Shown: one piece after another, positions 1 through 64,000 of the stretch
Layout of the letters: every line of letters starts with the position of its first letter
Numbering within the stretch: the first letter of the stretch is position 1
The notes under the pieces: generated by a model
Seen by the model: the letters and a program-made list of their open reading frames with translations, nothing else
Told to the model about the DNA's origin: nothing
Databases searched by the model: none
Source of the DNA: Heterodontus francisci
Taxonomy: Eukaryota
Assembly: GCF_036365525.1 (NCBI RefSeq)
Contig: NC_090373.1
Coordinates: forward strand, 85,061,221 to 85,125,220
Direction of reading: 5' to 3'
Length of the DNA: 64,000 nt
Program-made: the position numbers and the translations under genes

Positions 1-3000
1 TCTGACAACCATCATCTGTGCTGTGGTTGTTCTACCTTCTAGCTGCATAAGTGTTTGAAGATAATAATGAATAGCAGCTCCAATAAATCAGGCAATAATG
101 AGTCATGAATGTGCAGGTGCACTCTGTTGTAATTTAGAAACTGCAGCTTGATTGAAAGCTAGGATTGGAGGGCAAAGTTTTCAGACAAATTAGCACCAAT
201 TACAATTTGATGCATGGCCACAGCATAATTTTTTCAACAAGTCCCTTTTGCCAAGGCAATCCTCTCTCAGTTATCATGCTGGAGATAATTGATTCCTAAT
301 TATTAAATCTTCTGATACCAGTGTTTGGGATATAACTTAGTAACTGATCATTTATTTAAATACTTTATGGTATTTAGTTCCACTTTAACCTTTGTGCTTT
401 GTTGCCAGGCAGAATCTACTATGAAAAGGCTACTATTATCATTAGATTTGTAATGTGTACAAAATAGCCTGACCAGATATGAAGCAGAGTCCCAGATAGC
501 TGAATATTTGGGCAGTGATACTGCCATGAAAATAGATATTTTAAAGTACAATGGAGGTAGTGAGAATAATGGGTAGTGTTATACTTTTGTTTTCTTTATT
601 CCTTTAGAAGCCAGAAGAGTTTACCTATAGCTATAATTTAATTGTATATCACATTTTTTCTTTATTTCTGTTAGATTTCTAAAGCCCTCAAATTTTGGAC
701 AGGATGATATCACAGTGGAATTGTTGCTAAACCTAATATCACAATGGTATTTGTACGTTTGCATCATAGTCATAATGAACATAAAATACCCTCAATTCAC
801 AAAAATATAAGTGCTTGATAGAGCTACGAGGCAACAAGTGATAAGTAAATAAACTGCACTGAAATTATAGCTTGGATTATACTGTTAGAGATATATTTGC
901 AGTTACATTTTTCTGTTTTCTTTGAGATTTTTAATTGAGATAAAAAAAATAATTTCTAACACAGCAACTTGTTCCTCTGCAATGTAATTACATATGATTG
1001 TGGTGCTATCTTTTTCTCTTTGTCACCAATTAACAGTTGTTTATTGCAAAAGCAGCAGCTTTGTATGTACTTGCACAAAACTAATGGAATATTTGTTCAT
1101 TACTGAAATTTGCTGGTAAAATTCAAATTATATCTACTGTGTTTCCTTATTGGATTAAGAATATTTGATCGATTTGATGAAATTTATAATAGACTTTTTT
1201 ATTTGTGGTAATAATCCTTTATAGAAACTGGGCCTTTCCTTCATTCAAATTGGCAGCCTTTGCCATGTTGATTTCTGAGGGTAAATTCGTCCAAATGCAC
1301 TCATTGGGAATACATCTTGGGAAATAGTGGGAGTTTCTGCAATTTCCTGACCTGCATTCCTAGAGTGCAAGACTCCATAACCAGAATGCATGCTTATAAA
1401 ATCTTGTCCCTACTGTCAGCTCAATTAAAGGAAATTATTCAAAGATGCACGAAATTCAATATGTAGGCCTATTTTGTAATTGTTTCCAGTTTACAACTTT
1501 CAATTACCAAAATTGCATAATTTTTCCTTTGAAAATGGATTAAATGCCCATTTTTCATAATTATTTTTGACCTATTAACAAATGGTGAGAATATGCATCT
1601 TTGAAGCATGCACTTTCTGAGAGCACAATTTTATTAGAGGTCAAAACAACCAATCAGAATATACCAGAAATAAAGATCCTATTACCCTTTTCAAGCAGCT
1701 ATATGGCCTTTTCAAGCAACTAATGAGCTATTTAAGTGCTGCAAAAAATTGTCAGTGCAGCTGTGGACTGATCAAATTTATTTGAAAATGGCTCAGCAAC
1801 AGCAGTATAAAGGCAAATTTAATGACCTGGCTTTGCATATTCTTTTGATTTATATAATGGAAGGATTTGTGATGTGGGAGGATAACCCCCAAATGTGATA
1901 TGGAGGTAACAAATATGTCCTAGATAACATGAATTCAATGTTAACAATTCTAACGGCCTGATGCAAGTTTAGGAAGAGTCTGATTGATTGAGAGAGCAGT
2001 ATACTGATGGAAGAATATAACTATTCACTATCACCAGAGGACAAATGTGGACCTGGACAAAAGTCATGTGATTAGAAATAAATGCAAATAATGCTGTACC
2101 AACAGATAGAAATGTTAGTAAGTGAAAAAAGCAGAATTATACAAATGCAATGTTACCAAAGAGAATGCACTTCAGAGAAGAATTTCCATGGGTCACATCA
2201 CCTGTCTCAATCCACACTGCTCTAAGCTTAAGAGTAAAGCTGTCACATAAAGCATAACATGGTGGGATCCATATGCATAAATAACTCATTGCATAAAAGG
2301 ACAGAATAGTAAATTAATTCAGGAGGGAGAACTTGGAAGGCTCTGGGCTCCAAATGTGGAAGGCTTGCACCGACCAATTTCTATGCGCTATATTAATTCT
2401 GTTTTCCATGATTTGTGTGAATAGTCACATCAACATATTGATACACATTGGCTGTGTACAATAATGCATTCAATAAAAATATAAAACCTAAATGTATGAG
2501 TAAAGTTTTATAGTGTCCAGACTTCTGTATTCACAGAACAATGTTTAACCAAAGCATACCAAAAGTGCACCATACCCATGAAGACCATCACTCACTGAAG
2601 TGCCATACATCACTGCACCCCAACCCCCCCTTGAATCAGACAGACACAAACACATAAAAGGTTGAAGACGAAGTACAAGGTGTTCAGAAATACTGTGACA
2701 AAAGGGTAGTAGTGGTGGATGTTGATGGAAGAATAGCACCTGAAGTGCTGTAACCTGCTGGGCTAAGGACCAAATGCTGGAAAGTGGGGTTAGGCTGTGA
2801 GGCTCTTTTGTTTCAGCTGGCACAGATACGTTGGGCCAAGCAGCCGCTTTCTGTGCCGTAAACTTTCTATGATTTTTTAAAAATTCATTCATGGGATTTT
2901 TGGGCGTCGCTGGCTAGGCCAACATTTATTGCCCATCCCTAATTGCCCTTGAGAAGGTGGTGGTGAGCTGCCTTCTTGAACTGCTGCAGTCCATTTGGGT

Positions 3001-3187
3001 TAGGTACACCCACAGTGCTGTTAGGAAAGGCGTTCCAGGATTTTGACCTGGCGACAGTGAAGGAACGGCGATATAGTTCCACGTCAGGATGGTGTGTGAC
3101 TTGGAGGGGAATCTGCAGGTGGTGGTGTTCCCATGTATTTGCTGCCCTTGTCCTTCTAGCTGGTTGAGGTCACGGGTTTGGAAGCTG

Positions 3188-5745
3188 CTATCTAAGGATC
3201 CTTGGTGCATTGCTGCAGTGCTTCTTGTAGATAGTACACACAGCTGCCACTGTGCGTCGGTGGTGGAGGGAGTGAATGTTTGTAGATGGGGTGCCAATCA
3301 AGCGGGCTGCTTTGTCCTGGATGGTGTCAAGCTTCTTGAGTGTTGTTGGAGCTGCACCCATCCAGGCAAATGGAGAGTATTCCATCACACTCCTGACTTG
3401 TGCCTTGTAGATGGTGGACAGACTTTGGGGAGTCAGGAGGTGAGTTACTTGCCTCAGGATTCCTAGCCTCAGACCTGCTCTTGTAGCCACGGTATTTATA
3501 TGGCTACTCCAGTTCAGTTTCTGGTCAATGGTAGCCCCTAGGATGTTGATAGTGGGGGATTCAGCGATGGTAATGCCATTGAATGTCAAGGGGAGATGGC
3601 TAGATTCTCTCTTGTTGGAGATGGTCATCGCCTGCCACTTGTGTGGCTCGAATGTTACTTGCCACTTATCAACCTAAGCCTGGATATTGTCCAAGTCTTG
3701 CTGCATTTCTCCAGGGACTGGTTCAGTATCTGAGGAGTCACGAATGGTGCTGAACATTGTGCAATCATCAGCGAACATCCCCACTTCTGACCTTATGATT
3801 GGAGGAAGGTCATTGATGAAGCAGCTGAAGATGGTTGAGCCCAGGACACTACCCTGAGGAACTCCTGCAGTGATGTCCTGGAGCTCAGATGATTAACCTC
3901 CAACAACCGCAACCATCTTCTTTTGTGCTAGGTATGACTCCAGCCAGCGGAGGGTTTTCCCCCTGATTCCCATTGACCTCAGTTTTGCTAGGGCTCCTTG
4001 ATGCCATACTCGGTCAAATGCTACCTTGATGTCAAGGGCAGTCACTCTCACCTCACATCTTGCGTTCAGCTCTTTTGTCCATGTTTGAACCAAGGCTGTA
4101 ATGAGGTCAGGAGCTGAGTGGCCCTGGCGGAACCCAAACTGAGCGTCACTGAGCAGGTAATTGCTAAGCAAGTGCCGCTTGATGGCACTGTTGATGACAC
4201 CTTCCATCACTTTACTGATGATTGAGTGTAGGCTGATGGGGCGGTAATTGGCCGGGTTGGACTAGTCCTGCTTTTTGTGCACAGGACATATCTGGGCAAT
4301 TTTCCACATTGCAGGGTAGATGCCAGTATTGTAGCTGTACTGGAACAGCTTGGCTAGGGGTGCGGCAAGTTCTGGAGCACAGGTGATCAGTACTATTGCC
4401 GGAACATTGTTAGGGCCCATAGCTTTTGCAGTATCCAGTGCCGTCAGTCGTTTCTTGATATCACGTGGAGTGAATCGAATTGGCTGAAGTCTGGCATCTG
4501 TGATGCTGGGGACTTCAGGAGGAGGCCGAGATGGATCATCAACTCGGCACTTCTGGCTGAAGATTGTTGCAAATGCTTCAGCCTTATCTTTTGCATTGAT
4601 GTGCTGGGCTCCCCCATCATTGAGGATGGGGATATTTGTGGAGCCACCTCCTCCAGTTAGTTGTCTAATTGTCCACCGCCATTCACGGCTGGATGTGGCA
4701 GGACTGCAGAGCTTCGATCTGATCCATTGGTTTTGGGATTGCTTAGCTCTGTCAATCGCATGCTGCTTACGCAGTTTGGCACACAGATTGTCCTGTGTTG
4801 TAGCTTCACCAGGTTGACACCTCATTTTGAGGTATGTCTGGTGCTGCTCCTGGCATGCCCTTCTGCACTCTTCATTGAACCAGGGTTGGTCTCCTGGCTT
4901 GATGGTAATGGTAAAGTGGGGGATATGCCGGGCCATGAGGTTACAGATTGTGGTTGAGTACAGTTCTGCTGCTGCTGATGGCCCACAGCGCCTCGTGGAT
5001 GCCCAGTTTTGCATTGCTAGATCTGTTCGAAATCTATCCCATTTAGCACGGTGATACTGCCACACAACACGACGGACAGTATCCTCAATGTGAAGGCGAG
5101 ACGCCGTCTCCACAAGGACTGCGCGGTGGTCACTCCTACCAATACAGTCATGGACAGAAGCGTCTGCAGCAGGCAGATTGGTGAGGATGAGGTCAAGTAT
5201 GTTTTTCCCTCGTGTTGGTTCCCGCACCACCTGCCGCATACCCAGTCTTGCAGCTGTGTCCTTTGGGACTCGGCCAGTTCGGTCAGTAGTGGTGCTGCCA
5301 AGCCACTCTTGGTGATGGACATTGAAGTCCCCCACCCAGAGTACATTTTGTGCCCTTGCCACCCTCAGTGCTTCCTCCAAGTGGTGTTCAACATGGTGGA
5401 GTACTGAGTCATCAGCTGAGGGAGGGCGGTAGGTGGTAATCAGTGGGAGGTTACCTTGCCCATGTTTGACCTGATGCCATGAGACTTCATGGGGTCCAGA
5501 GTCGATGTTGAGGACTCCCAGGGCAACTCCCTCCCTACTGTATACCACTGTCCCGCCACCTCTGGTGGGTCTGTCCTGCCGGTGGGACAGGACAAACCCG
5601 GGGATGGTGATGGCGGAGTCTGGGACATTGTCTGTTAGGTATGATTCGGTGAGTATAACTATGTCAGGCTGTTGCTTGACTAGTCTGTGGGACAGCTCTC
5701 CCAACTTTGGCACAAGCCCCGAGATGTTAGTAAGGAGGACTTTGC
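3188..5745 (-). pseudogene. Disrupted EN-RT polyprotein ORF of LINE copy 1
   Basis: Three collinear ORF fragments separated by a few stops/frameshifts. The endonuclease first motif (VLLTNISGLVPKL) is read just upstream of the tracked ORF start. Confidence 0.88.
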
Positions 5746-6087
5746 AGGGTCGACAGGGCTGGGTTTGCCGTTGTCATTTCCGGTGCCTAGGTTGATGCCG
5801 GGTGGTCCGTCCGGTTTCATTCCTTTTTATTGACTTCATAGCAGTTAGGTACAACTGAGTGGCTTGCTAGGCCATTTCAGAGGGCATGTAAGAGTTAACC
5901 ACATTGCTGTGGGTCTGGAGTCACATGTAGGCCAGACCAGGTAAGGACAGCAGATTTCCTTCCCTAAAGGACATTAGTGAACCAGATGGGTTTTTACAAC
6001 AATCGACAATGGTTTCATGGCCATCATTAGACTAGCTTTTAATTCCAGATTTATTAATTAAATTCAAATTCCACCTTCTGCTGTGGT

Positions 6088-6163
6088 GGGATTCGAACCC
6101 ATGTCCCCGGAGAAATACCCTGGGTCTTTGGGTTACTAGTCCAGTGATAATATCACTACGCCA
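6088..6163 (-). promoter_or_regulatory. Type-2 internal RNA polymerase III promoter (A box and B box) at the LINE 5' end
   Basis: Sense-strand TGGCGTAGTGA (6163-6153) matches A-box TRGCNNAGTGG; GGGTTCGAATCCC (6100-6088) matches B-box GGTTCGAATCC. Confidence 0.75.
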
Positions 6164-6189
6164 CCGCCTACCCTCAAACTTCCCTCAAA

Positions 6190-7848
6190 CTCTTTTGTTC
6201 TGAGGAGAACAACGCCAGTTTTTCCAACCTAACCTTGTAACTAAAATCCTCCACATTCCTGGAATCATACTGGTAAATCTCACTGCAGCCTCTCAAGGAC
6301 CCTCACCTGCTTCCAAAAGTGTGGTGACCAGAACTGAATGCAATGCTCCAGTGGGCCTGATCAGAACTTTATGAAGGTTTAGCTTAACTTCCTTGTTTAT
6401 GTACTCAATGCCTCTCTTTATGAAGCCCAAAATCCCATATGCTTTACTAACCACTCTCTCAATGGGGCCTGCCACCTTCAAAGATCCATGCACATGCACC
6501 CTCAGGTCCCGCTGTTCCTGCAGACTCTTTAGAACTGTGCCATTAAGTATGCATTGCCTCTCCTATTCCTTCTGCCAAAATGCATCACCTCACACTTGTC
6601 AATGTTAAATTCCATCTGGCACCTCTCTGTCCATTCTATCTTTGTCCTGTTGCAGGCGATTCATATCATCCTCACTGTTTGCCACACCTCCAAGTTTAGC
6701 GTCATCGGCAAATTTTGAGATTCTACTCTGTTTTCCAAGGTCCAAGTCATTTATATATAGCAAAAAAGCATTGGTCCCAGCACTGACCCTTGGGGAACAC
6801 CACTGTCTACCATCCTCCAGTCTGAAAAACAACCATTTACTATGACTCGCTGTTTCTGTTCCAAATAGACACTGACCCTCCTATTCCATGAGCCTTAATT
6901 TTCTTAACCAGCCTTTTATGTAGTACCTTATCAAACATTTTCTTAAAATCCATATAAACCGCATTCCCTTCATCAACCTTCTCTGTTACTTCATCAAAAA
7001 AAATTCAATTAGAATAGTCAAGCATGATCTGCCTTTTACAAGTCTATGCTGGTTATCCTTAATTAACTCAAACCTCTCCAAGTGTGTGTTGATTTTTTCC
7101 CTGATGAATGTTTCTAAAACCTTACCCACCACTGATGTTAAACTTACTGGCCTGTAATTGCTAGGACTGTCCTTACATCCTTTCTTGAACAAGGACATCA
7201 TATTTGCCACTCTCCAAACATCTGGCGCCTCCCCCATATCCAGGGAAGATTGGAAAGTTAGGGCAAGCCCTGCCATCTCCACCCCAACTTCCTTTAGCAA
7301 CCTGGGATGCAAGCCATCTGGACCAAGTGACTTATCTACCATAAGCATAGCCAGCCTTTTTATTACCTCCCCGCTCTGAATTTTTGTCCTATCTGTGATG
7401 TCCTCAAAACTTGAATGAGGTTTAGCCGAGTTTGGTGTAGGAAATGAGGCAAAAGTTGGGAGACCGAGACTGCAGCAGCTGAACACAAAGGTTTCTACTT
7501 TTATTCAGTCTTTGTTTCCTTTCTCTTTGCTAGCATATGTGTTCTACAGCAGCCTCTAGAGTACACAATGTACAGTGCAATGCAAAACACGACAACACTA
7601 CACCATCCATTGCCTCTACTCTCTCCGTTTCTACTGATATTTTGTCAAATTCCACTTCCTTAATGAACACTGATACAAAGTACCCATTAAGTATAGTAGT
7701 CTTGCCCTGCTCCTCTAAGCATCTATTACCCTCTTTGTCCCGAATAGGTCCTACTATACCTCTTACTACCCGTTTACTATTTACATGCCTGTAGAATATT
7801 TTTGGATTCACTTTTATGTTGATTGCCATTCTATTCTCATATTCTGTC
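6190..7848 (-). mobile_element. CR1 LINE ORF2 fragment (decayed), interrupted at 7394-7597
   Basis: ORFs 6986-7486 (KSLGPDGLHPRLLKE, NYRPVSLTSVVGK), 6605-6832 (YINDL, SKFADDAKL) and 7530-7850 (NPKIFYRHVNSKR). Confidence 0.88.
7394..7597 (-). mobile_element. Short solo-LTR-like insertion inside the CR1
   Basis: TG...CA ends (TGTGATG / GACAACA), AATAAA on the minus strand, interrupts CR1 homology; flanks CTATC/CTACA match only partly. Confidence 0.45.
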
Positions 7849-7849
7849 A

Positions 7850-8290
7850 TATTGTCCTATGATGAGAAGTTGAGTAAATTCATTCTATATTTTCTGGAGT
7901 TTAGAAGAATGGCAGGTGATCTCATTGAAACATACAAGATTCTGAAGAGGCTCGAAGGCGTAGACACTGAGAGGTTGTTTTCCCTGGCTGGGAAATCTAG
8001 AACACAGGGGCACATTCTCAGGATAAGGGGTCAATCATTTAGGACTGAGATGAGGAGAAATTTCTTAATTCAAAGCGTTGTGAATCTTTGGAATTCTCTA
8101 CCCCAGAGGGTTGTGGATGTACCATCATTGAAGACTGAGATAGACAGATTTCAAGGGATCAAGGAATATGGGGATTGGGCAGGAAAGTGGAATTGAAGCC
8201 AAATATCAGCCATAATTGTCGTGAATGGCGGAGCAGGCTCAGGGGGCCAAGTGGCCTACTCCTGTTCCTAATTCGTATGTTCGAATGTTC
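7850..8290 (+). mobile_element. CR1 LINE 3' fragment
   Basis: ORF 7816-8196 contains LEFRRMAGDLIETYKILK and VVNLWNSLPQ, followed by a CR1-type 3' UTR. Confidence 0.85.
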
Positions 8291-8296
8291 ATATAA

Positions 8297-9575
8297 TTCC
8301 CAGCCTCTGACCTACTCTTGTAGCCAAGTATTTATTTGGCGGTTCCAGTTAAGTTTCTGCTCAATGGTAACCCTCAGGATGTTGCTGGTGGGGGATTCAG
8401 CGATGGTAATGTCGTTGAACGTCAAGATGAGATGGTTAGATTCTCTCTTGTTGGAGATGGGCATTGTCTGGCACTTGTATGGCATGAATGATACTTGCCA
8501 CTTATCAGCCCAGGCCTGAATGTTGTTAAGGTCTTGCTGCTTGCGGGCACGGTTGCTTCACTATCTGAGGAGTCGTGAATGGCATTGAACATTGTGCAAT
8601 CATCAGCAAACATCCCCACTTCTGATGTTATGATGGAGGAAGGTCATTGATGAAGCAGATGAAGGTTGTCAGGCCAAGGACACTACCCTAAGGAACTCCT
8701 GCAGTGATGTCCTGGGGATGAGCTAATTGGCCTCCTACACCACAAGCATCTTCCTTTGTGCTAGGTATGACTCCAACTAGTGGAGAGTAGTCCCCCTGAT
8801 TCCCATTGACTTTAATTTTGTTAGGGCTCCTTGATGCCACTCTCAGTCAAAAGCTGCCTTGATGTCAAGGGCCGTCATTCCTACCTCCCTTCTGGAGATC
8901 AGCTCATTATCCATGTTTGGGCCAAGGCTGTAATGAGGTCTGGAGCGCGTGGCTCTGGTGGAACCCAAATTGAGCATCAGTAAACAGGTTGTTGCTGAGC
9001 AATTGCCACTTGATAGCACTGTCGACGACCCATTCCATCACTTTGCTGATGATTGAGAGTAGACTGATGGGGCAGTAATTGGTTGGATTGGGTTAGTCCT
9101 GCTTTTTATGGATAGAACATACCTAGGCAAATTTTCACATCATTGGGTAGATGCCAGTGTTGTAGTTGTACTGGAACAGCTTGGCTAGGAGTGTGGATAG
9201 TTCTGGAGCACAAGTTTTCAGTACTACATCTGGGATGTTGTCAGGGTCCATAGCCTTTGCTCTATCCAGTACCTTCAGCTGTTTCTTGATATCACGTGGA
9301 GTGAATCGAATTGGCTGACAACTTGCATTAATGATGGTGGGGATCTCAGGAGGAGGTTGAGATGGATCATCCACCTGGCATTTCTGGCTGAAGATGGATG
9401 CAAATGCTTCAGCCTTTTCTTTTGCACTGATGTTCTGTGCTTCACCATCATTGAGGATGAGGATGCTTGTGGAGCCTCCTCCTCTGGTTAGTTGTTTAAT
9501 TGTGCATCACCATTCACAACTGGATTTGGCAGGACTGCAGAACTTTGATCTGATCTGTTGGTTGTGGGATCGCTT
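8297..9575 (-). mobile_element. Internal RT fragment of the same single-ORF LINE family (copy 2, older)
   Basis: Collinear similarity to ~3460-4740 (MGMFADDCTMF; DDPSQPPPEIP...KTCAPELSTLLAKLFQY). Confidence 0.88.
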
Positions 9576-9629
9576 TTCTCTGGGCCGAAGGGCCTGTTTC
9601 AGTGCTGTATCTCTCTATGACTCGATGAC

Positions 9630-9928
9630 TTTTGAATTGAATGGGTTCTTCTGAAACAAAGAAGGTGTGAAGTAGCCACATCCTGGGCCATTGTTGGTCA
9701 CAACAGGGAGGAAAATCCCTGTGCACTTGTGACAATTTCAGAAAAAAGCATATTGCTCAATAACTAATTAATCTTCAGTTTTAAACCTACAAGAAAACCC
9801 GTCGCTGTCTGTTGATTTGACAAATGAAACACAAAGGGGTTAAAACCTAATAACAAAAATACTTGCTATAGTCAGGTGGGAGTTGAACAGTGGGAACCAC
9901 CCACACCCCTCACCACATGGCTGTAACA
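9630..9928 (-). mobile_element. Partial LTR-like segment
   Basis: Begins TGTTACAGCC on the minus strand at 9928 and interrupts the tRNA-head element; no second end recognised. Confidence 0.35.
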
Positions 9929-10242
9929 CTTGCTAGGCCATTTCAGAGTGCAGCTAAGAATCAACTACATTGCTTTGGGTATGGAGTCACAAAAAGGCCA
10001 GACCTGGTAAGGACAGCAGATTTCCTTCCCTAAAGGACATAAGTGAACCAGATGTTTTTCATAACAATCCAGGAGTTTCATGGTCTCCATTACTGAGACA
10101 AGCTTTTTATTCTAGATTTATTAGTTAATTGAATGTAAATTCCACCAGCTGCCACGGTGGGATTTGAACCCATGCCTTTGCAGCATTAGACCAAGTCTCT
10201 ATATTACTCATCTAGTAACATTACCACTACACTAGCATCCCC
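9929..10242 (-). mobile_element. tRNA-derived head of the LINE/SINE family (diverged copy)
   Basis: Similar to 5853-6173 and 17350-17670 (GGGTTCAAATCCC B box; TGTCCTTTAGGGAAGGAAATCTGCTGTCCTTACC core); same strand as LINE copy 2. Confidence 0.85.
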
Positions 10243-11736
10243 TGCAAATCAGTGTTAAGAATTAATTTCAAAACATTGTTTTAATAATTAATCAGTACAA
10301 ATTTAATCATGTCAGACATCTTTGTTCTAATATTTTTACTAATGTACACTAGAAATGCTGATCAATGCAATTCAGTAAAATATGTAAGTAGTTCTGATAT
10401 GATCAAATTAGCCTGAAAATTGGATCACACACAAATTGGTGTACGCACCTTTCAGTGGCAGGGCCACTGCAAATTTGTCCACCAGCCTCATTAGAATATT
10501 ACAGGCATGCTGTTGGCTCCAGTTGCAGCCCCAGAGGCAGCTCGTTGATCATCGACGGGAGAGAAACCGGCAGGTTGGGAGGTTGACTGAGGGTCTCGGG
10601 TGTGTCCGGAATGACATGAGCCAATCGGAAGGGGGTGCAGTAGACAGGCAGTGGTCTGCAGTTTTAACGTGTAGCCAGAAGAAGAACTCCTGTTCCTCCT
10701 GGTTCTACATTCAGGAAAATACTTTTTTTTAAGTTAATCTTTTTGGTGGCAACCTCCAGTGTTGACCTAGAAATCCAGAATATGGTAGGCTTGAAGCCTG
10801 CTATGTTCAGTGTAAACCCATTTCTGGTTTGAGTCCTAAATCAGGTGATAGATTTTATTAGCATATTCAATGTACCTAAACTTATTTTAGGCATCACCAC
10901 AGAGACCTCTAAGGCACCTGAACCAATGTAGTATCCATTGTGTTTCCAGTTTGGGCGCAGGAGGTGAGCCACCTAAATTGGCTAATATATCCAATTCTGC
11001 AAATGTTACAAGTTTTCTGCATTAATCATTGTCCAACTTTGATTTAGAAATTGATAGTGCCATATTTGTCTGTCTGTGAGTCTATCCTTGTCTTCTGCCT
11101 TGTCCCTTGTACTGCACAAAACAGTTTTGCTGATCAAACAACCACATTGTTCAAAGCAGCCATGAAACAAAACAACTGCTCACTTTTTTATACACTCAGA
11201 ACATCACCTTTAACCATTGCTCAGCAGATAATTACTTCAGTGCCAAGTTGTGAGCCATAATGATTAATCTCTTTTCAGAAGGGATAGCTAGGTCCACAGC
11301 TGACTGACATCATGATTGATTGATATATGGAGCTGTAAACATCACAGACAATCCAAAAGTGCTGATGATACATCTTTATAATAAAATATCTTGTGTCTGT
11401 CATGCACGTCAATGTTATGACAGTTATGCAATTTGTCATTGGTCTGCTTCTGCTTTGTTGTATTTTTCTCCTTTCTAATTGATTATTTTTTTACTTTTGT
11501 TGTTCCTTGATCATATTGTGCAAAATCTTTCTTCCCAATTTAAATTTTTGCCCCAATACATTCTACCAAAAAGGTTCTCTGATACAACTGCCATGATAGT
11601 TGTCATGTGTTCTTTGTGTTATCTTAAGTAACACAATGAGATACATGGATTCTAGTTCCTTGAAGATCTCTAACAGGTTTATTAACAGCTAAACTAGTAT
11701 ATGGAATACAGAGCAAACTATTTACAGAACAATGGC

Positions 11737-12084
11737 TTAGTTTAGTTTAGTTTAGAGATACAGCACTGAAACAGGCCCTTCGGCCCACCGAGTCTGTGCC
11801 GACCATCAACCACCCATTTATGCTAATCCTACACTAATCCCATATTCCTACCACATCCCCACCTGTCCCTATATTTCCCTACCACCTACCTATACTAGGG
11901 GCAATTTATAATGGCCAATTAACCTACCAACCTGCAAGTCTTTTGGCTTGTGGGAGGAAACCGGAGCACCCGGGGAAAACCCACGCAGACACAGGGAGAA
12001 CTTGCAAACTCCACACAAGCAGTCCCCAGAATTGAACCCGGGTCGCTGGAGCTGTGAGGCTGCAGTGCTAACCACTGCGCCGCC
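11737..12084 (-). mobile_element. HE1-type tRNA-derived V-SINE inserted in the Gypsy LTR
   Basis: GCAGTGGTTAGCAC A box, GGGTTCAATTC B box, GGTGCTCCGGTTTCCTCCCAC V-domain core, (CTAAA)n tail. Confidence 0.88.
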
Positions 12085-13078
12085 ACTGTGGCTTCTAGTC
12101 ACATGGCTATATCCTGGTACTTAGCTTGTTAGCATACTGAGCTCTTAAAGGGACATCACTTTAAGGCAATCATACAACATCCCCTTTCTTTCCAAAGATA
12201 GGTCTTGTATGCTACAGGTAAAAACTCATAAAATTGGATAACATCAAAATTATTTATATGGGATAGAGATTAGAAAATCTACAAGTGCAGAAGCTTAAGA
12301 GTCCATATATCATTTTGATGGTTTGACAACTCTTCCAGATCTTGTTATGGTATAACCTTCTCGGGGTGTGGATTTTACCCTTGGCTGTTTTGGTTTGCAG
12401 ATGTGTTGTCAATGTGTTGGTTGTTGTCCTGTCGTTCTGCCACACCCTCAGTGTCAGAGTGTGACATCTTCTGAGTCCACTGTATGCACTTGGAGTATTG
12501 CACACTTCTCTCAATTGGCTTTGGTTCCTCCCCAACACTGCTCTGCAGGTTGTAACCTTCTAGGACGTAGGCTTACTGCAAACTTTGGATACTTCTGTGG
12601 GTAACCATGTTTTCATTGTGGCATGTATGACCCAGATCTCTTGTCCTACATGCAGCTGATGTAGTTCCGTCCCTGCATGTCGGTCATGCATCATCTTCAT
12701 TCTCCCTTGTTTTTCGAGCAGTGTCTCCTGCATATCGGAGAATTTGGACAACTGATGGCTTGGCAGGATCATTCACACTTGTCTGCCAAACATGATCTCT
12801 GCTGATGACGGCAAGCCCATCCTCATAGGTTTAGTTCTGAGGTGTAGCAAGGCAACACAAAAATCTTGTTTCATTGTCCTTTACTTCAGGATAAGTGATT
12901 TAACTCTGCAAACCATTCGCTCAGCAAGACCACTAGATCTAGGGTAATGTGGTGAGGATGTCACATGGTTTACGTCCTATTTGGTGCACATATCCCTGAA
13001 AGGTCTGCCCATAGACTGTGGCCCATTGTCAGAAATAATTTCTTCAGATGCATCAAATAGACTGAATATGGCACTCAA

Positions 13079-13555
13079 TGGGCTGCATGTTATGAACTCG
13101 CCGCCGAGATCACCAAAGAGCCGCTGCAATATCAAACATGGCAGCTCATTTAAATAGCCGGGGCAGGCGCCCCCCCCCCCGCAATCAGATGGAGGGGGCG
13201 GGCTGTCTGTCCCCGGCAATGGCGTCAGCTGCCTATGCGCAGGCGCTGATGCCCTTTTTAAAGGGTTGTTAGCCCTACCGGCTTATTTAAATATTTAAAG
13301 GTAGATTGAATAAAATTAAATAAATACAATTCTTTTGCCCCTCTCCCACCCGCCCAATAACAATTAAATTAACTAATTTCCCTTCCCCCCCAAACACTTA
13401 CCTGTAACATCTGACCTTCCCCCCTCAAACTGCATAACATTTAAAGTACAACTCATCCCACCATCCCCTACACCCATGATATTTATTTGACCCTGTTCCC
13501 CGGCCCCCGCACTGATAAACTTACCTCCTCCCCCCTCCCCACCGGTGTGGCGCCT
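13079..13555. mobile_element. GC-rich MITE-like fragment replacing part of the Gypsy pol
   Basis: Starts GGGCTGCATGTTATG, resembling the termini of other MITEs here; interrupts integrase/RNase H homology; only one end seen. Confidence 0.45.
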
Positions 13556-15658
13556 GCAGGGTACAGGCTTCTGTTGACAATGCTTGTTTGAGAGACTCAA
13601 ACACATGCTGACGGTCCTCCTGCCATACATATGGCATGTCTTTCTTCAAGAGCTCTCTCAGTGAGCTCTTATTTGGAATGTATGGTGCCAAGAAGTTGAA
13701 AAATCCTAGACATCTCTGTATGTAGATCTTCCTTATTTTGTGGGGTAGGCATATGCCTTACATCTTCGACTTTGCCTGGGTCAGGACGGATTCCACAACC
13801 TGAATAGACGAAGCCAAAGAAATTGATCTGACTTACATTTACCTGGAACTTCTTGCTGTTAAAAACAAGCCATTCACAATGAGCTACTGCCATCAGTTAA
13901 TAAAGATTTCGATCATGCTCTTTTATGGTTTTGCCCATTACCACAATATCATCGGCAATGCATATACAACCAGGCACGTTTTCTATAATTCTGTCCATAT
14001 GCTGCTGAAACAGATCTTGACTGACAAATAAGCTGAAGGATAGTCTCTGGAAGCAATATCTTCCAAACGGTGTTCTGAAGGTGGTGACTTCCTGATATTC
14101 CTTAGCTAGGTTTATTGACTAATATCCATGTTTAGCATCCAACTTGGAGAAGAATTTGGCTCCTCTAAATTTGGGATTAAATTCCTCTAATGTCGGAACC
14201 TTGTGGAGAATCTCTTTAGGGAGAGGTTTAGACGCCTCCGATCTAGACTAATTGCTCCATCCTTCTTTAGTACTCACGTAATTGAACTGTACCAGTCTGA
14301 TGATGCACACGACAGATGATGTCATTGCGTTCCATGTCATCCAACTCACGCTTAAGCTTTGCCTGTATGTGCAAGCTGCACTTTCTGGGAAGGTCAATTG
14401 ATGGAATTGCATCCTCTCTGAGGGGCAGTACAGAATCGCCTTTGAAATCTCCTGTGGCGTCGAACATGTCTGGGTACATTTGTTGTAGGTTATGGACTGA
14501 CTCAATGCAGGTACCCTTGGTCTCTTCTGCTGTATTAGATACCTTGGTGACCTTGTGGATAGTCACAATGTTAAGGTCCTTATATGCTGGTAGTCCTGCC
14601 ACTGCTGGTCTGCTCGTGTCTACCAGGTAAAATATTTGTGATTTCCATGCTGACTTGCCATACCTGCATTCATTGTTCGTGTGCCACTGCAAGGGATGGG
14701 TGACCCATTGTATGCAGTTAGCTTTGCAATTGTCGGTTGTATCATTAATTTCCAATGGCCTTGGTACATATCCTTCAGGATTCAGATTGGTAGGATATTT
14801 GCACTAGCTCCTGTATCAATCTTAGAGTTGAGTATGTGCTTGCCAACTTTCTTTGGGCACATGACATTGATAGTAGAAAAAACTTCCAGTTGTTTGACTT
14901 CATCAACACAATGGGACAAACCACGCTTACCACACATGTTGCTTGCTTTTTGCAATCTGGTTTTCGTGCAGATACTGTCAGCCACACCTAGTGCTTGCAG
15001 ATGCTGTTGTCTAGCTACAATGGCTTCGTATTTCCTGCCAGCTTCTAGCAGAGCATGAACACTGTGACCTTTCTTCCCAAGAGGTCTTTCTGAAACACTT
15101 CATTGGTGTTGACACAATCACCAGCACCATTATTCGCTCCGACAGCTTAGTTTCTAAAAAATTGTATTCATTGCCCTTATTACAGTATCTATTGATGAAT
15201 TGATCTATTGATTCCTATTGCTGTTGCCTGTAGGACATCAATTCTAGGCAATGAATTCTAAAATTCATTCTTTCCCGAAGCTGATCTTCTAGCACTTTCC
15301 ATATCTTTGCAGGATCTTTCTGGTCCTCTTCAGATAAGCCAGAGGTATTGATTCTGTATAACCCCTCATTTCCAACTGCTATCAGTATTTTCACAGCCTG
15401 ATTCTATGGTTGTACAACCACTTGGTCTGTGAAGCATAGCTGCATTCGTTGTTTAAAAAGTTTGAATTCAGATAGGATATCACTGGCTTTCCAGTTCATG
15501 CTGGGAAATTTGATATCCATCTTTCTGCTGTTCTTTTGCTTTCTGCTCTGTATTTAACTTTGTTCAGCTCTGTGTGTGCCTGTAGCACTGTAATTATTAT
15601 GACTGCTATTTGTGGTTTGAAACTGGTTTTAAAACATGTTAACTGACTTGCCCTTTTT

Positions 15659-15980
15659 GGGTGGCACTGTGGCGCAGTGGTTAGCACCTCAGCCTCACAG
15701 CTCCAGGGACCCGGGTTCGATTCTGGGTACTGCCAGTGCGGAGTTTGCAAGTTCTCCCTGTGACCGCGTGGGTTTTCGCCAGGTGCTCCGGTTTCCTCCC
15801 ATAGCCAAAGACTTGCAGGTTGGTAGGTAAATTGGCCATTATAAATTGCCCCTAGTGTAGGTAGGTGGTAGGGAATATGGGATTAGTGCAGGGTTAGTAT
15901 AAATGGGTGGTTGTTGGTCGGCACAGACTCGGTGGGCCGAAGGGCCTGTTTCAGTGCTGTATCTATAAATAAAAATAAAT
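15659..15980 (+). mobile_element. HE1-type V-SINE inserted in the Gypsy gag region
   Basis: Same A/B boxes, V core and tail as 11737-12084. Confidence 0.88.
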
Positions 15981-16904
15981 TCTCTTTTATTTAGACTAGC
16001 TGCTTTTATGGAGAGTAACAGGTGCTTTACAGTGATCTCTATTTATTTTTCTTTCAGCACTTCAGTTTGTGTGTTTACACAGCTGTTCAACAGGCAGTTC
16101 ATGATTTTCCCTTTTGCTGTTCTTTCGCTAGAGGATATTTATCTTCTTCATGGTTGACTGGTTTAATGACTTTTTCAGCTCGACCGCTTCAATGGATACT
16201 TTGCAGCGTTCAGGGGTTTCCCGTGCTTTTATTTTTAAATGCCTCCTGTAATGGCGCCAACCTCGATCAGCCTGAGAGAGGAATTGGGCTGTCCCCATTT
16301 TTTTCTCTCTCCCACAGAGGTTTTTAAAAAGAATCAATTTTCCTAGCACTTCAAAGCCTTTTCTCTAAACTGGGATTCTTCGACCATCGGCACAATGACT
16401 CACCTGACCACAGGGCTTTATTTGCAGCCTGTCATTCAGTGCTCTGTCCCCCACAGCTCGAGTTAAGTGTTTTCATCTTTCCATTGTTTGGGCCAATATT
16501 TCTTTCACTCTTTTCAGATACTTGTTTTAAAATTTCTTCACTGGTTTCTTGTTTTGCCCATGGTCTTCAAGGTTATAGCTGATCTTTTCACCACAGCTGC
16601 CATCATATCTTGTGTTCTTTGTGTTATCTTAAGTAATACAATGAGGTACATGGATCCTTGAAGAGTTCTAACAGGTTTCTTAACAGCTAAACAAGTATAT
16701 ACAATACAAAGCAAACTATTTACAAAACCATTGTCTCGGGTGTTACAATTGCAGAGTGACTATGGCTGCTAGTCACATGACTACATCCTGGTACTTAGCT
16801 CATTAGTATACTGAGTTTTTAAAGGGACATCACTCTTAAAGTGTTCATACAACAATAGTTTCCCATCCATTCCACAACTGAGCTTGAAATGAAAATAATC
16901 ACAT

Positions 16905-17985
16905 AAACACATAAATCCTTAAGGTGACAGGACAAATTGATAAGGTGATTTAAAAAGCATCTGAGTTATTCAGGATAAAAATAGAAGAACAGAATATAAA
17001 AGTAAAGAGATCATGCTGGAAGTTTATAAAACACTGGTTAAGATTCAGCTGGGGTATTATGGACATAACGGCACCACACTTAGGAAAGATTTAAAGGCCT
17101 TGGAAAGGATACTGAGGAGGTTTACTGGGATGTTACTAAGGATGAGGGACTTCATTTATGAGGAAAGGTTGGAAAGCGAGGATTATTCTCCTTCGATAGA
17201 AGGTTAAGAGGTGACGTAATAGAGATTTTCAAGATGAGAAGAGATTTTGATAGAGTCGAGAAAAATTATTCCTTCTGGTGGGCAAGTCAATAACTAGAGG
17301 TCATAGATACAAAATTATTAGCAAAAGATCTAGCGGGGAGACCATGAATGGGGAGGCGGTGGCGTACTGGTATTGTCACTGGACTAGTAACCCAGAAACC
17401 CCGGTATTGCTCTGGGGACATGGGTTCGAATCCCACCACAGCAGAAGATGGAATTTGAATTCAATTAATAAATCTGGAATTTAAAGCTACTCTAATGATG
17501 ACCATGAAACCATTGTCGATTGTTGTAAAAAAACCCATCTGGTTCACTAATGTCCTTTAGGGAAGGAAATCTGCTGTCCTTACCTGGTCTGGCCTACATG
17601 TGACTCCAGATCCACAGCAATGTGGTTGACTCTTACATGCCCTCGAAATGGCCTAGCAAGCCACTCAGTTCAAGGGCAATTAGGGATGGGCAATAAATGC
17701 TGGCCTGGCCTGCAACGCCCACATCCCATGAATGAATTTTTAAAAAAGATGAAGAGAGCTGTTTTCTTTTAGAGAATTGTCAGGATCTGAAACGCTCTAC
17801 CTGAAAAAGTAGTGGAAGTTGATTCCATCAATAATTTTAAAAGGGTGTTGGACAGGCACTTGATGATGAGGAACTTACAGGGTTGAGACAAAAAGCAGGG
17901 AGTGGGACGAAGCACAACTGCTTTTTCAAGGAGCCAGCGCAGGCCAAATGGCCTCCTTCTGTGCTGTAAGTTTCTATGATTCTAC
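16905..17985 (+). mobile_element. CR1 LINE 3' fragment, split by a SINE at 17350-17747
   Basis: ORF 17013-17207 (LEVYKTLV, KDLKALERILRRFTGML); CR1 homology resumes after 17747 through the 3' UTR. Confidence 0.8.
17350..17747 (+). mobile_element. Bipartite tRNA-derived SINE = 5' ~320 nt + 3' ~77 nt of the LINE at 2873-6173
   Basis: 17350-17670 matches the reverse complement of 5853-6173, and 17671-17747 matches the reverse complement of 2873-2951. Junction reads GCCACTCAGTT|CAAGGGCAATTAGGG. Confidence 0.92.
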
Positions 17986-18855
17986 AAATCATAAATGTTC
18001 CAGAAGCTTCCACCCCTTCAACAAATACTCACAAATGACTTCTGAACATCCTGAACTCAGGGTATAACTTCATTTTTCACTCCCTCCATGTTTCAATAAG
18101 ATCACCTCTCATTCTTCTACACTCCGATGAGTATAGGCCCAACCTGCTCTACCTTTCCTCATAAGACAACCCCTTCACCCAGGAATCAGCCTAGTGAACC
18201 TTCTGTGAACTGCTTCCAATGCAAGTATATCTCTCGTTACGTAAGGAAACCAAAACTGTACACAGTACTCTAGGTGTGGTCTCACCAATGCCCTGTACTG
18301 TTGTAGCAAGACCTCCCTACTTTTATACTCCATCCCCCTTGCAATAAATGCCAACATTCCATTTGCCTGCCTAATTACTTGCTGTACCTGCATGCTAATC
18401 TTCTGTAATTCATGTACAAGGACACCCAGATCACTCTGTACCACAGCATTCTGCATTCTCTCTCTCCATGTAAATAATATTCTGCTTTTCTATTCTTCCT
18501 GCCAAAATGGCCAACCTCACATTTTCCCACAATTTACTCCATCTGCCAGATTTTTGCCCTCTCACTTAACCTACCTATATCTCTTTGCAGACACTTTGTG
18601 TCTTCCTCACAACTTGCTTTCCTACCTAACTTTGTACTGTCCGCAAATTTGGCTACACTATACTCTGTCCCTTCATCCAAGTCATTAATATTGGTTGTAA
18701 ACAGTTGAGGCCCCGACACTGATCCCTGTGGCACTCCACCAGTTACAATTTGTCAACCTGAAAATGCCCCATTTATCCCAACTTTTTGTTTCCTGTTAGT
18801 TAGCCAATCCTCTATCCATGCTAATATATTACCCCCAACACCATGAGCTCTTATA

Positions 18856-18984
18856 TAAGAGCAAAATACTGTGGATGCTGGAAATCTGAAATATAAACAG
18901 AAAGAGCTGGAAATACTCAGCAGGTCTGGCAGCATCAGTGGAGAGAGAAACAGTGTTAACATTTCAGGTCTGTGATCTTTCACC
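18856..18984 (-). mobile_element. Penelope-like element terminal fragment with a degenerate hammerhead core
   Basis: Minus strand reads TGGTGAAAGATCACAGACCTGAAATGTT followed by the pyrimidine-rich tail also seen at 44868-44950 and 45745-45778. The Penelope assignment is from family recall. Confidence 0.55.
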
Positions 18985-19321
18985 ATGAGCTATTGTATTG
19001 TGTAGCAACCTTTTCTGTGGCACCTTATTGAATGGCTTTTGGAAATCCAAATATGCTACATCTACTGGTTCCCCTTAATTCGCCAAGCTTGTTACATCCT
19101 CAAGAACTTTAATAAATTTGTCAAACATGATATCCCTTTCATAAAACCATATTGACTCTGCCTGATTGTGCTAAGATTTTCTAAATGTCCTGGTACTACT
19201 TCCTTAATAATGGATTTTAGCATTTTCCCTATGACCGATGTTAGGCTAGCTGGTCTATTGTTTCCTGCTTTCTGTCTCCCCCTTTCTTGAATAGAGGTGT
19301 TACATTTGTGGTTTTCCAACT

Positions 19322-19404
19322 TTCTTCTCAAGGGCAATTAGGGATGGGCAATAAATGCTGGGCTAGCCAGCGACACTCACATCCCATGAGCAAATAAAAA
19401 AAAA
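19322..19404 (+). mobile_element. Isolated 3' tail of the single-ORF LINE family (heavily 5'-truncated insertion)
   Basis: CTTCTCAAGGGCAATTAGGGATGGGCAATAAATGCTGG...ATCCCATGA + poly(A), inserted in a CR1. Confidence 0.85.
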
Positions 19405-19564
19405 TCTGCTGGGACCTTTCCAAAATCTAGGGAATTGCCTGGTTCTCACTGCAGAGTCTGTCTATCTTTGGCGTGATCTTTGCCGCTCTCTGCTCCCGTT
19501 CCCCAATTCGCACCAGGCTGCCTCATTATTACCTTCACATTATTTTGCGGACTTCTGGAAAGTC

Positions 19565-19607
19565 TCTACAGACCCCTGGGGATTCGTGGACCCCAGTTTG
19601 AGAACCT
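19565..19607. mobile_element. hAT/Charlie-like terminus fragment
   Basis: GGACCCCAGTTTGAGAACCTCTG followed by GTCTAG, resembling MER5/Charlie ends and target preference; other end unclear. Confidence 0.4.
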
Positions 19608-19614
19608 CTGGTCT

Positions 19615-21856
19615 AGGTTGCCTCGTCCCTTCCTCCTCCCCTTCCTGCTCCTGCTCCTCCTCATGTTGCTCAGCTGCTCACCATTTAGCTGGTGGCAAGG
19701 GAAATGTCCTCATGACGGCGAGGTTGTGCAGGTGCAGATCACCACGAATCTTGACACCCTCTATAGTGCTGCTCCAGAGCAGTCCAAGCAGCAGAGGCAT
19801 TGATTCAGCATGCCAATGATATGCTCTATCACATGTTGTGTGGCAGCATGGCTTTCATTGTATGCATGCTGCCCACACAAAATGTATGTGGGGTGTGTGC
19901 TGGAGTCATGAGCCATGTCATCAGTGGATAAAACTTGTCACTCAGTAGTCACCCCTTGATTTGTCAAAGAGGCTCAAATGCATCTGACTTGCCACAAAAT
20001 GAAGGCATCATGACTGCTGCCAGAATACTACGCATTGACTGCATAATGCGCTACCTCTGGTCGCACAGCAGTTGGGCATTGAAGCCACAAAGCAACTTGC
20101 ATGCAGTCAATGGCACTCTGCACCATGAGGAAGCCTGCAATCCTCACAAAGCCATATGCTAATTCTGTCTCCTGCTCTCTGGCAAGAGAGAATGAAATGT
20201 AATCAGACTTCTTTGAATACAGAACCTCATTCACCTCCCTAATGCAACAGTGGATGTCAACTGCGAGATGTTGCAAATACCTCTAGCTCCAGCCTGGAAA
20301 TAACCCGTGCATAAAACTTCATGGCCATGGCCACCTTCACAGCCACTGGGAATGTGGTCCTCGTCCTGCTCTGAGGTTGCATTATGCCTGCAGCAGGTAG
20401 CAGATTTCAGTGAGGAGCTCCTTACTGAAGTACAGACATCTTACGCACTGTTCCTTACTGAGGTTGAGATAGGAGAATTGCTCCCTGAACATCCTGGGTG
20501 GATGTGGTTTCCTGATGAGAATACCTCTTCCCCTCCTCCTCCCTCTTGTGCTGCTTTGCATGGCCTCTGCTCATTCTCCTAATCATGCTGTATTCGAAGG
20601 GGAACGCCTACTACTGAGCTCTTGTCTGAGAGCAACTGGTTTGTGCAGTAGCCTTGAAATCAGAATAAAGTCCTTCAGCATATGCAACACTACTCCCTGT
20701 AGAGTTCAGTAACTTTAAAGAACATAGGAACAGGAGTAGGCCATTTAGCCCCTGGAGCCTGTTCTGCCATTCAATAAGATCATGGCTGATTTGCAGCCTA
20801 AAACCATATAGCCGCTTTTCGCCATATCCTTTAATACCTTTGGTTAACAAAAATCTATCAAACTCAGATTTAAAATTAACGATTTATCTAACATCAATAG
20901 CCATTTGTGGAAGAGAGTTCCAAACTTTTACCACACTTCGTACGTGGAGGTGCTTCCTAAGTTCACTCCTGAAAGGGCTGGTTCTAATTTTTAGACTCTG
21001 CCCCCAAGTCCTTGTCTCCTCAACTGGCAGATATAGTTTCTCTGTACCTAACCTATCTATGCCCCTTAACAGTTTGAAAACTTTGATCACATCATTACTT
21101 AACTTTCTAAATTCAAGGGAATACAACTCTAGTTTGTGTAATGTTTCCTCATAATTTAACCTTTGGAGTGCTGATAACATTCTGGTAAACCTATGCTACA
21201 TTCCCTTGAAGGCCAATGTATCCTTTCAAAGGCGTGGTGCCCAGATCTGTTCACAGTGCTCTAGGTGTTGTCTAACCAGGGCTTTGTATAGCTGAAGCTT
21301 GACATCTACCCCCTTGTATTCTAGTTCTCTAGATATAAAGGCCAGCATTTCATTAGCCTTTTTGATTATTTTCTGTATCAGTTCGTGACATTTTAATGTT
21401 CTTAGGTAAATGGACCATCAAGTTTCTGTGGACCTCCAGGGTTTCTATATTTTCGCTAAGAACTCAACAAAGCACAAAACACTTCTACGATTGTAGCAAT
21501 AGCTAGTATCCATAACTAAAAGTAGTTGATGATCACTTTAAAGAGCATTGGTGGAGCCCCTTCCTGCTGCTGAATGCATGTTCAGCTGTGCAAGCTTAAG
21601 AAGGGTAATGGCTGCAGCGCCCAGCTCCAAAATGGCAGCACTGGCATCAAATCAGTGTTAGTCATTGATTGACATTATGATCTGCCTACTCTGCCTAATT
21701 CCGGTGGACGTTTACTGTGTGTGAGCTAACAACCTCACCAATATGGCGTCCGGTGTGACTCGCACCAGAAGAGTGTGCGCAACTGTGAACCCATTTTAGA
21801 CCTCTGAGGGCACTTGTGTTGCCTAAAAATAATGCTATGGACCTGAATTTAGCAGC
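19615..21856 (-). mobile_element. Decayed PIF/Harbinger element with transposase remnants (copy A), split by a CR1
   Basis: ORF 20028-20276 (HCCIREVNEVLYSKKSDYISF...FVRIAGFLMVQSAIDCMQVAL) resembles the Harbinger/HARBI1 FP.V.GAIDC.H motif. The 5' region 21470-21856 resembles 41100-41512. Confidence 0.75.
20716..21455 (-). mobile_element. CR1 LINE 3' fragment
   Basis: ORF 20884-21180 (LNYEETLHKLELYSLEFRKL, VVKVWNSLPQ) plus 3' UTR. Confidence 0.85.
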
Positions 21857-23405
21857 CTAGAATTCCCAAAAACTACTTCTTGTTCAGGCTCCAGTATGTT
21901 CACTGAGTAGCAGATGTTGCCAATGCAAAGAAAAGGATAATGATGCTCTTTGGAGGGAGAGTGGGTGTTTCGTCTTCTGGTTGTTTTCTGGTTCCTAGAT
22001 GTTGAAAATAATCACACTTTAAACTTGGAAAGGCTGGAGACTTTGTTTATTCATTCAGCCAGCATGCTGCCTGGTGTAGGACAGCTTGAGACTGGTTTAG
22101 TGTTACACATCGCATGACTCTCCAGTGCAGCCATGAAGTTGCCCCACTGGAACACTTGCACATAACAATTAGTTCCTAGCACTTTACAGATAATATAACA
22201 ATAAATAACATTATTAATATTAATCTTTCAGCAATCCCTTGCTCAGTGAACTGAACTCATATTGCTGAGATGATTGTTGTGGCTCTCAAGTCTTTCACTT
22301 TCCGAATAAAAGGGAACTTTGAGTTTTGCAACTATGAGATACCATTCTTGATTATGTGTGAATAAATCGACTCCTACAGTATGCCATGGTCTGGGTGGTA
22401 CTTCAGTAGCTATCATCTCCTGTTTCTAATGTGTGTTTCTGTGCTTCTGGCATACGTTGCATGTAGACACTATATTTTTGATGTCTTTGTATATGCCTAT
22501 CCAGTACACAGCTGATCTGGCTCTGAGCTTACATTTCTCCATTCCCATGTGACCTTCATGTATCCTTTGGAGAAGTTCTTCCTGCATTGTTTTGGGTATG
22601 ATTATTCTGAATCCGGCTAGTAGAACACCAACTTCTAGTGAGATGTCATCTCTGATAGACCAGTACTGCCGTATTGCTGGCTGTGTTTGCTGTATCTTAT
22701 CAGGCCATCCCTGGATCATTTGCTGAGACAGCATCTGTAACTCCTCATCTTTGCTGTTCTCATCTCTAATTTGACTAAGTTTTGGTGGTGTTACATTCAC
22801 TAGGTGATGAATCCTTATACCTAGATCTTCTTTCTCGTGTTTCTTCTGTGGTGACAACTGAGATAGGGTGTCTGCCAGCACCATTTCTCTTCCTGGCTTG
22901 TATTTCAGAGTGAAATCGTAACTCTGAAGCCCCAAGAGTAACCTCTGCAGTCTTGCTGGTGCTTTATATAGATTGTTCTTGTAGATCTGCTCCAGTGGGC
23001 AATGATCACTCTCCACGATCAACTTTCTCCCACAGACATATGTGTGGAACTTCTCACATCCGTACACGACTGCCAAAAGCTCTCTTTCTATGTGGCATAT
23101 CTTGTCTCCGCTGGTGTTAGAACAGGGTTGTCCAATCTTTTCGGGCAGAGGGCCACATTGCGATTGTTGCTCGGCCTGGGGGGCCGGTGAGCAAATTTCA
23201 AAAGATAACGGCATTAAAATTTATCTTCCTAATAAAAACAACAACAAATGTGCATTTTTTGTGAAGAAGTTTAAATGAGAAGACTAATTTCGTGACTTCA
23301 TTTCTTGTAACTATATTAAAAACTGATTTAGTGACATACCTGACATTGTTTTTGCTTTAATAAGTAGTCAAACTCCGCCTGTGCACTTGATGTGACGATG
23401 CAGAA

Positions 23406-26400
23406 TGTAGGGGAGACTGGCTTAGGGAATCATGGGATACTTGGCATAACTTAGATCCCTGAAACCTGAGAAAAGCTTGCCTGTTAGACACACAAATAAC
23501 ATGAATAACCTAATCAAAAGGTAAACGAGATCAGGAGGGAGACACCTGAATCACATGAATAACCTAATCAAGAGGTTGACGAGATGAATAATATAGCCAG
23601 GATGATGTTAGGGAAGATAGTAGATGGGAGATGATGTAATTAAAGAAGCAGCTTGTCAAGTAAACCTCCTGTAAACAGTATAAAATGACTGCTCAGGCAT
23701 TGTGCTAGTAGAATCCCCACAATCGTTCGTGAGAGTAGGACTTCTCCTTGCATGCTCATAATACAGATCACTCGTTTGGACAAGACATCCGACTCTTGAG
23801 TTGTTTTTGGGTACCGGGGAAAACCCTCACCCTTACATTTGACGTTGTCAGCAGGATATATCACATCGGGACCTTGACAGTGAGGAGACCGATCAAAGGG
23901 TGAGTACCTTTTATTTTACCACCCGTAGTTAGGAAAGGTCTACCACACAGTCACGGGACTGGTGTACTTTAAGTGGGGTATCGAAGAACCAACGCCTGGA
24001 GACTCGAGTGCCGAGCAATCAAAGCGCACACCAGGGTAGTAGGTAGCGAGTTGAAAGAACCGGGCAGAGACCCATGCTGAGAAAGTTGCATAGTAGGTGA
24101 AGCCACGCAGGGGATTTAGAGGTATCTCAAAGGCTGTTACCGCATAGGAGACCGCGCTGAGAGAGACTGCAAAGCAGACCTTCACAAGGGGTCGATCTAT
24201 GCAGAGATTTAAAGGGTATCCTGTAGGTCAATACTGCTCGGGCAGACCACATTCTGACAGAATGAAGGCCTAGACTGGGGACTGGGGTGGGGGTCCCTTA
24301 TCAGGTTTATAGCAGATGAAAATTTGATCAGTAAAATGAAAAAAGGTGAGTGGGAATCTAATGACCCCCCCCCCCACCCCCCACCCCAGAAACGCAAAGA
24401 GCATGCTGGAAGGGCCAAAAGAAAGTTCAGAAGGATAAGGCAATTAGGATCAGACTCAATTCTTATATGGGACTCTGCCGGTGAGTCCACTAACATTCCC
24501 AAAAGCAGAAACAAATTAACAGCGAGTCCAGAACAAAGTCCAGAGATAGAAACAAGTTTCAGAAAACGATTGGTAGAAATTACATTTGAAGTACCACAGT
24601 AGCCTAGAATGCTGTTGAAAGGACAAAAGAAGGAAAACGTGTGTGTGTAAGTCTATGTTGGTGTTTGGTCTATTTGTGTGTTCAGAAGTTGTTGAATGGT
24701 AAATGTGAATGTGAGTAAATTAAGGAAAGAGCAGGAAGATAGGTGTGCCATAGATGACAGGACAAAGAGTCAATTACAGAAAGAAAGGGATAAACGAGGG
24801 GGGGAAACGACCCAGTCATATAGAAGAGACAGGTCAGTGGGATGATAGAGTGGAGTTCCTGAAGGCATATTGTGTGGAAAAAGCAAGGGAAAAGGAAAAG
24901 AGGGAGGCGGACGAGAGATTGTTGAAGCAGAGGTGTCGCGAAGCTGAGCAGGAGCGGGACAATGTTAAGGCTGCCTACTGGGTTTTGCAGTCAGAGTGCA
25001 AGACCAGGATTGACCATGCATTAAGCTCAGGGATTTACTCAGCCCTATCAGAGGAAGGGAGAATGGCTCGAGGCACCTGGGACGAAATGAAGACTTGGGT
25101 AACTAGGGCTATGGGCCTCAGAAAAAGAGACACATATCAGCTAGTTCAGAATACTCATCAAAGAATGACTATGGCTGCATAACCTCTTGGAGTTTGTCTG
25201 CTTTATGAGTGTTTGTCTTTTTCCTTTAGTTTCTAATTATAGTTGATGCAAGTTATTTGAAGAAAGGAGAATTGGGATCATTGACGTAATTGATTTATTT
25301 CTGTTTCCCTTCCTTTAAACGCATGTGCTACTCTTTTCTGTCTGTGTGTGTGTGGATTTATTTATTTTATTTGGGCGCATGATGTTTGTGTGCTTGAATT
25401 TGTGATTTTCAGTGCAATTTTAAAACTAAGACATACTGGCGCAAACTACTGGCAGATGGGGATGAAGCTCCTGTTTGTTTTCCAAATATAAAGAACAGTC
25501 CAGAGCCATGCAGAAGTCTGGCAGAAACCCAGTTTTAACCTTTCAAACCTTTGCAGCAAGTTAAAGAAGACGCAATTCAAATGTGGTTAAGTAGGGAACA
25601 TCAGAACTTGGAAGTTATTCTAAAGGACAGGGAAAAGTTGCCAGGAGTAGGGGATCAAGTGATTGTTAGGGTCCTACTTGCAAAACCAGGCTTAGCATCT
25701 CGCTGGCAAGGACCTTACGAGGTCCCGATGACAAGCAACACTTGTACGTGTGGATGTGCAAGGGAAAGGCTGATGGAAACGGACACAGATCAAGGAGTAT
25801 GGAAATGCAAAGAATAATAAGGACTAACCGAAGATGACCGGCGTCCGCTATGTTCTCTCTTTACAGGACCATGAAAACCACAGTATTGCAAATATGTCTG
25901 GCAACCACGATTGTAGAAGGAACCAAGTCTGTTGACTAGGGACCCAACAAGGCCTGTTCAATAAGAACTTGAACGATGCCAATTGCCATCAGGCACATGG
26001 ACTGTTAAATGTCACAGTTAATAAACTAGTATGTCTAAGGAGTAGCTCAGGTCAGTTGGGAACGAGGAGCAGCAGTGCCTGAAGGTGCAAAGCGTGGCAA
26101 TGAAGGTTCCCTTATACTTAAAAGCAGTCATGCATAAATCTAGTGTCAGTATCATCCACTGTAGTTCTAACTTTATAACCCTATTCTATCTGTATGCAGT
26201 TACTTGTTGGATTAAGTTCTATTCGAGTTATTTGTTATTGAATTGTCTAACCAATGTGAATGTTGACTGTAGGGTCCCATTTTGGATAATTTGCTCATTA
26301 TTTGTATCGTGAACGAGAGGGGTTGTTAGACTCCATTGAGTGTACATGAGCACATTGGCTGAATTGCATAGCCAGATTCACTGATTCAATTGTAACTCTT

Positions 26401-28135
26401 AATTTAAAAAATTAAATTGCTAGAATAATTGTGTAGAGCCAGTCAATATTTATTAATGAATTATAACTGTTAGCTATAATGAGCTTGCTGACTTCTAAAT
26501 CATAATGAACAAAGCAATGTTTAAATGGAATTGTAAGTTAGATTTGTATTTAACCAACATGCTAGCAAAACACTAAAGAAGCAGGGGCATCCAAACCCTT
26601 CTCAGGATAGAGAATACAGGGATCATGGGAGATAGCAATTGGCCAAAGTACAACCTCGTACCCAAATACGCGACCCAGAGAGATTCCCTCCTCAGGGGAT
26701 TTCGCTGGCTGGGTGTAGGGAATAACATTGTCTGTCCACATCCCATGGGGATAGGGATGAGAGCCGCGCATGGTTTCAATACCACCCTAAACTGTATCCT
26801 TGAAATTTCCAGGGCACGCCATGAACCGACACAGGTGGCACACCGTGGAGAAGGGGAGTACTGCATGACCACCAGCGAGACTCAATACCAGCACTGCCCA
26901 GTGATCAACTCGAGTTTCTGCTTCCACCCCCAGGCCCCAATGACAATCAGACATTTGGCGATATCTCAAATCCGGTCTCCCCGTTGGGTGTGGATGAATA
27001 TAACTGATGATCTAACGGAGGACTTGTTGAGATACCTGCTTCCCGAGGGGAAGCAAATCCATAAACTGCTGAAACATGTACTGAAGGTGAGAGAAGTGGC
27101 CCGGACAGCAATAAAGCTGTATCACCGAATCCAAAAGGAGGTCAAGCAACTGGGAGAGGATGTGGTAGCTCAACTGGAGGACGCATCATGGTGGGAGACG
27201 GTTTGGGACTGGGGTATTAGGGTTGACGTTCACCCCTGATTAAAATTGTTTTCCATGTACTGGTGGTCATGCAGTTGCTAATTGCTGTCGGACTTATGGT
27301 TGAATGTTGTACCCTGGCACCTAAATTGAGATGTTAGACATAATTTAGAAAATGTAACCATGCAAATCTAACCGCCTGTCTGGCCAACAGTGATGGAGCA
27401 AGGAGCACTTAGTGTTAGTTGGCCATCTGGCTAGTAGCCAAGGGTCAAAAGGAGAACTGAAGTGGTGTACTCTGGGAGTACTGCAGGCTTGACTAAAATT
27501 GCTGTAATTTATGTAGCATAATACAAAGTATCAATCCTAGATTAAGCCTGGTCACTAGGACACAGGTGAGGTCATAAGAGGATACTAGGGAAGGATCCAA
27601 AGCTCATCGAAACTGGTAGGATCCCCGGATTATTCAAAGGGCAGAGGATTCTAGGGTAATGGCTACCTTGGGCCAGGTGCTGGCCAAGGGCCAAAAGGGG
27701 GGTCTGTAGGGGAGACTGGCTTAGGGAGTCATGGGATACTTGGCGTAACCTAGGTCCCTGAAACTTGAGAAAAGCTTGCCTGTTAGACACACAAATCACA
27801 TGAATAACCTAATCAAAAGGTAAACGATATCAGGAGGGAGACACCCGAATCACATGAATAACCTAATCAAGAGGTTGGCGAAGTGAATATTATGGGCAGG
27901 ATGAGATTAAGGAAGACAGTCGATGGGAGATGATGTAATTAAAGAAACAGCTAGTCACTAAACTTCCTGTCAACTGTATAAAATGACTGCTCAGACATTG
28001 TGCTAGTAGAATCCCTACAATCATTCGTGAGAGTAGGGCTTCTCCGTGCATGCGCATAATACAGATCACTCGTTTGGACAAGACATCCGACTCTCAAGGC
28101 AACTTTGTGTACCGGGGCAAGCCCTCACCCTTACA
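23406..28135 (+). mobile_element. Env-bearing endogenous retrovirus-like provirus, internally deleted (no RT seen)
   Basis: LTRs 23406-23837 and 27705-28135 (TGTAG...TTACA); TSD CAGAA/CAGAG; tRNA-Ser-like PBS TGACGTTGTCAGCAGGAT at 23840; polypurine tract before 27705. gag-like ORFs 24324-25182; integrase C-terminal GDQVIVR...RWQGPYEV (25551-25817). Confidence 0.88.
25871..27337 (+). pseudogene. Disrupted envelope/fusion glycoprotein gene of the provirus
   Basis: ATG at 25871 follows a splice acceptor and encodes signal-like MKTTVLQICLATTIVEG. Cys-rich ORF 26625-27239 ends in a heptad-like stretch and WWETVWDWG. A frameshifted hydrophobic segment IVFHVLVVMQLLIAVGLMVECC starts at 27245. Confidence 0.65.
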
Positions 28136-28267
28136 CAGAGTATTTTGGTATTCTGGATAGATGTCCACCTTTTTAGGAGAGACCTTGATCTCTCTTCCCC
28201 CTCTCCCTGCACTCTGTGTGTGTGCGTGTGTGTCTCATTCTCTCTTCCCTCCCCCCTCCCCTCTAGG

Positions 28268-28548
28268 ACTAATGGACACAGATTGAAAGTTTTGTGCAAA
28301 AGATGCAGAGGGAATATGATGTAGCACTTTTTTATGCAGCGGGTGGTAATGACCTGGAACTCGCTGCCACAAGGGTGGTGGCAATGGAGATGATCAGTGA
28401 CTTCAAAAGGAAGTTGACTGGACACCTGAGAGAAATAGACTTGCAGGGCTACAGGGATTGAGGCATGGAGTGGGACTGACTGCATAGCTCCGTGGAGAGC
28501 CAGCCTGGGCTCGAAGGACAGAATGGCCTCCTTCTGTGCCATAAGTAA
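28268..28548 (+). mobile_element. CR1 LINE 3' end fragment
   Basis: RTNGHRLKVLCKRCRG, then TGGAACTCGCTGCC and a CR1-type 3' UTR ending GAATGGCCTCCTTCTGTGCC. Confidence 0.8.
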
Positions 28549-28551
28549 ATG

Positions 28552-28922
28552 ACTCTCTCCCCTGTCTGTCTTTCTCTCTCTCTCCCCCCCCATCTGTCTC
28601 CCTTTCCTCCCCACTCTCTCTGTCTCCTCCTCCTCCTCTCTCTATCCCTCTCCACCCCGCCCCCCCCCACCGTGTATCTCTCCCCACTCCACCCCTTGTG
28701 TCTCCAGTGTTCCACGCTCCCTGCTCAGTGTTCCCCACTCTCTCTGTTCCCCTGTCTCTCTGTTCCCCCTTCTCTCCCCCTTTCTCTCTCTCTCTGCCCC
28801 CCTCTCTGTCTCTCTGACCCCTCTCTCTCTCTGTCTCTCGTCTCTCTCTGTTCCTCCTCTCTCTGATCCCCCCCCCCCCCCCCACCCGCCTCTCTCTGTC
28901 TCGCTCCGCCACTCTCTCTCAC
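28552..28922. repeat. CT-rich low-complexity / microsatellite tract
   Basis: Runs of (CT)n and Cn; produces spurious Arg/Glu/Gly-rich ORFs on the minus strand. Confidence 0.9.
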
Positions 28923-28925
28923 ACA

Positions 28926-29224
28926 GTTGCAGAGAGTGGAATGCTCTTTTAAAGTTCTTTTAGAAATCAGTTCTTTTAAAAAAAGCTTGTTGTCATTTTC
29001 ACAGGTGACAGCTGCTGACATTGGGAACAGCCATTTCCCAACAGACTCCGGTTTTCTGGCAGGCTTTTTAAAAAATAAGTCAGAAGCTGCCGAAAAACCC
29101 CGAGTCTGTTGGGAAATGATTGTTCCCGATGTCAGTGGCTGCAACCTGTGAAACTGACAACGATCTTTTTTAAAAGAACTGACTTTTAAAAAGAACTTTG
29201 AAAGAGCATTCCACTCTCTGCAAC
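28926..29224. repeat. ~300-bp imperfect palindrome inside the hAT element
   Basis: GTTGCAGAGAGTGGAATGCTCTTTTAAAGTTC at the left is the reverse complement of GAACTTTGAAAGAGCATTCCACTCTCTGCAAC at the right; pairing continues inward (TTTCCCAACAGACTC / GAGTCTGTTGGGAAA). Confidence 0.9.
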
Positions 29225-32189
29225 CTGCGAAACTGATAGCGAATAGTTTAAAAATGGTCTGACAAAGGGAAATTTTGTCATCTCCAGTTACGGTGATGAT
29301 GAGGAATGGCCCCGGGAACAATTTCTATCCACAGGCCGGATGGAAACATTTGGTGGGCTGGATCCTGGCCTGTGGGCCGTATGTTGGATAACCCTGTGTT
29401 AGAACTTTGGATGCAAATGCTATTGGCTTTCCCTCTTGTACAAGGGCTGCTCCCAGTCCTTTTGTAGAAGCATCTACTTGCAGAGTGACAGCTTTCTTTG
29501 TGTCATAGTATGACACAGATGTTTCCTTACATACAACTTTTTGAGTTTGTTGAAACTCCTGTCATGTGACTCTGACCACTGGTACTCTACATCTTCTTTC
29601 ATCACCTCCCGCAAGTTTGTTATTTGTTCTGACATGTGCAGAATAAAGGAGCTGATGTATTGGATCAAGCCAATAAAACTTTTCAACTTTCTCTTATCTC
29701 TTGAGGCTTCAATCCCAGAGATGGCTGAGATTCTTTCAGGACTCGGCTTGACTCCGTCAGGTGTGTACACCATTCCGAACAACTGGCATTCTGTCACTTT
29801 CACAATGCATTTGTCTGCGTTTAGCTTAATCCCAGCTTTCCTGGTTCTCTCCATTGTTCCATGTAGTTGGTTATCATGATCTTTTCCATCTACACCATAT
29901 ATCTGGATATCATTTGCTATGCCGACTGATCCTTTGCATCCCCTGTATGTCTCATCGACTTTCTGTTGGAACACATTCTGGCTCACTTTGAGACCAAAAG
30001 GTAGAGGCAGGAATTTGTACCATCCAAAGGGTGTGTTGAATGTTGTCAACAGTGAAGATTCTGTGTCTAGCTTCACATTCCATTAGCCATTTCTGGCATC
30101 AAGCTTGCTGAAAACCTTTGCCCCTGCCAGTGCTGGTGTAATTTCTTCCAGTGTTGGAGTAAGGCAGTGATCCTTCTTTATTGCTTGGTTAAGATCTTTG
30201 AGATCTAGGAAAATTCTTAGTCGTCCGTTTCACTTCTCTCTCACCACAATAGAATTGACCCAATCTGTCAGCTCTGTAACTCCGGTGATCAGCTTCTTTT
30301 CTTCCATTTCTTGGAGTTGTCTTTCCAGCTTTCCTTTTAGTTCTATTGGTACTTCACATGGGGGATGAATCACTGGTTTCATCGCTGGGTCAATAGTGAT
30401 GTGATACTCAAAATCTTCAAAGCATCCAACCATCGCATCAAAACAGTCTGGTTACATTTGTACCAGATCTTCTTTGCTCCTGATCGGAGGGCGCTTTTCA
30501 ATGAGTGTATTGTCTACAACCCTCAGTGTTGCCTCCTTCACCTCATGGTTTACTGAGATAATCTGCAGCTCTTCACAACTGCTCAACCCCAGGATAGCTG
30601 AACCATCTGTTTCAGTGACGTAGAACATATAGTTAACATCTTTTCTTTTGTATGTCCCTCTGATTTGGGTTGTTCCTAGTTGTCAAAACTCAGTTCCCCG
30701 TATGCTGTTAGCATGACGTTGTTTGGTTTCACAGCACCTTTCCTTGGATAACCATTTTCCCCCAAATTTTCAAGAAAGATCTGCTGGTATAGTCCGTGTG
30801 GGATGATGTTACTCTGTGCTCCAGTATCAATCTTCACCTTCAGATTTATCGTTGTGGGCTTATTTCTCAGCTTCTTCCTGATCTGAATGGTCATGCAAAT
30901 TTCTTTTCTCTGGGAACTGTCACATCCAGACATTTCGTGCAATTGTATGGTTCCTTTGTCTATCACGTTCTCAAACCCATCGTCATCTTCCAGGGTGTGG
31001 ATATTTTGGTTTTTTTCACTACTCATTTGCCCTGTTACTCTGGCTCTGGTGACTCGTCTACCACCTTCTTCCTTTGACCTGCACATCTTTTCCCAGTGAT
31101 TGGTCTTTCCGCAAGCTCTGCAGATTGATCCATATATGGGACATTCCCTTCCGTCTGTGATTTCATGTGGTCGTTCACAGCTCCTGCACATCTTTTTCTC
31201 TGTCTGGTGTACATTCTTTCATTGTTGTTTCACTGCATCAACCCTGCTGCCCTTCTCTTGGCTTAACTGAAGGCTAGCTGTTTGGGTAGTGAGTGTCTTC
31301 ATCTGTCTGCTCGTGGCTTCATGTGCCCCGGCAGTGTCTACAGCCTGCGATATTGTGAGCCATCCTTTCCAATTAGAGCTTTCTGTACTTCAGGATGTGC
31401 AGAAACCTAAATGAGCTGATCTATCAGCCTTTCATCTGTGTCCTTAAATTTATATTTTCTGGCTGGATTTTTCAATCTTGTTAAAAACTAGTCAGTAGGC
31501 TCACCTAGTTCCTGTCTGAGGTATATCCGATGATTTGATTTTGGCTGGAGATGGGTACTGAATCTTTCAAAAATTTTGTCTGGATTTCTGCTGCCCTCAT
31601 CAATTAGGTCCCAGCTGTTAAATAAATTTAATCCTTTATCTCCTGCCCAGAGAAGGATATATCTGACCCTCTTCACTAATGCCTTTTAGGAAACTACAGA
31701 ATGCAAGCTGAACTTTTGTTTGAACTTTTCAAATGCCTCCATGACATCATAGGCTTCCCAATTCATTTTGGGCTGTAGATGTGCATTCATCCCTGATCCG
31801 GCTGACATTTCGTTTTTTTCGTTTTCACACATCACTTAGTTTTTCTTTCTCTCTCTCTGGCACTAATTTGGGTCAATTTTTCCCAATCTAATTCTTTTTA
31901 AATGTTCTAGATTTGCTCACAGACACTCGCTGTCATGTTTCATCTTCTGGTTCCCAGATGTTGGAAATAATCACACATTAAACTTGGAAAGGCTGGAGTC
32001 TTTGGTTATTCATTCAGCCAGCATGCTGCCTGGTGTTGGACTACTTGAGACTAGTTTCCTGTTACACATCACATGACTCGCTAGTGCAGCCATGAATGTG
32101 GCTCCCCTGGAGCACTTACACATAACAATTAGTTCCTAGCACTTTACAGATAGTATAACAATATATCACAGTGAGACACATTCCTGAGA

Positions 32190-33010
32190 GAACAAATAGG
32201 TGAAGGGAAAGGGTTACAGTCAAGGGAGAAGTGAGAGAGTGACTCTATTTGGTGGGTCAGGAGCAAAGAGAAGAAATATCCCATTGTGGGGAATGTTGAA
32301 AAAGATCCTGCTAAGGGATGAAGAACTAGACATGCTAGTTCACTATGGAGAAGGATGATGTAGGTGTAGAGATCAGGGAGGGGGATTGTGATAAACTTGA
32401 ACATATTAGTATTGTAAGGGAGGAAGTGTTAGCTGTTTTACCGGGCTTAAAAGTAGATAAATCCCCAGGCCCCAGAAGAGATGTATCCCAGGCTGTTATG
32501 TGAGGTCAGGGAGGAGCTAGCAGGGGCTCTGACACAAATTTTCAAGAAGGGTAACAAGGATAACAAGAAGGGTAACAGGCCAGTGAGTCTAAAATCAGTG
32601 GTTGGGAAACTATTGGAAAAAATTCTGAGGGACAAGATTAATCTCCACTTGGAGAGGCAGGGATTAATCAGTGATAGCCAGCATGGCTTTGTCAGGGTGA
32701 GATCGTGTCTAAATAACTTGATTGAATTTTTCAAGGAGGTGACTAGATGTGTTGATGTAGTCTACATTGACTTCAGTAAGGCTTTTGATAAGGTCCCACA
32801 TGGGAGATTGGTTAAGAAGGTTAATTGGTTAATTGGTTAAGAGCCCATGGGATCCAGGGCAATTTGGCAAATTGGGTCCAAAATTGGCTTAGTGGCAGGA
32901 GGCAGAGGGTGATGGTTGAGGGTTGTTTCTGCAAGTGGAAGCCTGTGACCAGTGGTGTACCGTAGGGATCGGGTGCTGGGACCCTTGCTGTTCGTAGTGT
33001 ACATTAATGT
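32190..33010 (+). mobile_element. CR1 LINE RT fragment
   Basis: ORF 32481-32840 (QHGFVRVRSCLNNLIEFF, VYIDFSKAFDKVPH). Confidence 0.88.
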
Positions 33011-33014
33011 TAAT

Positions 33015-34071
33015 CTGAAGAGATTTTGGGATGAGGGAGAAGTGGGATGTGAGAAGGATGATTAGGCAGGAGTCATCTATGATGGTTTCAGCCCCGCCAC
33101 TGGCCGTAGCCTCAGTCAGGGCTGTTCTCATGCTGGAGTGTACATCTTCTCAATGAGGGTAAGGACATGCAGCCGAGCCTGTCTGGCAAGGGTTAGGTGC
33201 TGCTGCTTCTGGCTATGTGCCACCCTGACCTGTAAGAGAGAGGGTGGTTTGTCAGTGAGAGTGTGGTGCAATGTGTTTTGGTGATGTGCCTGTCATGGTT
33301 GAATAGCTGAGTTTGTGCAAGCTGTGAGATGTGGGTGTGAGGCTTACAGCAGTGCTAAGTGTGTGAGGATGAGATAAAGGCATGAATGTGAGGTATAAGT
33401 CATGATTGATTGAGATTGTTGGTAGGTGAATGGGGGGAGGGGTGCAATGAATTGAGCACCGAGTGAGGCTAATGTGTCAGTTGGTAGGATATGGCATTTG
33501 AAGATGAATTCCCTGACCTTTACAACGTATGAGTTCATTAAACCTCTTGTGGTACTGCATCCAGGTTTTTGGGGCTATACTGCTTGCATTGACCATCACG
33601 GCCATCAGCTCCTTTGCAGAGTTTGTCTGGAGGGCTTCCTAGTCCCTTGTGACAAGAGGACATCTCTCCTCCTGTCCTCCTGTACCACTGCCTCCAGTGC
33701 TCTGTCTGAGAACCTTGGAGCATGCCCTCTGCCTTGTTGTGTCATTAATCAGTCTTCGTCCTGCTCAGAATGTCTTCTTCAGTCACATCCAACACTAGCT
33801 CCAGCCAGAATGCTCTTCCCCTTTCAAAAGGACAGGCTGGCTTTAACTAGTGCAGGTTAGCTTCAGGTAGTGCTAGCCTCACACAAACTTGGGCCCCCTG
33901 CTGAGGCACGTAATCATTCAACAGTGCGTTTAGTGTTGGGCTGCATGCTACTAACATTCAAATTAGCAGGCAGCATGAAGTTTGTTTGGTGCCTGTATCA
34001 GAAGGAATGGGCATGGTTTTATCACACATCGAGATCCTCGTACCTGTTTTTGGGAGTTATCGAATTTTGCC
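33015..34071 (-). mobile_element. Harbinger-type element end carrying a decayed Myb/SANT-like DNA-binding gene
   Basis: Minus strand ~33725-33520 translates, across a frameshift, to HAPRFSDRALEAVVQE...RRDVL...VNASSIAPKTWMQYHKRFNEL. Terminus GAATTTTGCCC resembles the ends at 21856 and 41512. Confidence 0.6.
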
Positions 34072-34595
34072 CTCATAATATTTTACAATTTTTCAAATTG
34101 CAGAATCTAGAAATTCAAATAGCTAACATGTTGTTATGTTGTGAAGAAATCATTTCATGAACTATTAAGTGATGAAGTTGTCCACTTAGACATTTAGAAT
34201 TTCAAAAATCTTAAAGGATAACCTTCAATTCAGGGTCTAGATTGTGTTGAACATGCCGCAATTGGATCACTTCATTGACACTTTTGTCAGGATTAGCAGA
34301 GCTGCAAAATATGTTCATTGAAATGCAGCTCATTGAATTGCTTGCTAAGCGCAACTGATAAATCTTGTGCCAATTTTAATGAGATGTGCCAGATTTTGAC
34401 AACTAAGCTCTGAAAAGACATCCATCTTTTTCAGATATAGTAAGAAACATTGAATGACATTTGTGTACACTCAGTCAATATGTAGAGCAAACAGCAGGTG
34501 TTTCCTTCACAGCTATCCCGAAACCTTGTGCTTAACTCACACTTTATCATGTCCTCTAAATAAAGGGCAATGACTCGCACATCAGTTGGACTCAC

Positions 34596-34743
34596 ACTTC
34601 ACAGTAGGAGCTCCTATGGCCACCACTTCAATGTTCCTGCCAGATTCTGACACAACCACTATTCTCTGTGGCGGGAAGGAAGAAAGAGGGACAGCAGAAA
34701 CCTGATAGCTGCCATACTGCAGGAGGTACGTGTGTAGGGTAAT
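34596..34743 (-). CDS. Candidate internal coding exon of an unidentified host gene
   Basis: Polypyrimidine acceptor TTTTATTTCCATCCTCAG, then 148 nt open in only one frame (ITLHTYLLQYGSYQVSAVPLSSFPPQRIVVVSESGRNIEVVAIGAPTVK), then donor GTGAGT. Lies in non-repeat-looking sequence. Confidence 0.5.
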
Positions 34744-34969
34744 CTGAGGATGGAAATAAAACCAGGGAGAAAACAAAATACAAGAAATCATCTAGAAATG
34801 AAAACTCAAGATAAACAGAGCGGATGTAGAAGTGATTTCCATAGATGGCTAGAATGATGGCTCCAATGTGTTGCTGTACAGAATAGTAAGATGTGGTTTT
34901 GCATAGGTGAGTTCCATATATTATTTCCAAATCTGACCTGGGCCTTCATGGGAAGATTCTGAGTAGTTG

Positions 34970-36980
34970 GGTGGCAGCAGTTTGTAACCACATGGCTTGG
35001 CATATCGCCTACTCCACCGTTACCATCAAGCCGGGTGACCAACCCTGGTTCAATGAAGAGTGCAGGAGAGCTTGCAAGGAGCAGCACCAGGTATACCTAA
35101 AAATGAGGTGTCAGCTTGGTGAAGCTACAACACAGCACTACTTGCATGCCAAACTGCTGAAGCAGAATGCAATAGACAGGGCTATGTGATCCCACAACCA
35201 ACAAATCAGATCTAAGCTCTGCCGTCCTGCCACATCCAGTTGTAAGTGGTGATGGACAATTAAACAACAGACAAGAGGAGGAGGCTCCACGAACATCCCC
35301 ATCCTGTACGATGGGGGAGCCCAGCACAGCAGTGCAAAAGACAAGGCTGAAGTATTTGCATCCATCTTCATCTTGTAAGTGCCGAGTGGATGATCCATCT
35401 CGGCCTCCTCCTGAGGTCTCCAGCATCACAGATGTCAGTCTTCAGCCAATCTGATTCACTCCACATGATATCAAGAAATGACTGAAAGCACTGGATACTG
35501 CAAAGGCTATGGGCCCTGACAACATTCTGGCAAGAGTACTGAAGACCTGTGCTCCAGAACTAGCTGCGCTCCTAGCCAAGCTGTTCCAGTACAGCTACAA
35601 CACTGGCATCTACCCTGCAATGTGGAAAATTGCCCAGCTATGGCCTGTGCATAAAAAGCAGGACAAATCCAAACCGGCCAATTACCGCCCTATCAGTTTA
35701 CTCTCAATCATCAGCAAAGTGATGGAAGGGGTTGTCAACGGTGCTTTCAAGTGGCACTTGCTCAGCAAAAACCTGCTCAGGGCCACTCAGCTCCTGACCT
35801 CATTACAGCCTTGGTCCAAACATGGACAAAAGAGCTGAACTCAAGAGGTGAGGTGAGACTGTCCCTGACATCAAGGCAGCATTTGACCGAGTGTGGTATC
35901 AAGGAGCCCTCGCAAAACTGGAGTCAATGGGAATCAGGGGGGAAACTGGTTGGCTGGGCTCATACCTAGCATAAAGGAAAATGGCTGTAATTGTTGGAGG
36001 TAAATCATCGTAGCCCCAGGACATCACTGCAGGCTCAGGGTAGTGTCCTGGACCCAGCCATCTTCAGCTGCTTCATCAATGACCTTCCCTCCATCATAAG
36101 GTCAGAAATGGGGATGTTCGCTGATGATTACACAATGTTCAGCACCATTCGCGATTCCTCAGATACTGAAGCAACCCATGTCCTCTGCAGGATGACCTGG
36201 ACAGCATCCAGGCTTGGGCTGATAAGTGGCAAAGAACATTCGCACCACACAAATGCCAGGCAATGACCATCTCATACAAGAGAGAATCTAACCATCTCCC
36301 CTTGACAGTCAATGGCATTACCATGGCTGAATCCCCCACTATCAACATCCTGGGGGTTACAATTAACCAGAAACTGAACTGGACCAGCCACATAAATGTT
36401 GTGGCTACAAAAGCTGGTCAGAGGCTGGGGATTCTGCAGCAAGTAACTCACCTCCTGTCTCCCCAGTGCCTGTCCACCATCTATAAGGCACAAGTTAGGA
36501 GTGTGATGGAATACACTCCAATTGCCTGGATGGGTGCAGCTCCAACAACTCTCAAGAAGCCTGGCATCATCCAGGACAAAGCAGCCCGCTTGATTGGCAC
36601 CCCATCCACAAACATTCACTCCTTCCACCACTGACGCACAGTTGCAGCAGTGTGTACCATCTACAAGATGTACTGCAGCAACTCACCATGGCTCCTTAGA
36701 CAGCACCTTCCAAACCCGCGATCTCTACCACCTAGAATGACAAGGGCAGCGGATGCATGGGAACACCACCACCTGCAGGTTCCCCTGCAAGCCACACACC
36801 ATCCTAATTTGGAACTATCTCGCCGTTCCTTCACTGTCCTGGTACTCCCTTCCTACACCCAAGGACTGCAGCGGCTCAGGAAGGCAGCTCACCACCAGCT
36901 TCTCAAGGGCAATTAGGGATGGGCGATAAATGTTGGCCTAGCCAGTGACGCCCACATCCCCTGAATGAATCAAAAGAAAA
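34970..36980 (+). mobile_element. 5'-truncated copy 3 of the single-ORF LINE
   Basis: ORFs 34971-35189, 35509-35838 and 36263-36634 match copy 1 proteins; same 3' tail followed by an A-rich end. Confidence 0.92.
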
Positions 36981-37246
36981 GCAGGCTATCAAGCAACAGA
37001 GGCTGCCACCAAAGACCCAATGGAAGGGTGCCGAACTCTCCAGTAAGTGAGGGGATTCAGAAAGGTCTTGTAATCGGGAGAGGGGGAGGGAAATTGGGGT
37101 CGGGGAGGCCTAAGCTTTCTGCTAAGATATGGGGACTGGGGTAGCCAACATCACTACACAGACCATTGTTCCCACTCCTCACATGACCAGTGTGAGGTCA
37201 TGTGAGGGTGACCCACACAGAATGTCTCTTCCACCTTGGGCTTAGC

Positions 37247-38351
37247 GTAGAGTCATAGAGTTATACAGCACAGAAACAGCCCTTCAGCCCATCGTCTCTG
37301 TGCTGGCCATGAAGCACCTATCTATTCTAATCCCATTTTCCAGCACTTGGCCCAAAGCCTTGTATGCTATGGCTTTTCAAGTGCTCATCTAAATGTTTCT
37401 TAAATGTTGTGATGGTTCCTGCCTCTACCACCTCTTCAGGCAGTGCGTTCCAGATTCCAGCCACCCCCTGGTGAAAAATGTTTTCCTCAAATCCCCTCTA
37501 AACCTCCTGGCCCTTACTTTAAATCTATGCCCCCTGGTTATTGATCCCTCTGCTAAGGGAAAATGTTTCTTCCTATTTGATCTATCCATGCCCCTCATAA
37601 TTTTGTATACCTCAATCAGGTCCCCCCTCAGCCTTCCCTTCTCTATAGAAAATAACCCTAGCCTATCCAGTCTCTCTTCATAACTGAAATGCTCCAGCCC
37701 AGGCACCATCCTGCTGAATCTCCTCTGCACTCTCTCCAGTGCAATCACATCCTTCCTATAATGTGGCGACCAGAACATTACACAGTCCAGCTGTGGCCTA
37801 ACTAGCGTTTTATACAGCTCCATGATAACCTCCTTGCTCTTATATACTGTGCCTCGGCTAATCAAGGCAAGTATCCCATATGCCTTCCTAACCACCTTAT
37901 CTACCTGTGCTGCTGCCTTCAGTGATCTATGGACAAGTACACCAAGGTCCCTCAGACCTTCTGTACTTCCTACAATTCTACCATCCATTGTATATTCCAT
38001 TGCCTTGTTAGTCCTCCTTAAATGCATCACCTCCCACTTCTCAGGATTAAATTCCATTTACCACAACTTCGGCCATCTATATCGTCCTGTAATCTAAGGC
38101 TTTCCTCCTCACTATTTATGACATCACCAATTTTCATGTCATCTGCGAAATTACTGATCATACCTCCTATGTTCACGTCTAAATCATTACTGTACACTAC
38201 AAACAGCAAGGCTCCCAGCACCGATCCCTGCGGTACACCACTGGTCACAGGCTTCCACTCACAGAAACAACCCTCGACCATCACCCTCTGCCTCCTGCCA
38301 CTAAGCCAATTTTGGATCCAATTTGCCAAATTGCCCTGGATCCCATGGGCA
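37247..38351 (-). mobile_element. CR1 LINE (HER1-like) 3' portion whose tail matches the HE1 SINE tail
   Basis: ORFs 37425-38057 and 38027-38398 (GVPQGSVLG, FADDMKI). The 3' end 37247-37310 resembles the HE1 tail GGGCCTGTTTCAGTGCTGTATCTCT. Confidence 0.88.
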
Positions 38352-38564
38352 TATGCCAAGGTGGTGCAGAAAAAGGGCTCATAGGGCCAGAGCTGCATGA
38401 GGTCAGCTTACAAGACCGTCTGCAGTCTGCCACACTGAAAGTCAACAGCCTTCCACCAACCATGCAGCAGCTATTTGGGGCACTCAGACAGGCAAAAACA
38501 CATAGAAGACTGGCACTAAGCAAATGCACAAGGATGATTAGTTGACTTTTGTATGGAATCAAAA

Positions 38565-39500
38565 ACACAATTTATAAATTTGTGGATGACACCAAATGGG
38601 GGCAATAGTCAATACTGAGGAGGACTGCAAGAAATTACAAGAGAACATTAATAAACTCACAGAATGGGCAAATAATTGGGAAATGAAGTTCAACAAAGAT
38701 AAATGTGAGGTAGTACATTTCGCTGGAACAATAGGGAGGTCACTTATTACGTGGAAGGTGCAAGACTAGGTAGGATAGAGAAATGAAGAGATCTCGAAGT
38801 ACAAATACACCAATCACTAAAAGTTGCACCACAGGTTAGTAAGGCCATACAAAAAGCAAACCAAGGCTTTATTTCTGGAGGAGTAAAATTGAAAAGTAGG
38901 GAAGTTATGCTAAACCTGTATTGAACCTTGGGTTACAACGCACTTAGAGTACTGCACGCAGTTCTGATTGTCATATTATAGAAAGGATATAGAGACATTG
39001 GAAAGGGTGCAGAGAAGATTTACAAGGATGATACCAGAAATGCATGGGTATACATATCAGGAAAGGCTTGACAGCCTGGGTCTCTTTTCTCTTGAAAAAA
39101 TAAGGCTAAGGGGTGAACTAATAGATGTCTTTAAAATTATGAAAGGTTTTGATAGAGTGAATACAGAAATAATTTTTCTACTTCTGGGCAAGAGCATAAC
39201 TAGAGGCCATCAGTATATGATAGTGACCAACAAATACAATTAGGAATTCAGAAGAAACTTCTTTACCTAAAGAGTGGTGAGAATGTGGAACTCGCTACCA
39301 CAGGGAGTGGTTGAAGTGAATAGTATGGATGCATTTAAGGGGAAGCTAGACAAGCATATCAGGGAGAAGGGAATAGAGGGTTATGATGATAGAGTTAGAT
39401 GAGCAATGATGGGAGGAAGTTTGAGTGGAGCTTAAATGCCAGCATGGACTGTTTGGGCTGAATGGCCTGTTGCTATGCCATCTATCCAATGTCATCCTAT
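38565..39500 (+). mobile_element. CR1 LINE 3' fragment
   Basis: ORF 38968-39243 (KDIETLERVQRRFTRMIP, RLRGELIDVFKIMKG) plus 3' UTR. Confidence 0.85.
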
Positions 39501-39559
39501 GTAATATTGGATGGTTTGGCTTATAAAGTTGGTTTGGAATGTTTGTTTTGTGATGGCTT

Positions 39560-41512
39560 TTATTCCAGTATTGTTGCCAAGAGAACACTATGATGGTCAG
39601 TAGCAAAGAGAAGGTAAGGTTGGGAATGTTGGTGAATGGGAAATTGGGATTGTGTTCACTGCTTCCAAAGTCAGATGAGTTGATCATGGAGAGCCCACCC
39701 AGAAAGGACATGTGTTGGTTGCCTCCTCACCTATTTCTGCTCCTTCTTGTTGCAGGACATCACAAACTTTACATGTGGTGCCCACAAGGTGACACGTGTG
39801 CAGTCAATGGCACGATACACTCTGGGGAAGCCTGCAATTCTCACGAAGCTGCACACTGCCTGCTTCTCTCTAGCAAAAGAAAATGAAATGTATTCAGCTC
39901 TCTTTGCATACAGAGTCCCAGTGACCTCCCTTATACAACAGTGGACAGTGAATTTGGAGGTGTTGTAAATATTGCTTGCTCCAGCCTTGCAAGGAGCCCG
40001 GCACATAAAACATCATGGCCACCCTCACTTTCATAGCCACTGACAATGCCATCGTTGCCTGGCTCTGGGGCTGCATTTTGGCTGCCGCAGGTGGCATTTT
40101 GCGGTGAGCGCCTCCTTAGTGAAGTAAGGACATCTAACACATTGGGCTAGATTTTATTAGTCTCCTAGGGACAGGCAGGGAGGCGGGGGCCTGTAAAATG
40201 CAAGGGAAGGCAGGGAGTGGAGTTCCCCGTCGCCTTCTTCATGCCATTCAATTTTGTTAGGGCCGAGGACGGCCTTCCTGCCCAGAGGCCAATTGAGACC
40301 CCAAGTAGCTAATTAATGCCCACTTAAGGGCCTCTTCCCACCAATTCTGGTACTTTACCAGCGACAGTGGGCCCTCCGCCACATCGGGAGACCGCCAAGT
40401 AATACCAGGCAGCCTCCCTGCTTAGGCAATCTATGGCCCATGGAGGGCCCCCGACAGCAAAAGCTGCCCCTGCGCCAGCCTCCCCATGCCATCAACAACC
40501 ACACCGCCTACCCCTAACTGGGGCCTGCCTGACTGGCTCCAGTGGTCCTGCCCCACTTACCTGCCGTCTGAGGCCCAAGCACTGCTCCTGGTCCTGGGCT
40601 ACTGCAGTACAAGCAGTGGCCATCATTCCTAGCGACGCTGTTGGTACTGCGAAGCTACCAGCCCTCTGATTGGTCCGCAGCTCTTCAGGTGGAATCTTAT
40701 CCCTTAAAGGGCCGGCATCCCCGATGTCGGGCAGTTAATTACCTGCCTGTCATTGAATTCGGCTAGGGATCCAATAAAGAGCTGAGGTGGAGTTGCCCCC
40801 TGCCCACCCCCACCTCCCAGCCCATCACCAAAATAAAATCCAACCCATTATTTCTCGCTGAGGTTGAGGTGGGAGAATTGTTCTTGAAGACCCAACGGCA
40901 GATGTGGCCTCCTCCTAAGATCACTTCTTCCATTCCTCCTCCTCCTTTTTGAGCAGCTGTCCTTCTCTGTTCATTCTCACTCACATGCTGCAGGTCAAGA
41001 GGTATAGAATACTACAGCCTGGGACCAAGTGGTCTAAGCCAAACCTTTGAACCCGGAACTAACTCCTTCAAAACATGCCACTCCACTCAATGTAGACTTC
41101 AAGTTTAAATAGCAGTACAAAACCACCAAACATTTGTACAAACGCAGTAACAACCAGTAGAAATCGATTAACAATAACCTGAGTGTAGTTGATGATCACT
41201 TTTAATAGAGCTGGTGGGAGGTCCTTCCTGTTACTGAACACGTGTTCAACTGTGTGAGGTTAGGGAGGAAATTAGCTGGAACATTGCGGTAAAAATGGCA
41301 GCATTGGCATCAAAGCAGCACGGCACGCTGAATGATGTCACAATCTGCCTACTCCGCATACATCCCACGCAGGCTTCCACTAATGCCATGAACAAAATAG
41401 CGTCTGGCAAGACCAGCACCAGAAGTATATTCATGTGCCGCAGATGCTATTTTGGAAATGAAGTGACACCCGCAACGCTAAAAATACGGATGCTACACAA
41501 TTGAATTTTGCG
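39560..41512 (-). mobile_element. Decayed PIF/Harbinger element with transposase remnants (copy B), split by a MITE
   Basis: ORF 39731-40006 (VHCCIREVTGTLYAKRAEYISF...AGFPRVYRAIDCTRVTL); collinear with 19615-21856. Confidence 0.75.
40144..40846. mobile_element. GC-rich MITE (PIF/Harbinger-like) with 3-bp TSD
   Basis: TIRs GGGCTAGATTTTATT / AATAAAATCCAACCC; TSD ATT at 40141-40143 and 40847-40849; the flanks rejoin as in copy A. Confidence 0.8.
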
Positions 41513-42230
41513 GCATATATTCCCACTGTGGAGATGTAATCCAGCTTTTATGTTATTCAGTTTCTTAAGTCAATCTATGATAATAACACGCTGGTTTTGT
41601 CTGTCCGCACAGTTTTGATTGGTCGATGGTTGATCTTGTGGATGATGCCTGGTGCACACGGAGGTATATGGGGTGCGCAGAGGACTGAAGTGCGTGACGT
41701 ACGTGCAGCTGCCGATGGTTGGTGTGTCGCTGTCCTCGTACAAAATAGATTCTGCCTGTGTGTGAAGCGGTACATATACTCCATGACAGTTAGGAAGGTC
41801 TGTTGTTCTTTTTTAAAGCTGGGGTGGAAATCAGCGAGAAGTGCCAGGATTCGTCCTTTTCTCTCACCACCCTCCAGTGGGGTTAACGTATGATAGCTGG
41901 CAGATGAGTATGTGCGAACGTTACCTAACATCAGCTCAGCAACGACTGCTGGCTTGGTCAGCAGCCAGGATTCCAGCAAGACTGCCCAGGACGGTACTGC
42001 CACTCCCACCCGCATCGTTTCCTCCCACCCCCACCCCCACTGCTTTAAGGAGTGAAGCTGAAATCCAGTTTCAATTTGTGATTCGGCGCTGCTTTAAGTT
42101 TAGTTCAGGCAAAACTAATCCCATTGAATTTTAATTAGATGATTTTCAAAATGTCAGCCAAGGAACAACTGCCTCTGCAGGGTGGAGATGGAGTCGGGGT
42201 GGGGGGGGTGGGTTGGGTTGCTGTCAGCGT

Positions 42231-43098
42231 TGTTACGACCAGGTGAGAAAGAGGTCTAGAGTTCCCTTTCAGCCTTCACCTGGTCTTACAGTAACAGGGT
42301 TTAATTTGAAACATACCGTGTTTTTAGCTCCCCCTTGGTGAATCCTTGTTCACCGCTTTCCAATTATAAGGCAAAGAAACCAGCACAAACAGGTTTTGTG
42401 AGGTTTAAAGAAGAAAAGTGAAATTTATTACATTTAAACTTAAACTCTAATTTGGTTAGCACCTATGGATACATGACGCGCCCACGCTAGCACACATACT
42501 CAGTACACACATGCAGATAGGGATAGAAAGAGCAGAGGAAAAATAAGGTGAAAAGTTTGAGGCAATCTCTGAAGAGGGTTTTTTTGTTACTGTGCTTCGG
42601 ACTCGCTGTAGAATCCTTGATTGTAGGTAGATCTTGCTTTTCGTTGGGGCCCAGTATTCTTCTTAAACCTTGTTCACTGTAGGACACTTTTCTCTCTTGG
42701 GGTTCATGTGTCTTCAGTGGGTTTTGGATTTCTGTGAGAAAGAAATGGGAGAAGACAAGAGAGGCTGTGGCGAGCCAGCCGGGAGAGGTCTCTTCAATTC
42801 AGGAGCAAACAGCTTTCTGCAGACTCTCAATTCAAACTATACAATTCAGAAGAAAAAAAAACTGCTAAGTCATGCGACTAACTGGTTTGACCACGTCTTT
42901 TTGTGGATTGTATTGGAGCAGGGGATAGCTCCTTTGTTCTAAACATTGTCTGTTAATATACAAAAATGTCTTTCCAGCCGGGGGCCTGGCAACCCCTTGT
43001 CACAGGCCTTCACTGCTTCCCAGCAACAATATGAAATTTAATGTCCAAGTGGCAAAATTAATGTGCCCCATTCTTGGCAGGTGGAGGCCTGTCTGACA
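42231..43098 (-). mobile_element. Solo LTR of the Gmr1-like Gypsy family
   Basis: Reverse complement of the LTR at 55679-56493 (TGTCAG...CACCTGGTCGTAACA); TSD not clear. Confidence 0.85.
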
Positions 43099-43107
43099 TT
43101 GTCTATA

Positions 43108-43520
43108 TGGAAATGTGGTGGGATGGAGATGGCATGAGAGGGATGGGATGGCATGGGACAGGTGGCATGCGAAGGGTGGATGAAATGACATGATTTATTA
43201 AGTATACTAATTTGATTGCAGGGTCAGGATAAATATAGAAATGTGGTGGGATTGGGATGGTATGTAAGGGATGGCAAGGGAAAGATGAAATAGCATGAGA
43301 TAGGGATGGCATGAGATTGGGGATAGCATGAGAGGGAGGGAAGGCATGGGGATGATGAAATGGCATGGGTTGGAGATGGCGTAGGATGAGTGGGAGGGAG
43401 GAGTTGGCATCAGAGGGATGGCATGGGAAGGATGGAGTGGTATGGGATGGGGATGGCATGGGAGGGGTGGCATGCAGGGGGTAGATGAGATGATGGAATT
43501 GGTTAAGTATACTAATTTGA
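43108..43520. repeat. GGATG/GGCATG-rich degenerate minisatellite with a duplicated unit
   Basis: Two blocks each start GAAATGTGGTGGGAT and end TTAAGTATACTAATTTGA. Confidence 0.75.
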
Positions 43521-43751
43521 CCACAAATGTTTTGCGGGTCTCTGCTAGTTTATAATATATTTTATTGCTAGCCATTGATCACCTGTGTTATTGCCCACTG
43601 AGAATATGGTCACTCTATTACCTGTCTTAGTGTCACTGATAGTCTTATGACTCACCTCTTCTGCTTTTGTATCTTTCTTTGCCTTCTCCTCTGATTCTCT
43701 CCTCTTAATTTTTCTTTTTGCTTTTCTGTTTCTGCTCTGCTGCTTCTCCCT

Positions 43752-44399
43752 GGCTGGAATTTTATGTTGGATGGGAGGCCCCACCAAATCGCCAAAAAGT
43801 GGGAGGCAAGCCTGCCTCCGGTGGGCCTGAGGAACCATGCCAGAATTTTATGCCCCCTAGGCCCTTAATTGGCCTTAGTCCCAGGAGTGCCAATGGAAGC
43901 TTTGGCACTGCTGGGACTTCACCCAGCTTCAGCAGCAAAAGGGATGCTGGCCCGGGAAGAAAGGTAAGTTTGTGGAGCTTCGGCGGGGACAATCGGTTGG
44001 GCCCCGGCAAGGCTAGGGGGGCGAGTCGGTTGGGAGCAGGGGGAAGAGTGTTGCGTAGTGGGGGCAGTTGGGCCGTGGAGGGGCCCCTCCATGGAGCACA
44101 GGGTGCCCGCTCAAGAGAGCACCCCAGCCCTCAAGCAGGCCGTCAGGTTTTACTTGGCAGCCACCTGGGGGACCTTAGCCGCCTGCGGTGGGAGGAGGCT
44201 CTTAAGTGGCATTTAATTGGCCACTGAAGGGCCTTGAATGGCAGGGGTGGGCGGGCCATTTCAGGCCACCACTGCCCGTTGTAAATTTGCAGCAGGAGCA
44301 GGAAAGCGTCGGAAATGGCATCCCCTGCCTCCCACTCAATTTTATGACCTCCCCCCACGCCACCAGCCCGCTCCTGCGGGGCAGCGTAAAATTGCAGCC
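43752..44399. mobile_element. GC-rich MITE of the same superfamily
   Basis: TIRs GGCTGGAATTTTATG / CGTAAAATTGCAGCC; internal CTTAAGTGGC...AATTGGCCAC block shared with 40144-40846 and 58849-59494. Confidence 0.75.
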
Positions 44400-44867
44400 T
44401 CCAACTTTTTCTATTTTTTCTTTCAGATAGGAGATGGTGGGTGGTATAGCATAGTTTGGTAGGAAAATGTCACACCAATAGTGGCAGGTTTAACTTGTGA
44501 TGGAACTGTGGCCTCCAGCAGCTGCCTTCCCATCCTCCCTCCTAATCACTCATGCTTCTCCTCCACTCACTCTCTCCCATTTCATCTCTTCATCCTCCCA
44601 CTATGCATTCCCTTTCCTATCACTCCTTCATTCCTATTACTATCCCTACCTCATCCATTGTTGAATGATCCACTCAATCCCTCTAAGCTCACTACCCCTT
44701 TGCTCCACTATCACTAGCTCTACCCTTAACTCTCCATCTATGCCACTGCAATTCCACTCACTCTTCTCACTCTTGCCAAGGGTGGGATTCATGAAGCCAG
44801 AGACCTTCTCACCCTCAATGAATTTTCCCTCCCCTTCCCCTCTTCCACTTACACTCCCTTCCTGTTT

Positions 44868-44950
44868 ATAAAAGCAAAATACTGTGGGTGCTGGAAATAC
44901 TCAGTAGGTCTTGCAGCATCTATGGAAAGAGAAACAGAGTTAATGTTTCT
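44868..44950 (-). mobile_element. Penelope-like terminal fragment
   Basis: Similar to 18856-18984 (AAAGCAAAATACTGTGG...GGAAATACTCAG...GAGAAACAGAGTTAATGTTTC). Confidence 0.5.
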
Positions 44951-44974
44951 GCATAAGAGTCACATCCAATTCAA

Positions 44975-45742
44975 GTACTTTCCAGTGCTCTCTGGGGAAG
45001 AGAATTCCACAAATGACCCTCTGAGAGAAAATAATTCTCCTTATCTCAGTCCTAAATGGGAGAACCCTAATTTTTAAACTGTGTCTCCCTGTTCTAGACT
45101 CCCCCACAAGGGAAACATCCTCTCGGCATCCACCCTGTCAAGGCCGCTCAGGATCTTATATGTTTCAATAAGATCACCTCTCATTCTCGTAAACTCCAAT
45201 GGGTATAAGCCCAGCCTCTTCAACCTTTCCTCATAAGATCATCCCAGGAATCAGTTGAGTGAACCTTCTCTGAACTGCTTCCAATGCAATTATATCCTTT
45301 CTTAATTAAGGAGACCAAAACTGTACACAGTACTCCAGATGCAGTCTCACTAAGGCCCTGTACAGCTGTCGCGACACTTCCCTACTTTTATACTCAATTT
45401 CCCTTGCAATAAATGCCAATATTTCATTTGCCTTCCTAATCACTTGCTGTATCTGCATACTAACTTTTTGTGATTCATGTACCAGGACACCCAGATCCCT
45501 CTGTACCGCAGAGTTCTGCAGTCTCTCTCCATTCAAATAATATTCTGCTTTTCTATTTTTCCTGCCGAAGTGGACATGTTCACATTTTCCCACATTATAC
45601 TCCATCTGCCAAATTTTTGCCAACTCACTTAATCAATCTATATTCCTTTGCAGACTCTTTATGTCCTCTTGACAGCTTACTTTTCTACCTATCTATGTGT
45701 CATCAACAAATTTACCTACCATACATTCGGTTCTTTCATCCA
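44975..45742 (-). mobile_element. CR1 LINE fragment
   Basis: ORF 45306-45623 (WQMEYNVGKC, RDLGVLVH, ALVRLHLEYCVQFWSP). Confidence 0.88.
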
Positions 45743-46496
45743 AGACCTGCTGAGTATTTAGAACACTTTCTGTTTTTACTCCCCTCCTGTTTCCCTCAAA
45801 GAGGCTTTGGCTGTTTTCAAAATTCAACTTGTTACTTCTTAAATAAGACTTCAAATTAGAATAATGTGTCTCTTCCTTTCTGTTTCTCCATCTCCACCTC
45901 AAAGGTGATGGTAATTCGAATCTCTGTCTCACACACAACTGATGTCCACCTTTGCTGTCAATAAAGCATGAATGAAGAAAGTGGCTTGAAAATTCACCAT
46001 TTTTGAAAAATTAAGTAAATTAAATCAAGAAAGCCCATTCTCTCTCACCTCTTTCTTTCCCCCTACCCCCAGTTTCTCTCCCCATCTCAATTTAATTTAA
46101 TACTTTTTAAAGTTTACCACTGGATCTCATCTGGCACTGCACATGGTTAATCAAGAGCAAATCAAATGTTTCCAGGCAAATAGGGTAAAAGGTTGGGGCT
46201 AAATGGAACCATTGGAAAAAGCAACAATAAGGGAAGAGTTGTGTGGAAGGAAAGTCGGGGAGGAGAAAGAAAGGAATGTTGGAGAGTGGGTAAGCATGCA
46301 AGTGAAGGGGTGAAAGAGCAGAAGAGGTGTGGGGGAAGGCGATGGGAGGCAACAGGGAGGAAGAGGATGAAGAAGCAAGAGGGAGGTAGAGAAGAAGGGA
46401 AAAGAGAGAAGGAAGAAAGTGGGGTAGAGGGAGGTGATGGTTGAGGAAGACATTTTTTTTAGCAGGGTTTAAGGATTGAGGCATGGAATCGCCAAC

Positions 46497-46737
46497 TGTT
46501 GCGTTTCCTTCTATCCTTCAAACACAAACTCACCAATCACTCAGGTAGGAAAGATAAACTAAACTGTGAGTTCTTTATTCAAAGATTACTGTAGTATATA
46601 CACATTGATGGAGAGCTCTTACTATGTCTTGCTTGGTCAACTAACACATTCCAACAATTGTGTCATGTGACATGACATCATATCCACTCTGATGATGTAC
46701 ACAGATCATGGACATACCCACTTCAAGACATACTACA
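46497..46737 (-). mobile_element. Solo LTR-like segment (Gypsy type)
   Basis: TGTTG...CTACA ends, AATAAA on the minus strand, GTCACATGAC motif as in other LTRs here; no TSD match. Confidence 0.4.
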
Positions 46738-47534
46738 ACCCTAACCATTGGAGAAGGATAAGAACAGTCAGTGGGGGAAGGTGCGGGTACAAGGATGGGG
46801 TGAGTTCAGGTGTTAAGTTACTATAAGGAAACTGAAGCAGGGTAGGCATAACTGTGAGAGATAACTGTAGCAAGAAGCGGGTGGAGAGCATTGGAAGCTC
46901 ATTGCAATGAGAGATACAGCCAGCTTTGGGAGGGGAGGAAATGGGTTAAAGTATTGCTCATAGGGAGTAGAATTGAGGCCAAAAACATACACAGTGTGAG
47001 GAGGAGGAGTATTAAGTCTGAAATCCTGATCAGTGAGTGTGAAATATTGCTCAGTGAGTGAGGAAAGGAGTTTGAGGGACAATAACATGCTCATGGCAGG
47101 GGGTGGGTGCTGGGGGAGAGGGTGAAGGTCTGAAAACCTGTAAGTGAGGGGGATGGAGCTGAAATTTAGTTCTGTGGAATTGACATGAGGGCCTGTATCT
47201 AGCTTAGTGGGGGGTGGGTTAAAGCCAAAGTCTCCTTCAGTGGAAGGCTCGGGCTGAGGTTTGAAATTCAAAGACAGAAAACTTGATGGGAGGAGTATCA
47301 AAAGCTTGCTCATGGTGGGAATGATTTTTATCTGTATGTTCACTTAAAGGCTCTCACGTAACATTACATCCAATCTCATTGTAATTGGTCACATTTTATG
47401 ATGCTTTCAGCACCAGCTACACCTGTAATCCCATTAGAATCGTGATTTCACTCACTGTTTTTGATAGATTATTTGTATAGCACAATATAAAAGCTACAAG
47501 TGTATAATTAGAATATTATCATCTTTTTTCTCTC

Positions 47535-48534
47535 TGTCAGGCAAACCGCCCAGCTGCCACAGCCAAAGACTTGCAGGTTGATAGGTAAATTGGCCATTGT
47601 AAATTGCCCCTAGTGTAGGTAGGTGGTAGTAGAATTGAGGGAAGGTGGGGATGTGGTAGGGAATATGGGATTAATGTAGGATTAGTATAAATAGGTGGTT
47701 GATGGTCAGCACAGACCTGGTGGGCCAAAGGGCCTGTTTCAGTGCTGTATCTCTCTATGACTCTAATGAGGCACACATGATTTCCCCACATGAACATTAA
47801 AACTTAAAATTGCAAGCCCCTGACTGCATAGTAACCGATAGTGTTGGAACAATGAGGATCCAGTCATTGCTTCCCCAATACACAGAAGAAGTGATCAGAC
47901 CAGTTTTGGTCACATGGCTGACTGACTGTTGGAGGTTTTGAATTTGAACTTCCAACAGAGGATTTGAACTCAAAAAAAGCCATCTACTCCCAGTTGGAAC
48001 AGAACCTCCTCTCCAGTCCTGCCTTCCTCCATCTCTTTCCCACAGAACTGAATCTTGTGAAGACACATGAACCTCAAAGAGAGAAAGGTCTCCTACGTGA
48101 ACAAGGTTTAAGAAGAACACTGGGCCCCGATGAACAGCAAGACGACCTACAATCAAGTGAGCTCGAAACACAGTAAACAGGAAACTCTTCTGATATTGCA
48201 CCAAACCCCTCTCTACTATATTTTCCTCTTCTCTTTTCTGTCCCTATTTGCATGTGTGTATCGTGTACGCATGCAAGCGTGGGCGCGCCGTATATCTGTA
48301 GACGATAACCATATTAGAGTTCAAGTTTAAGTTTTAATAAAATTTCATCTTTCTTCTTTAAACCTCAGAAAACATGTGTAAATTGGTTTCTTTGACTTAT
48401 AATTGGAAAGCTGTGAACAAGATTCACAAAGGGGGAGCTCAAAACACGGTGTGTCTAAAATTAAACTCTGCTACAATAAGGCCAGGTGAAGATAGTAACA
48501 AACCCCTAGACACCTTTCTCACCTGGTCATAACA
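47535..48534 (+). mobile_element. Solo LTR (Gmr1-like family) with 5-bp TSD, containing a truncated HE1 SINE
   Basis: TGTCAG...CACCTGGTCATAACA, similar to 55679-56493; TSD CTCTC on both sides; HE1 3' half at ~47557-47764. Confidence 0.85.
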
Positions 48535-49668
48535 CTCTCATACACAAACACATATCCTTTCTGCTTAAAAAATGCTCAATATAGATTTTAGCTCCATGTA
48601 AGGCTTTTCTAGAAGTGCTACCGAACAGAATGAGGTAGGAGCTAATAAAAAAAGTCCATCAGTATACCTGATCAAACAGTACTAACGCATCCTGGAGAAT
48701 TAGGTCCAGTGCACATGCTGAGACTGCACAATCCTGACTCCGTTCACAGAGTTACAGCTCTCAGCAAAAATCCAAACCCAGCCTTAAGCCTTCAAGTAAA
48801 AATTATAATGGAGGCATTAAAAGACATGAAAAGTTAATTCAATGGATAAACTTAATAATGTTATTGTGAAGTTTTTAATTTTGTTTAAACACTGATTTTG
48901 GATATTAGCAATTTTAGTTACTGGCTGCAAAAATAATTCAGAAAGCATTCTGAGCAATTTCCATGAATCCAGGAACTAGATTGCACAATCTCAGGATGGT
49001 ATACTCTAACTATAAAATAGCAGCTAGTCTATGTTACGCAGTTTGGCACCTTTAACATTGCAAATGCCGACAGGAATAACATGAATTTTCAATGAAATGT
49101 GCATCACACATACTCAGTTTAATATATAATAGGTTATATTTTGTTCTATTTTATTGTAATATATTAGAGTAGCAACATTTATGTGTATTGTTCGTTATAT
49201 AGAAAAAAAAACTAGCAAATAATGTGGAGACAAACATCAATTGACTTTCATTGTTTTTGAAAAGAGCTTTACCAAGCTCAGATTCTGACTTTATTTTGAT
49301 ACTGCTGAGAAAATGTATCAGATGATAACAGCCTAAACTGTTCGTAGCTATTATTGTGACCATTTAGTTCCTAACTTGGCCCAATCCTTTAAACAGGTGA
49401 TTTAGATATTAGACCAATCCTCTCCCTACAAATGACCAAAAATTGCTAAATTAAGAATACATTTAGAAAACTGGTGGGGAAAAAAACCCTTCATCAAACA
49501 TTAGAAAAGCCTTAGCTTTCAGTTATTTGGATGTAGCTGAGGCAGCAGAATTAATTATAGGAACATAGGACCAAACATCCTTTTGTAAATTCATGCCACA
49601 AAGCTGAGGTTACAGAAATGACTTATTTATAATCTATTGTAACCTTTAAAACAAACTGAGTGAAACTG

Positions 49669-50000
49669 AGTGGCGCTGTGGTTAGCACTGCAGCCTCACA
49701 GCTCCAGCGACCCGGGTTTGGTTCTGGGTACTGCCGGTGTGGAGTTTGCAAGTTCTCCCTGTGACTGTGTGGGATTCCGCCAGGTGCTCCAGTTCCCTCC
49801 CACAGCCAAAGACTTGCAGGTTGATAGGTAAATTGGCAATTGTAAATTGCCCCTAGTGTAGGTAGGTGGTAGGAGAATGGTGGGGATCTGGTAGGGAATA
49901 TGGGATTAAATTAGGATTAGTGTAAATGGGTGGTTGTTGGTTGGCACAGATTCGGTGGGCTGAAGGGCCTGTTTCAGTGCTGTATCACTCTATGACTCTA
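49669..50000 (+). mobile_element. HE1-type V-SINE
   Basis: Same structure as the other copies; (CTATGACT) tail variant. Confidence 0.88.
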
Positions 50001-52754
50001 ATATGTAATGTTTGAAGAGCTACAGAATTTGACCTTTGGAAATATGAAAGGAAGGTTTTCTCTATGTGCTGTATATAGCAAAATCATAAACTTATTTTTG
50101 CTATACATAGATTCCCACCTCCCACAGAGATTTATATCATGAAAAAATTGTCATTTCAAACATAAGCCATCACAAAGTACCCTTATGACTTTTTTCATTT
50201 AGAACTTTTTTTCAAAATCGGACTTGTGAAGTTGCTACAGGCTTATGTGTTATTTTGAAAATGGGATAGAGATGGCTCTAATCCTGAATTGTTCACCTCT
50301 CACAACCTTTACAGGACAGTAATTATGATAAATCATTCAGAATAGCTGAAAGCTGATCTAAGGGATGTCACTGTAATGAATTGTTTTCTGAAGTTAAAAT
50401 CCATTGGAGAGATGTTGAAATTGGTCTCCCTGGAAGTCCCAGAGATGACGTGGAGGAAATTAATTTAACAATTATTTTATTTATGATCTCCAAGTTGACT
50501 TTTTCATCTCTGCTATATTTTACAATGCCTATGACTGCCTATGGTCTTATGGAACTGGGTAATATTTCAAATGCTACCCTTCAGCAGAAGTCCCTACATT
50601 ACCATACAATTTGCATGGAAGTGAATATTCAGTATGTGGATATCACCACATCTCCAAATATACTAGAAATACAAAAATACAACTTTTCAGAAAGCAAGTT
50701 CTATCACAGATGCGGCTGTGTTGGCAATGGAACACTGGGGGATTAAATATAGACCTTACAGCCAATTATATTCACATCAAATTACATTCTTCATTTGAAA
50801 AAAACAACTGCTATAACACACAAAGGGGTAAATAATTCATTAATTTACTCATTCACTGACTGTTGTGTTTTTTCCAGCATTTCTTAAAATTGCAATAAAA
50901 TCAAAGTCTACAGAAAAATGTAACGCCCATTATCAGAGACATGTTACTGGCATTTAATCTCTGGGAAAAATAAAGATTGATGCAAGAAATATTCTTTTTT
51001 CATAAGGATATAAGTCCAATTCTAAACAAATTACTAAAACATCAATAATAAAGAAGAATTTGGACAACCCAAGGGTAACCCATCTTTCAATCACAAGGTC
51101 ATAAGTTTCATTCCAAGGCCGTCTGTCATTCGTTGAGCAAGTTCAGTCAGTTCTTAGCTAGGTTGCTAGACAGAGTTCTTCAAGATATAACAGCAGGGGT
51201 TTGAATAAACTGCTTACATCTGACCCATTCAATTTGAATCTAACCTTCTGTCCAGTAATTATGAAAGGCATTGATGGGAATCAGGAAGCCTCTCAGCTGG
51301 AAGAAAATATGGGTGACAAACAACTCAAGGAGGAAGGAAAATCAAGGGTATATGTCTCTCTTACAACAATCCAAATTTCTAGCTGTTCATGGCTATCACT
51401 TTCTCAATCGTTTTAGTTTGTGCCATGTATCTAATCATTTTGATAAATTAGGTATATGTGATTATTTATAATTGTTACTTGTACATTGGTAGAGTTAAAT
51501 TTATTTATTTAAACCCTCACTAATTTGGTCCATGTCCAAAATCCTTAACCTTTATTACATTGCTATGAGTGATAAATTTTGGCACAAACAGAGCAATTTG
51601 TTTTGTTGACTGAACTGCTACTCTTGACAAAATAAATCAAGTGCAAAGTGTACATCTGGAAGTTTTTGAGCCATTGCTTTTTTGAGTTACTTTGTAGTAG
51701 CGGTAACACATCTTCCAGATTTATTTGTGCAACTAGACCATATGTATAATCTTTCCCTTTCATCTCACAAAGGAAAATTTCTTTCAAGCATTTATAGGAG
51801 ATATAATTATCTTTTGAAAGGACATACATACATTCATCTAATGAAACTGATAGAATGACTATAAAGATAGATCTTTCTTATTTATGATAAACAAAATTAG
51901 AATATATTTAGACAATGCACTATTGTGATGATAAAATAGGCAAACTTCAAATTTGTATTAAGCTTCTTGACAAAAATAACATAAAATAAATGAAATGCCA
52001 ATTAAGGGTGAAAACATAATAATGGCATTTTTGTCTTTAATCCCTTGGTGTTCATGAAATCACTGCATGTGATATATTCATCACACAAGGTCTCAGCTGT
52101 GAAAAGGTTTTATGTGTATCTGAAGAAGGCGTGGACTACAATTTAATTTGGTTACTTTTAATTTATTTTACACCCTGATTTTAGCATTTAATTGCTGATG
52201 TCACTTCTTAGGTTTCTCTTGTACCATTACTGATTTGAGCCATTTGAGTTAGACTGAATTTTTTTTTCTACCAAGAATTGTGGGCAATTTAGTCCTCAAG
52301 TTTAGTCTGAATTTCTAGGCTGTTGCCTGGAATGCAATTGGTCAGGGTTCAATAATATAGATAGTAACTTGAGGACATCAATCCAAAATTTCATTTATTA
52401 CCATTTGTGGAAGCGGGGGGATAGGGAGAATTTTTGCAGTTATCTTTCCTTAGAGGTTTTACCTGTACATATTTGCTTCGGTCAGAAGATTAAAGAACTT
52501 TGTAATTAATGGGAGTGAAAATTGTGCCTGGGTCATTGGAATGGGCCAATAAACTGAATTTTCTTTTCCTTTTCAATCTTTCCTATGTTCTTTTTGGTAC
52601 ATATTGATGTAATCCATGTGAAATGAGAAATAGAACAAACTCAAGTAAATGTTCTACTGCAGTTGCACATTACTCCTGATCTATAACAAAACTTTCATTT
52701 ATTATAGTACCTCGTCATATCAAAATAACTCAAAGTACTTCAGTATTGCTGAAA

Positions 52755-52995
52755 ATAGAGACATGTTGTCGAAGCTTTTCGTCTTGCACTCATCAGGACA
52801 ATTGCAAGAATAACCAATGTAAGGGAAAACAACAACGTATACTGCATGAGAAGAGAGTGCTGATTGGTTGGCAAGTGAACTCTGATTGGTAGAGGCATTG
52901 CCATGGCAAATGCACCAGTCTACAGTGACTGACAGTTAACTGCCAAGCTTTATTTAAAATTTAAACCAGGCAGCTTGACTCTGATTGGTCAAGCC
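52755..52995 (-). mobile_element. Penelope-like pseudo-LTR fragment carrying the hammerhead
   Basis: Three CCAAT boxes (CTGATTGG) lie upstream of the ribozyme on the minus strand. The family assignment is inferred from the known association of minimal hammerheads with Penelope-like elements. Confidence 0.5.
52766..52801 (-). ncRNA. Minimal type I hammerhead ribozyme (Penelope-type)
   Basis: Minus strand TTGTC-CTGATGA-GT-GCAAG-AC-GAAA-AGCT-TC-GACAA: intact CUGAUGA/GAAA/UH core, 5-bp stem I, short stem II, palindromic AGCT stem III. Confidence 0.78.
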
Positions 52996-52997
52996 AG

Positions 52998-55900
52998 TGT
53001 TAGAAGCAGACCCAGACAGGGTATTGCTAACAAAGTTACAATTGGAACAAAGGAAACTTGAATTAGAGGAAAGAGAGAGTGAGAGGCAGGACAGGGAGAG
53101 ACAGCCTTCCAGAAGGAATGTGAAGATATAGAGAGGAGAGGGGGAAAGAGAAACAGGAGAAGGAACGAGAGAGAGAGGAGAGAGAGAGAGAGAAAGAATA
53201 TTCCAGAAAGAATCTCAAAAAAGAAAGCTGAAGTGGCTTGAGTTAACTAGGGGGCAACAGAGTAACCCCAGTGAAAGCTTGGCCAATATGGAGGAGCATA
53301 ATTCAGGGCTGGGTACAAAATTGCTAAAACTTGATCTACTAATTCCAAAATTCAATGAGGATGATGTGGGGGCATTTTTGTATCTTTTGAGAAACTGACA
53401 AGACAGCTAAAATGGCCAGCTGGACCTGGTCTCTTTTACTACAAAGCAAGCTAACTGGAAAAGCCCATGAGGTTTATTCCTTGTTGCCAGATGAGAGTTC
53501 ATCAAATTATGAACTGACCAAAAATGCTATTCTTGCGGCATATGAATTAGTACCCGAAGACTGTCGCCAAAAGTTTAGAACCCTCAAAAAGCAAGCTAAT
53601 CAAACTTGTCGGGAGTTTGAAAGAAGTAATCAGCTGCCTTTTGACCAGTGGCTGATGGCTCTTAAAATACAGTTCAGCTATGAGAATCTCAGGGAAGGAG
53701 TCCTGTTAGAGGAATTTTAAAACGCTCTCCCATTCTCAATAAAAACCCTGTAGAGAAGCAGCAAGTCCAGAGAGCCCGGCAAGTGCGGGCTAATGAGTTT
53801 GCTTTCATTTATAAGTCGGTTTCCCGGGGAGAACCATTCCTAATCACCACCACAAATCCAAAAGGGACAAAGGGTGGGAAGTTGATAGAAGCCCAGCCAG
53901 TCCTGGGAGAGAAAGGAAAGCAGGAGTCACAGGGGGCCCTCCTCCAGCCAAAAAGGAAGGTGCTGTGAGCAAGAGTGAGACCTGGAGACCTGTGTGCTTC
54001 CATTGTAATAAGGCAGGGCATTTAAAAGCTGACTGCTGGAAACTAAAGGGTAAACCAGTAGGGTTAATCAGGGCACACCCACTCAGTGAAGATGGGAATC
54101 TGATGGAAAGCACAGAACAAGCTGTGGCTTTAACTGCAGTAAGAGTGCAACCCAGGAAGCTTACTATGGCCGGGGCAGGAAAAGTTAATAGGATTCCTGA
54201 AAGTTATTAGGGATTTGTGTCTGAAGGGAAAGTAACCCCATACCCCTCGAGTGGGACAAGCAAGCCCATAGTGATTCTCAGGGACACAGGGGCCACTAGA
54301 TCCCTTTTACCGGGAAAAGGCCTGACCTTTCCCCCAGAGAGTGCACAGAAAACAAAAATGGTGGTGAATGGTATTGGAGGGTAGTGTATGCCTGTACTTG
54401 TACACTGAGTGCACCTGGAATGCGACCTAGTTTTGGGACAGATGACTGTAGGGATTGTCCCTAGTTTGCCTGTGGACAGGGTTGACCTGCTCCTGAGTAA
54501 TGATCTGGTGGGGGTGAAGGTGGTAGCTCCCCCAGTAGTGAAAGAAAAACCACAGGAGGTCAGAGAGACAGGGCCGTGGCAGGAGACAGTCCCCTGCAGT
54601 TCCCCAGAATGTTCAGCGGATCAGGCCATGATCAAACCAGCTCCCCCAGAGGAGACTGAATTAGCACCGCAGGCAGATGACCATGAGGTCTGCCTTTCCA
54701 AGACTTTCTTTGGAATGTTAGGAGACTGGCCAAAACTCCACAAAGATGTGGTGGAGTACTGCAGGAGCTGCCACATGTGCCAGGTTGAGGGGAAACACCA
54801 ACCTACAGTGAAACCTGCACCCCTAAGTCCTGCACCGGTTTTAGGAGGACACCTCCCCTCCCCCAGCAGAGGGCTGGTGAACTGTAAGGGAACCCCGCCA
54901 AGAACAAAAGGGGACAGGCAGGCACACATCTGGCAAAAGTTTAGAAAGAGAAGGGGAAAATCTGACCAAGAGGGCAGGTTAAAGGAAGTCCGGGAGGAAT
55001 CCTGGAGGAAAACCCCTACTGTCCGGTCAGCCAACCCTGAAAAATTTGAAAAGTTAGACCCCGCATCCTCCTACATAAATGCAGACTCTAGAAGCACCCC
55101 ACCAGAGTTGCTAACAGCATTTACAGGAACCTGCAGAGAGAAAGAGAGACCTCTATGGGGCACAAAAACCATGAGGGTGATGCTTCACCAAGTCGAAGTG
55201 CCACAGAAGAGTGCAGTCAAGTCTGCACAAATACCTACATGTAGGAGTGTCCCAGAGAACAAAGGGGAGATTAACAAAGAATCTTCCCCCATGTCAGAGA
55301 AAAAGGGAACCACCCATCCCCTGAAGTCAAAAGCCGTTGCATGACTCAGCAAAGCACTGAAAGAGAGTTCACGATAGACCCGCCCACTACTAAATCTCCT
55401 GGGGAAGAAAAATGGCCTCAACAGAACCAAGACCATAGGCAGTCATGGCAATGGGTAAACTGAAGAAAAGCATACCCAAATAACCACATGGTTACTGGGA
55501 TACCAAAAAGGGGAAATTAAAGCAGCACTGGCACCCAGAAAAGTCAATTTTAATAAGTTTTAGGATTCATGAATGAATAAAAATGAATGAGAGAAATGCA
55601 TGTTTTTTCTTTCTGTATCTTATATTTCTCTCAAGCCTTTTTTTTTCAAATCGCATTTCATTCCCCTGGATGTGGGGGTGTCATGCAGGCCCCCACCTGC
55701 CAAGAATGAGGCACATATATTTCACCACATGGACCTTACATTTTAAAATTGTTGCTGGGAAGAAAAGAAGGACTGTTACAAGGGGTTGCCAAGCCCCTGG
55801 CTGGAAAGACATTTTTTGCATATTAGCAGACAGTGTTGGAACAAAGGGACCAGTTCCTGCTCCCCAATATACAGAGGAGACCTGCTGGCCAACTAGGGTA

Positions 55901-56493
55901 GTTTTTAATTGGAGAAACAGTGTTTGAACTCAGAAAGCTCCTAGCTCCTGGATTGAGAACATCTCTCTCCTGTCTGCTCTCATCTCTCTCACCAGCTTCA
56001 GAATCCATTGAAGTCATATGAACCACAAGACAGAAAAGTCTCCTACAGTGAACAAGGTTTAAGTAGAACACTGGGCCCCAACGAAAAGCAAGATCTACCT
56101 ACAAGCAAGGACAACAGTGAGCTCAAAGCACAATAACAAAAACCCCTCTTCAGAGATTGCCAAACCTCTCCACTTTATTTTTCTTCTGCTCTTTTCTGTC
56201 TCTATTTGCATGTGCGTATCACATATGCATGCTAGTATGGGGCGCAGCATGTATCTGTAGGCGTTAACTGAATTAGAGTTTAAGTTTAAGTTTTAATAAT
56301 TTCACTTTTCTTCTTTAAACCTAAGAAAGCTTGTTTATGCTCATTTCTTTGCCTTATAATTGGAAAGCGGTGAACAAGGATTCACCAAGGGGGAACTAAA
56401 ACACAGTGTGTTTAAAAACAAAACCCTGTTACAGTAAGACCAGGTGAAGGCTGAAAGGGAACCTCTATATTTCTCTCTCACCTGGTCGTAACA
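52998..56493 (+). mobile_element. 5'-truncated, internally deleted Gmr1-like Gypsy element with SCAN-like gag and 3' LTR
   Basis: WSLLLQSKLTGKAHEVY...ILAAYELVPEDCRQKFR...LLEEF (53412-53720), CFHCNKAGHLKADC knuckle, protease VILRDTGA (~54270), integrase zinc-finger remnant WPKLHKDVVEYCRSCHMCQ. Polypurine-rich tract, then LTR 55679-56493. Confidence 0.85.
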
Positions 56494-57397
56494 AAGTGCT
56501 CTGGACCAAATTAAGAGTTGTAAAATAAAAACTGACAAGTTGGATTTTTGACATTTCGCCAGGTAAATGTATCCTTAATTACTAGCTAGCAACTATTGAT
56601 TTGTCACATTGGAAGTAGACAAGTTAATCTCTGCTATCACGAGATTTAGCTTGTGTACTTTCAACACTTAATTTTTTTCAAATTAATTTTAATTCAGCTG
56701 TTACTCAGTACTGTTTAAAACAATTTGACATGAATAGTTTAAACTTCTAACCAGCTAAATGTCTAATTTCAAATAACATTCAAATTGACATGGCCTCAGT
56801 GGAAAGTTTCGGCATTTGATGGAGCAACATGGGACCAGTGATTCACGTTAGAGGGAGTAGGGGGAGCAATAGAAGGAAGAGAAAATATTGGCAGAACCAG
56901 TCTTCCATATGGTTTCCCTCACCAATATGCTTTACTGAAGACCAACATCAAACCAAACAAACACAAAATTAAACAAACTTTACTCTTTTATCAGCTGTCA
57001 GGACATGAATTAAAGTTGAAATAACTTACAGTTGCTACATAATTATATTTTCCCATGTCTGCAAAATATGTATTTTCCCCTTGGCATTCATTTCAAAATA
57101 TTTAACTTGAAGATCCTTTTGAATAATAAGTATTTTTTGTCCTTATGGGACTGACCACCACTCATCACTCTTGATTTTTTGTCATTCAAGGCCAGTAACA
57201 TGTGGACCATGAGTGCATAAATCACATATCATTCAAACTGATCTCTGCTCTAAACAAAGGCCCAGTTTTCTCACAGCAAAGCTTCAAAGCTGCTACTTTG
57301 CACAGAGGAAAGAGCTATGATGCACTGGTGAATTCCTGCTGTAGTATAAGGGTCTGAAAGGGTTAATGTTTGAGACAGTGAGAGTAACCCCTCCCAC

Positions 57398-59745
57398 TGT
57401 AGTGGTGATGATGATGTAATAGTCACATGGGTAATAGGCCAGGAAGAAGCAAAAAGCATCATGAGAGGTGCTAGCAATACATGCTTAAGGAGAGTGTATA
57501 TAGTTATGTAAATACAATAAACAAGTTATTATTTAGACATACACAGACTCCAAGAATTCTGTAGTCAAAGCTTGACCTAGCATCTTAAATGCTATTAACA
57601 ATATACAACATGGTGGCAACAGTGAACATACCCAAAGAATATTGAAAGACCTAACCTGGTACAGTAGTGCCAAGAAGACTGCAGATCTCATCGGGAGACT
57701 GCGAAGAGCTCCAAAACTGCCTAGTAGCCAAAGGAAGACACGGACAGTTGGTGAGTCAGCTGCACAGTCATTCAGGCTGCACACAGAAACGTGGTGGTCT
57801 GTGAGAAGAATCCAGAACCAAGCGACGGTCAGGTATCAACTGAGAAACCTTTTGAAAAGGGTAGAAACATTGTCTATTGGCGCACTGGGCAGGCAAAATG
57901 GGGAGAAAAGCTGATCCCTCACAAAGGGTGGGTCCAGAGTTGGTGGCCATTACTCGAGCACACCGCGAAGCCAAAGCACAGGAAACCTCCACAAAGTGCG
58001 GCAACTCCCGAAGAGTGGGAAAACTCTGACAACCTCCATTAAAGTAACAAAAATTTATATATAGTAAGGGAACACCCTAAAGAATTTACCGAAGGATGGA
58101 TTCAAAATACACAATTGTTCTATGTGGAGAAAAAGATTTTTAAGGTTTAGAATAGCTTCTCTGCTACACACCAAATCTGAAGTAGAGCAAGTAAATACTA
58201 TACTCCGTGGGTGCAATTGTTGATGACGTGATCGTAAGACAAGGCATCAATGAGGCTTAAGACAAGTTTGATGATGTTTTACAAGCCTTCAATAAATAAT
58301 TCAAGAAGCATTAACATCCTTGAAAGAGCAAAGTTTAATAAAAGGATCCAGAAACTGGGCGAATGAGTGGACGCTTTCATTAATGATTTGTACAGATTGT
58401 CTGAGGGATGTGAGTACGGAGAACTGAAGTCTGAGTTGATAACGGACTAAATAGTAGTGGGAATAGCTAACGGGTCTTTATCAGATCACTTACAGTCAAA
58501 AGATGACTTCACCCTCGAGAAAGCGATTCAGATGATGCGACAGACAGAGGTCAGAAGAAAAAATAGAGCCATCCTGCAGGCTGAAGAGAAGTCTTGAGCC
58601 AGAAAAAATCTGATGACTGTACAGTTCCTAAAGCCCAGGACAGAAAAGCAATCTCCAGAGAAGAAGGTACACTCAGGTTGGAAGGTGCTTGATGCCATGA
58701 AACCCTGCCAGCACTGTGGCAGCAAAAAGACCCACAGGTGCAAACAGTGTCCTGGTAGTAAAGTAGAATGCTTTAATTGCAAAAAGACAGGCCATTTCAG
58801 AAAGGTGTGTCAGAGCAAAACACTTTCTTACAAATATGTCAAACATAAAGGCTTGAATTTTATGCCACCCCAACGAGCTGGATGGTGGCGGGGGTGTGTC
58901 TTGAAATTGAGCAGGAGGCTCCGGAAGGCTTTCCCAACCTGCTCCCGCCTCCGCCCCACCTTACATGGGCCAGGGGCGGGGCGAGAAACGGACCATCGCC
59001 CCAGGCCAATCAAGGCCCTTAAGTGGCCACTTAAGGGCCTTCGCCCGCCTCCACGGGGATTTTACCCGTGGAAAGTGGGCGTCTGGGAGACGTGAAAGGC
59101 CGCCCAGTGAAACCTGGTGGCCTCTTGATGCACCAGGGTGGGAGGGGCCCACACAAATGGGCACAGGGTGCCCGATTCAGGGCTGCCCCCACTTTCCCAA
59201 CCACCCCCAGGACCCGAGAATCCCCCCTTCCCCCCACACAACCACCCTTTCCTCGCCGGGATGCGACCGATCACACCGGCGAGGCAAACCAAACTTACCT
59301 GTAGTCCTGGCTCCATGTCGTCAGCTGGGCTGCAGTCCCAGCAATGGCCACCGCTCCCAGTGGCGCTGCTGGGGACAAAGAGCTGCCGACCCGATGATTG
59401 GCCGGCAGCTCAATGAGGCGGGACTTCCTCCCTCAAGCACATGGACGTCCCGCCTCGGAACAATTAAAGCCCGGGGACCCATAAAATCCAGCACAAAGTC
59501 TTCACACACAGAGCTGTGAATGAAGTAAAACAACTTCCATTGGAAGATAAACCAGCGGATTTCCCAGGGGAAATTAATGACCCCAATCAGGAATTCTGAA
59601 TGGCAGACATTTATGTCAATGGACATATTACTAATTACAAATTGGACACAGGTGCAAGTGTCACAGTGTTGTCAGACCAAGAGCCGTGGTTGTTGACGCA
59701 TTGTTTGCAACCAGCAGACAGTCAGTTACAAGGTTCATAGAGGAG
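57398..59745 (+). mobile_element. 3'-truncated Gypsy element (5' LTR, PBS, gag, protease)
   Basis: LTR 57398-57610 (TGT...ACA), tRNA-Leu-like PBS TGGTGGCAACAGTG, CFNCKKTGHFRKVC knuckle, protease YKLDTGASVTVL (~59635-59670). Confidence 0.85.
58849..59494. mobile_element. GC-rich MITE inserted between gag and protease
   Basis: TIRs GGCTTGAATTTTATG / CATAAAATCCAGC; internal blocks shared with the other MITEs. Confidence 0.78.
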
Positions 59746-60235
59746 AAAGGTGAAATGATTAAGAATGATTGTTTTGAACTTTTTTTGGCATATAACATTT
59801 GGATACTTAAAAAGAACTAATCTTTGGTTCCAGGAAACATGGATACTTATCTCACTCCCCCTTTCCCCACACCTCCCCCTTCCACCCCATACCACGCTCC
59901 AACTGAAGTCAGAAATCAGCCACATACTCATTCCAACTGCAGCAGATGTAAAGTATCAGTAGAGCATCAGAGCTCTGACTTGGCCCTTCTACAAGACTTA
60001 TCGGAAATGAAATTAAGTCCTAACATTAAAGTACCAGGAACTAATTGCTAATCTTCCCTCCATATCCTCCTGTTGTGACTTCCAAAAGAGATTAACTAGG
60101 TAATAAAATGAAAAAGAGTAGAAAATTAATAATACAGTTGTAAGATTATTCACACAAAAAATGCCTTGAACAAAAGACTGAAAGATCATTGTTCATCATT
60201 TTAAAAAATATTCATGTAAACAAGGATGCTAACTA

Positions 60236-60500
60236 TACATAGGAACAGGAGTATGCCATTTAGCCCCTCAAACTTAGCCCGCAGTGAAATCATGGCTGAT
60301 CTGTGAGCAAACTCCATCTATCCACATTTGCTCCATATCCCTTAATACCTTTGGTTAACAAAAATCTATCAATTTCCAGTTTAAAGTTAACAGTTGGCCT
60401 CGCACCAGCTGCTATTGGCTGAAAAAAAGTTCCAGACTTCTACCACCCTTTGGGTGTAGAAGGATTTCCTATCTTCGCTCCTGAATAGCCTAGCTCTAAC
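60236..60500 (-). mobile_element. CR1 3' UTR fragment
   Basis: Similar to 20716-20990 (ACATAGGAACAGGAGTA...CCATTTAGCCCC...AATACCTTTGGTTAACAAAAATCTATCAA). Confidence 0.8.
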
Positions 60501-61309
60501 CTAAAAGTGTAAAGTGGGTATGAGTTATATTTCAAAGTACCTCCCATGTTAGGCCCAATAAACAAGGTATTGAGGATATGAATGTCAGATAAACTTTAGA
60601 ATTATACAAAAATAAAACTGTTTCATTTACCCTGAGGTTCCAAAGATTTAACTTTCTGGCCAAACATTATTACCCTGATATTTACTGGAAGGGAGTAGGG
60701 GGTGGGCTTTGTTGCATTGTTAGGGTAGGGGTTTTGTAGCAGTCGGGAAAGCGGGAAATGTGTGAAATGTGGAGGTCTTGGCAAGTTATACAGCAAGACC
60801 ACATTTCAAGTTTTTTCTCAATTTCCTGGCTAAAAGCCAGCCAGATTGAAAGGCTGACTGGCTGTTGGGTGGAGAAGGAGGGAGGGAGAGATTATAGATC
60901 ACATCGCTGGTGGGTGGGTGCAGGGAGGAAGGGATTTGTGGGTCAGGGAGGAGGTAGTGGATCAGGTGGGAGATTGTAGGTTGGGGAGAGAGCATGGGTC
61001 CAGGTGACAGGTTGGGGTTGGGAGGGGAGATCATGGGTCACAAGGGGAGAGATCATGAGTTGGGTGGTAGATCGTGGGTCAGGGTTGAAGCAAACATTGG
61101 GGAAGGGAATGTGTCATGGGGAGGGAATTAGGCTAGCTTAGGAGGCCTGGGAGGAACCACTCCTGCTCCTCCTGGCCCACAAGCAGTGCTGGAAAGGGAC
61201 TTACCTGCTGGATCTGGCAGTTCTCGCTTCCCTTCATCTGCTCGTCCCGAGCCCTGGGAAGCCTGATCTTCAACCATTAAATCTAAAAAGCTGATAAAAT
61301 CTGAGGTCT

Positions 61310-61662
61310 GCAGCACAGTGGTGCAGTGGTTAGCACTGCAGCCTCACAGCTCCAGCGACCCGGGTTCAATTCTGGGTACTGCCTGTGTGGAGTTTGCAAG
61401 TTCTCCCTGTTTCTGCGTGGGTTTCCTCCGGGTGCTCCTGTTTCCTCCCACATGCCAAAGACTTGCAGGTTGATAGGTAAATTGGCCATTATAAATTGCC
61501 CCTAATATAGGTAGGTGGTAGGGAAATATAGGGACAGGTGGGGATGTGGTAGTAATATGGAATTAGTGTAGGATTAGTATAAATGGGTGGTTGATGGTCG
61601 GCACAGACTCGGTGGGCCGAAGGGTCTGTTTCAGTGCTGTATCTCTAAATAAATAAATAAAT
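61310..61662 (+). mobile_element. HE1-type V-SINE inserted in a degenerate MITE
   Basis: Full A/B boxes, V core, (TAAA)n tail. Confidence 0.88.
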
Positions 61663-62889
61663 GACCCGCCTCTCAAGAGCAGGTTATTCACTTGACCCTG
61701 CAACCTGCCTCTGTTAAAACTGGAAGGATTTTCTATCTTCACTCCTGAATAGCCTAGCTCTAACTTTCAAATGTAAAGTGGGTACAAGTTATAATTCAAA
61801 GCACCTCCTATGTTAGGCCTAGTACACGAAGTATTGAGGATATGAACATCAGATAAATTTTAGAAATATACAAAAATAAAACTGCTTCATTTACTCTGAA
61901 GTCCCAAAGATTTAACTTTCTGGCCAAATATTATGGCCCCTGTATTTACTGGAAGGAAGCAGCGGATGGGCTTTGTTGGGGTGAGGAGGTTGTAGTGGTT
62001 GGGTTTGAGATGTGTTCCAGGTGGGTTGGGATCTGGTTTCAGGTTTTTGAAATTTTAATAGCCGCCCCCTCCACCGCCAAACCCTTCCCACCTGTCTTTG
62101 GGAGTAAAAATTCCCCCTATTAGTCAGTTTAAATCTCTGCTCAAGATCTGCATGCTCTTTAACACCAGCTTTTACATAATTTTCACATTCCTGTAATTGT
62201 CTTGAGGCTTTTCAAGAAATAGAGTGGTGTTTGCTCATCTGCCATCTGCAAGCAAGTTAACTCATTAAAAAATGCAAAAGCCAATACTTAATTTTCAGAA
62301 AGCTCTAACATACTCCTGTATTATTTGTTTTAATGATCAACTATGATTTCAAGAGGCAGCCTGCAAAGCTTTAGGGAATTCTGTTGCAACCTATTGTGAG
62401 TCAAATCATTATGGTAAAGACAATCACAATGATACCAAACTACAGTTAGTCCAGAAAGTTCAACTCAAAAAGGGAAATGTTGCTTCTTCTTTGAGATGCT
62501 TTCCGCACTTTTCAAAAGACTTTCAGAATTTTTGCTAGCTACTGTAACACTTCACTTTAATTATTCCCCAATCTTCATTTTCACTTACTAACAGTTTTCC
62601 ATTCCCATAATTATAAGTGTACAATTATTCACATAACGATTCACAGATCCAGGTGCAGAATGTGTTTCCTACACCTGCATAAGTCTGTACCTGGATTTAT
62701 GAGTAAGTATTCCAAGTGCCATAGGATATTTGAGTGATGTTAGCATTTTACCATCTAGCAGGATTAGCCGCATTTGTTAACTATTTAAATCTGAGTGCAG
62801 AAGTAGTCAAAATCAGTCACTTACCTTTATTCGCCACTATGTTTATTAAGTATATTTTATGTGAGTGCATGAGCACACACATGCATGCA

Positions 62890-64000
62890 TTTCTTATATG
62901 TTTGATTCATACTGGAACTTAGCCATAGGAAGGAATAAAACTGAGGTCCTGCAAAGGAAGTTTCAAGACTTAAGAAATAAATTAAAGAGTAGTATCCTCA
63001 GGATTTGACTAGGTTCCATATGATATTCGCTTTAAGAATAGCAAGAAATGGGCAGTAAATGCTTGGCTCGAGAGTTGGTATAGGAGAGGAAAGCTTCAAT
63101 TTCCTTAGATTTTAAGACCAGTGCTGAAACAGGAGTAGCCTCTATATCCCGTGGCAGAGATGCTAAAACTTTTAAATTGAGATGGAATTGGAAACATGGG
63201 CATCCTAGGGGAAAATGTGGAAAATGTGTTGGTAATAACTTCAGAAAGAAAATTGTTTCTGAAACAATTGGAACGCAAAGTCGCATGCAGCCAAGGCTGT
63301 TGAGGGACATCAAAGAGAAGATAGCAGAGGGTTTGCCTCAGAAATGAGAATTGGAGAGTATCTAATGTAACACATTTGGTCAAGAAGCAAAAATAGGTAA
63401 CTATAGACCAGTTAATCCAATGTCAGTTGTGGGCTAACTCTGAGAATTCATAATTCAAGATAAAATGAGCTGGTGTTTAGTAAAAAAGCTTGAATTTATC
63501 TAGTGCCTTTCACATCCTCAGGGCATTTTAAAGACTTTCACAGCCAATAACTTTTGAAGTGTAGTCACTATTGTTTTGCAGGTGAATGCAACAGCCATTT
63601 TGCACACACCAAGGTCCCACAAGCAGCAATGAAATAAATAATCGGTTCATCTGTTTTGGTGGTCTTTGATGAGGGATAAATTAATGCAAGAACATTGGGA
63701 GAACTCCTCTTGTTCAAATAATGCCATAAGATAGCCACCTGAATAGGCAGACAGGGTCTTCGTTTAATGTTCTCATCTAGTGGACTGCATTCTGACAATG
63801 CAGTAGTCCCTCAGTTACTGCACTACAGTGCCAACCTAGGTAATGTACTCAAGTTTTGGAATGGAGCTTGAATGAATGATCTTCTGACTAAGAGTTGAGA
63901 GTGCTACCTTTGAACAAGCTGCTATTTTTAGAGCTGTATAAAATAATCAAAGACAACCAGCAGCTTTGTTAAAGGTAAGTCATGTTTGATAAAATTTAAT
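62890..64000 (+). mobile_element. Very decayed CR1 remnants (ORF1 esterase-like and RT pieces), split by a DeuSINE
   Basis: LIHTGT..IGRNKTEVLQRKFQDLRNKLKS and NAWLESW read at ~62900-63080; GNYRPV at ~63397; VKGKSCL at ~63970. Confidence 0.6.
63488..63915 (-). mobile_element. DeuSINE (SacSINE1/AmnSINE-like)
   Basis: Recognised Deu-domain and tail segments (GCAGACAGGGTCTTCGTTTAATG, CTGACAATGCAGTAGTCCCTCAGT, CACAGCCAAT...TTTTGAAGTGTAGTCACT) with a decayed tRNA-like head near 63900. Confidence 0.75.

Follow-up and report, generated by a model that had tools for sequence, protein, structure and literature searches.

A tRNA-headed Zenon LINE of sharks and rays avoids T clusters on its sense strand and may be transcribed by RNA polymerase III

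The window analysed here is a stretch of 64,000 nt from contig NC_090373.1 of Heterodontus francisci. Positions 2873..6173 of its minus strand hold a decayed copy of an abundant LINE family of ~3.3 kb. The parts of this copy and the other members of the family in the window are given below.

2873..2938 (-): 3' UTR, with AATAAA (2925-2930), a GAAT repeat, a T5 variant (2879-2883) and the A tail
2939..5842 (-): single APE endonuclease-RT ORF, with 6 premature stops and no frameshift
5840..5842 (-): GCU codon in frame with the ORF, proposed region of the start
5850..5996 (-): 147-nt body immediately 5' of the ORF, conserved and a candidate element for translation initiation
5855..5880 (-): hairpin at the end of the body (fold -7.4 kcal/mol, z -1.4)
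5997..6074 (-): AT-rich linker with short upstream AUG frames; 15% old-versus-young divergence, a lower bound
6075..6173 (-): tRNA-like head with a long variable arm; +1 of the element at 6173
6089..6099 (-): B box (motif search)
6153..6163 (-): A box of a type-2 Pol III promoter (motif search), the same in the young and old consensus
8296..9582 (-): internal fragment of an older copy (copy 2), 85%, one T4
9929..10230 (-): old head and body, 77%
17350..17747 (+): short non-coding form, in which head and body (94%) are followed by the final ~70 nt of the LINE
19324..19404 (+): fragment of a family member, 3' end only
34983..36980 (+): 5'-truncated older copy (copy 3), 86% to the consensus, no sense T4

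The fragment at 9929..10230 probably belongs to the copy at 8296-9582 as its 5' end, given their common strand and order. The premature stops lie at 5776, 4264, 3895, 3676, 3190 and 3172; the consensus frame has 975 codons, and one copy (L069) retains 972 uninterrupted codons. The young consensus was built after exclusion of 11 of 39 copies that were interrupted or partial, and 13 of 40 loci were excluded from the old set. Because the old consensus was projected onto the young consensus and combines subfamilies, the divergences measured with it are lower bounds. In most of 16 copies no target-site duplication was apparent.

Judging by its ORF layout and by the identity of its first 400 nt to published consensi, the element is an elasmobranch Zenon LINE. 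As in the Zenon definition in the available sections of PMC13343379, it has a single APE and RT ORF and lacks ORF1; an A tail, which also fits Zenon, was seen in 28 inspected copies and in a set of 48 ends. Exact motifs from the window match five and six of the seven published elasmobranch consensi (CarCar_Zenon, HypSab_Zenon, RhiTyp_Zenon, ScyCan_Zenon and SquAca_Zenon among the names; Stuart et al. 2026, PMC13343379) and no other row of that table, within the first 400 nt of each row. As far as the available sections go, the published elements belong to the same family: their first 400 nt are near-identical by eye, they share the 2.9-3.3 kb size, the single APE-RT ORF, the lack of ORF1 and the A tail, and no sequence difference separates them from the element. 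The original prediction took the absence of ORF1 as support for transcription by Pol III. That part does not stand, because Zenon elements of all phyla are described as lacking ORF1 (PMC13343379), and an absence that is clade-wide is not evidence for Pol III. The main text of the same paper has no match for tRNA or polymerase III, and its available sections are silent on the head, on T avoidance and on the lack of an AUG described below.

Short forms of the family have the body fused to several different points of the LINE 3' end, and look like internal deletions of the LINE. In this they resemble Persaeus, an internally deleted lepidopteran Zenon that likewise joins the Zenon 5' and 3' ends; Persaeus, however, is reported to have no tRNA homology and no Pol III promoter, whereas the shark short forms have a tRNA-type head (PMC6740152, available sections). 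Relatives were found neither in the viral contigs searched (one chance 17-mer) nor in the genome contigs searched. A metagenome search gave 12 loci, of which 4 with full ORFs were used as controls.

A and B boxes of a tRNA-type promoter had been predicted at the 5' end, and a search with the A-box and B-box consensus motifs places them at the positions listed above. By eye, the A box is recognisable in all seven published heads and the B box is canonical in six, the stingray consensus seeming 1 nt short; the old consensus has B-box changes at degenerate positions of the consensus motif only. ARAGORN found no tRNA gene. In Rfam the head of copy L069 has a weak whole-length match to the tRNA-Sec CM, which has a long variable arm (E 0.2; 19.7 bits, gathering score 47). 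With the reservation that this CM match is weak (E 0.2), the element shares with SINE2 a tRNA-derived head with A and B boxes. The other SINE2 property, being short and non-coding, does not hold for a 3.3-kb element of 975 codons and is seen only in the short forms, such as that at 17350-17747.

The head is a property of the family. The junction of head and ORF is spanned by all 40 scored matches (5127 candidates). Among 39 copies selected by their 3' part, 30 are truncated within the ORF and 9 reach its start; eight of these nine carry the head, and the ninth adjoins a simple repeat. An older subfamily (75-88%) has the same layout, including the head, which also opens 7/7 published elasmobranch (shark and ray) Zenon consensi; it was not found in the first 400 nt of two hagfish consensi or one coelacanth consensus. 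A chance SINE insertion before one copy is excluded by this presence across the family, the older subfamily and the published consensi. Of 39 copies selected by the junction, 27 begin within the first 8 nt of the head, the 5' flanks differ among the copies that start there (28 shown), and the 5' ends cluster 10 nt ahead of the A box. Head, conserved body and one APE-RT frame form a single unit that is transposed whole. The 5' end of the headless control L070 gave no A or B box in the motif search and no Rfam match.

The head is also the fastest-diverging part of the element, at 19% between old and young subfamilies (a lower bound). This speaks for a different history, in which a Pol II LINE acquired its 5' UTR by capturing a SINE. 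The A and B boxes would then survive through hitch-hiking or exchange with the SINE forms, and T avoidance would stem from some other pressure on the RNA, such as a UU-cutting nuclease or U-rich decay, splice or poly(A) elements. PMC10886601 (available sections) treats LINEs as transcribed by Pol II, as this history would have it. The pile of 5' ends 10 nt before the A box argues against it, as do further points given below, and it is considered unlikely.

The plus strand contains no A4+ run from 2884 to 6242 (3359 nt), which covers the predicted absence of AAAA from 2884-6173; the second-longest stretch of this kind in the window measures 1261 nt. The T5 at 2879-2883, noted as lying at the extreme 3' end, is the only sense T5. 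Copy 3, also described as lacking TTTT, lies within the longest T4-free stretch of the plus strand (34901-37335), and the adjoining CR1, said to be rich in sense T4+ runs, has 10 of them in 6190-7410. The observed count of sense T4 is zero. Base shuffles lead one to expect 4.4 (p 0.012), redrawing the codons of the same protein 4.8 (p 0.003), shuffling synonymous codons 2.1 (p 0.08-0.10) and dinucleotide models 1.6 (p 0.17-0.19). Taken alone this signal is modest, since it falls short of significance in the codon and dinucleotide comparisons (p 0.08-0.19), which counts against the Pol III reading.

The wider depletion of T clusters is strong. There are 4 T3+ runs against 12.9 expected, with none of 5000 shuffles as low, and two 5-nt windows with at least four T, against 23 in base shuffles and 11 in dinucleotide shuffles. 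Sense T4 runs occur at 0.145 and 0.18 per kb in two sets of 39 copies and at 0.65 in 27 old copies, compared with 4.65 in 39 copies of a CR1 from the same genome. Both the young and the old consensus are free of sense T4, as the prediction required. The use of a synonymous T falls with the length of the run that it would create, from 156/470 through 44/229 and 4/52 to 0/5 (33% to 0%), and the old consensus has a similar fall. This fall is missing in the five control ORFs (CR1, L070, L071, L072 and L074; 21 of 39 CR1 copies, shorter than 1.5 kb, were excluded from the CR1 consensus), and the same ORF has no comparable fall for A, C or G. The protein itself is low in T-rich codons, with 18 Phe against 32-50 in the five controls, and TTA is used in none of 92 Leu codons. 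Interrupted T runs, which likewise terminate human Pol III (PMC3141230, available sections), are nearly absent. Avoidance of T clusters on the sense strand is graded and specific to T. Antisense T runs are as frequent as expected, and for that reason avoidance of self-targeting by the endonuclease was discarded as an explanation.

A compositional accident, in which a low-T, TT-poor lineage happens to be free of T4, could draw on the T content of only 20% and on the dinucleotide-preserving expectation of 1.6 runs. It is made very improbable by the gradation of the effect, by its confinement to T on the sense strand (15 antisense T4 runs, 14.6 expected) and by its persistence over 93 synonymous and 42 non-synonymous codon changes between the subfamily consensi. 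The captured-SINE history has to accommodate the CR1 of the same genome, presumed to be a Pol II transcript, in which T4 per kb is 25-30 times higher and no gradient is seen. TT dinucleotides are also depleted (odds 0.70), in favour of that history; TA is no more depleted than in L070 (0.69 and 0.64), which argues against a UU/UA nuclease. TT across codon junctions is rare as well (5/51 against 33%), and this avoidance of isolated junction TT exceeds what the T4 signal alone needs; L070, although headless, has a milder form of it (10/54 against 37%, p 0.009). Both facts weigh against the Pol III reading. The headless controls are not T-run depleted, although the nearest is only 41% identical in protein; that no closer headless sister was found is a further point against Pol III.

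At the 3' end, recurrent sense T runs are found only just before the A tail, 3' of AATAAA, a placement that speaks for Pol III. AATAAA is part of the consensus; among 48 ends, T4-5 precedes the A tail at only 7, T2-3 at 8, T1 at 30 and no T at 3. These T runs are possibly just decayed A tails, which tells against reading them as Pol III terminators. The arrangement recalls tRNA-derived SINEs (SINE2), which have an A/B-box head starting at G, a conserved body and a LINE-type tail, and among them T+ SINEs such as Can, with AATAAA and a variable T run before the A tail. SINE2 elements, however, are non-coding and at most 600-700 nt long, whereas the element has a 2.9-kb ORF between body and tail (PMC9599045, available sections).

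The first Met of the consensus frame is codon 285. There is no AUG ahead of it, and thus none before the endonuclease domain, a feature newly described here. The endonuclease had been predicted to begin ~110 nt after the 5' head region; the Pfam domain indeed starts ~110-125 nt after it, but the open frame starts at its very end. The ATG at 5837-5839 was rejected as a start codon: it is a minority allele, most of 29 aligned copies having ACG, and the published heads have ACG, ACA or AAA. None of the 9 AUGs in the head opens the ORF, and a capped RNA, as in the captured-SINE history, would have to be scanned past all of them. The in-frame GCU is conserved, with GCT in 33 of 45 copies, ACT in 7 (CpG decay) and other triplets in 5, a distance of 33 nt to a downstream anchor in 43/45, and GCT seen by eye in 7/7 published heads. 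The original prediction had overlooked the lack of an AUG, the conserved block 5' of the ORF and the short forms with internal deletions.

The body differs between the subfamilies at 4 of 147 positions (a lower bound), compared with about 5-6% in most of the ORF. The loop of its hairpin (5864-5870) is a 7-nt CUAGCAA, one base off the CUAGUAA anticodon loop of the head. Body, anticodon-loop-like hairpin and in-frame GCU make up a candidate IRES, newly noted here and unproven. It can be compared with type 6 (dicistrovirus IGR) IRESs, in which a structured element of 120-190 nt directly precedes a non-AUG start, an anticodon-codon mimic lies beside the first codon, and GCU is the commonest start in types 6a-6d (bioRxiv 2024.04.17.590008, PMC12221177, available sections). 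The body is unlike these in having no Rfam IRES family match (E 5 or E 10), no 6a/6b L1.1 motif or CAGCC loop by eye, weak folding (z -0.3 to -0.5) and pseudoknots that are only candidates; the PKII/PKIII, SLIV and SLV motifs and a family-model match were likewise not found. One candidate pseudoknot pairs the loop UAGC with GCUA (4 bp, invariant). Another pairs GGUUR with YAACC ending just before the GCU, with one variable pair that is A-U in 39, G-U in 7 and a G-A mismatch in 29 of 80 copies; by eye, three of the seven published heads have G-C there and four have G-A. A candidate long-range helix changes from U-G to C-G in 12/80 copies.

The body is not the Deu domain. The label Deu/SacSINE1 was rejected for it since the Deu core motif (alignment: PMC7245038), allowing up to 3 mismatches, is absent from the element; the window has 4 matches, against 3.9 by chance. 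SacSINE1 and Deu-SINEs are also tRNA-headed shark repeats with a conserved body, and the SacSINE1 tail, compared by description, was matched to L2-2_CM and not to Zenon (PMC5499810, available sections). RTE-1_DAn is another LINE noted to contain tRNA-like sequence; it belongs to the RTE clade and is treated as a source of accidental matches, with no position or function given in the available sections of PMC5786205.

These sequence features make it probable that in this autonomous Zenon LINE of sharks and rays Pol III synthesises the full-length RNA, using the internal tRNA-type promoter. TFIIIC and Pol III would initiate at +1, Pol III would read through 3.3 kb because terminators have been purged, and transcription would stop at a T run at or past the tail. 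Less certainly, the conserved body may direct translation of the uncapped RNA to a non-AUG start close to the GCU. The protein would then insert the RNA by target-primed reverse transcription, which is established for APE-type LINEs, and the short forms would be mobilised alongside as SINEs. The proposal of Pol III transcription with terminator avoidance is thus upheld in part, by the family-wide head, the T4-free consensi and the non-depleted headless controls, and not by the absence of ORF1. It has against it that Pol III is deemed too poorly processive for such lengths (PMC10886601, available sections). Three refuting conditions set beforehand (a lone head, T4 in the consensus and depletion in headless relatives) were examined, and none refuted the Pol III reading.

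In a dual or relic state, Pol III would have driven an ancestor or would make only short RNAs, with the translated mRNA derived from Pol II read-through or processing; T avoidance would persist because Pol III makes the template RNA but not the mRNA. This would solve the cap problem without an IRES. Contigs from four sequencing runs cover the whole element with a depth that rises toward the 3' end, as such a state would allow; genomic copy number would give the same rise. These contigs (all 24 listed runs consist of contigs, and 1 is on record as RNA) are blind to starts, ends and strand and are not used as evidence of transcription, which counts against the Pol III reading. Under such a state the endonuclease would still be without an AUG in any RNA, the body is more constrained than the ORF, and T avoidance is equally strong in young and old subfamilies, so that it is held to be quite unlikely.

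A more specific form of the Pol III reading is a "coding SINE", with an uncapped 3.3-kb Pol III RNA, the body acting as a factor-independent IGR-like IRES that carries a tRNA anticodon-loop mimic and sets the start of the APE-RT protein at or next to the GCU, and SINE forms that are deletions keeping the ribosome-binding body. On present features this is a tentative and somewhat doubtful proposal. If true, a cellular mobile element would unite Pol III mRNA synthesis with virus-like initiation, and it would be clear where one conserved SINE body comes from and what it does. The possibility that non-LTR elements contain IGR-type IRESs has been raised (PMC3894237). Searches of the open full-text literature yielded, among the papers listed, no Pol III-driven coding LINE, no such head and no IRES within it, and four sequence motifs of the element had no literature match.

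Reviews separate LINEs, which are coding and transcribed by Pol II, from SINEs, which are short, non-coding and transcribed by Pol III, and attribute SINE length to poor Pol III processivity (PMC10886601, available sections). A Pol III-type head that is kept, a 2.9-kb ORF purged of T clusters and the recurrence of the head in sharks and rays challenge this split, and the element may represent a protein-coding RNA from a polymerase normally reserved for short non-coding RNAs. How the protein of an ORF1-less LINE is initiated without an AUG and why SINE bodies are so highly conserved are both long-standing questions, and both could be tested on the same short construct.

The element, a LINE of about 3.3 kb (2873-6173, minus strand) from an elasmobranch Zenon family, begins with a tRNA-like head (6075-6173) that contains both of the promoter boxes proposed in the original prediction, and lies next to one of several CR1-type fragments.

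6153-6163, minus strand: A box, by motif search
6089-6099, minus strand: B box, by motif search
6190-7410 (minus strand), 37336-38290 (minus strand) and 32457-33009: canonical CR1-type LINE fragments

Over its whole length the head gives a weak alignment (E 0.2) with a long-variable-arm tRNA model, and ARAGORN calls no tRNA gene there. The coding part comprises APE and RT domains, and the ORF of this copy is interrupted by six premature stops but free of frameshifts. The claimed lack of sense-strand T4 (runs of four T, the Pol III terminator) was borne out: none occurs from the first base of the element down to 2884, and the A4-free plus-strand stretch over it, 3359 nt, far exceeds every other such stretch in the window. 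The same had been said of copy 3, a 5'-truncated older copy (34983-36980, plus strand), and a window scan finds no longer T4-free stretch on the other strand than the one covering it. The CR1 just upstream, described as rich in such runs, has ten sense T4+ runs within 1.2 kb.

The head is not confined to this copy. A genome search for the head-ORF junction returned 5127 candidates, and all 40 that were scored span the junction at ~96%. Among 39 fetched junction copies, the first base lies in the initial 8 nt of the element in 27 and within 31 nt in 4 more, and 8 are truncated inside the head; the 28 5' flanks compared have nothing in common. Because these copies were picked by the junction itself, a second set of 39 was picked by a 3' probe. 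LINE copies are usually 5'-truncated, and 30 of this set are truncated within the ORF; the head is present in eight of the nine that reach the ORF start, and the ninth adjoins a simple repeat. The older subfamily (75-88% identity) has the identical order of parts. In the supplement of PMC13343379, the seven shark and ray Zenon consensi, taken from five species, all begin with this head, and those of hagfish and coelacanth start without it (first 400 nt compared). That paper (Stuart et al. 2026) describes all Zenons as having A tails and no ORF1, and its main text has no match to tRNA or polymerase III. Given these consensi and the clade-wide absence of ORF1, the family was already known and the missing ORF1, correctly noted in the original prediction, is ordinary. 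The tRNA-headed feature is real and family-wide, and the head is conserved across elasmobranchs.

The young consensus (29 sequences) has, as predicted, no T4; it has seven T3, and its A, C and G runs are normal. By itself the T4 count is borderline (p 0.003-0.19 according to null model); the graded signal in synonymous T use is not. Synonymous T is used at 33% of sites when alone, 19% when making TT, 8% when making T3 and 0/5 when making T4 or more. In the old consensus the corresponding values are 32, 19, 6 and 0%. This fall is absent in the same-genome CR1 and in four intact metagenome LINE ORFs, including L070, the nearest headless comparator at 41% protein identity. Synonymous A, C and G in the element's own ORF likewise show no comparable fall. 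The CR1 control is the family at 37430-37830, whose consensus (18 copies, 4.26 kb) has a 936-codon ORF2 and 17 sense T4 runs. Only 5 ORF sites could make T4, versus 28-58 in controls, and the protein has 18 Phe residues versus 32-50, so adaptation extends to the protein. By copy, T4 per kb is 0.15-0.18 in young copies, 0.65 in old and 4.65 in CR1. Windows of 5 nt holding four T are also scarce (2 observed, 11-23 expected), consistent with the abstract of PMC3141230, which reports that human Pol III also stops at degenerate terminators.

The consensus frame opens where the head ends, and its first Met is codon 285, past the endonuclease; the head has 9 AUGs, not one of which opens the APE-RT frame. 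The 147-nt body directly before the ORF (5850-5996) differs at only 4 positions between young and old subfamilies. By comparison, the subfamilies diverge by 19% across the tRNA part and by 15% across the linker (5997-6074). Over most of the ORF the figure is ~5-6%, falling to 2% at the C-terminal end, where coverage is thin; of the codon changes, 93 are synonymous and 42 non-synonymous. A hairpin with a 7-nt loop one base off the head's anticodon loop closes the body, and an in-frame GCU 12 nt after it is kept in 33/45 copies, with CpG decay of GCU in 7 more; by eye, GCU is present in 7/7 published heads (PMC13343379 supplement). In the whale-shark consensus given there, the spacer before GCU is 1 nt shorter and the stretch after it 3 nt shorter, as expected if translation starts at GCU. 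The arrangement resembles type 6 IRESs, for which the sections consulted (bioRxiv 2024.04.17.590008, PMC12221177) describe an anticodon-codon mimic ahead of a non-AUG start, most commonly GCU. This is a resemblance and not membership; an Rfam search of the element gave no IRES matches, folding scores of body and hairpin are weak, and two candidate pseudoknots have 4-5 pairs each with little or mixed covariation. A Deu identity for the body is rejected, the Deu core motif being absent from the element within 3 mismatches. Two related proteins, P0001 and P0007, are called from a Val right at the endonuclease; this may be due to contigs that end there or to the use of a non-AUG start in other lineages.

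The head and body also occur in short forms.

17350-17747, plus strand: short form, in which head and body run straight into the final ~70 nt of the LINE

At least six joints are found in genomic short forms (element positions 3192, 3199, 3205, 3217, 3220 and 3238), with further ones in contigs of public runs. Since the joints are many and several fall inside the ORF, short forms are most simply explained by repeated internal deletion of the LINE, the head's own origin apart; Persaeus, derived from a lepidopteran Zenon, is likewise described as an internal-deletion short form in the part of PMC6740152 consulted. Short-form copies are inserted within two older full-length copies of the family (L200:991-1379 and L216:1166-1546), and must therefore have still been mobile once those LINE copies were in place. 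The tail carries AATAAA, with T4-5 directly before the A tail in 7/48 ends, as outlined for T+ SINEs in PMC9599045 (excerpts). These T runs could also stem from A-tail decay.

A second short repeat family of ~340 nt has five copies at 78-94% identity (11741-12090, 15664-15980, 47554-47767, 49669-50000 and 61313-61662) and is probably a tRNA-type SINE, presumably V-SINE/HE1-like. LTR retroelements have also left traces.

22426-23220, 29474-31218 (minus strand); 53815-55344 (plus strand): broken LTR-retroelement remnants with Pfam matches to RNase H, integrase zinc finger, RT and zinc knuckle

A 432-nt direct repeat at 90% identity (23406-23837 and 27705-28135) is possibly an LTR pair, and the plus-strand ORFs of 142 and 220 codons between its copies (24754-25182 and 26577-27239) have no Pfam match. 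A C-rich ORF (39346-39726, minus strand) was suspected of mitochondrial origin; it has no Pfam match and yields no clear mitochondrial protein across three frames.

Three points count against a Pol III reading: isolated TT is avoided as well, milder T avoidance is seen in headless L070, and the searches turned up no closer headless sister. L070 (L070:450-760) has an intact 1004-codon frame with a Met before the endonuclease, a (TAA)n-like tail and a GC-rich 5' end without A/B box or Rfam match, where a self-cleaving ribozyme is suspected by eye. Transcription by Pol II, with the head a captured one, is rather unlikely; a dual or relic state is less likely still, and chance is very improbable. 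Among the papers listed by full-text literature searches, none was found to describe a Pol III-driven coding LINE or this head. Judged from sequence, transcription of the full-length element by Pol III is the best explanation and a probable one, since it would cover together the A and B boxes, the point at which copies start, the avoidance of T on one strand only and the requirement for initiation without a cap.

Follow-up and report, generated by a model that had tools for sequence, protein, structure and literature searches.

The window, i.e. the whole 64,000-nt stretch of Heterodontus francisci DNA that was analysed, contains a full-length LINE of 3,301 nt on the minus strand (2873–6173) and a SINE of 398 nt on the plus strand (17350–17747). 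At its 5' end (5853–6173, minus strand) the LINE has a tRNA-like head and a body that it shares with the SINE (BLAST, 94% identity), and we refer to it as the headed LINE. It has a single APE-RT reading frame of ∼970 codons (2939–5860, minus strand), with several in-frame stops in the window copy. An APE endonuclease (PF03372, PF14529), starting near 5743, and an RT (PF00078) lie in this one frame. These were the only Pfam matches; we found no ORF1 and Pfam gave no RNase H match. The LINE copies show no conserved in-frame ATG ahead of the endonuclease. In 15 of 24 copies the leader (∼5900–5680, minus strand) carries ATGs at 161 and 77 nt before the endonuclease, which are out of frame with the main ORF, and one in-frame ATG is followed by a TAG two codons later. 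The leader ATGs may belong to short upstream ORFs, or initiation may make use of a read-through site here. The predicted folding of the 434-nt leader was not better than that of shuffled sequences (z = −1.39). The closest named proteins are shark proteins. Pieces of the ORF with 68–85% identity are found in the shark gene models P0012, P0016, P0025, P0026 and P0042 (Heterodontus, Heptranchias, Pristiophorus), where they may be annotation artefacts or the result of exonisation. Further remains of the headed LINE in the window are an internal fragment (8296–9582, minus strand, 83% identity), a 5'-truncated older copy (34983–36970, plus strand, 84%) and a 3' tail fragment (19324–19404, plus strand). 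The window also has an older copy of the head (9929–10174, minus strand, ∼81–82%), which is followed neither by the body of the LINE nor by its tail.

The SINE at 17350–17747 is a head-plus-tail copy of a young family with a CAAG junction and matched the window LINE (6173–2873, minus strand) in two BLAST blocks. For the first block, its first 321 nt (17350–17670) aligned to LINE positions 6173–5853 with 303 of 323 positions identical (94%, E = 7e-140). For the second block, ∼78 nt (17670–17747) aligned to 2952–2873 with 73 of 80 positions identical (91%, E = 5e-28). One T is common to both blocks and thus the junction reads CAGT[T]CAAGGG. A preliminary description of this DNA had proposed ∼320 nt of LINE 5' end and ∼77 nt of LINE 3' tail joined at CAGTT/CAAGGG, and the two blocks confirm this structure.

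The head of the SINE (17350–17442) is tRNA-like with a long variable arm. It contains two motifs, at 17360–17370 and 17423–17433, that fit the consensus of the A and B boxes. Default ARAGORN reported no tRNA in the head, and Rfam gave a tRNA-Sec fit below the cut-off (E = 0.41) together with a match to the T-arm (E = 0.007), i.e. the head is tRNA-like and does not score as a tRNA. For the source tRNA, relaxed ARAGORN mostly returned Thr(agt) on the head, amid many spurious calls. A tRNA-Ser anticodon-arm motif had 295 genomic matches, with no tRNA gene at the six loci inspected. The body (17443–17670), common to the SINE and the LINE leader, is not a Deu domain; its last part, immediately ahead of the junction, is a predicted hairpin. 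The LINE-derived tail (17671–17747) comprises the last codons of the ORF, a predicted stem-loop with AATAAA, a GAAT repeat, a T run and an A tail. The copy sits inside the remains of a different, older RT-family repeat, and its upstream flank shows ∼65–75% identity to other RT-family copies. In 28 SINE copies, target-site duplications were no more frequent than in shuffled flanks; a single 17-nt case was the exception.

Both elements belong to dispersed families and are not one-offs. In the 6.0-Gb H. francisci genome the 18-mer at the end of the head has 20,344 exact matches; it is followed by GTA (the LINE type) in 10,515 exact matches and by CAAG (the type of the window SINE) in 3,316, with 0 matches for the reversed-pattern controls. 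The preliminary description had named a LINE consensus without the head as evidence against itself, but the LINE family, with its 10,515 LINE-type junctions, carries the head. Among the best 30 LINE-junction matches, 21 start at most 6 nt from head base 1 and have unrelated flanks; one of these 21 is the window copy. Similarly, 28 of the best 30 SINE matches are full length. We found at least 2,900 of the 3,301 nt covered in 17 of the 25 LINE loci examined at full length, and 29 of 43 LINE-type heads start at most 15 nt from base 1. A position sample of 80 stretches of 10 kb plus the window (864 kb) contained 33 LINE-type 3' ends and 8 LINE alignments that reach position 520 or lower. Six of the eight continue into the head, and the remaining ones end at 506 and 518.

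Pol III terminates at oligo-T. PMC8466645 reports TTTT, TCTTT and TATTT as terminators. On the sense strand of 15 near-full LINE copies we observed 9 runs of four Ts (T4) compared to ∼74 expected, and 10 of the copies had none, whereas A4, C4 and G4 runs occurred as expected. The ORF of the window LINE likewise has no T4 run on the sense strand. Over 92 LINE segments (125 kb) the observed/expected ratio of T4 was 0.18, compared to 0.95–2.21 in 13 other RT families from the same genome and loci. It was between 0.12 and 0.40 in all four identity (age) classes of the headed LINE, and the depletion was confined to the sense strand. TCTTT and TATTT showed ratios of 0.15 and 0.17. Synonymous shuffling of the window copy gave P = 0.017 for T4, and its number of T3 runs (8 versus 17) was reached in 0 of 1000 shuffles. 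T4 alone was not significant in four other single copies (P between 0.07 and 0.2), namely a 578-codon frame (P = 0.10) and the three copies ranked next. For the terminator-like motif set, three H. francisci copies had the lowest ratios of 118 ORFs (0–0.39 versus 0.58–1.38 in the others), where L325, the nearest relative with DNA, had 0.89; since all H. francisci copies form one family, the effective sample of the T-run test is about one sequence. The depletion on the coding strand suggests Pol III transcription of a protein-coding retrotransposon, and judging from the sequence we consider it more probable than not that the LINE is transcribed by Pol III from its tRNA-type head. The ends of the elements, compared with the T+ SINE arrangement (AATAAA and a T-run terminator before the A tail), are ambiguous in this respect. 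T4 or longer runs occurred in 9 of 36 LINE and 6 of 24 SINE parsable ends, and AATAAA in 53 of 72 LINE tails and 20 of 42 SINE tails. According to PMC8466645, terminal T runs can lengthen passively, and we did not count them as a Pol III footprint.

There is another possible explanation for the RNA of the LINE. The SINEs would still be deletions of the headed LINE, but the LINE RNA, including the RNA from which protein is made, would be Pol II read-through from host or cryptic promoters, with the head as a passenger or of use in the template RNA only and the poverty in T due to some other cause. We consider this unlikely. An uncapped Pol III RNA without an in-frame AUG is hard to translate, and the missing in-frame AUG of the LINE favours Pol II, whereas the sharp start of the LINE copies at head base 1 speaks against read-through. 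The depletion itself bears on both sides. TTTT is no rarer than TTT predicts (Markov-2 ratio 0.94) and TAAT and TTAT are depleted along with TTT, while TTGTT is not; a general avoidance of U-rich sequence thus fits equally well, and the pattern is not specific to T4. However, the depletion is confined to the sense strand; none of the 13 co-resident RT families shows it, nor, judged by the motif-set ratio, do 115 related ORFs, of which L325 is one. A low T4 ratio (at most 0.3) was also observed in 4 of 129 distant LINEs, among them one of another clade, L371 (1 run versus 10.3 expected), and TATTT occurs between the A and B boxes of the youngest LINE heads, both of which favour Pol II. L371 itself (3001–5049) is a LINE that lacks its 5' end; it lies on a MAG contig that is probably DNA of a host eukaryote. 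Pol III products are considered short where PMC10886601 discusses them. We retain Pol III transcription from the head as the preferred reading.

For the relationship between the two families we compared 90 heads, namely the first 90 of 100 listed pattern places, all on contig C1 and chosen regardless of what comes next; L183 and L184 among them are near-duplicates. The heads continued as LINE in 43 cases, with the CAAG junction in 19, a GTCAAG-type junction in 10, GTATTC in 3, AGGG in 2 and other junctions in 9, and 4 were unassigned. Hence 43 of the 90 heads belong to head-plus-tail elements, with at least four recurring junctions. The preliminary description had raised the possibility of a fixed junction. 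This does not hold, as the sampled heads fall into several junction families that differ in age.

In a tree of 62 near-complete heads, for which the bootstrap was not fully settled, a clade of 37 (support 100/99) contained 26 young LINEs, 8 young CAAG SINEs, 2 AGGG SINEs and 1 one-off deletion. The older SINEs and older LINEs fell outside this clade. AU tests rejected a LINE-only head clade as well as a CAAG-only head clade (p ∼2e-8). SINE and LINE heads therefore form one interleaved lineage and not the unrelated lineages that the preliminary description had named as evidence against itself. In age the two sets correspond, with old SINE heads like those of old LINEs and young ones like those of young LINEs. 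We defined 14 head sites from the SINEs alone and scored them in 54 LINE heads, which showed the same old-to-young ladder. Two body sites follow the head ladder, compared to a maximum of one in 500 shuffles, and these are the only two body sites in support of a joint head–body ladder. The young SINE corresponds to a young LINE head plus private changes: at site 18 the SINE-private state occurs in 7 of 8 young SINEs and in none of the 54 LINEs. The T at site 261 that is typical of young SINEs is also present in 3 of 54 LINEs. The tail variant CCTG was observed in all 8 young SINEs and in 4 of 8 LINE tails, but in none of the 7 older CAAG SINEs.

As the SINE consists of both ends of a LINE that itself starts with tRNA-type boxes, it is likely to be a product of internal deletion. 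Taking this step alone, we are fairly confident that the SINE arose from the headed LINE by deletion and is one of several such families. Repeated deletion from the contemporary LINE is the best and simplest reading of the heads and junctions. The one-step internal deletion of the preliminary description thus survives, for the window SINE, as deletion, which is the better reading, and fails as a single step with one fixed junction because there are several families. Heads of old, intermediate and young age are all found at the CAAG junction, so that a recurrent breakpoint or recombination is needed. It lies directly behind the predicted hairpin and directly before the tail stem, and selection for whole modules may therefore funnel breakpoints to this place. 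The recurrence may also be due to recombination with an older SINE.

The same data can be read in the opposite direction, with a long-lived SINE lineage as the primary element, a LINE that repeatedly captured or exchanged its head (and tail) by template switching, and a CAAG junction that was inherited. The spread of this junction over all head ages would fit such a history, but the young and the older CAAG SINEs differ within ∼35 nt on both sides of the junction and inheritance would thus require two close crossovers. The T at site 261 in three LINEs is in favour of it, whereas the private state at site 18, absent from all 54, is not. There is almost no microhomology at the junction, and the sections of PMC5499810 and PMC7245038 on SINE modules treat module exchange among SINEs as established; the new junction types (AGGG and the one-offs), however, carry the youngest LINE heads. 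Overall we find a primary SINE lineage doubtful and continue with repeated deletion from the LINE. Finally, SINE-in-LINE insertions are common in this repeat-rich window, but a SINE that happened to insert before one truncated LINE copy, or an assembly artefact, is refuted for practical purposes: there are 10,515 exact matches to the junction motif, the flanks are unrelated, and whale shark as well as four other organisms have the same join.

In a quick tree the RT of the LINE was placed in a clade of 19 unnamed sequences with 97% support, apart from the other RT families of the genome. Two members of this clade, L244 and L324, for each of which ∼1.1 kb of DNA upstream is available, lack an A/B pair as well as a long upstream ORF, and their T4 counts are normal; head and T-poverty thus look derived together. 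BLAST or profile searches found no similarity to the head in 160 distant loci, no A/B-box pair was seen upstream of the listed distant loci and Rfam found no tRNA in 11 of the distant loci. We infer a single gain of the head in the LINE lineage, the source being either a tRNA gene or an older SINE, after which the lineage kept shedding SINEs. Deletion from the LINE and capture of a head by the LINE had been presented as alternatives in the preliminary description; with distant LINE relatives lacking the head, both are probably true at different depths. The headed form is not confined to the H. francisci genome. The whale-shark gene models P0076 and P0059 translate through the end of the head, the spacer and the endonuclease. 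Contigs of four other organisms cover all 30 LINE bins and contain the 2951–5853 skip joint (13, 7, 22 and 58 contigs); a single contig extends across both the head and the spacer. Many prokaryote MAG contigs among L244–L403 (e.g. Sedimenticola and Thiodiazotropha bins) carry animal-type LINE ORFs and are likely to be host contamination.

The mechanism we propose is as follows. An ancestral LINE would have gained a tRNA-type head once and then lost its oligo-T terminators over 3 kb. Reverse transcription or a deletion in the DNA would join head and tail at 0–1 nt of microhomology. A product that retains the tail stem-loop and the entire head as far as its last hairpin would be a complete SINE from the outset, equipped with a promoter and an RT recognition site. 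These deletion products would amplify in trans and hence each LINE wave would seed its own SINE family. Protein would be made without a 5' in-frame AUG, by some other initiation route. On balance we favour the combined reading, in which the SINE would be the head and tail of an ORF1-less CR1-group shark LINE, created by internal deletion, and the LINE would be transcribed by Pol III from the same head. For the full version, an autonomous LINE transcribed by Pol III end to end (3.3 kb), purged of terminators, translated from an uncapped, AUG-less RNA and acting as a one-step SINE factory, we judge the chances to be even.

The APE endonuclease and the RT, with no RNase H match, assign the LINE to the CR1/L2 group. 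With its single ORF it may be akin to the CR1-Zenon clade; the RTs that group with it in the tree are unnamed. The SINE shows the features of a tRNA-derived SINE (SINE2): it has an A/B-box head, is short, non-coding and dispersed, has fixed ends and has a 3' tail in common with a LINE. Its transcription by Pol III from the A/B-box head is putative. Like a SIDE, it also consists of the two ends, 5' and 3', of a LINE that is autonomous, but the usage of that term in PMC6740152 excludes a small-RNA head or Pol III promoter and a tRNA-type head is present here. In origin the element is a SIDE, while its structure makes it a SINE.

The closest known system is the deletion pair Zenon/Persaeus of Lepidoptera, in which, as set out in that part of PMC6740152, Zenon is a single-ORF CR1 LINE and Persaeus its SIDE. 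As in the shark pair, Persaeus combines the 5' and 3' ends of a CR1-group LINE with variable breakpoints; it had at least four independent origins and its activity tracks the Zenon LINE, and the shark SINE is likewise recurrent. The passages on Persaeus in PMC6740152 give it no homology to tRNA, 5S or 7SL and no Pol III promoter, whereas the 5' end of the shark LINE carries tRNA-type boxes of its own, so that its deletion product is a SINE. The statement in the preliminary description that bipartite derivatives are known mainly for RTE and Vingi needs correction in this light, as the CR1-group Zenon repeatedly yields Persaeus, albeit without a tRNA head. The RTE- and Vingi-derived SINEs described in the corresponding section of PMC5786205 (Bov-tA, AfroSINE, CoeSINE4 and others) also hold 5' and 3' parts of a LINE. 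There the tRNA head was added to an already deleted LINE, whereas in the shark head and body are found in the full-length LINE. A precedent for the head is given by RTE-1_DAn together with related elements, LINEs with a tRNA-like sequence; RTE-1_DAn belongs to the RTE clade, and the passage of PMC5786205 on it makes no claim of Pol III transcription and mentions no derived SINE. The TRIMp3 elements (Cassandra, Helenus, Ajax) resemble the headed LINE as retroelements other than SINEs with a small-RNA Pol III promoter, but are described in the TRIMp3 part of PMC10886601 as non-autonomous LTR elements of up to ∼1.3 kb, in contrast to a 3.3-kb non-LTR element with endonuclease and RT. SacSINE1 and the DeuSINEs with L2-2_CM (the shark sections of PMC5499810) have in common with our pair the host group, a tRNA-derived SINE and a CR1/L2-type partner.

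We rejected an identity with these latter SINEs. The Deu motif (PMC7245038, Fig. S4) is absent from the SINE and the LINE leader at up to 4 mismatches, and by eye the head is unlike the 77-nt SacSINE1 head in the PMC5786205 supplement. Three genomic Deu copies gave no BLAST match to the LINE. The loci L149, L049 and L058 are old, decayed true Deu-SINE copies in the genome and are unrelated to the SINE/LINE pair. With regard to other SINE superfamilies with conserved bodies (CORE, V, Meta, Ceph, UCON3), short motifs of the body had no match among the SINE alignments in the supplements searched, the Meta domain is unlike the body by eye, and a search of the PMC4824008 supplement gave no match.

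The field's division, as given in PMC10886601 and PMC5786205, is that LINEs use Pol II and SINEs Pol III, and the former states that non-LTR retrotransposons use Pol II. In the literature searched, a scope outside which Repbase, Dfam and the subscription journals lie, we found neither a shark LINE with a tRNA head nor a LINE transcribed by Pol III described. According to the section of PMC5786205 on conserved SINE bodies, no LINE source has been found for them; with the headed LINE, a SINE body has such a source. SINEs are usually viewed as built from separately acquired modules, and a SINE-headed LINE with several thousand copies offers a direct one-step route. The headed LINE is the more surprising object of the two and would come close to a new kind of element if Pol III transcription and translation were shown. 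If Pol III does transcribe it, the length limit of Pol III transcripts and the translation of uncapped RNA become testable in one element. Repeat annotation of sharks may split headed LINEs into 'SINE + LINE' and miscount both.

The window also contains six copies of a second, unrelated SINE family of ∼350 nt, presumably of the HE1/V-SINE type (11741–12090 on the minus strand, 15664–15980, 47554–47767, 49669–50002, 61313–61662 and 37248–37339). Remains of an LTR retrotransposon with RNase H-like and integrase zinc-binding matches are located at 22426–23220 (minus strand), and a weak integrase match at 54409–55344 (plus strand). A 300-nt near-palindrome (28926–29224, 83%) adjoins short tandem units at 28554–28914.
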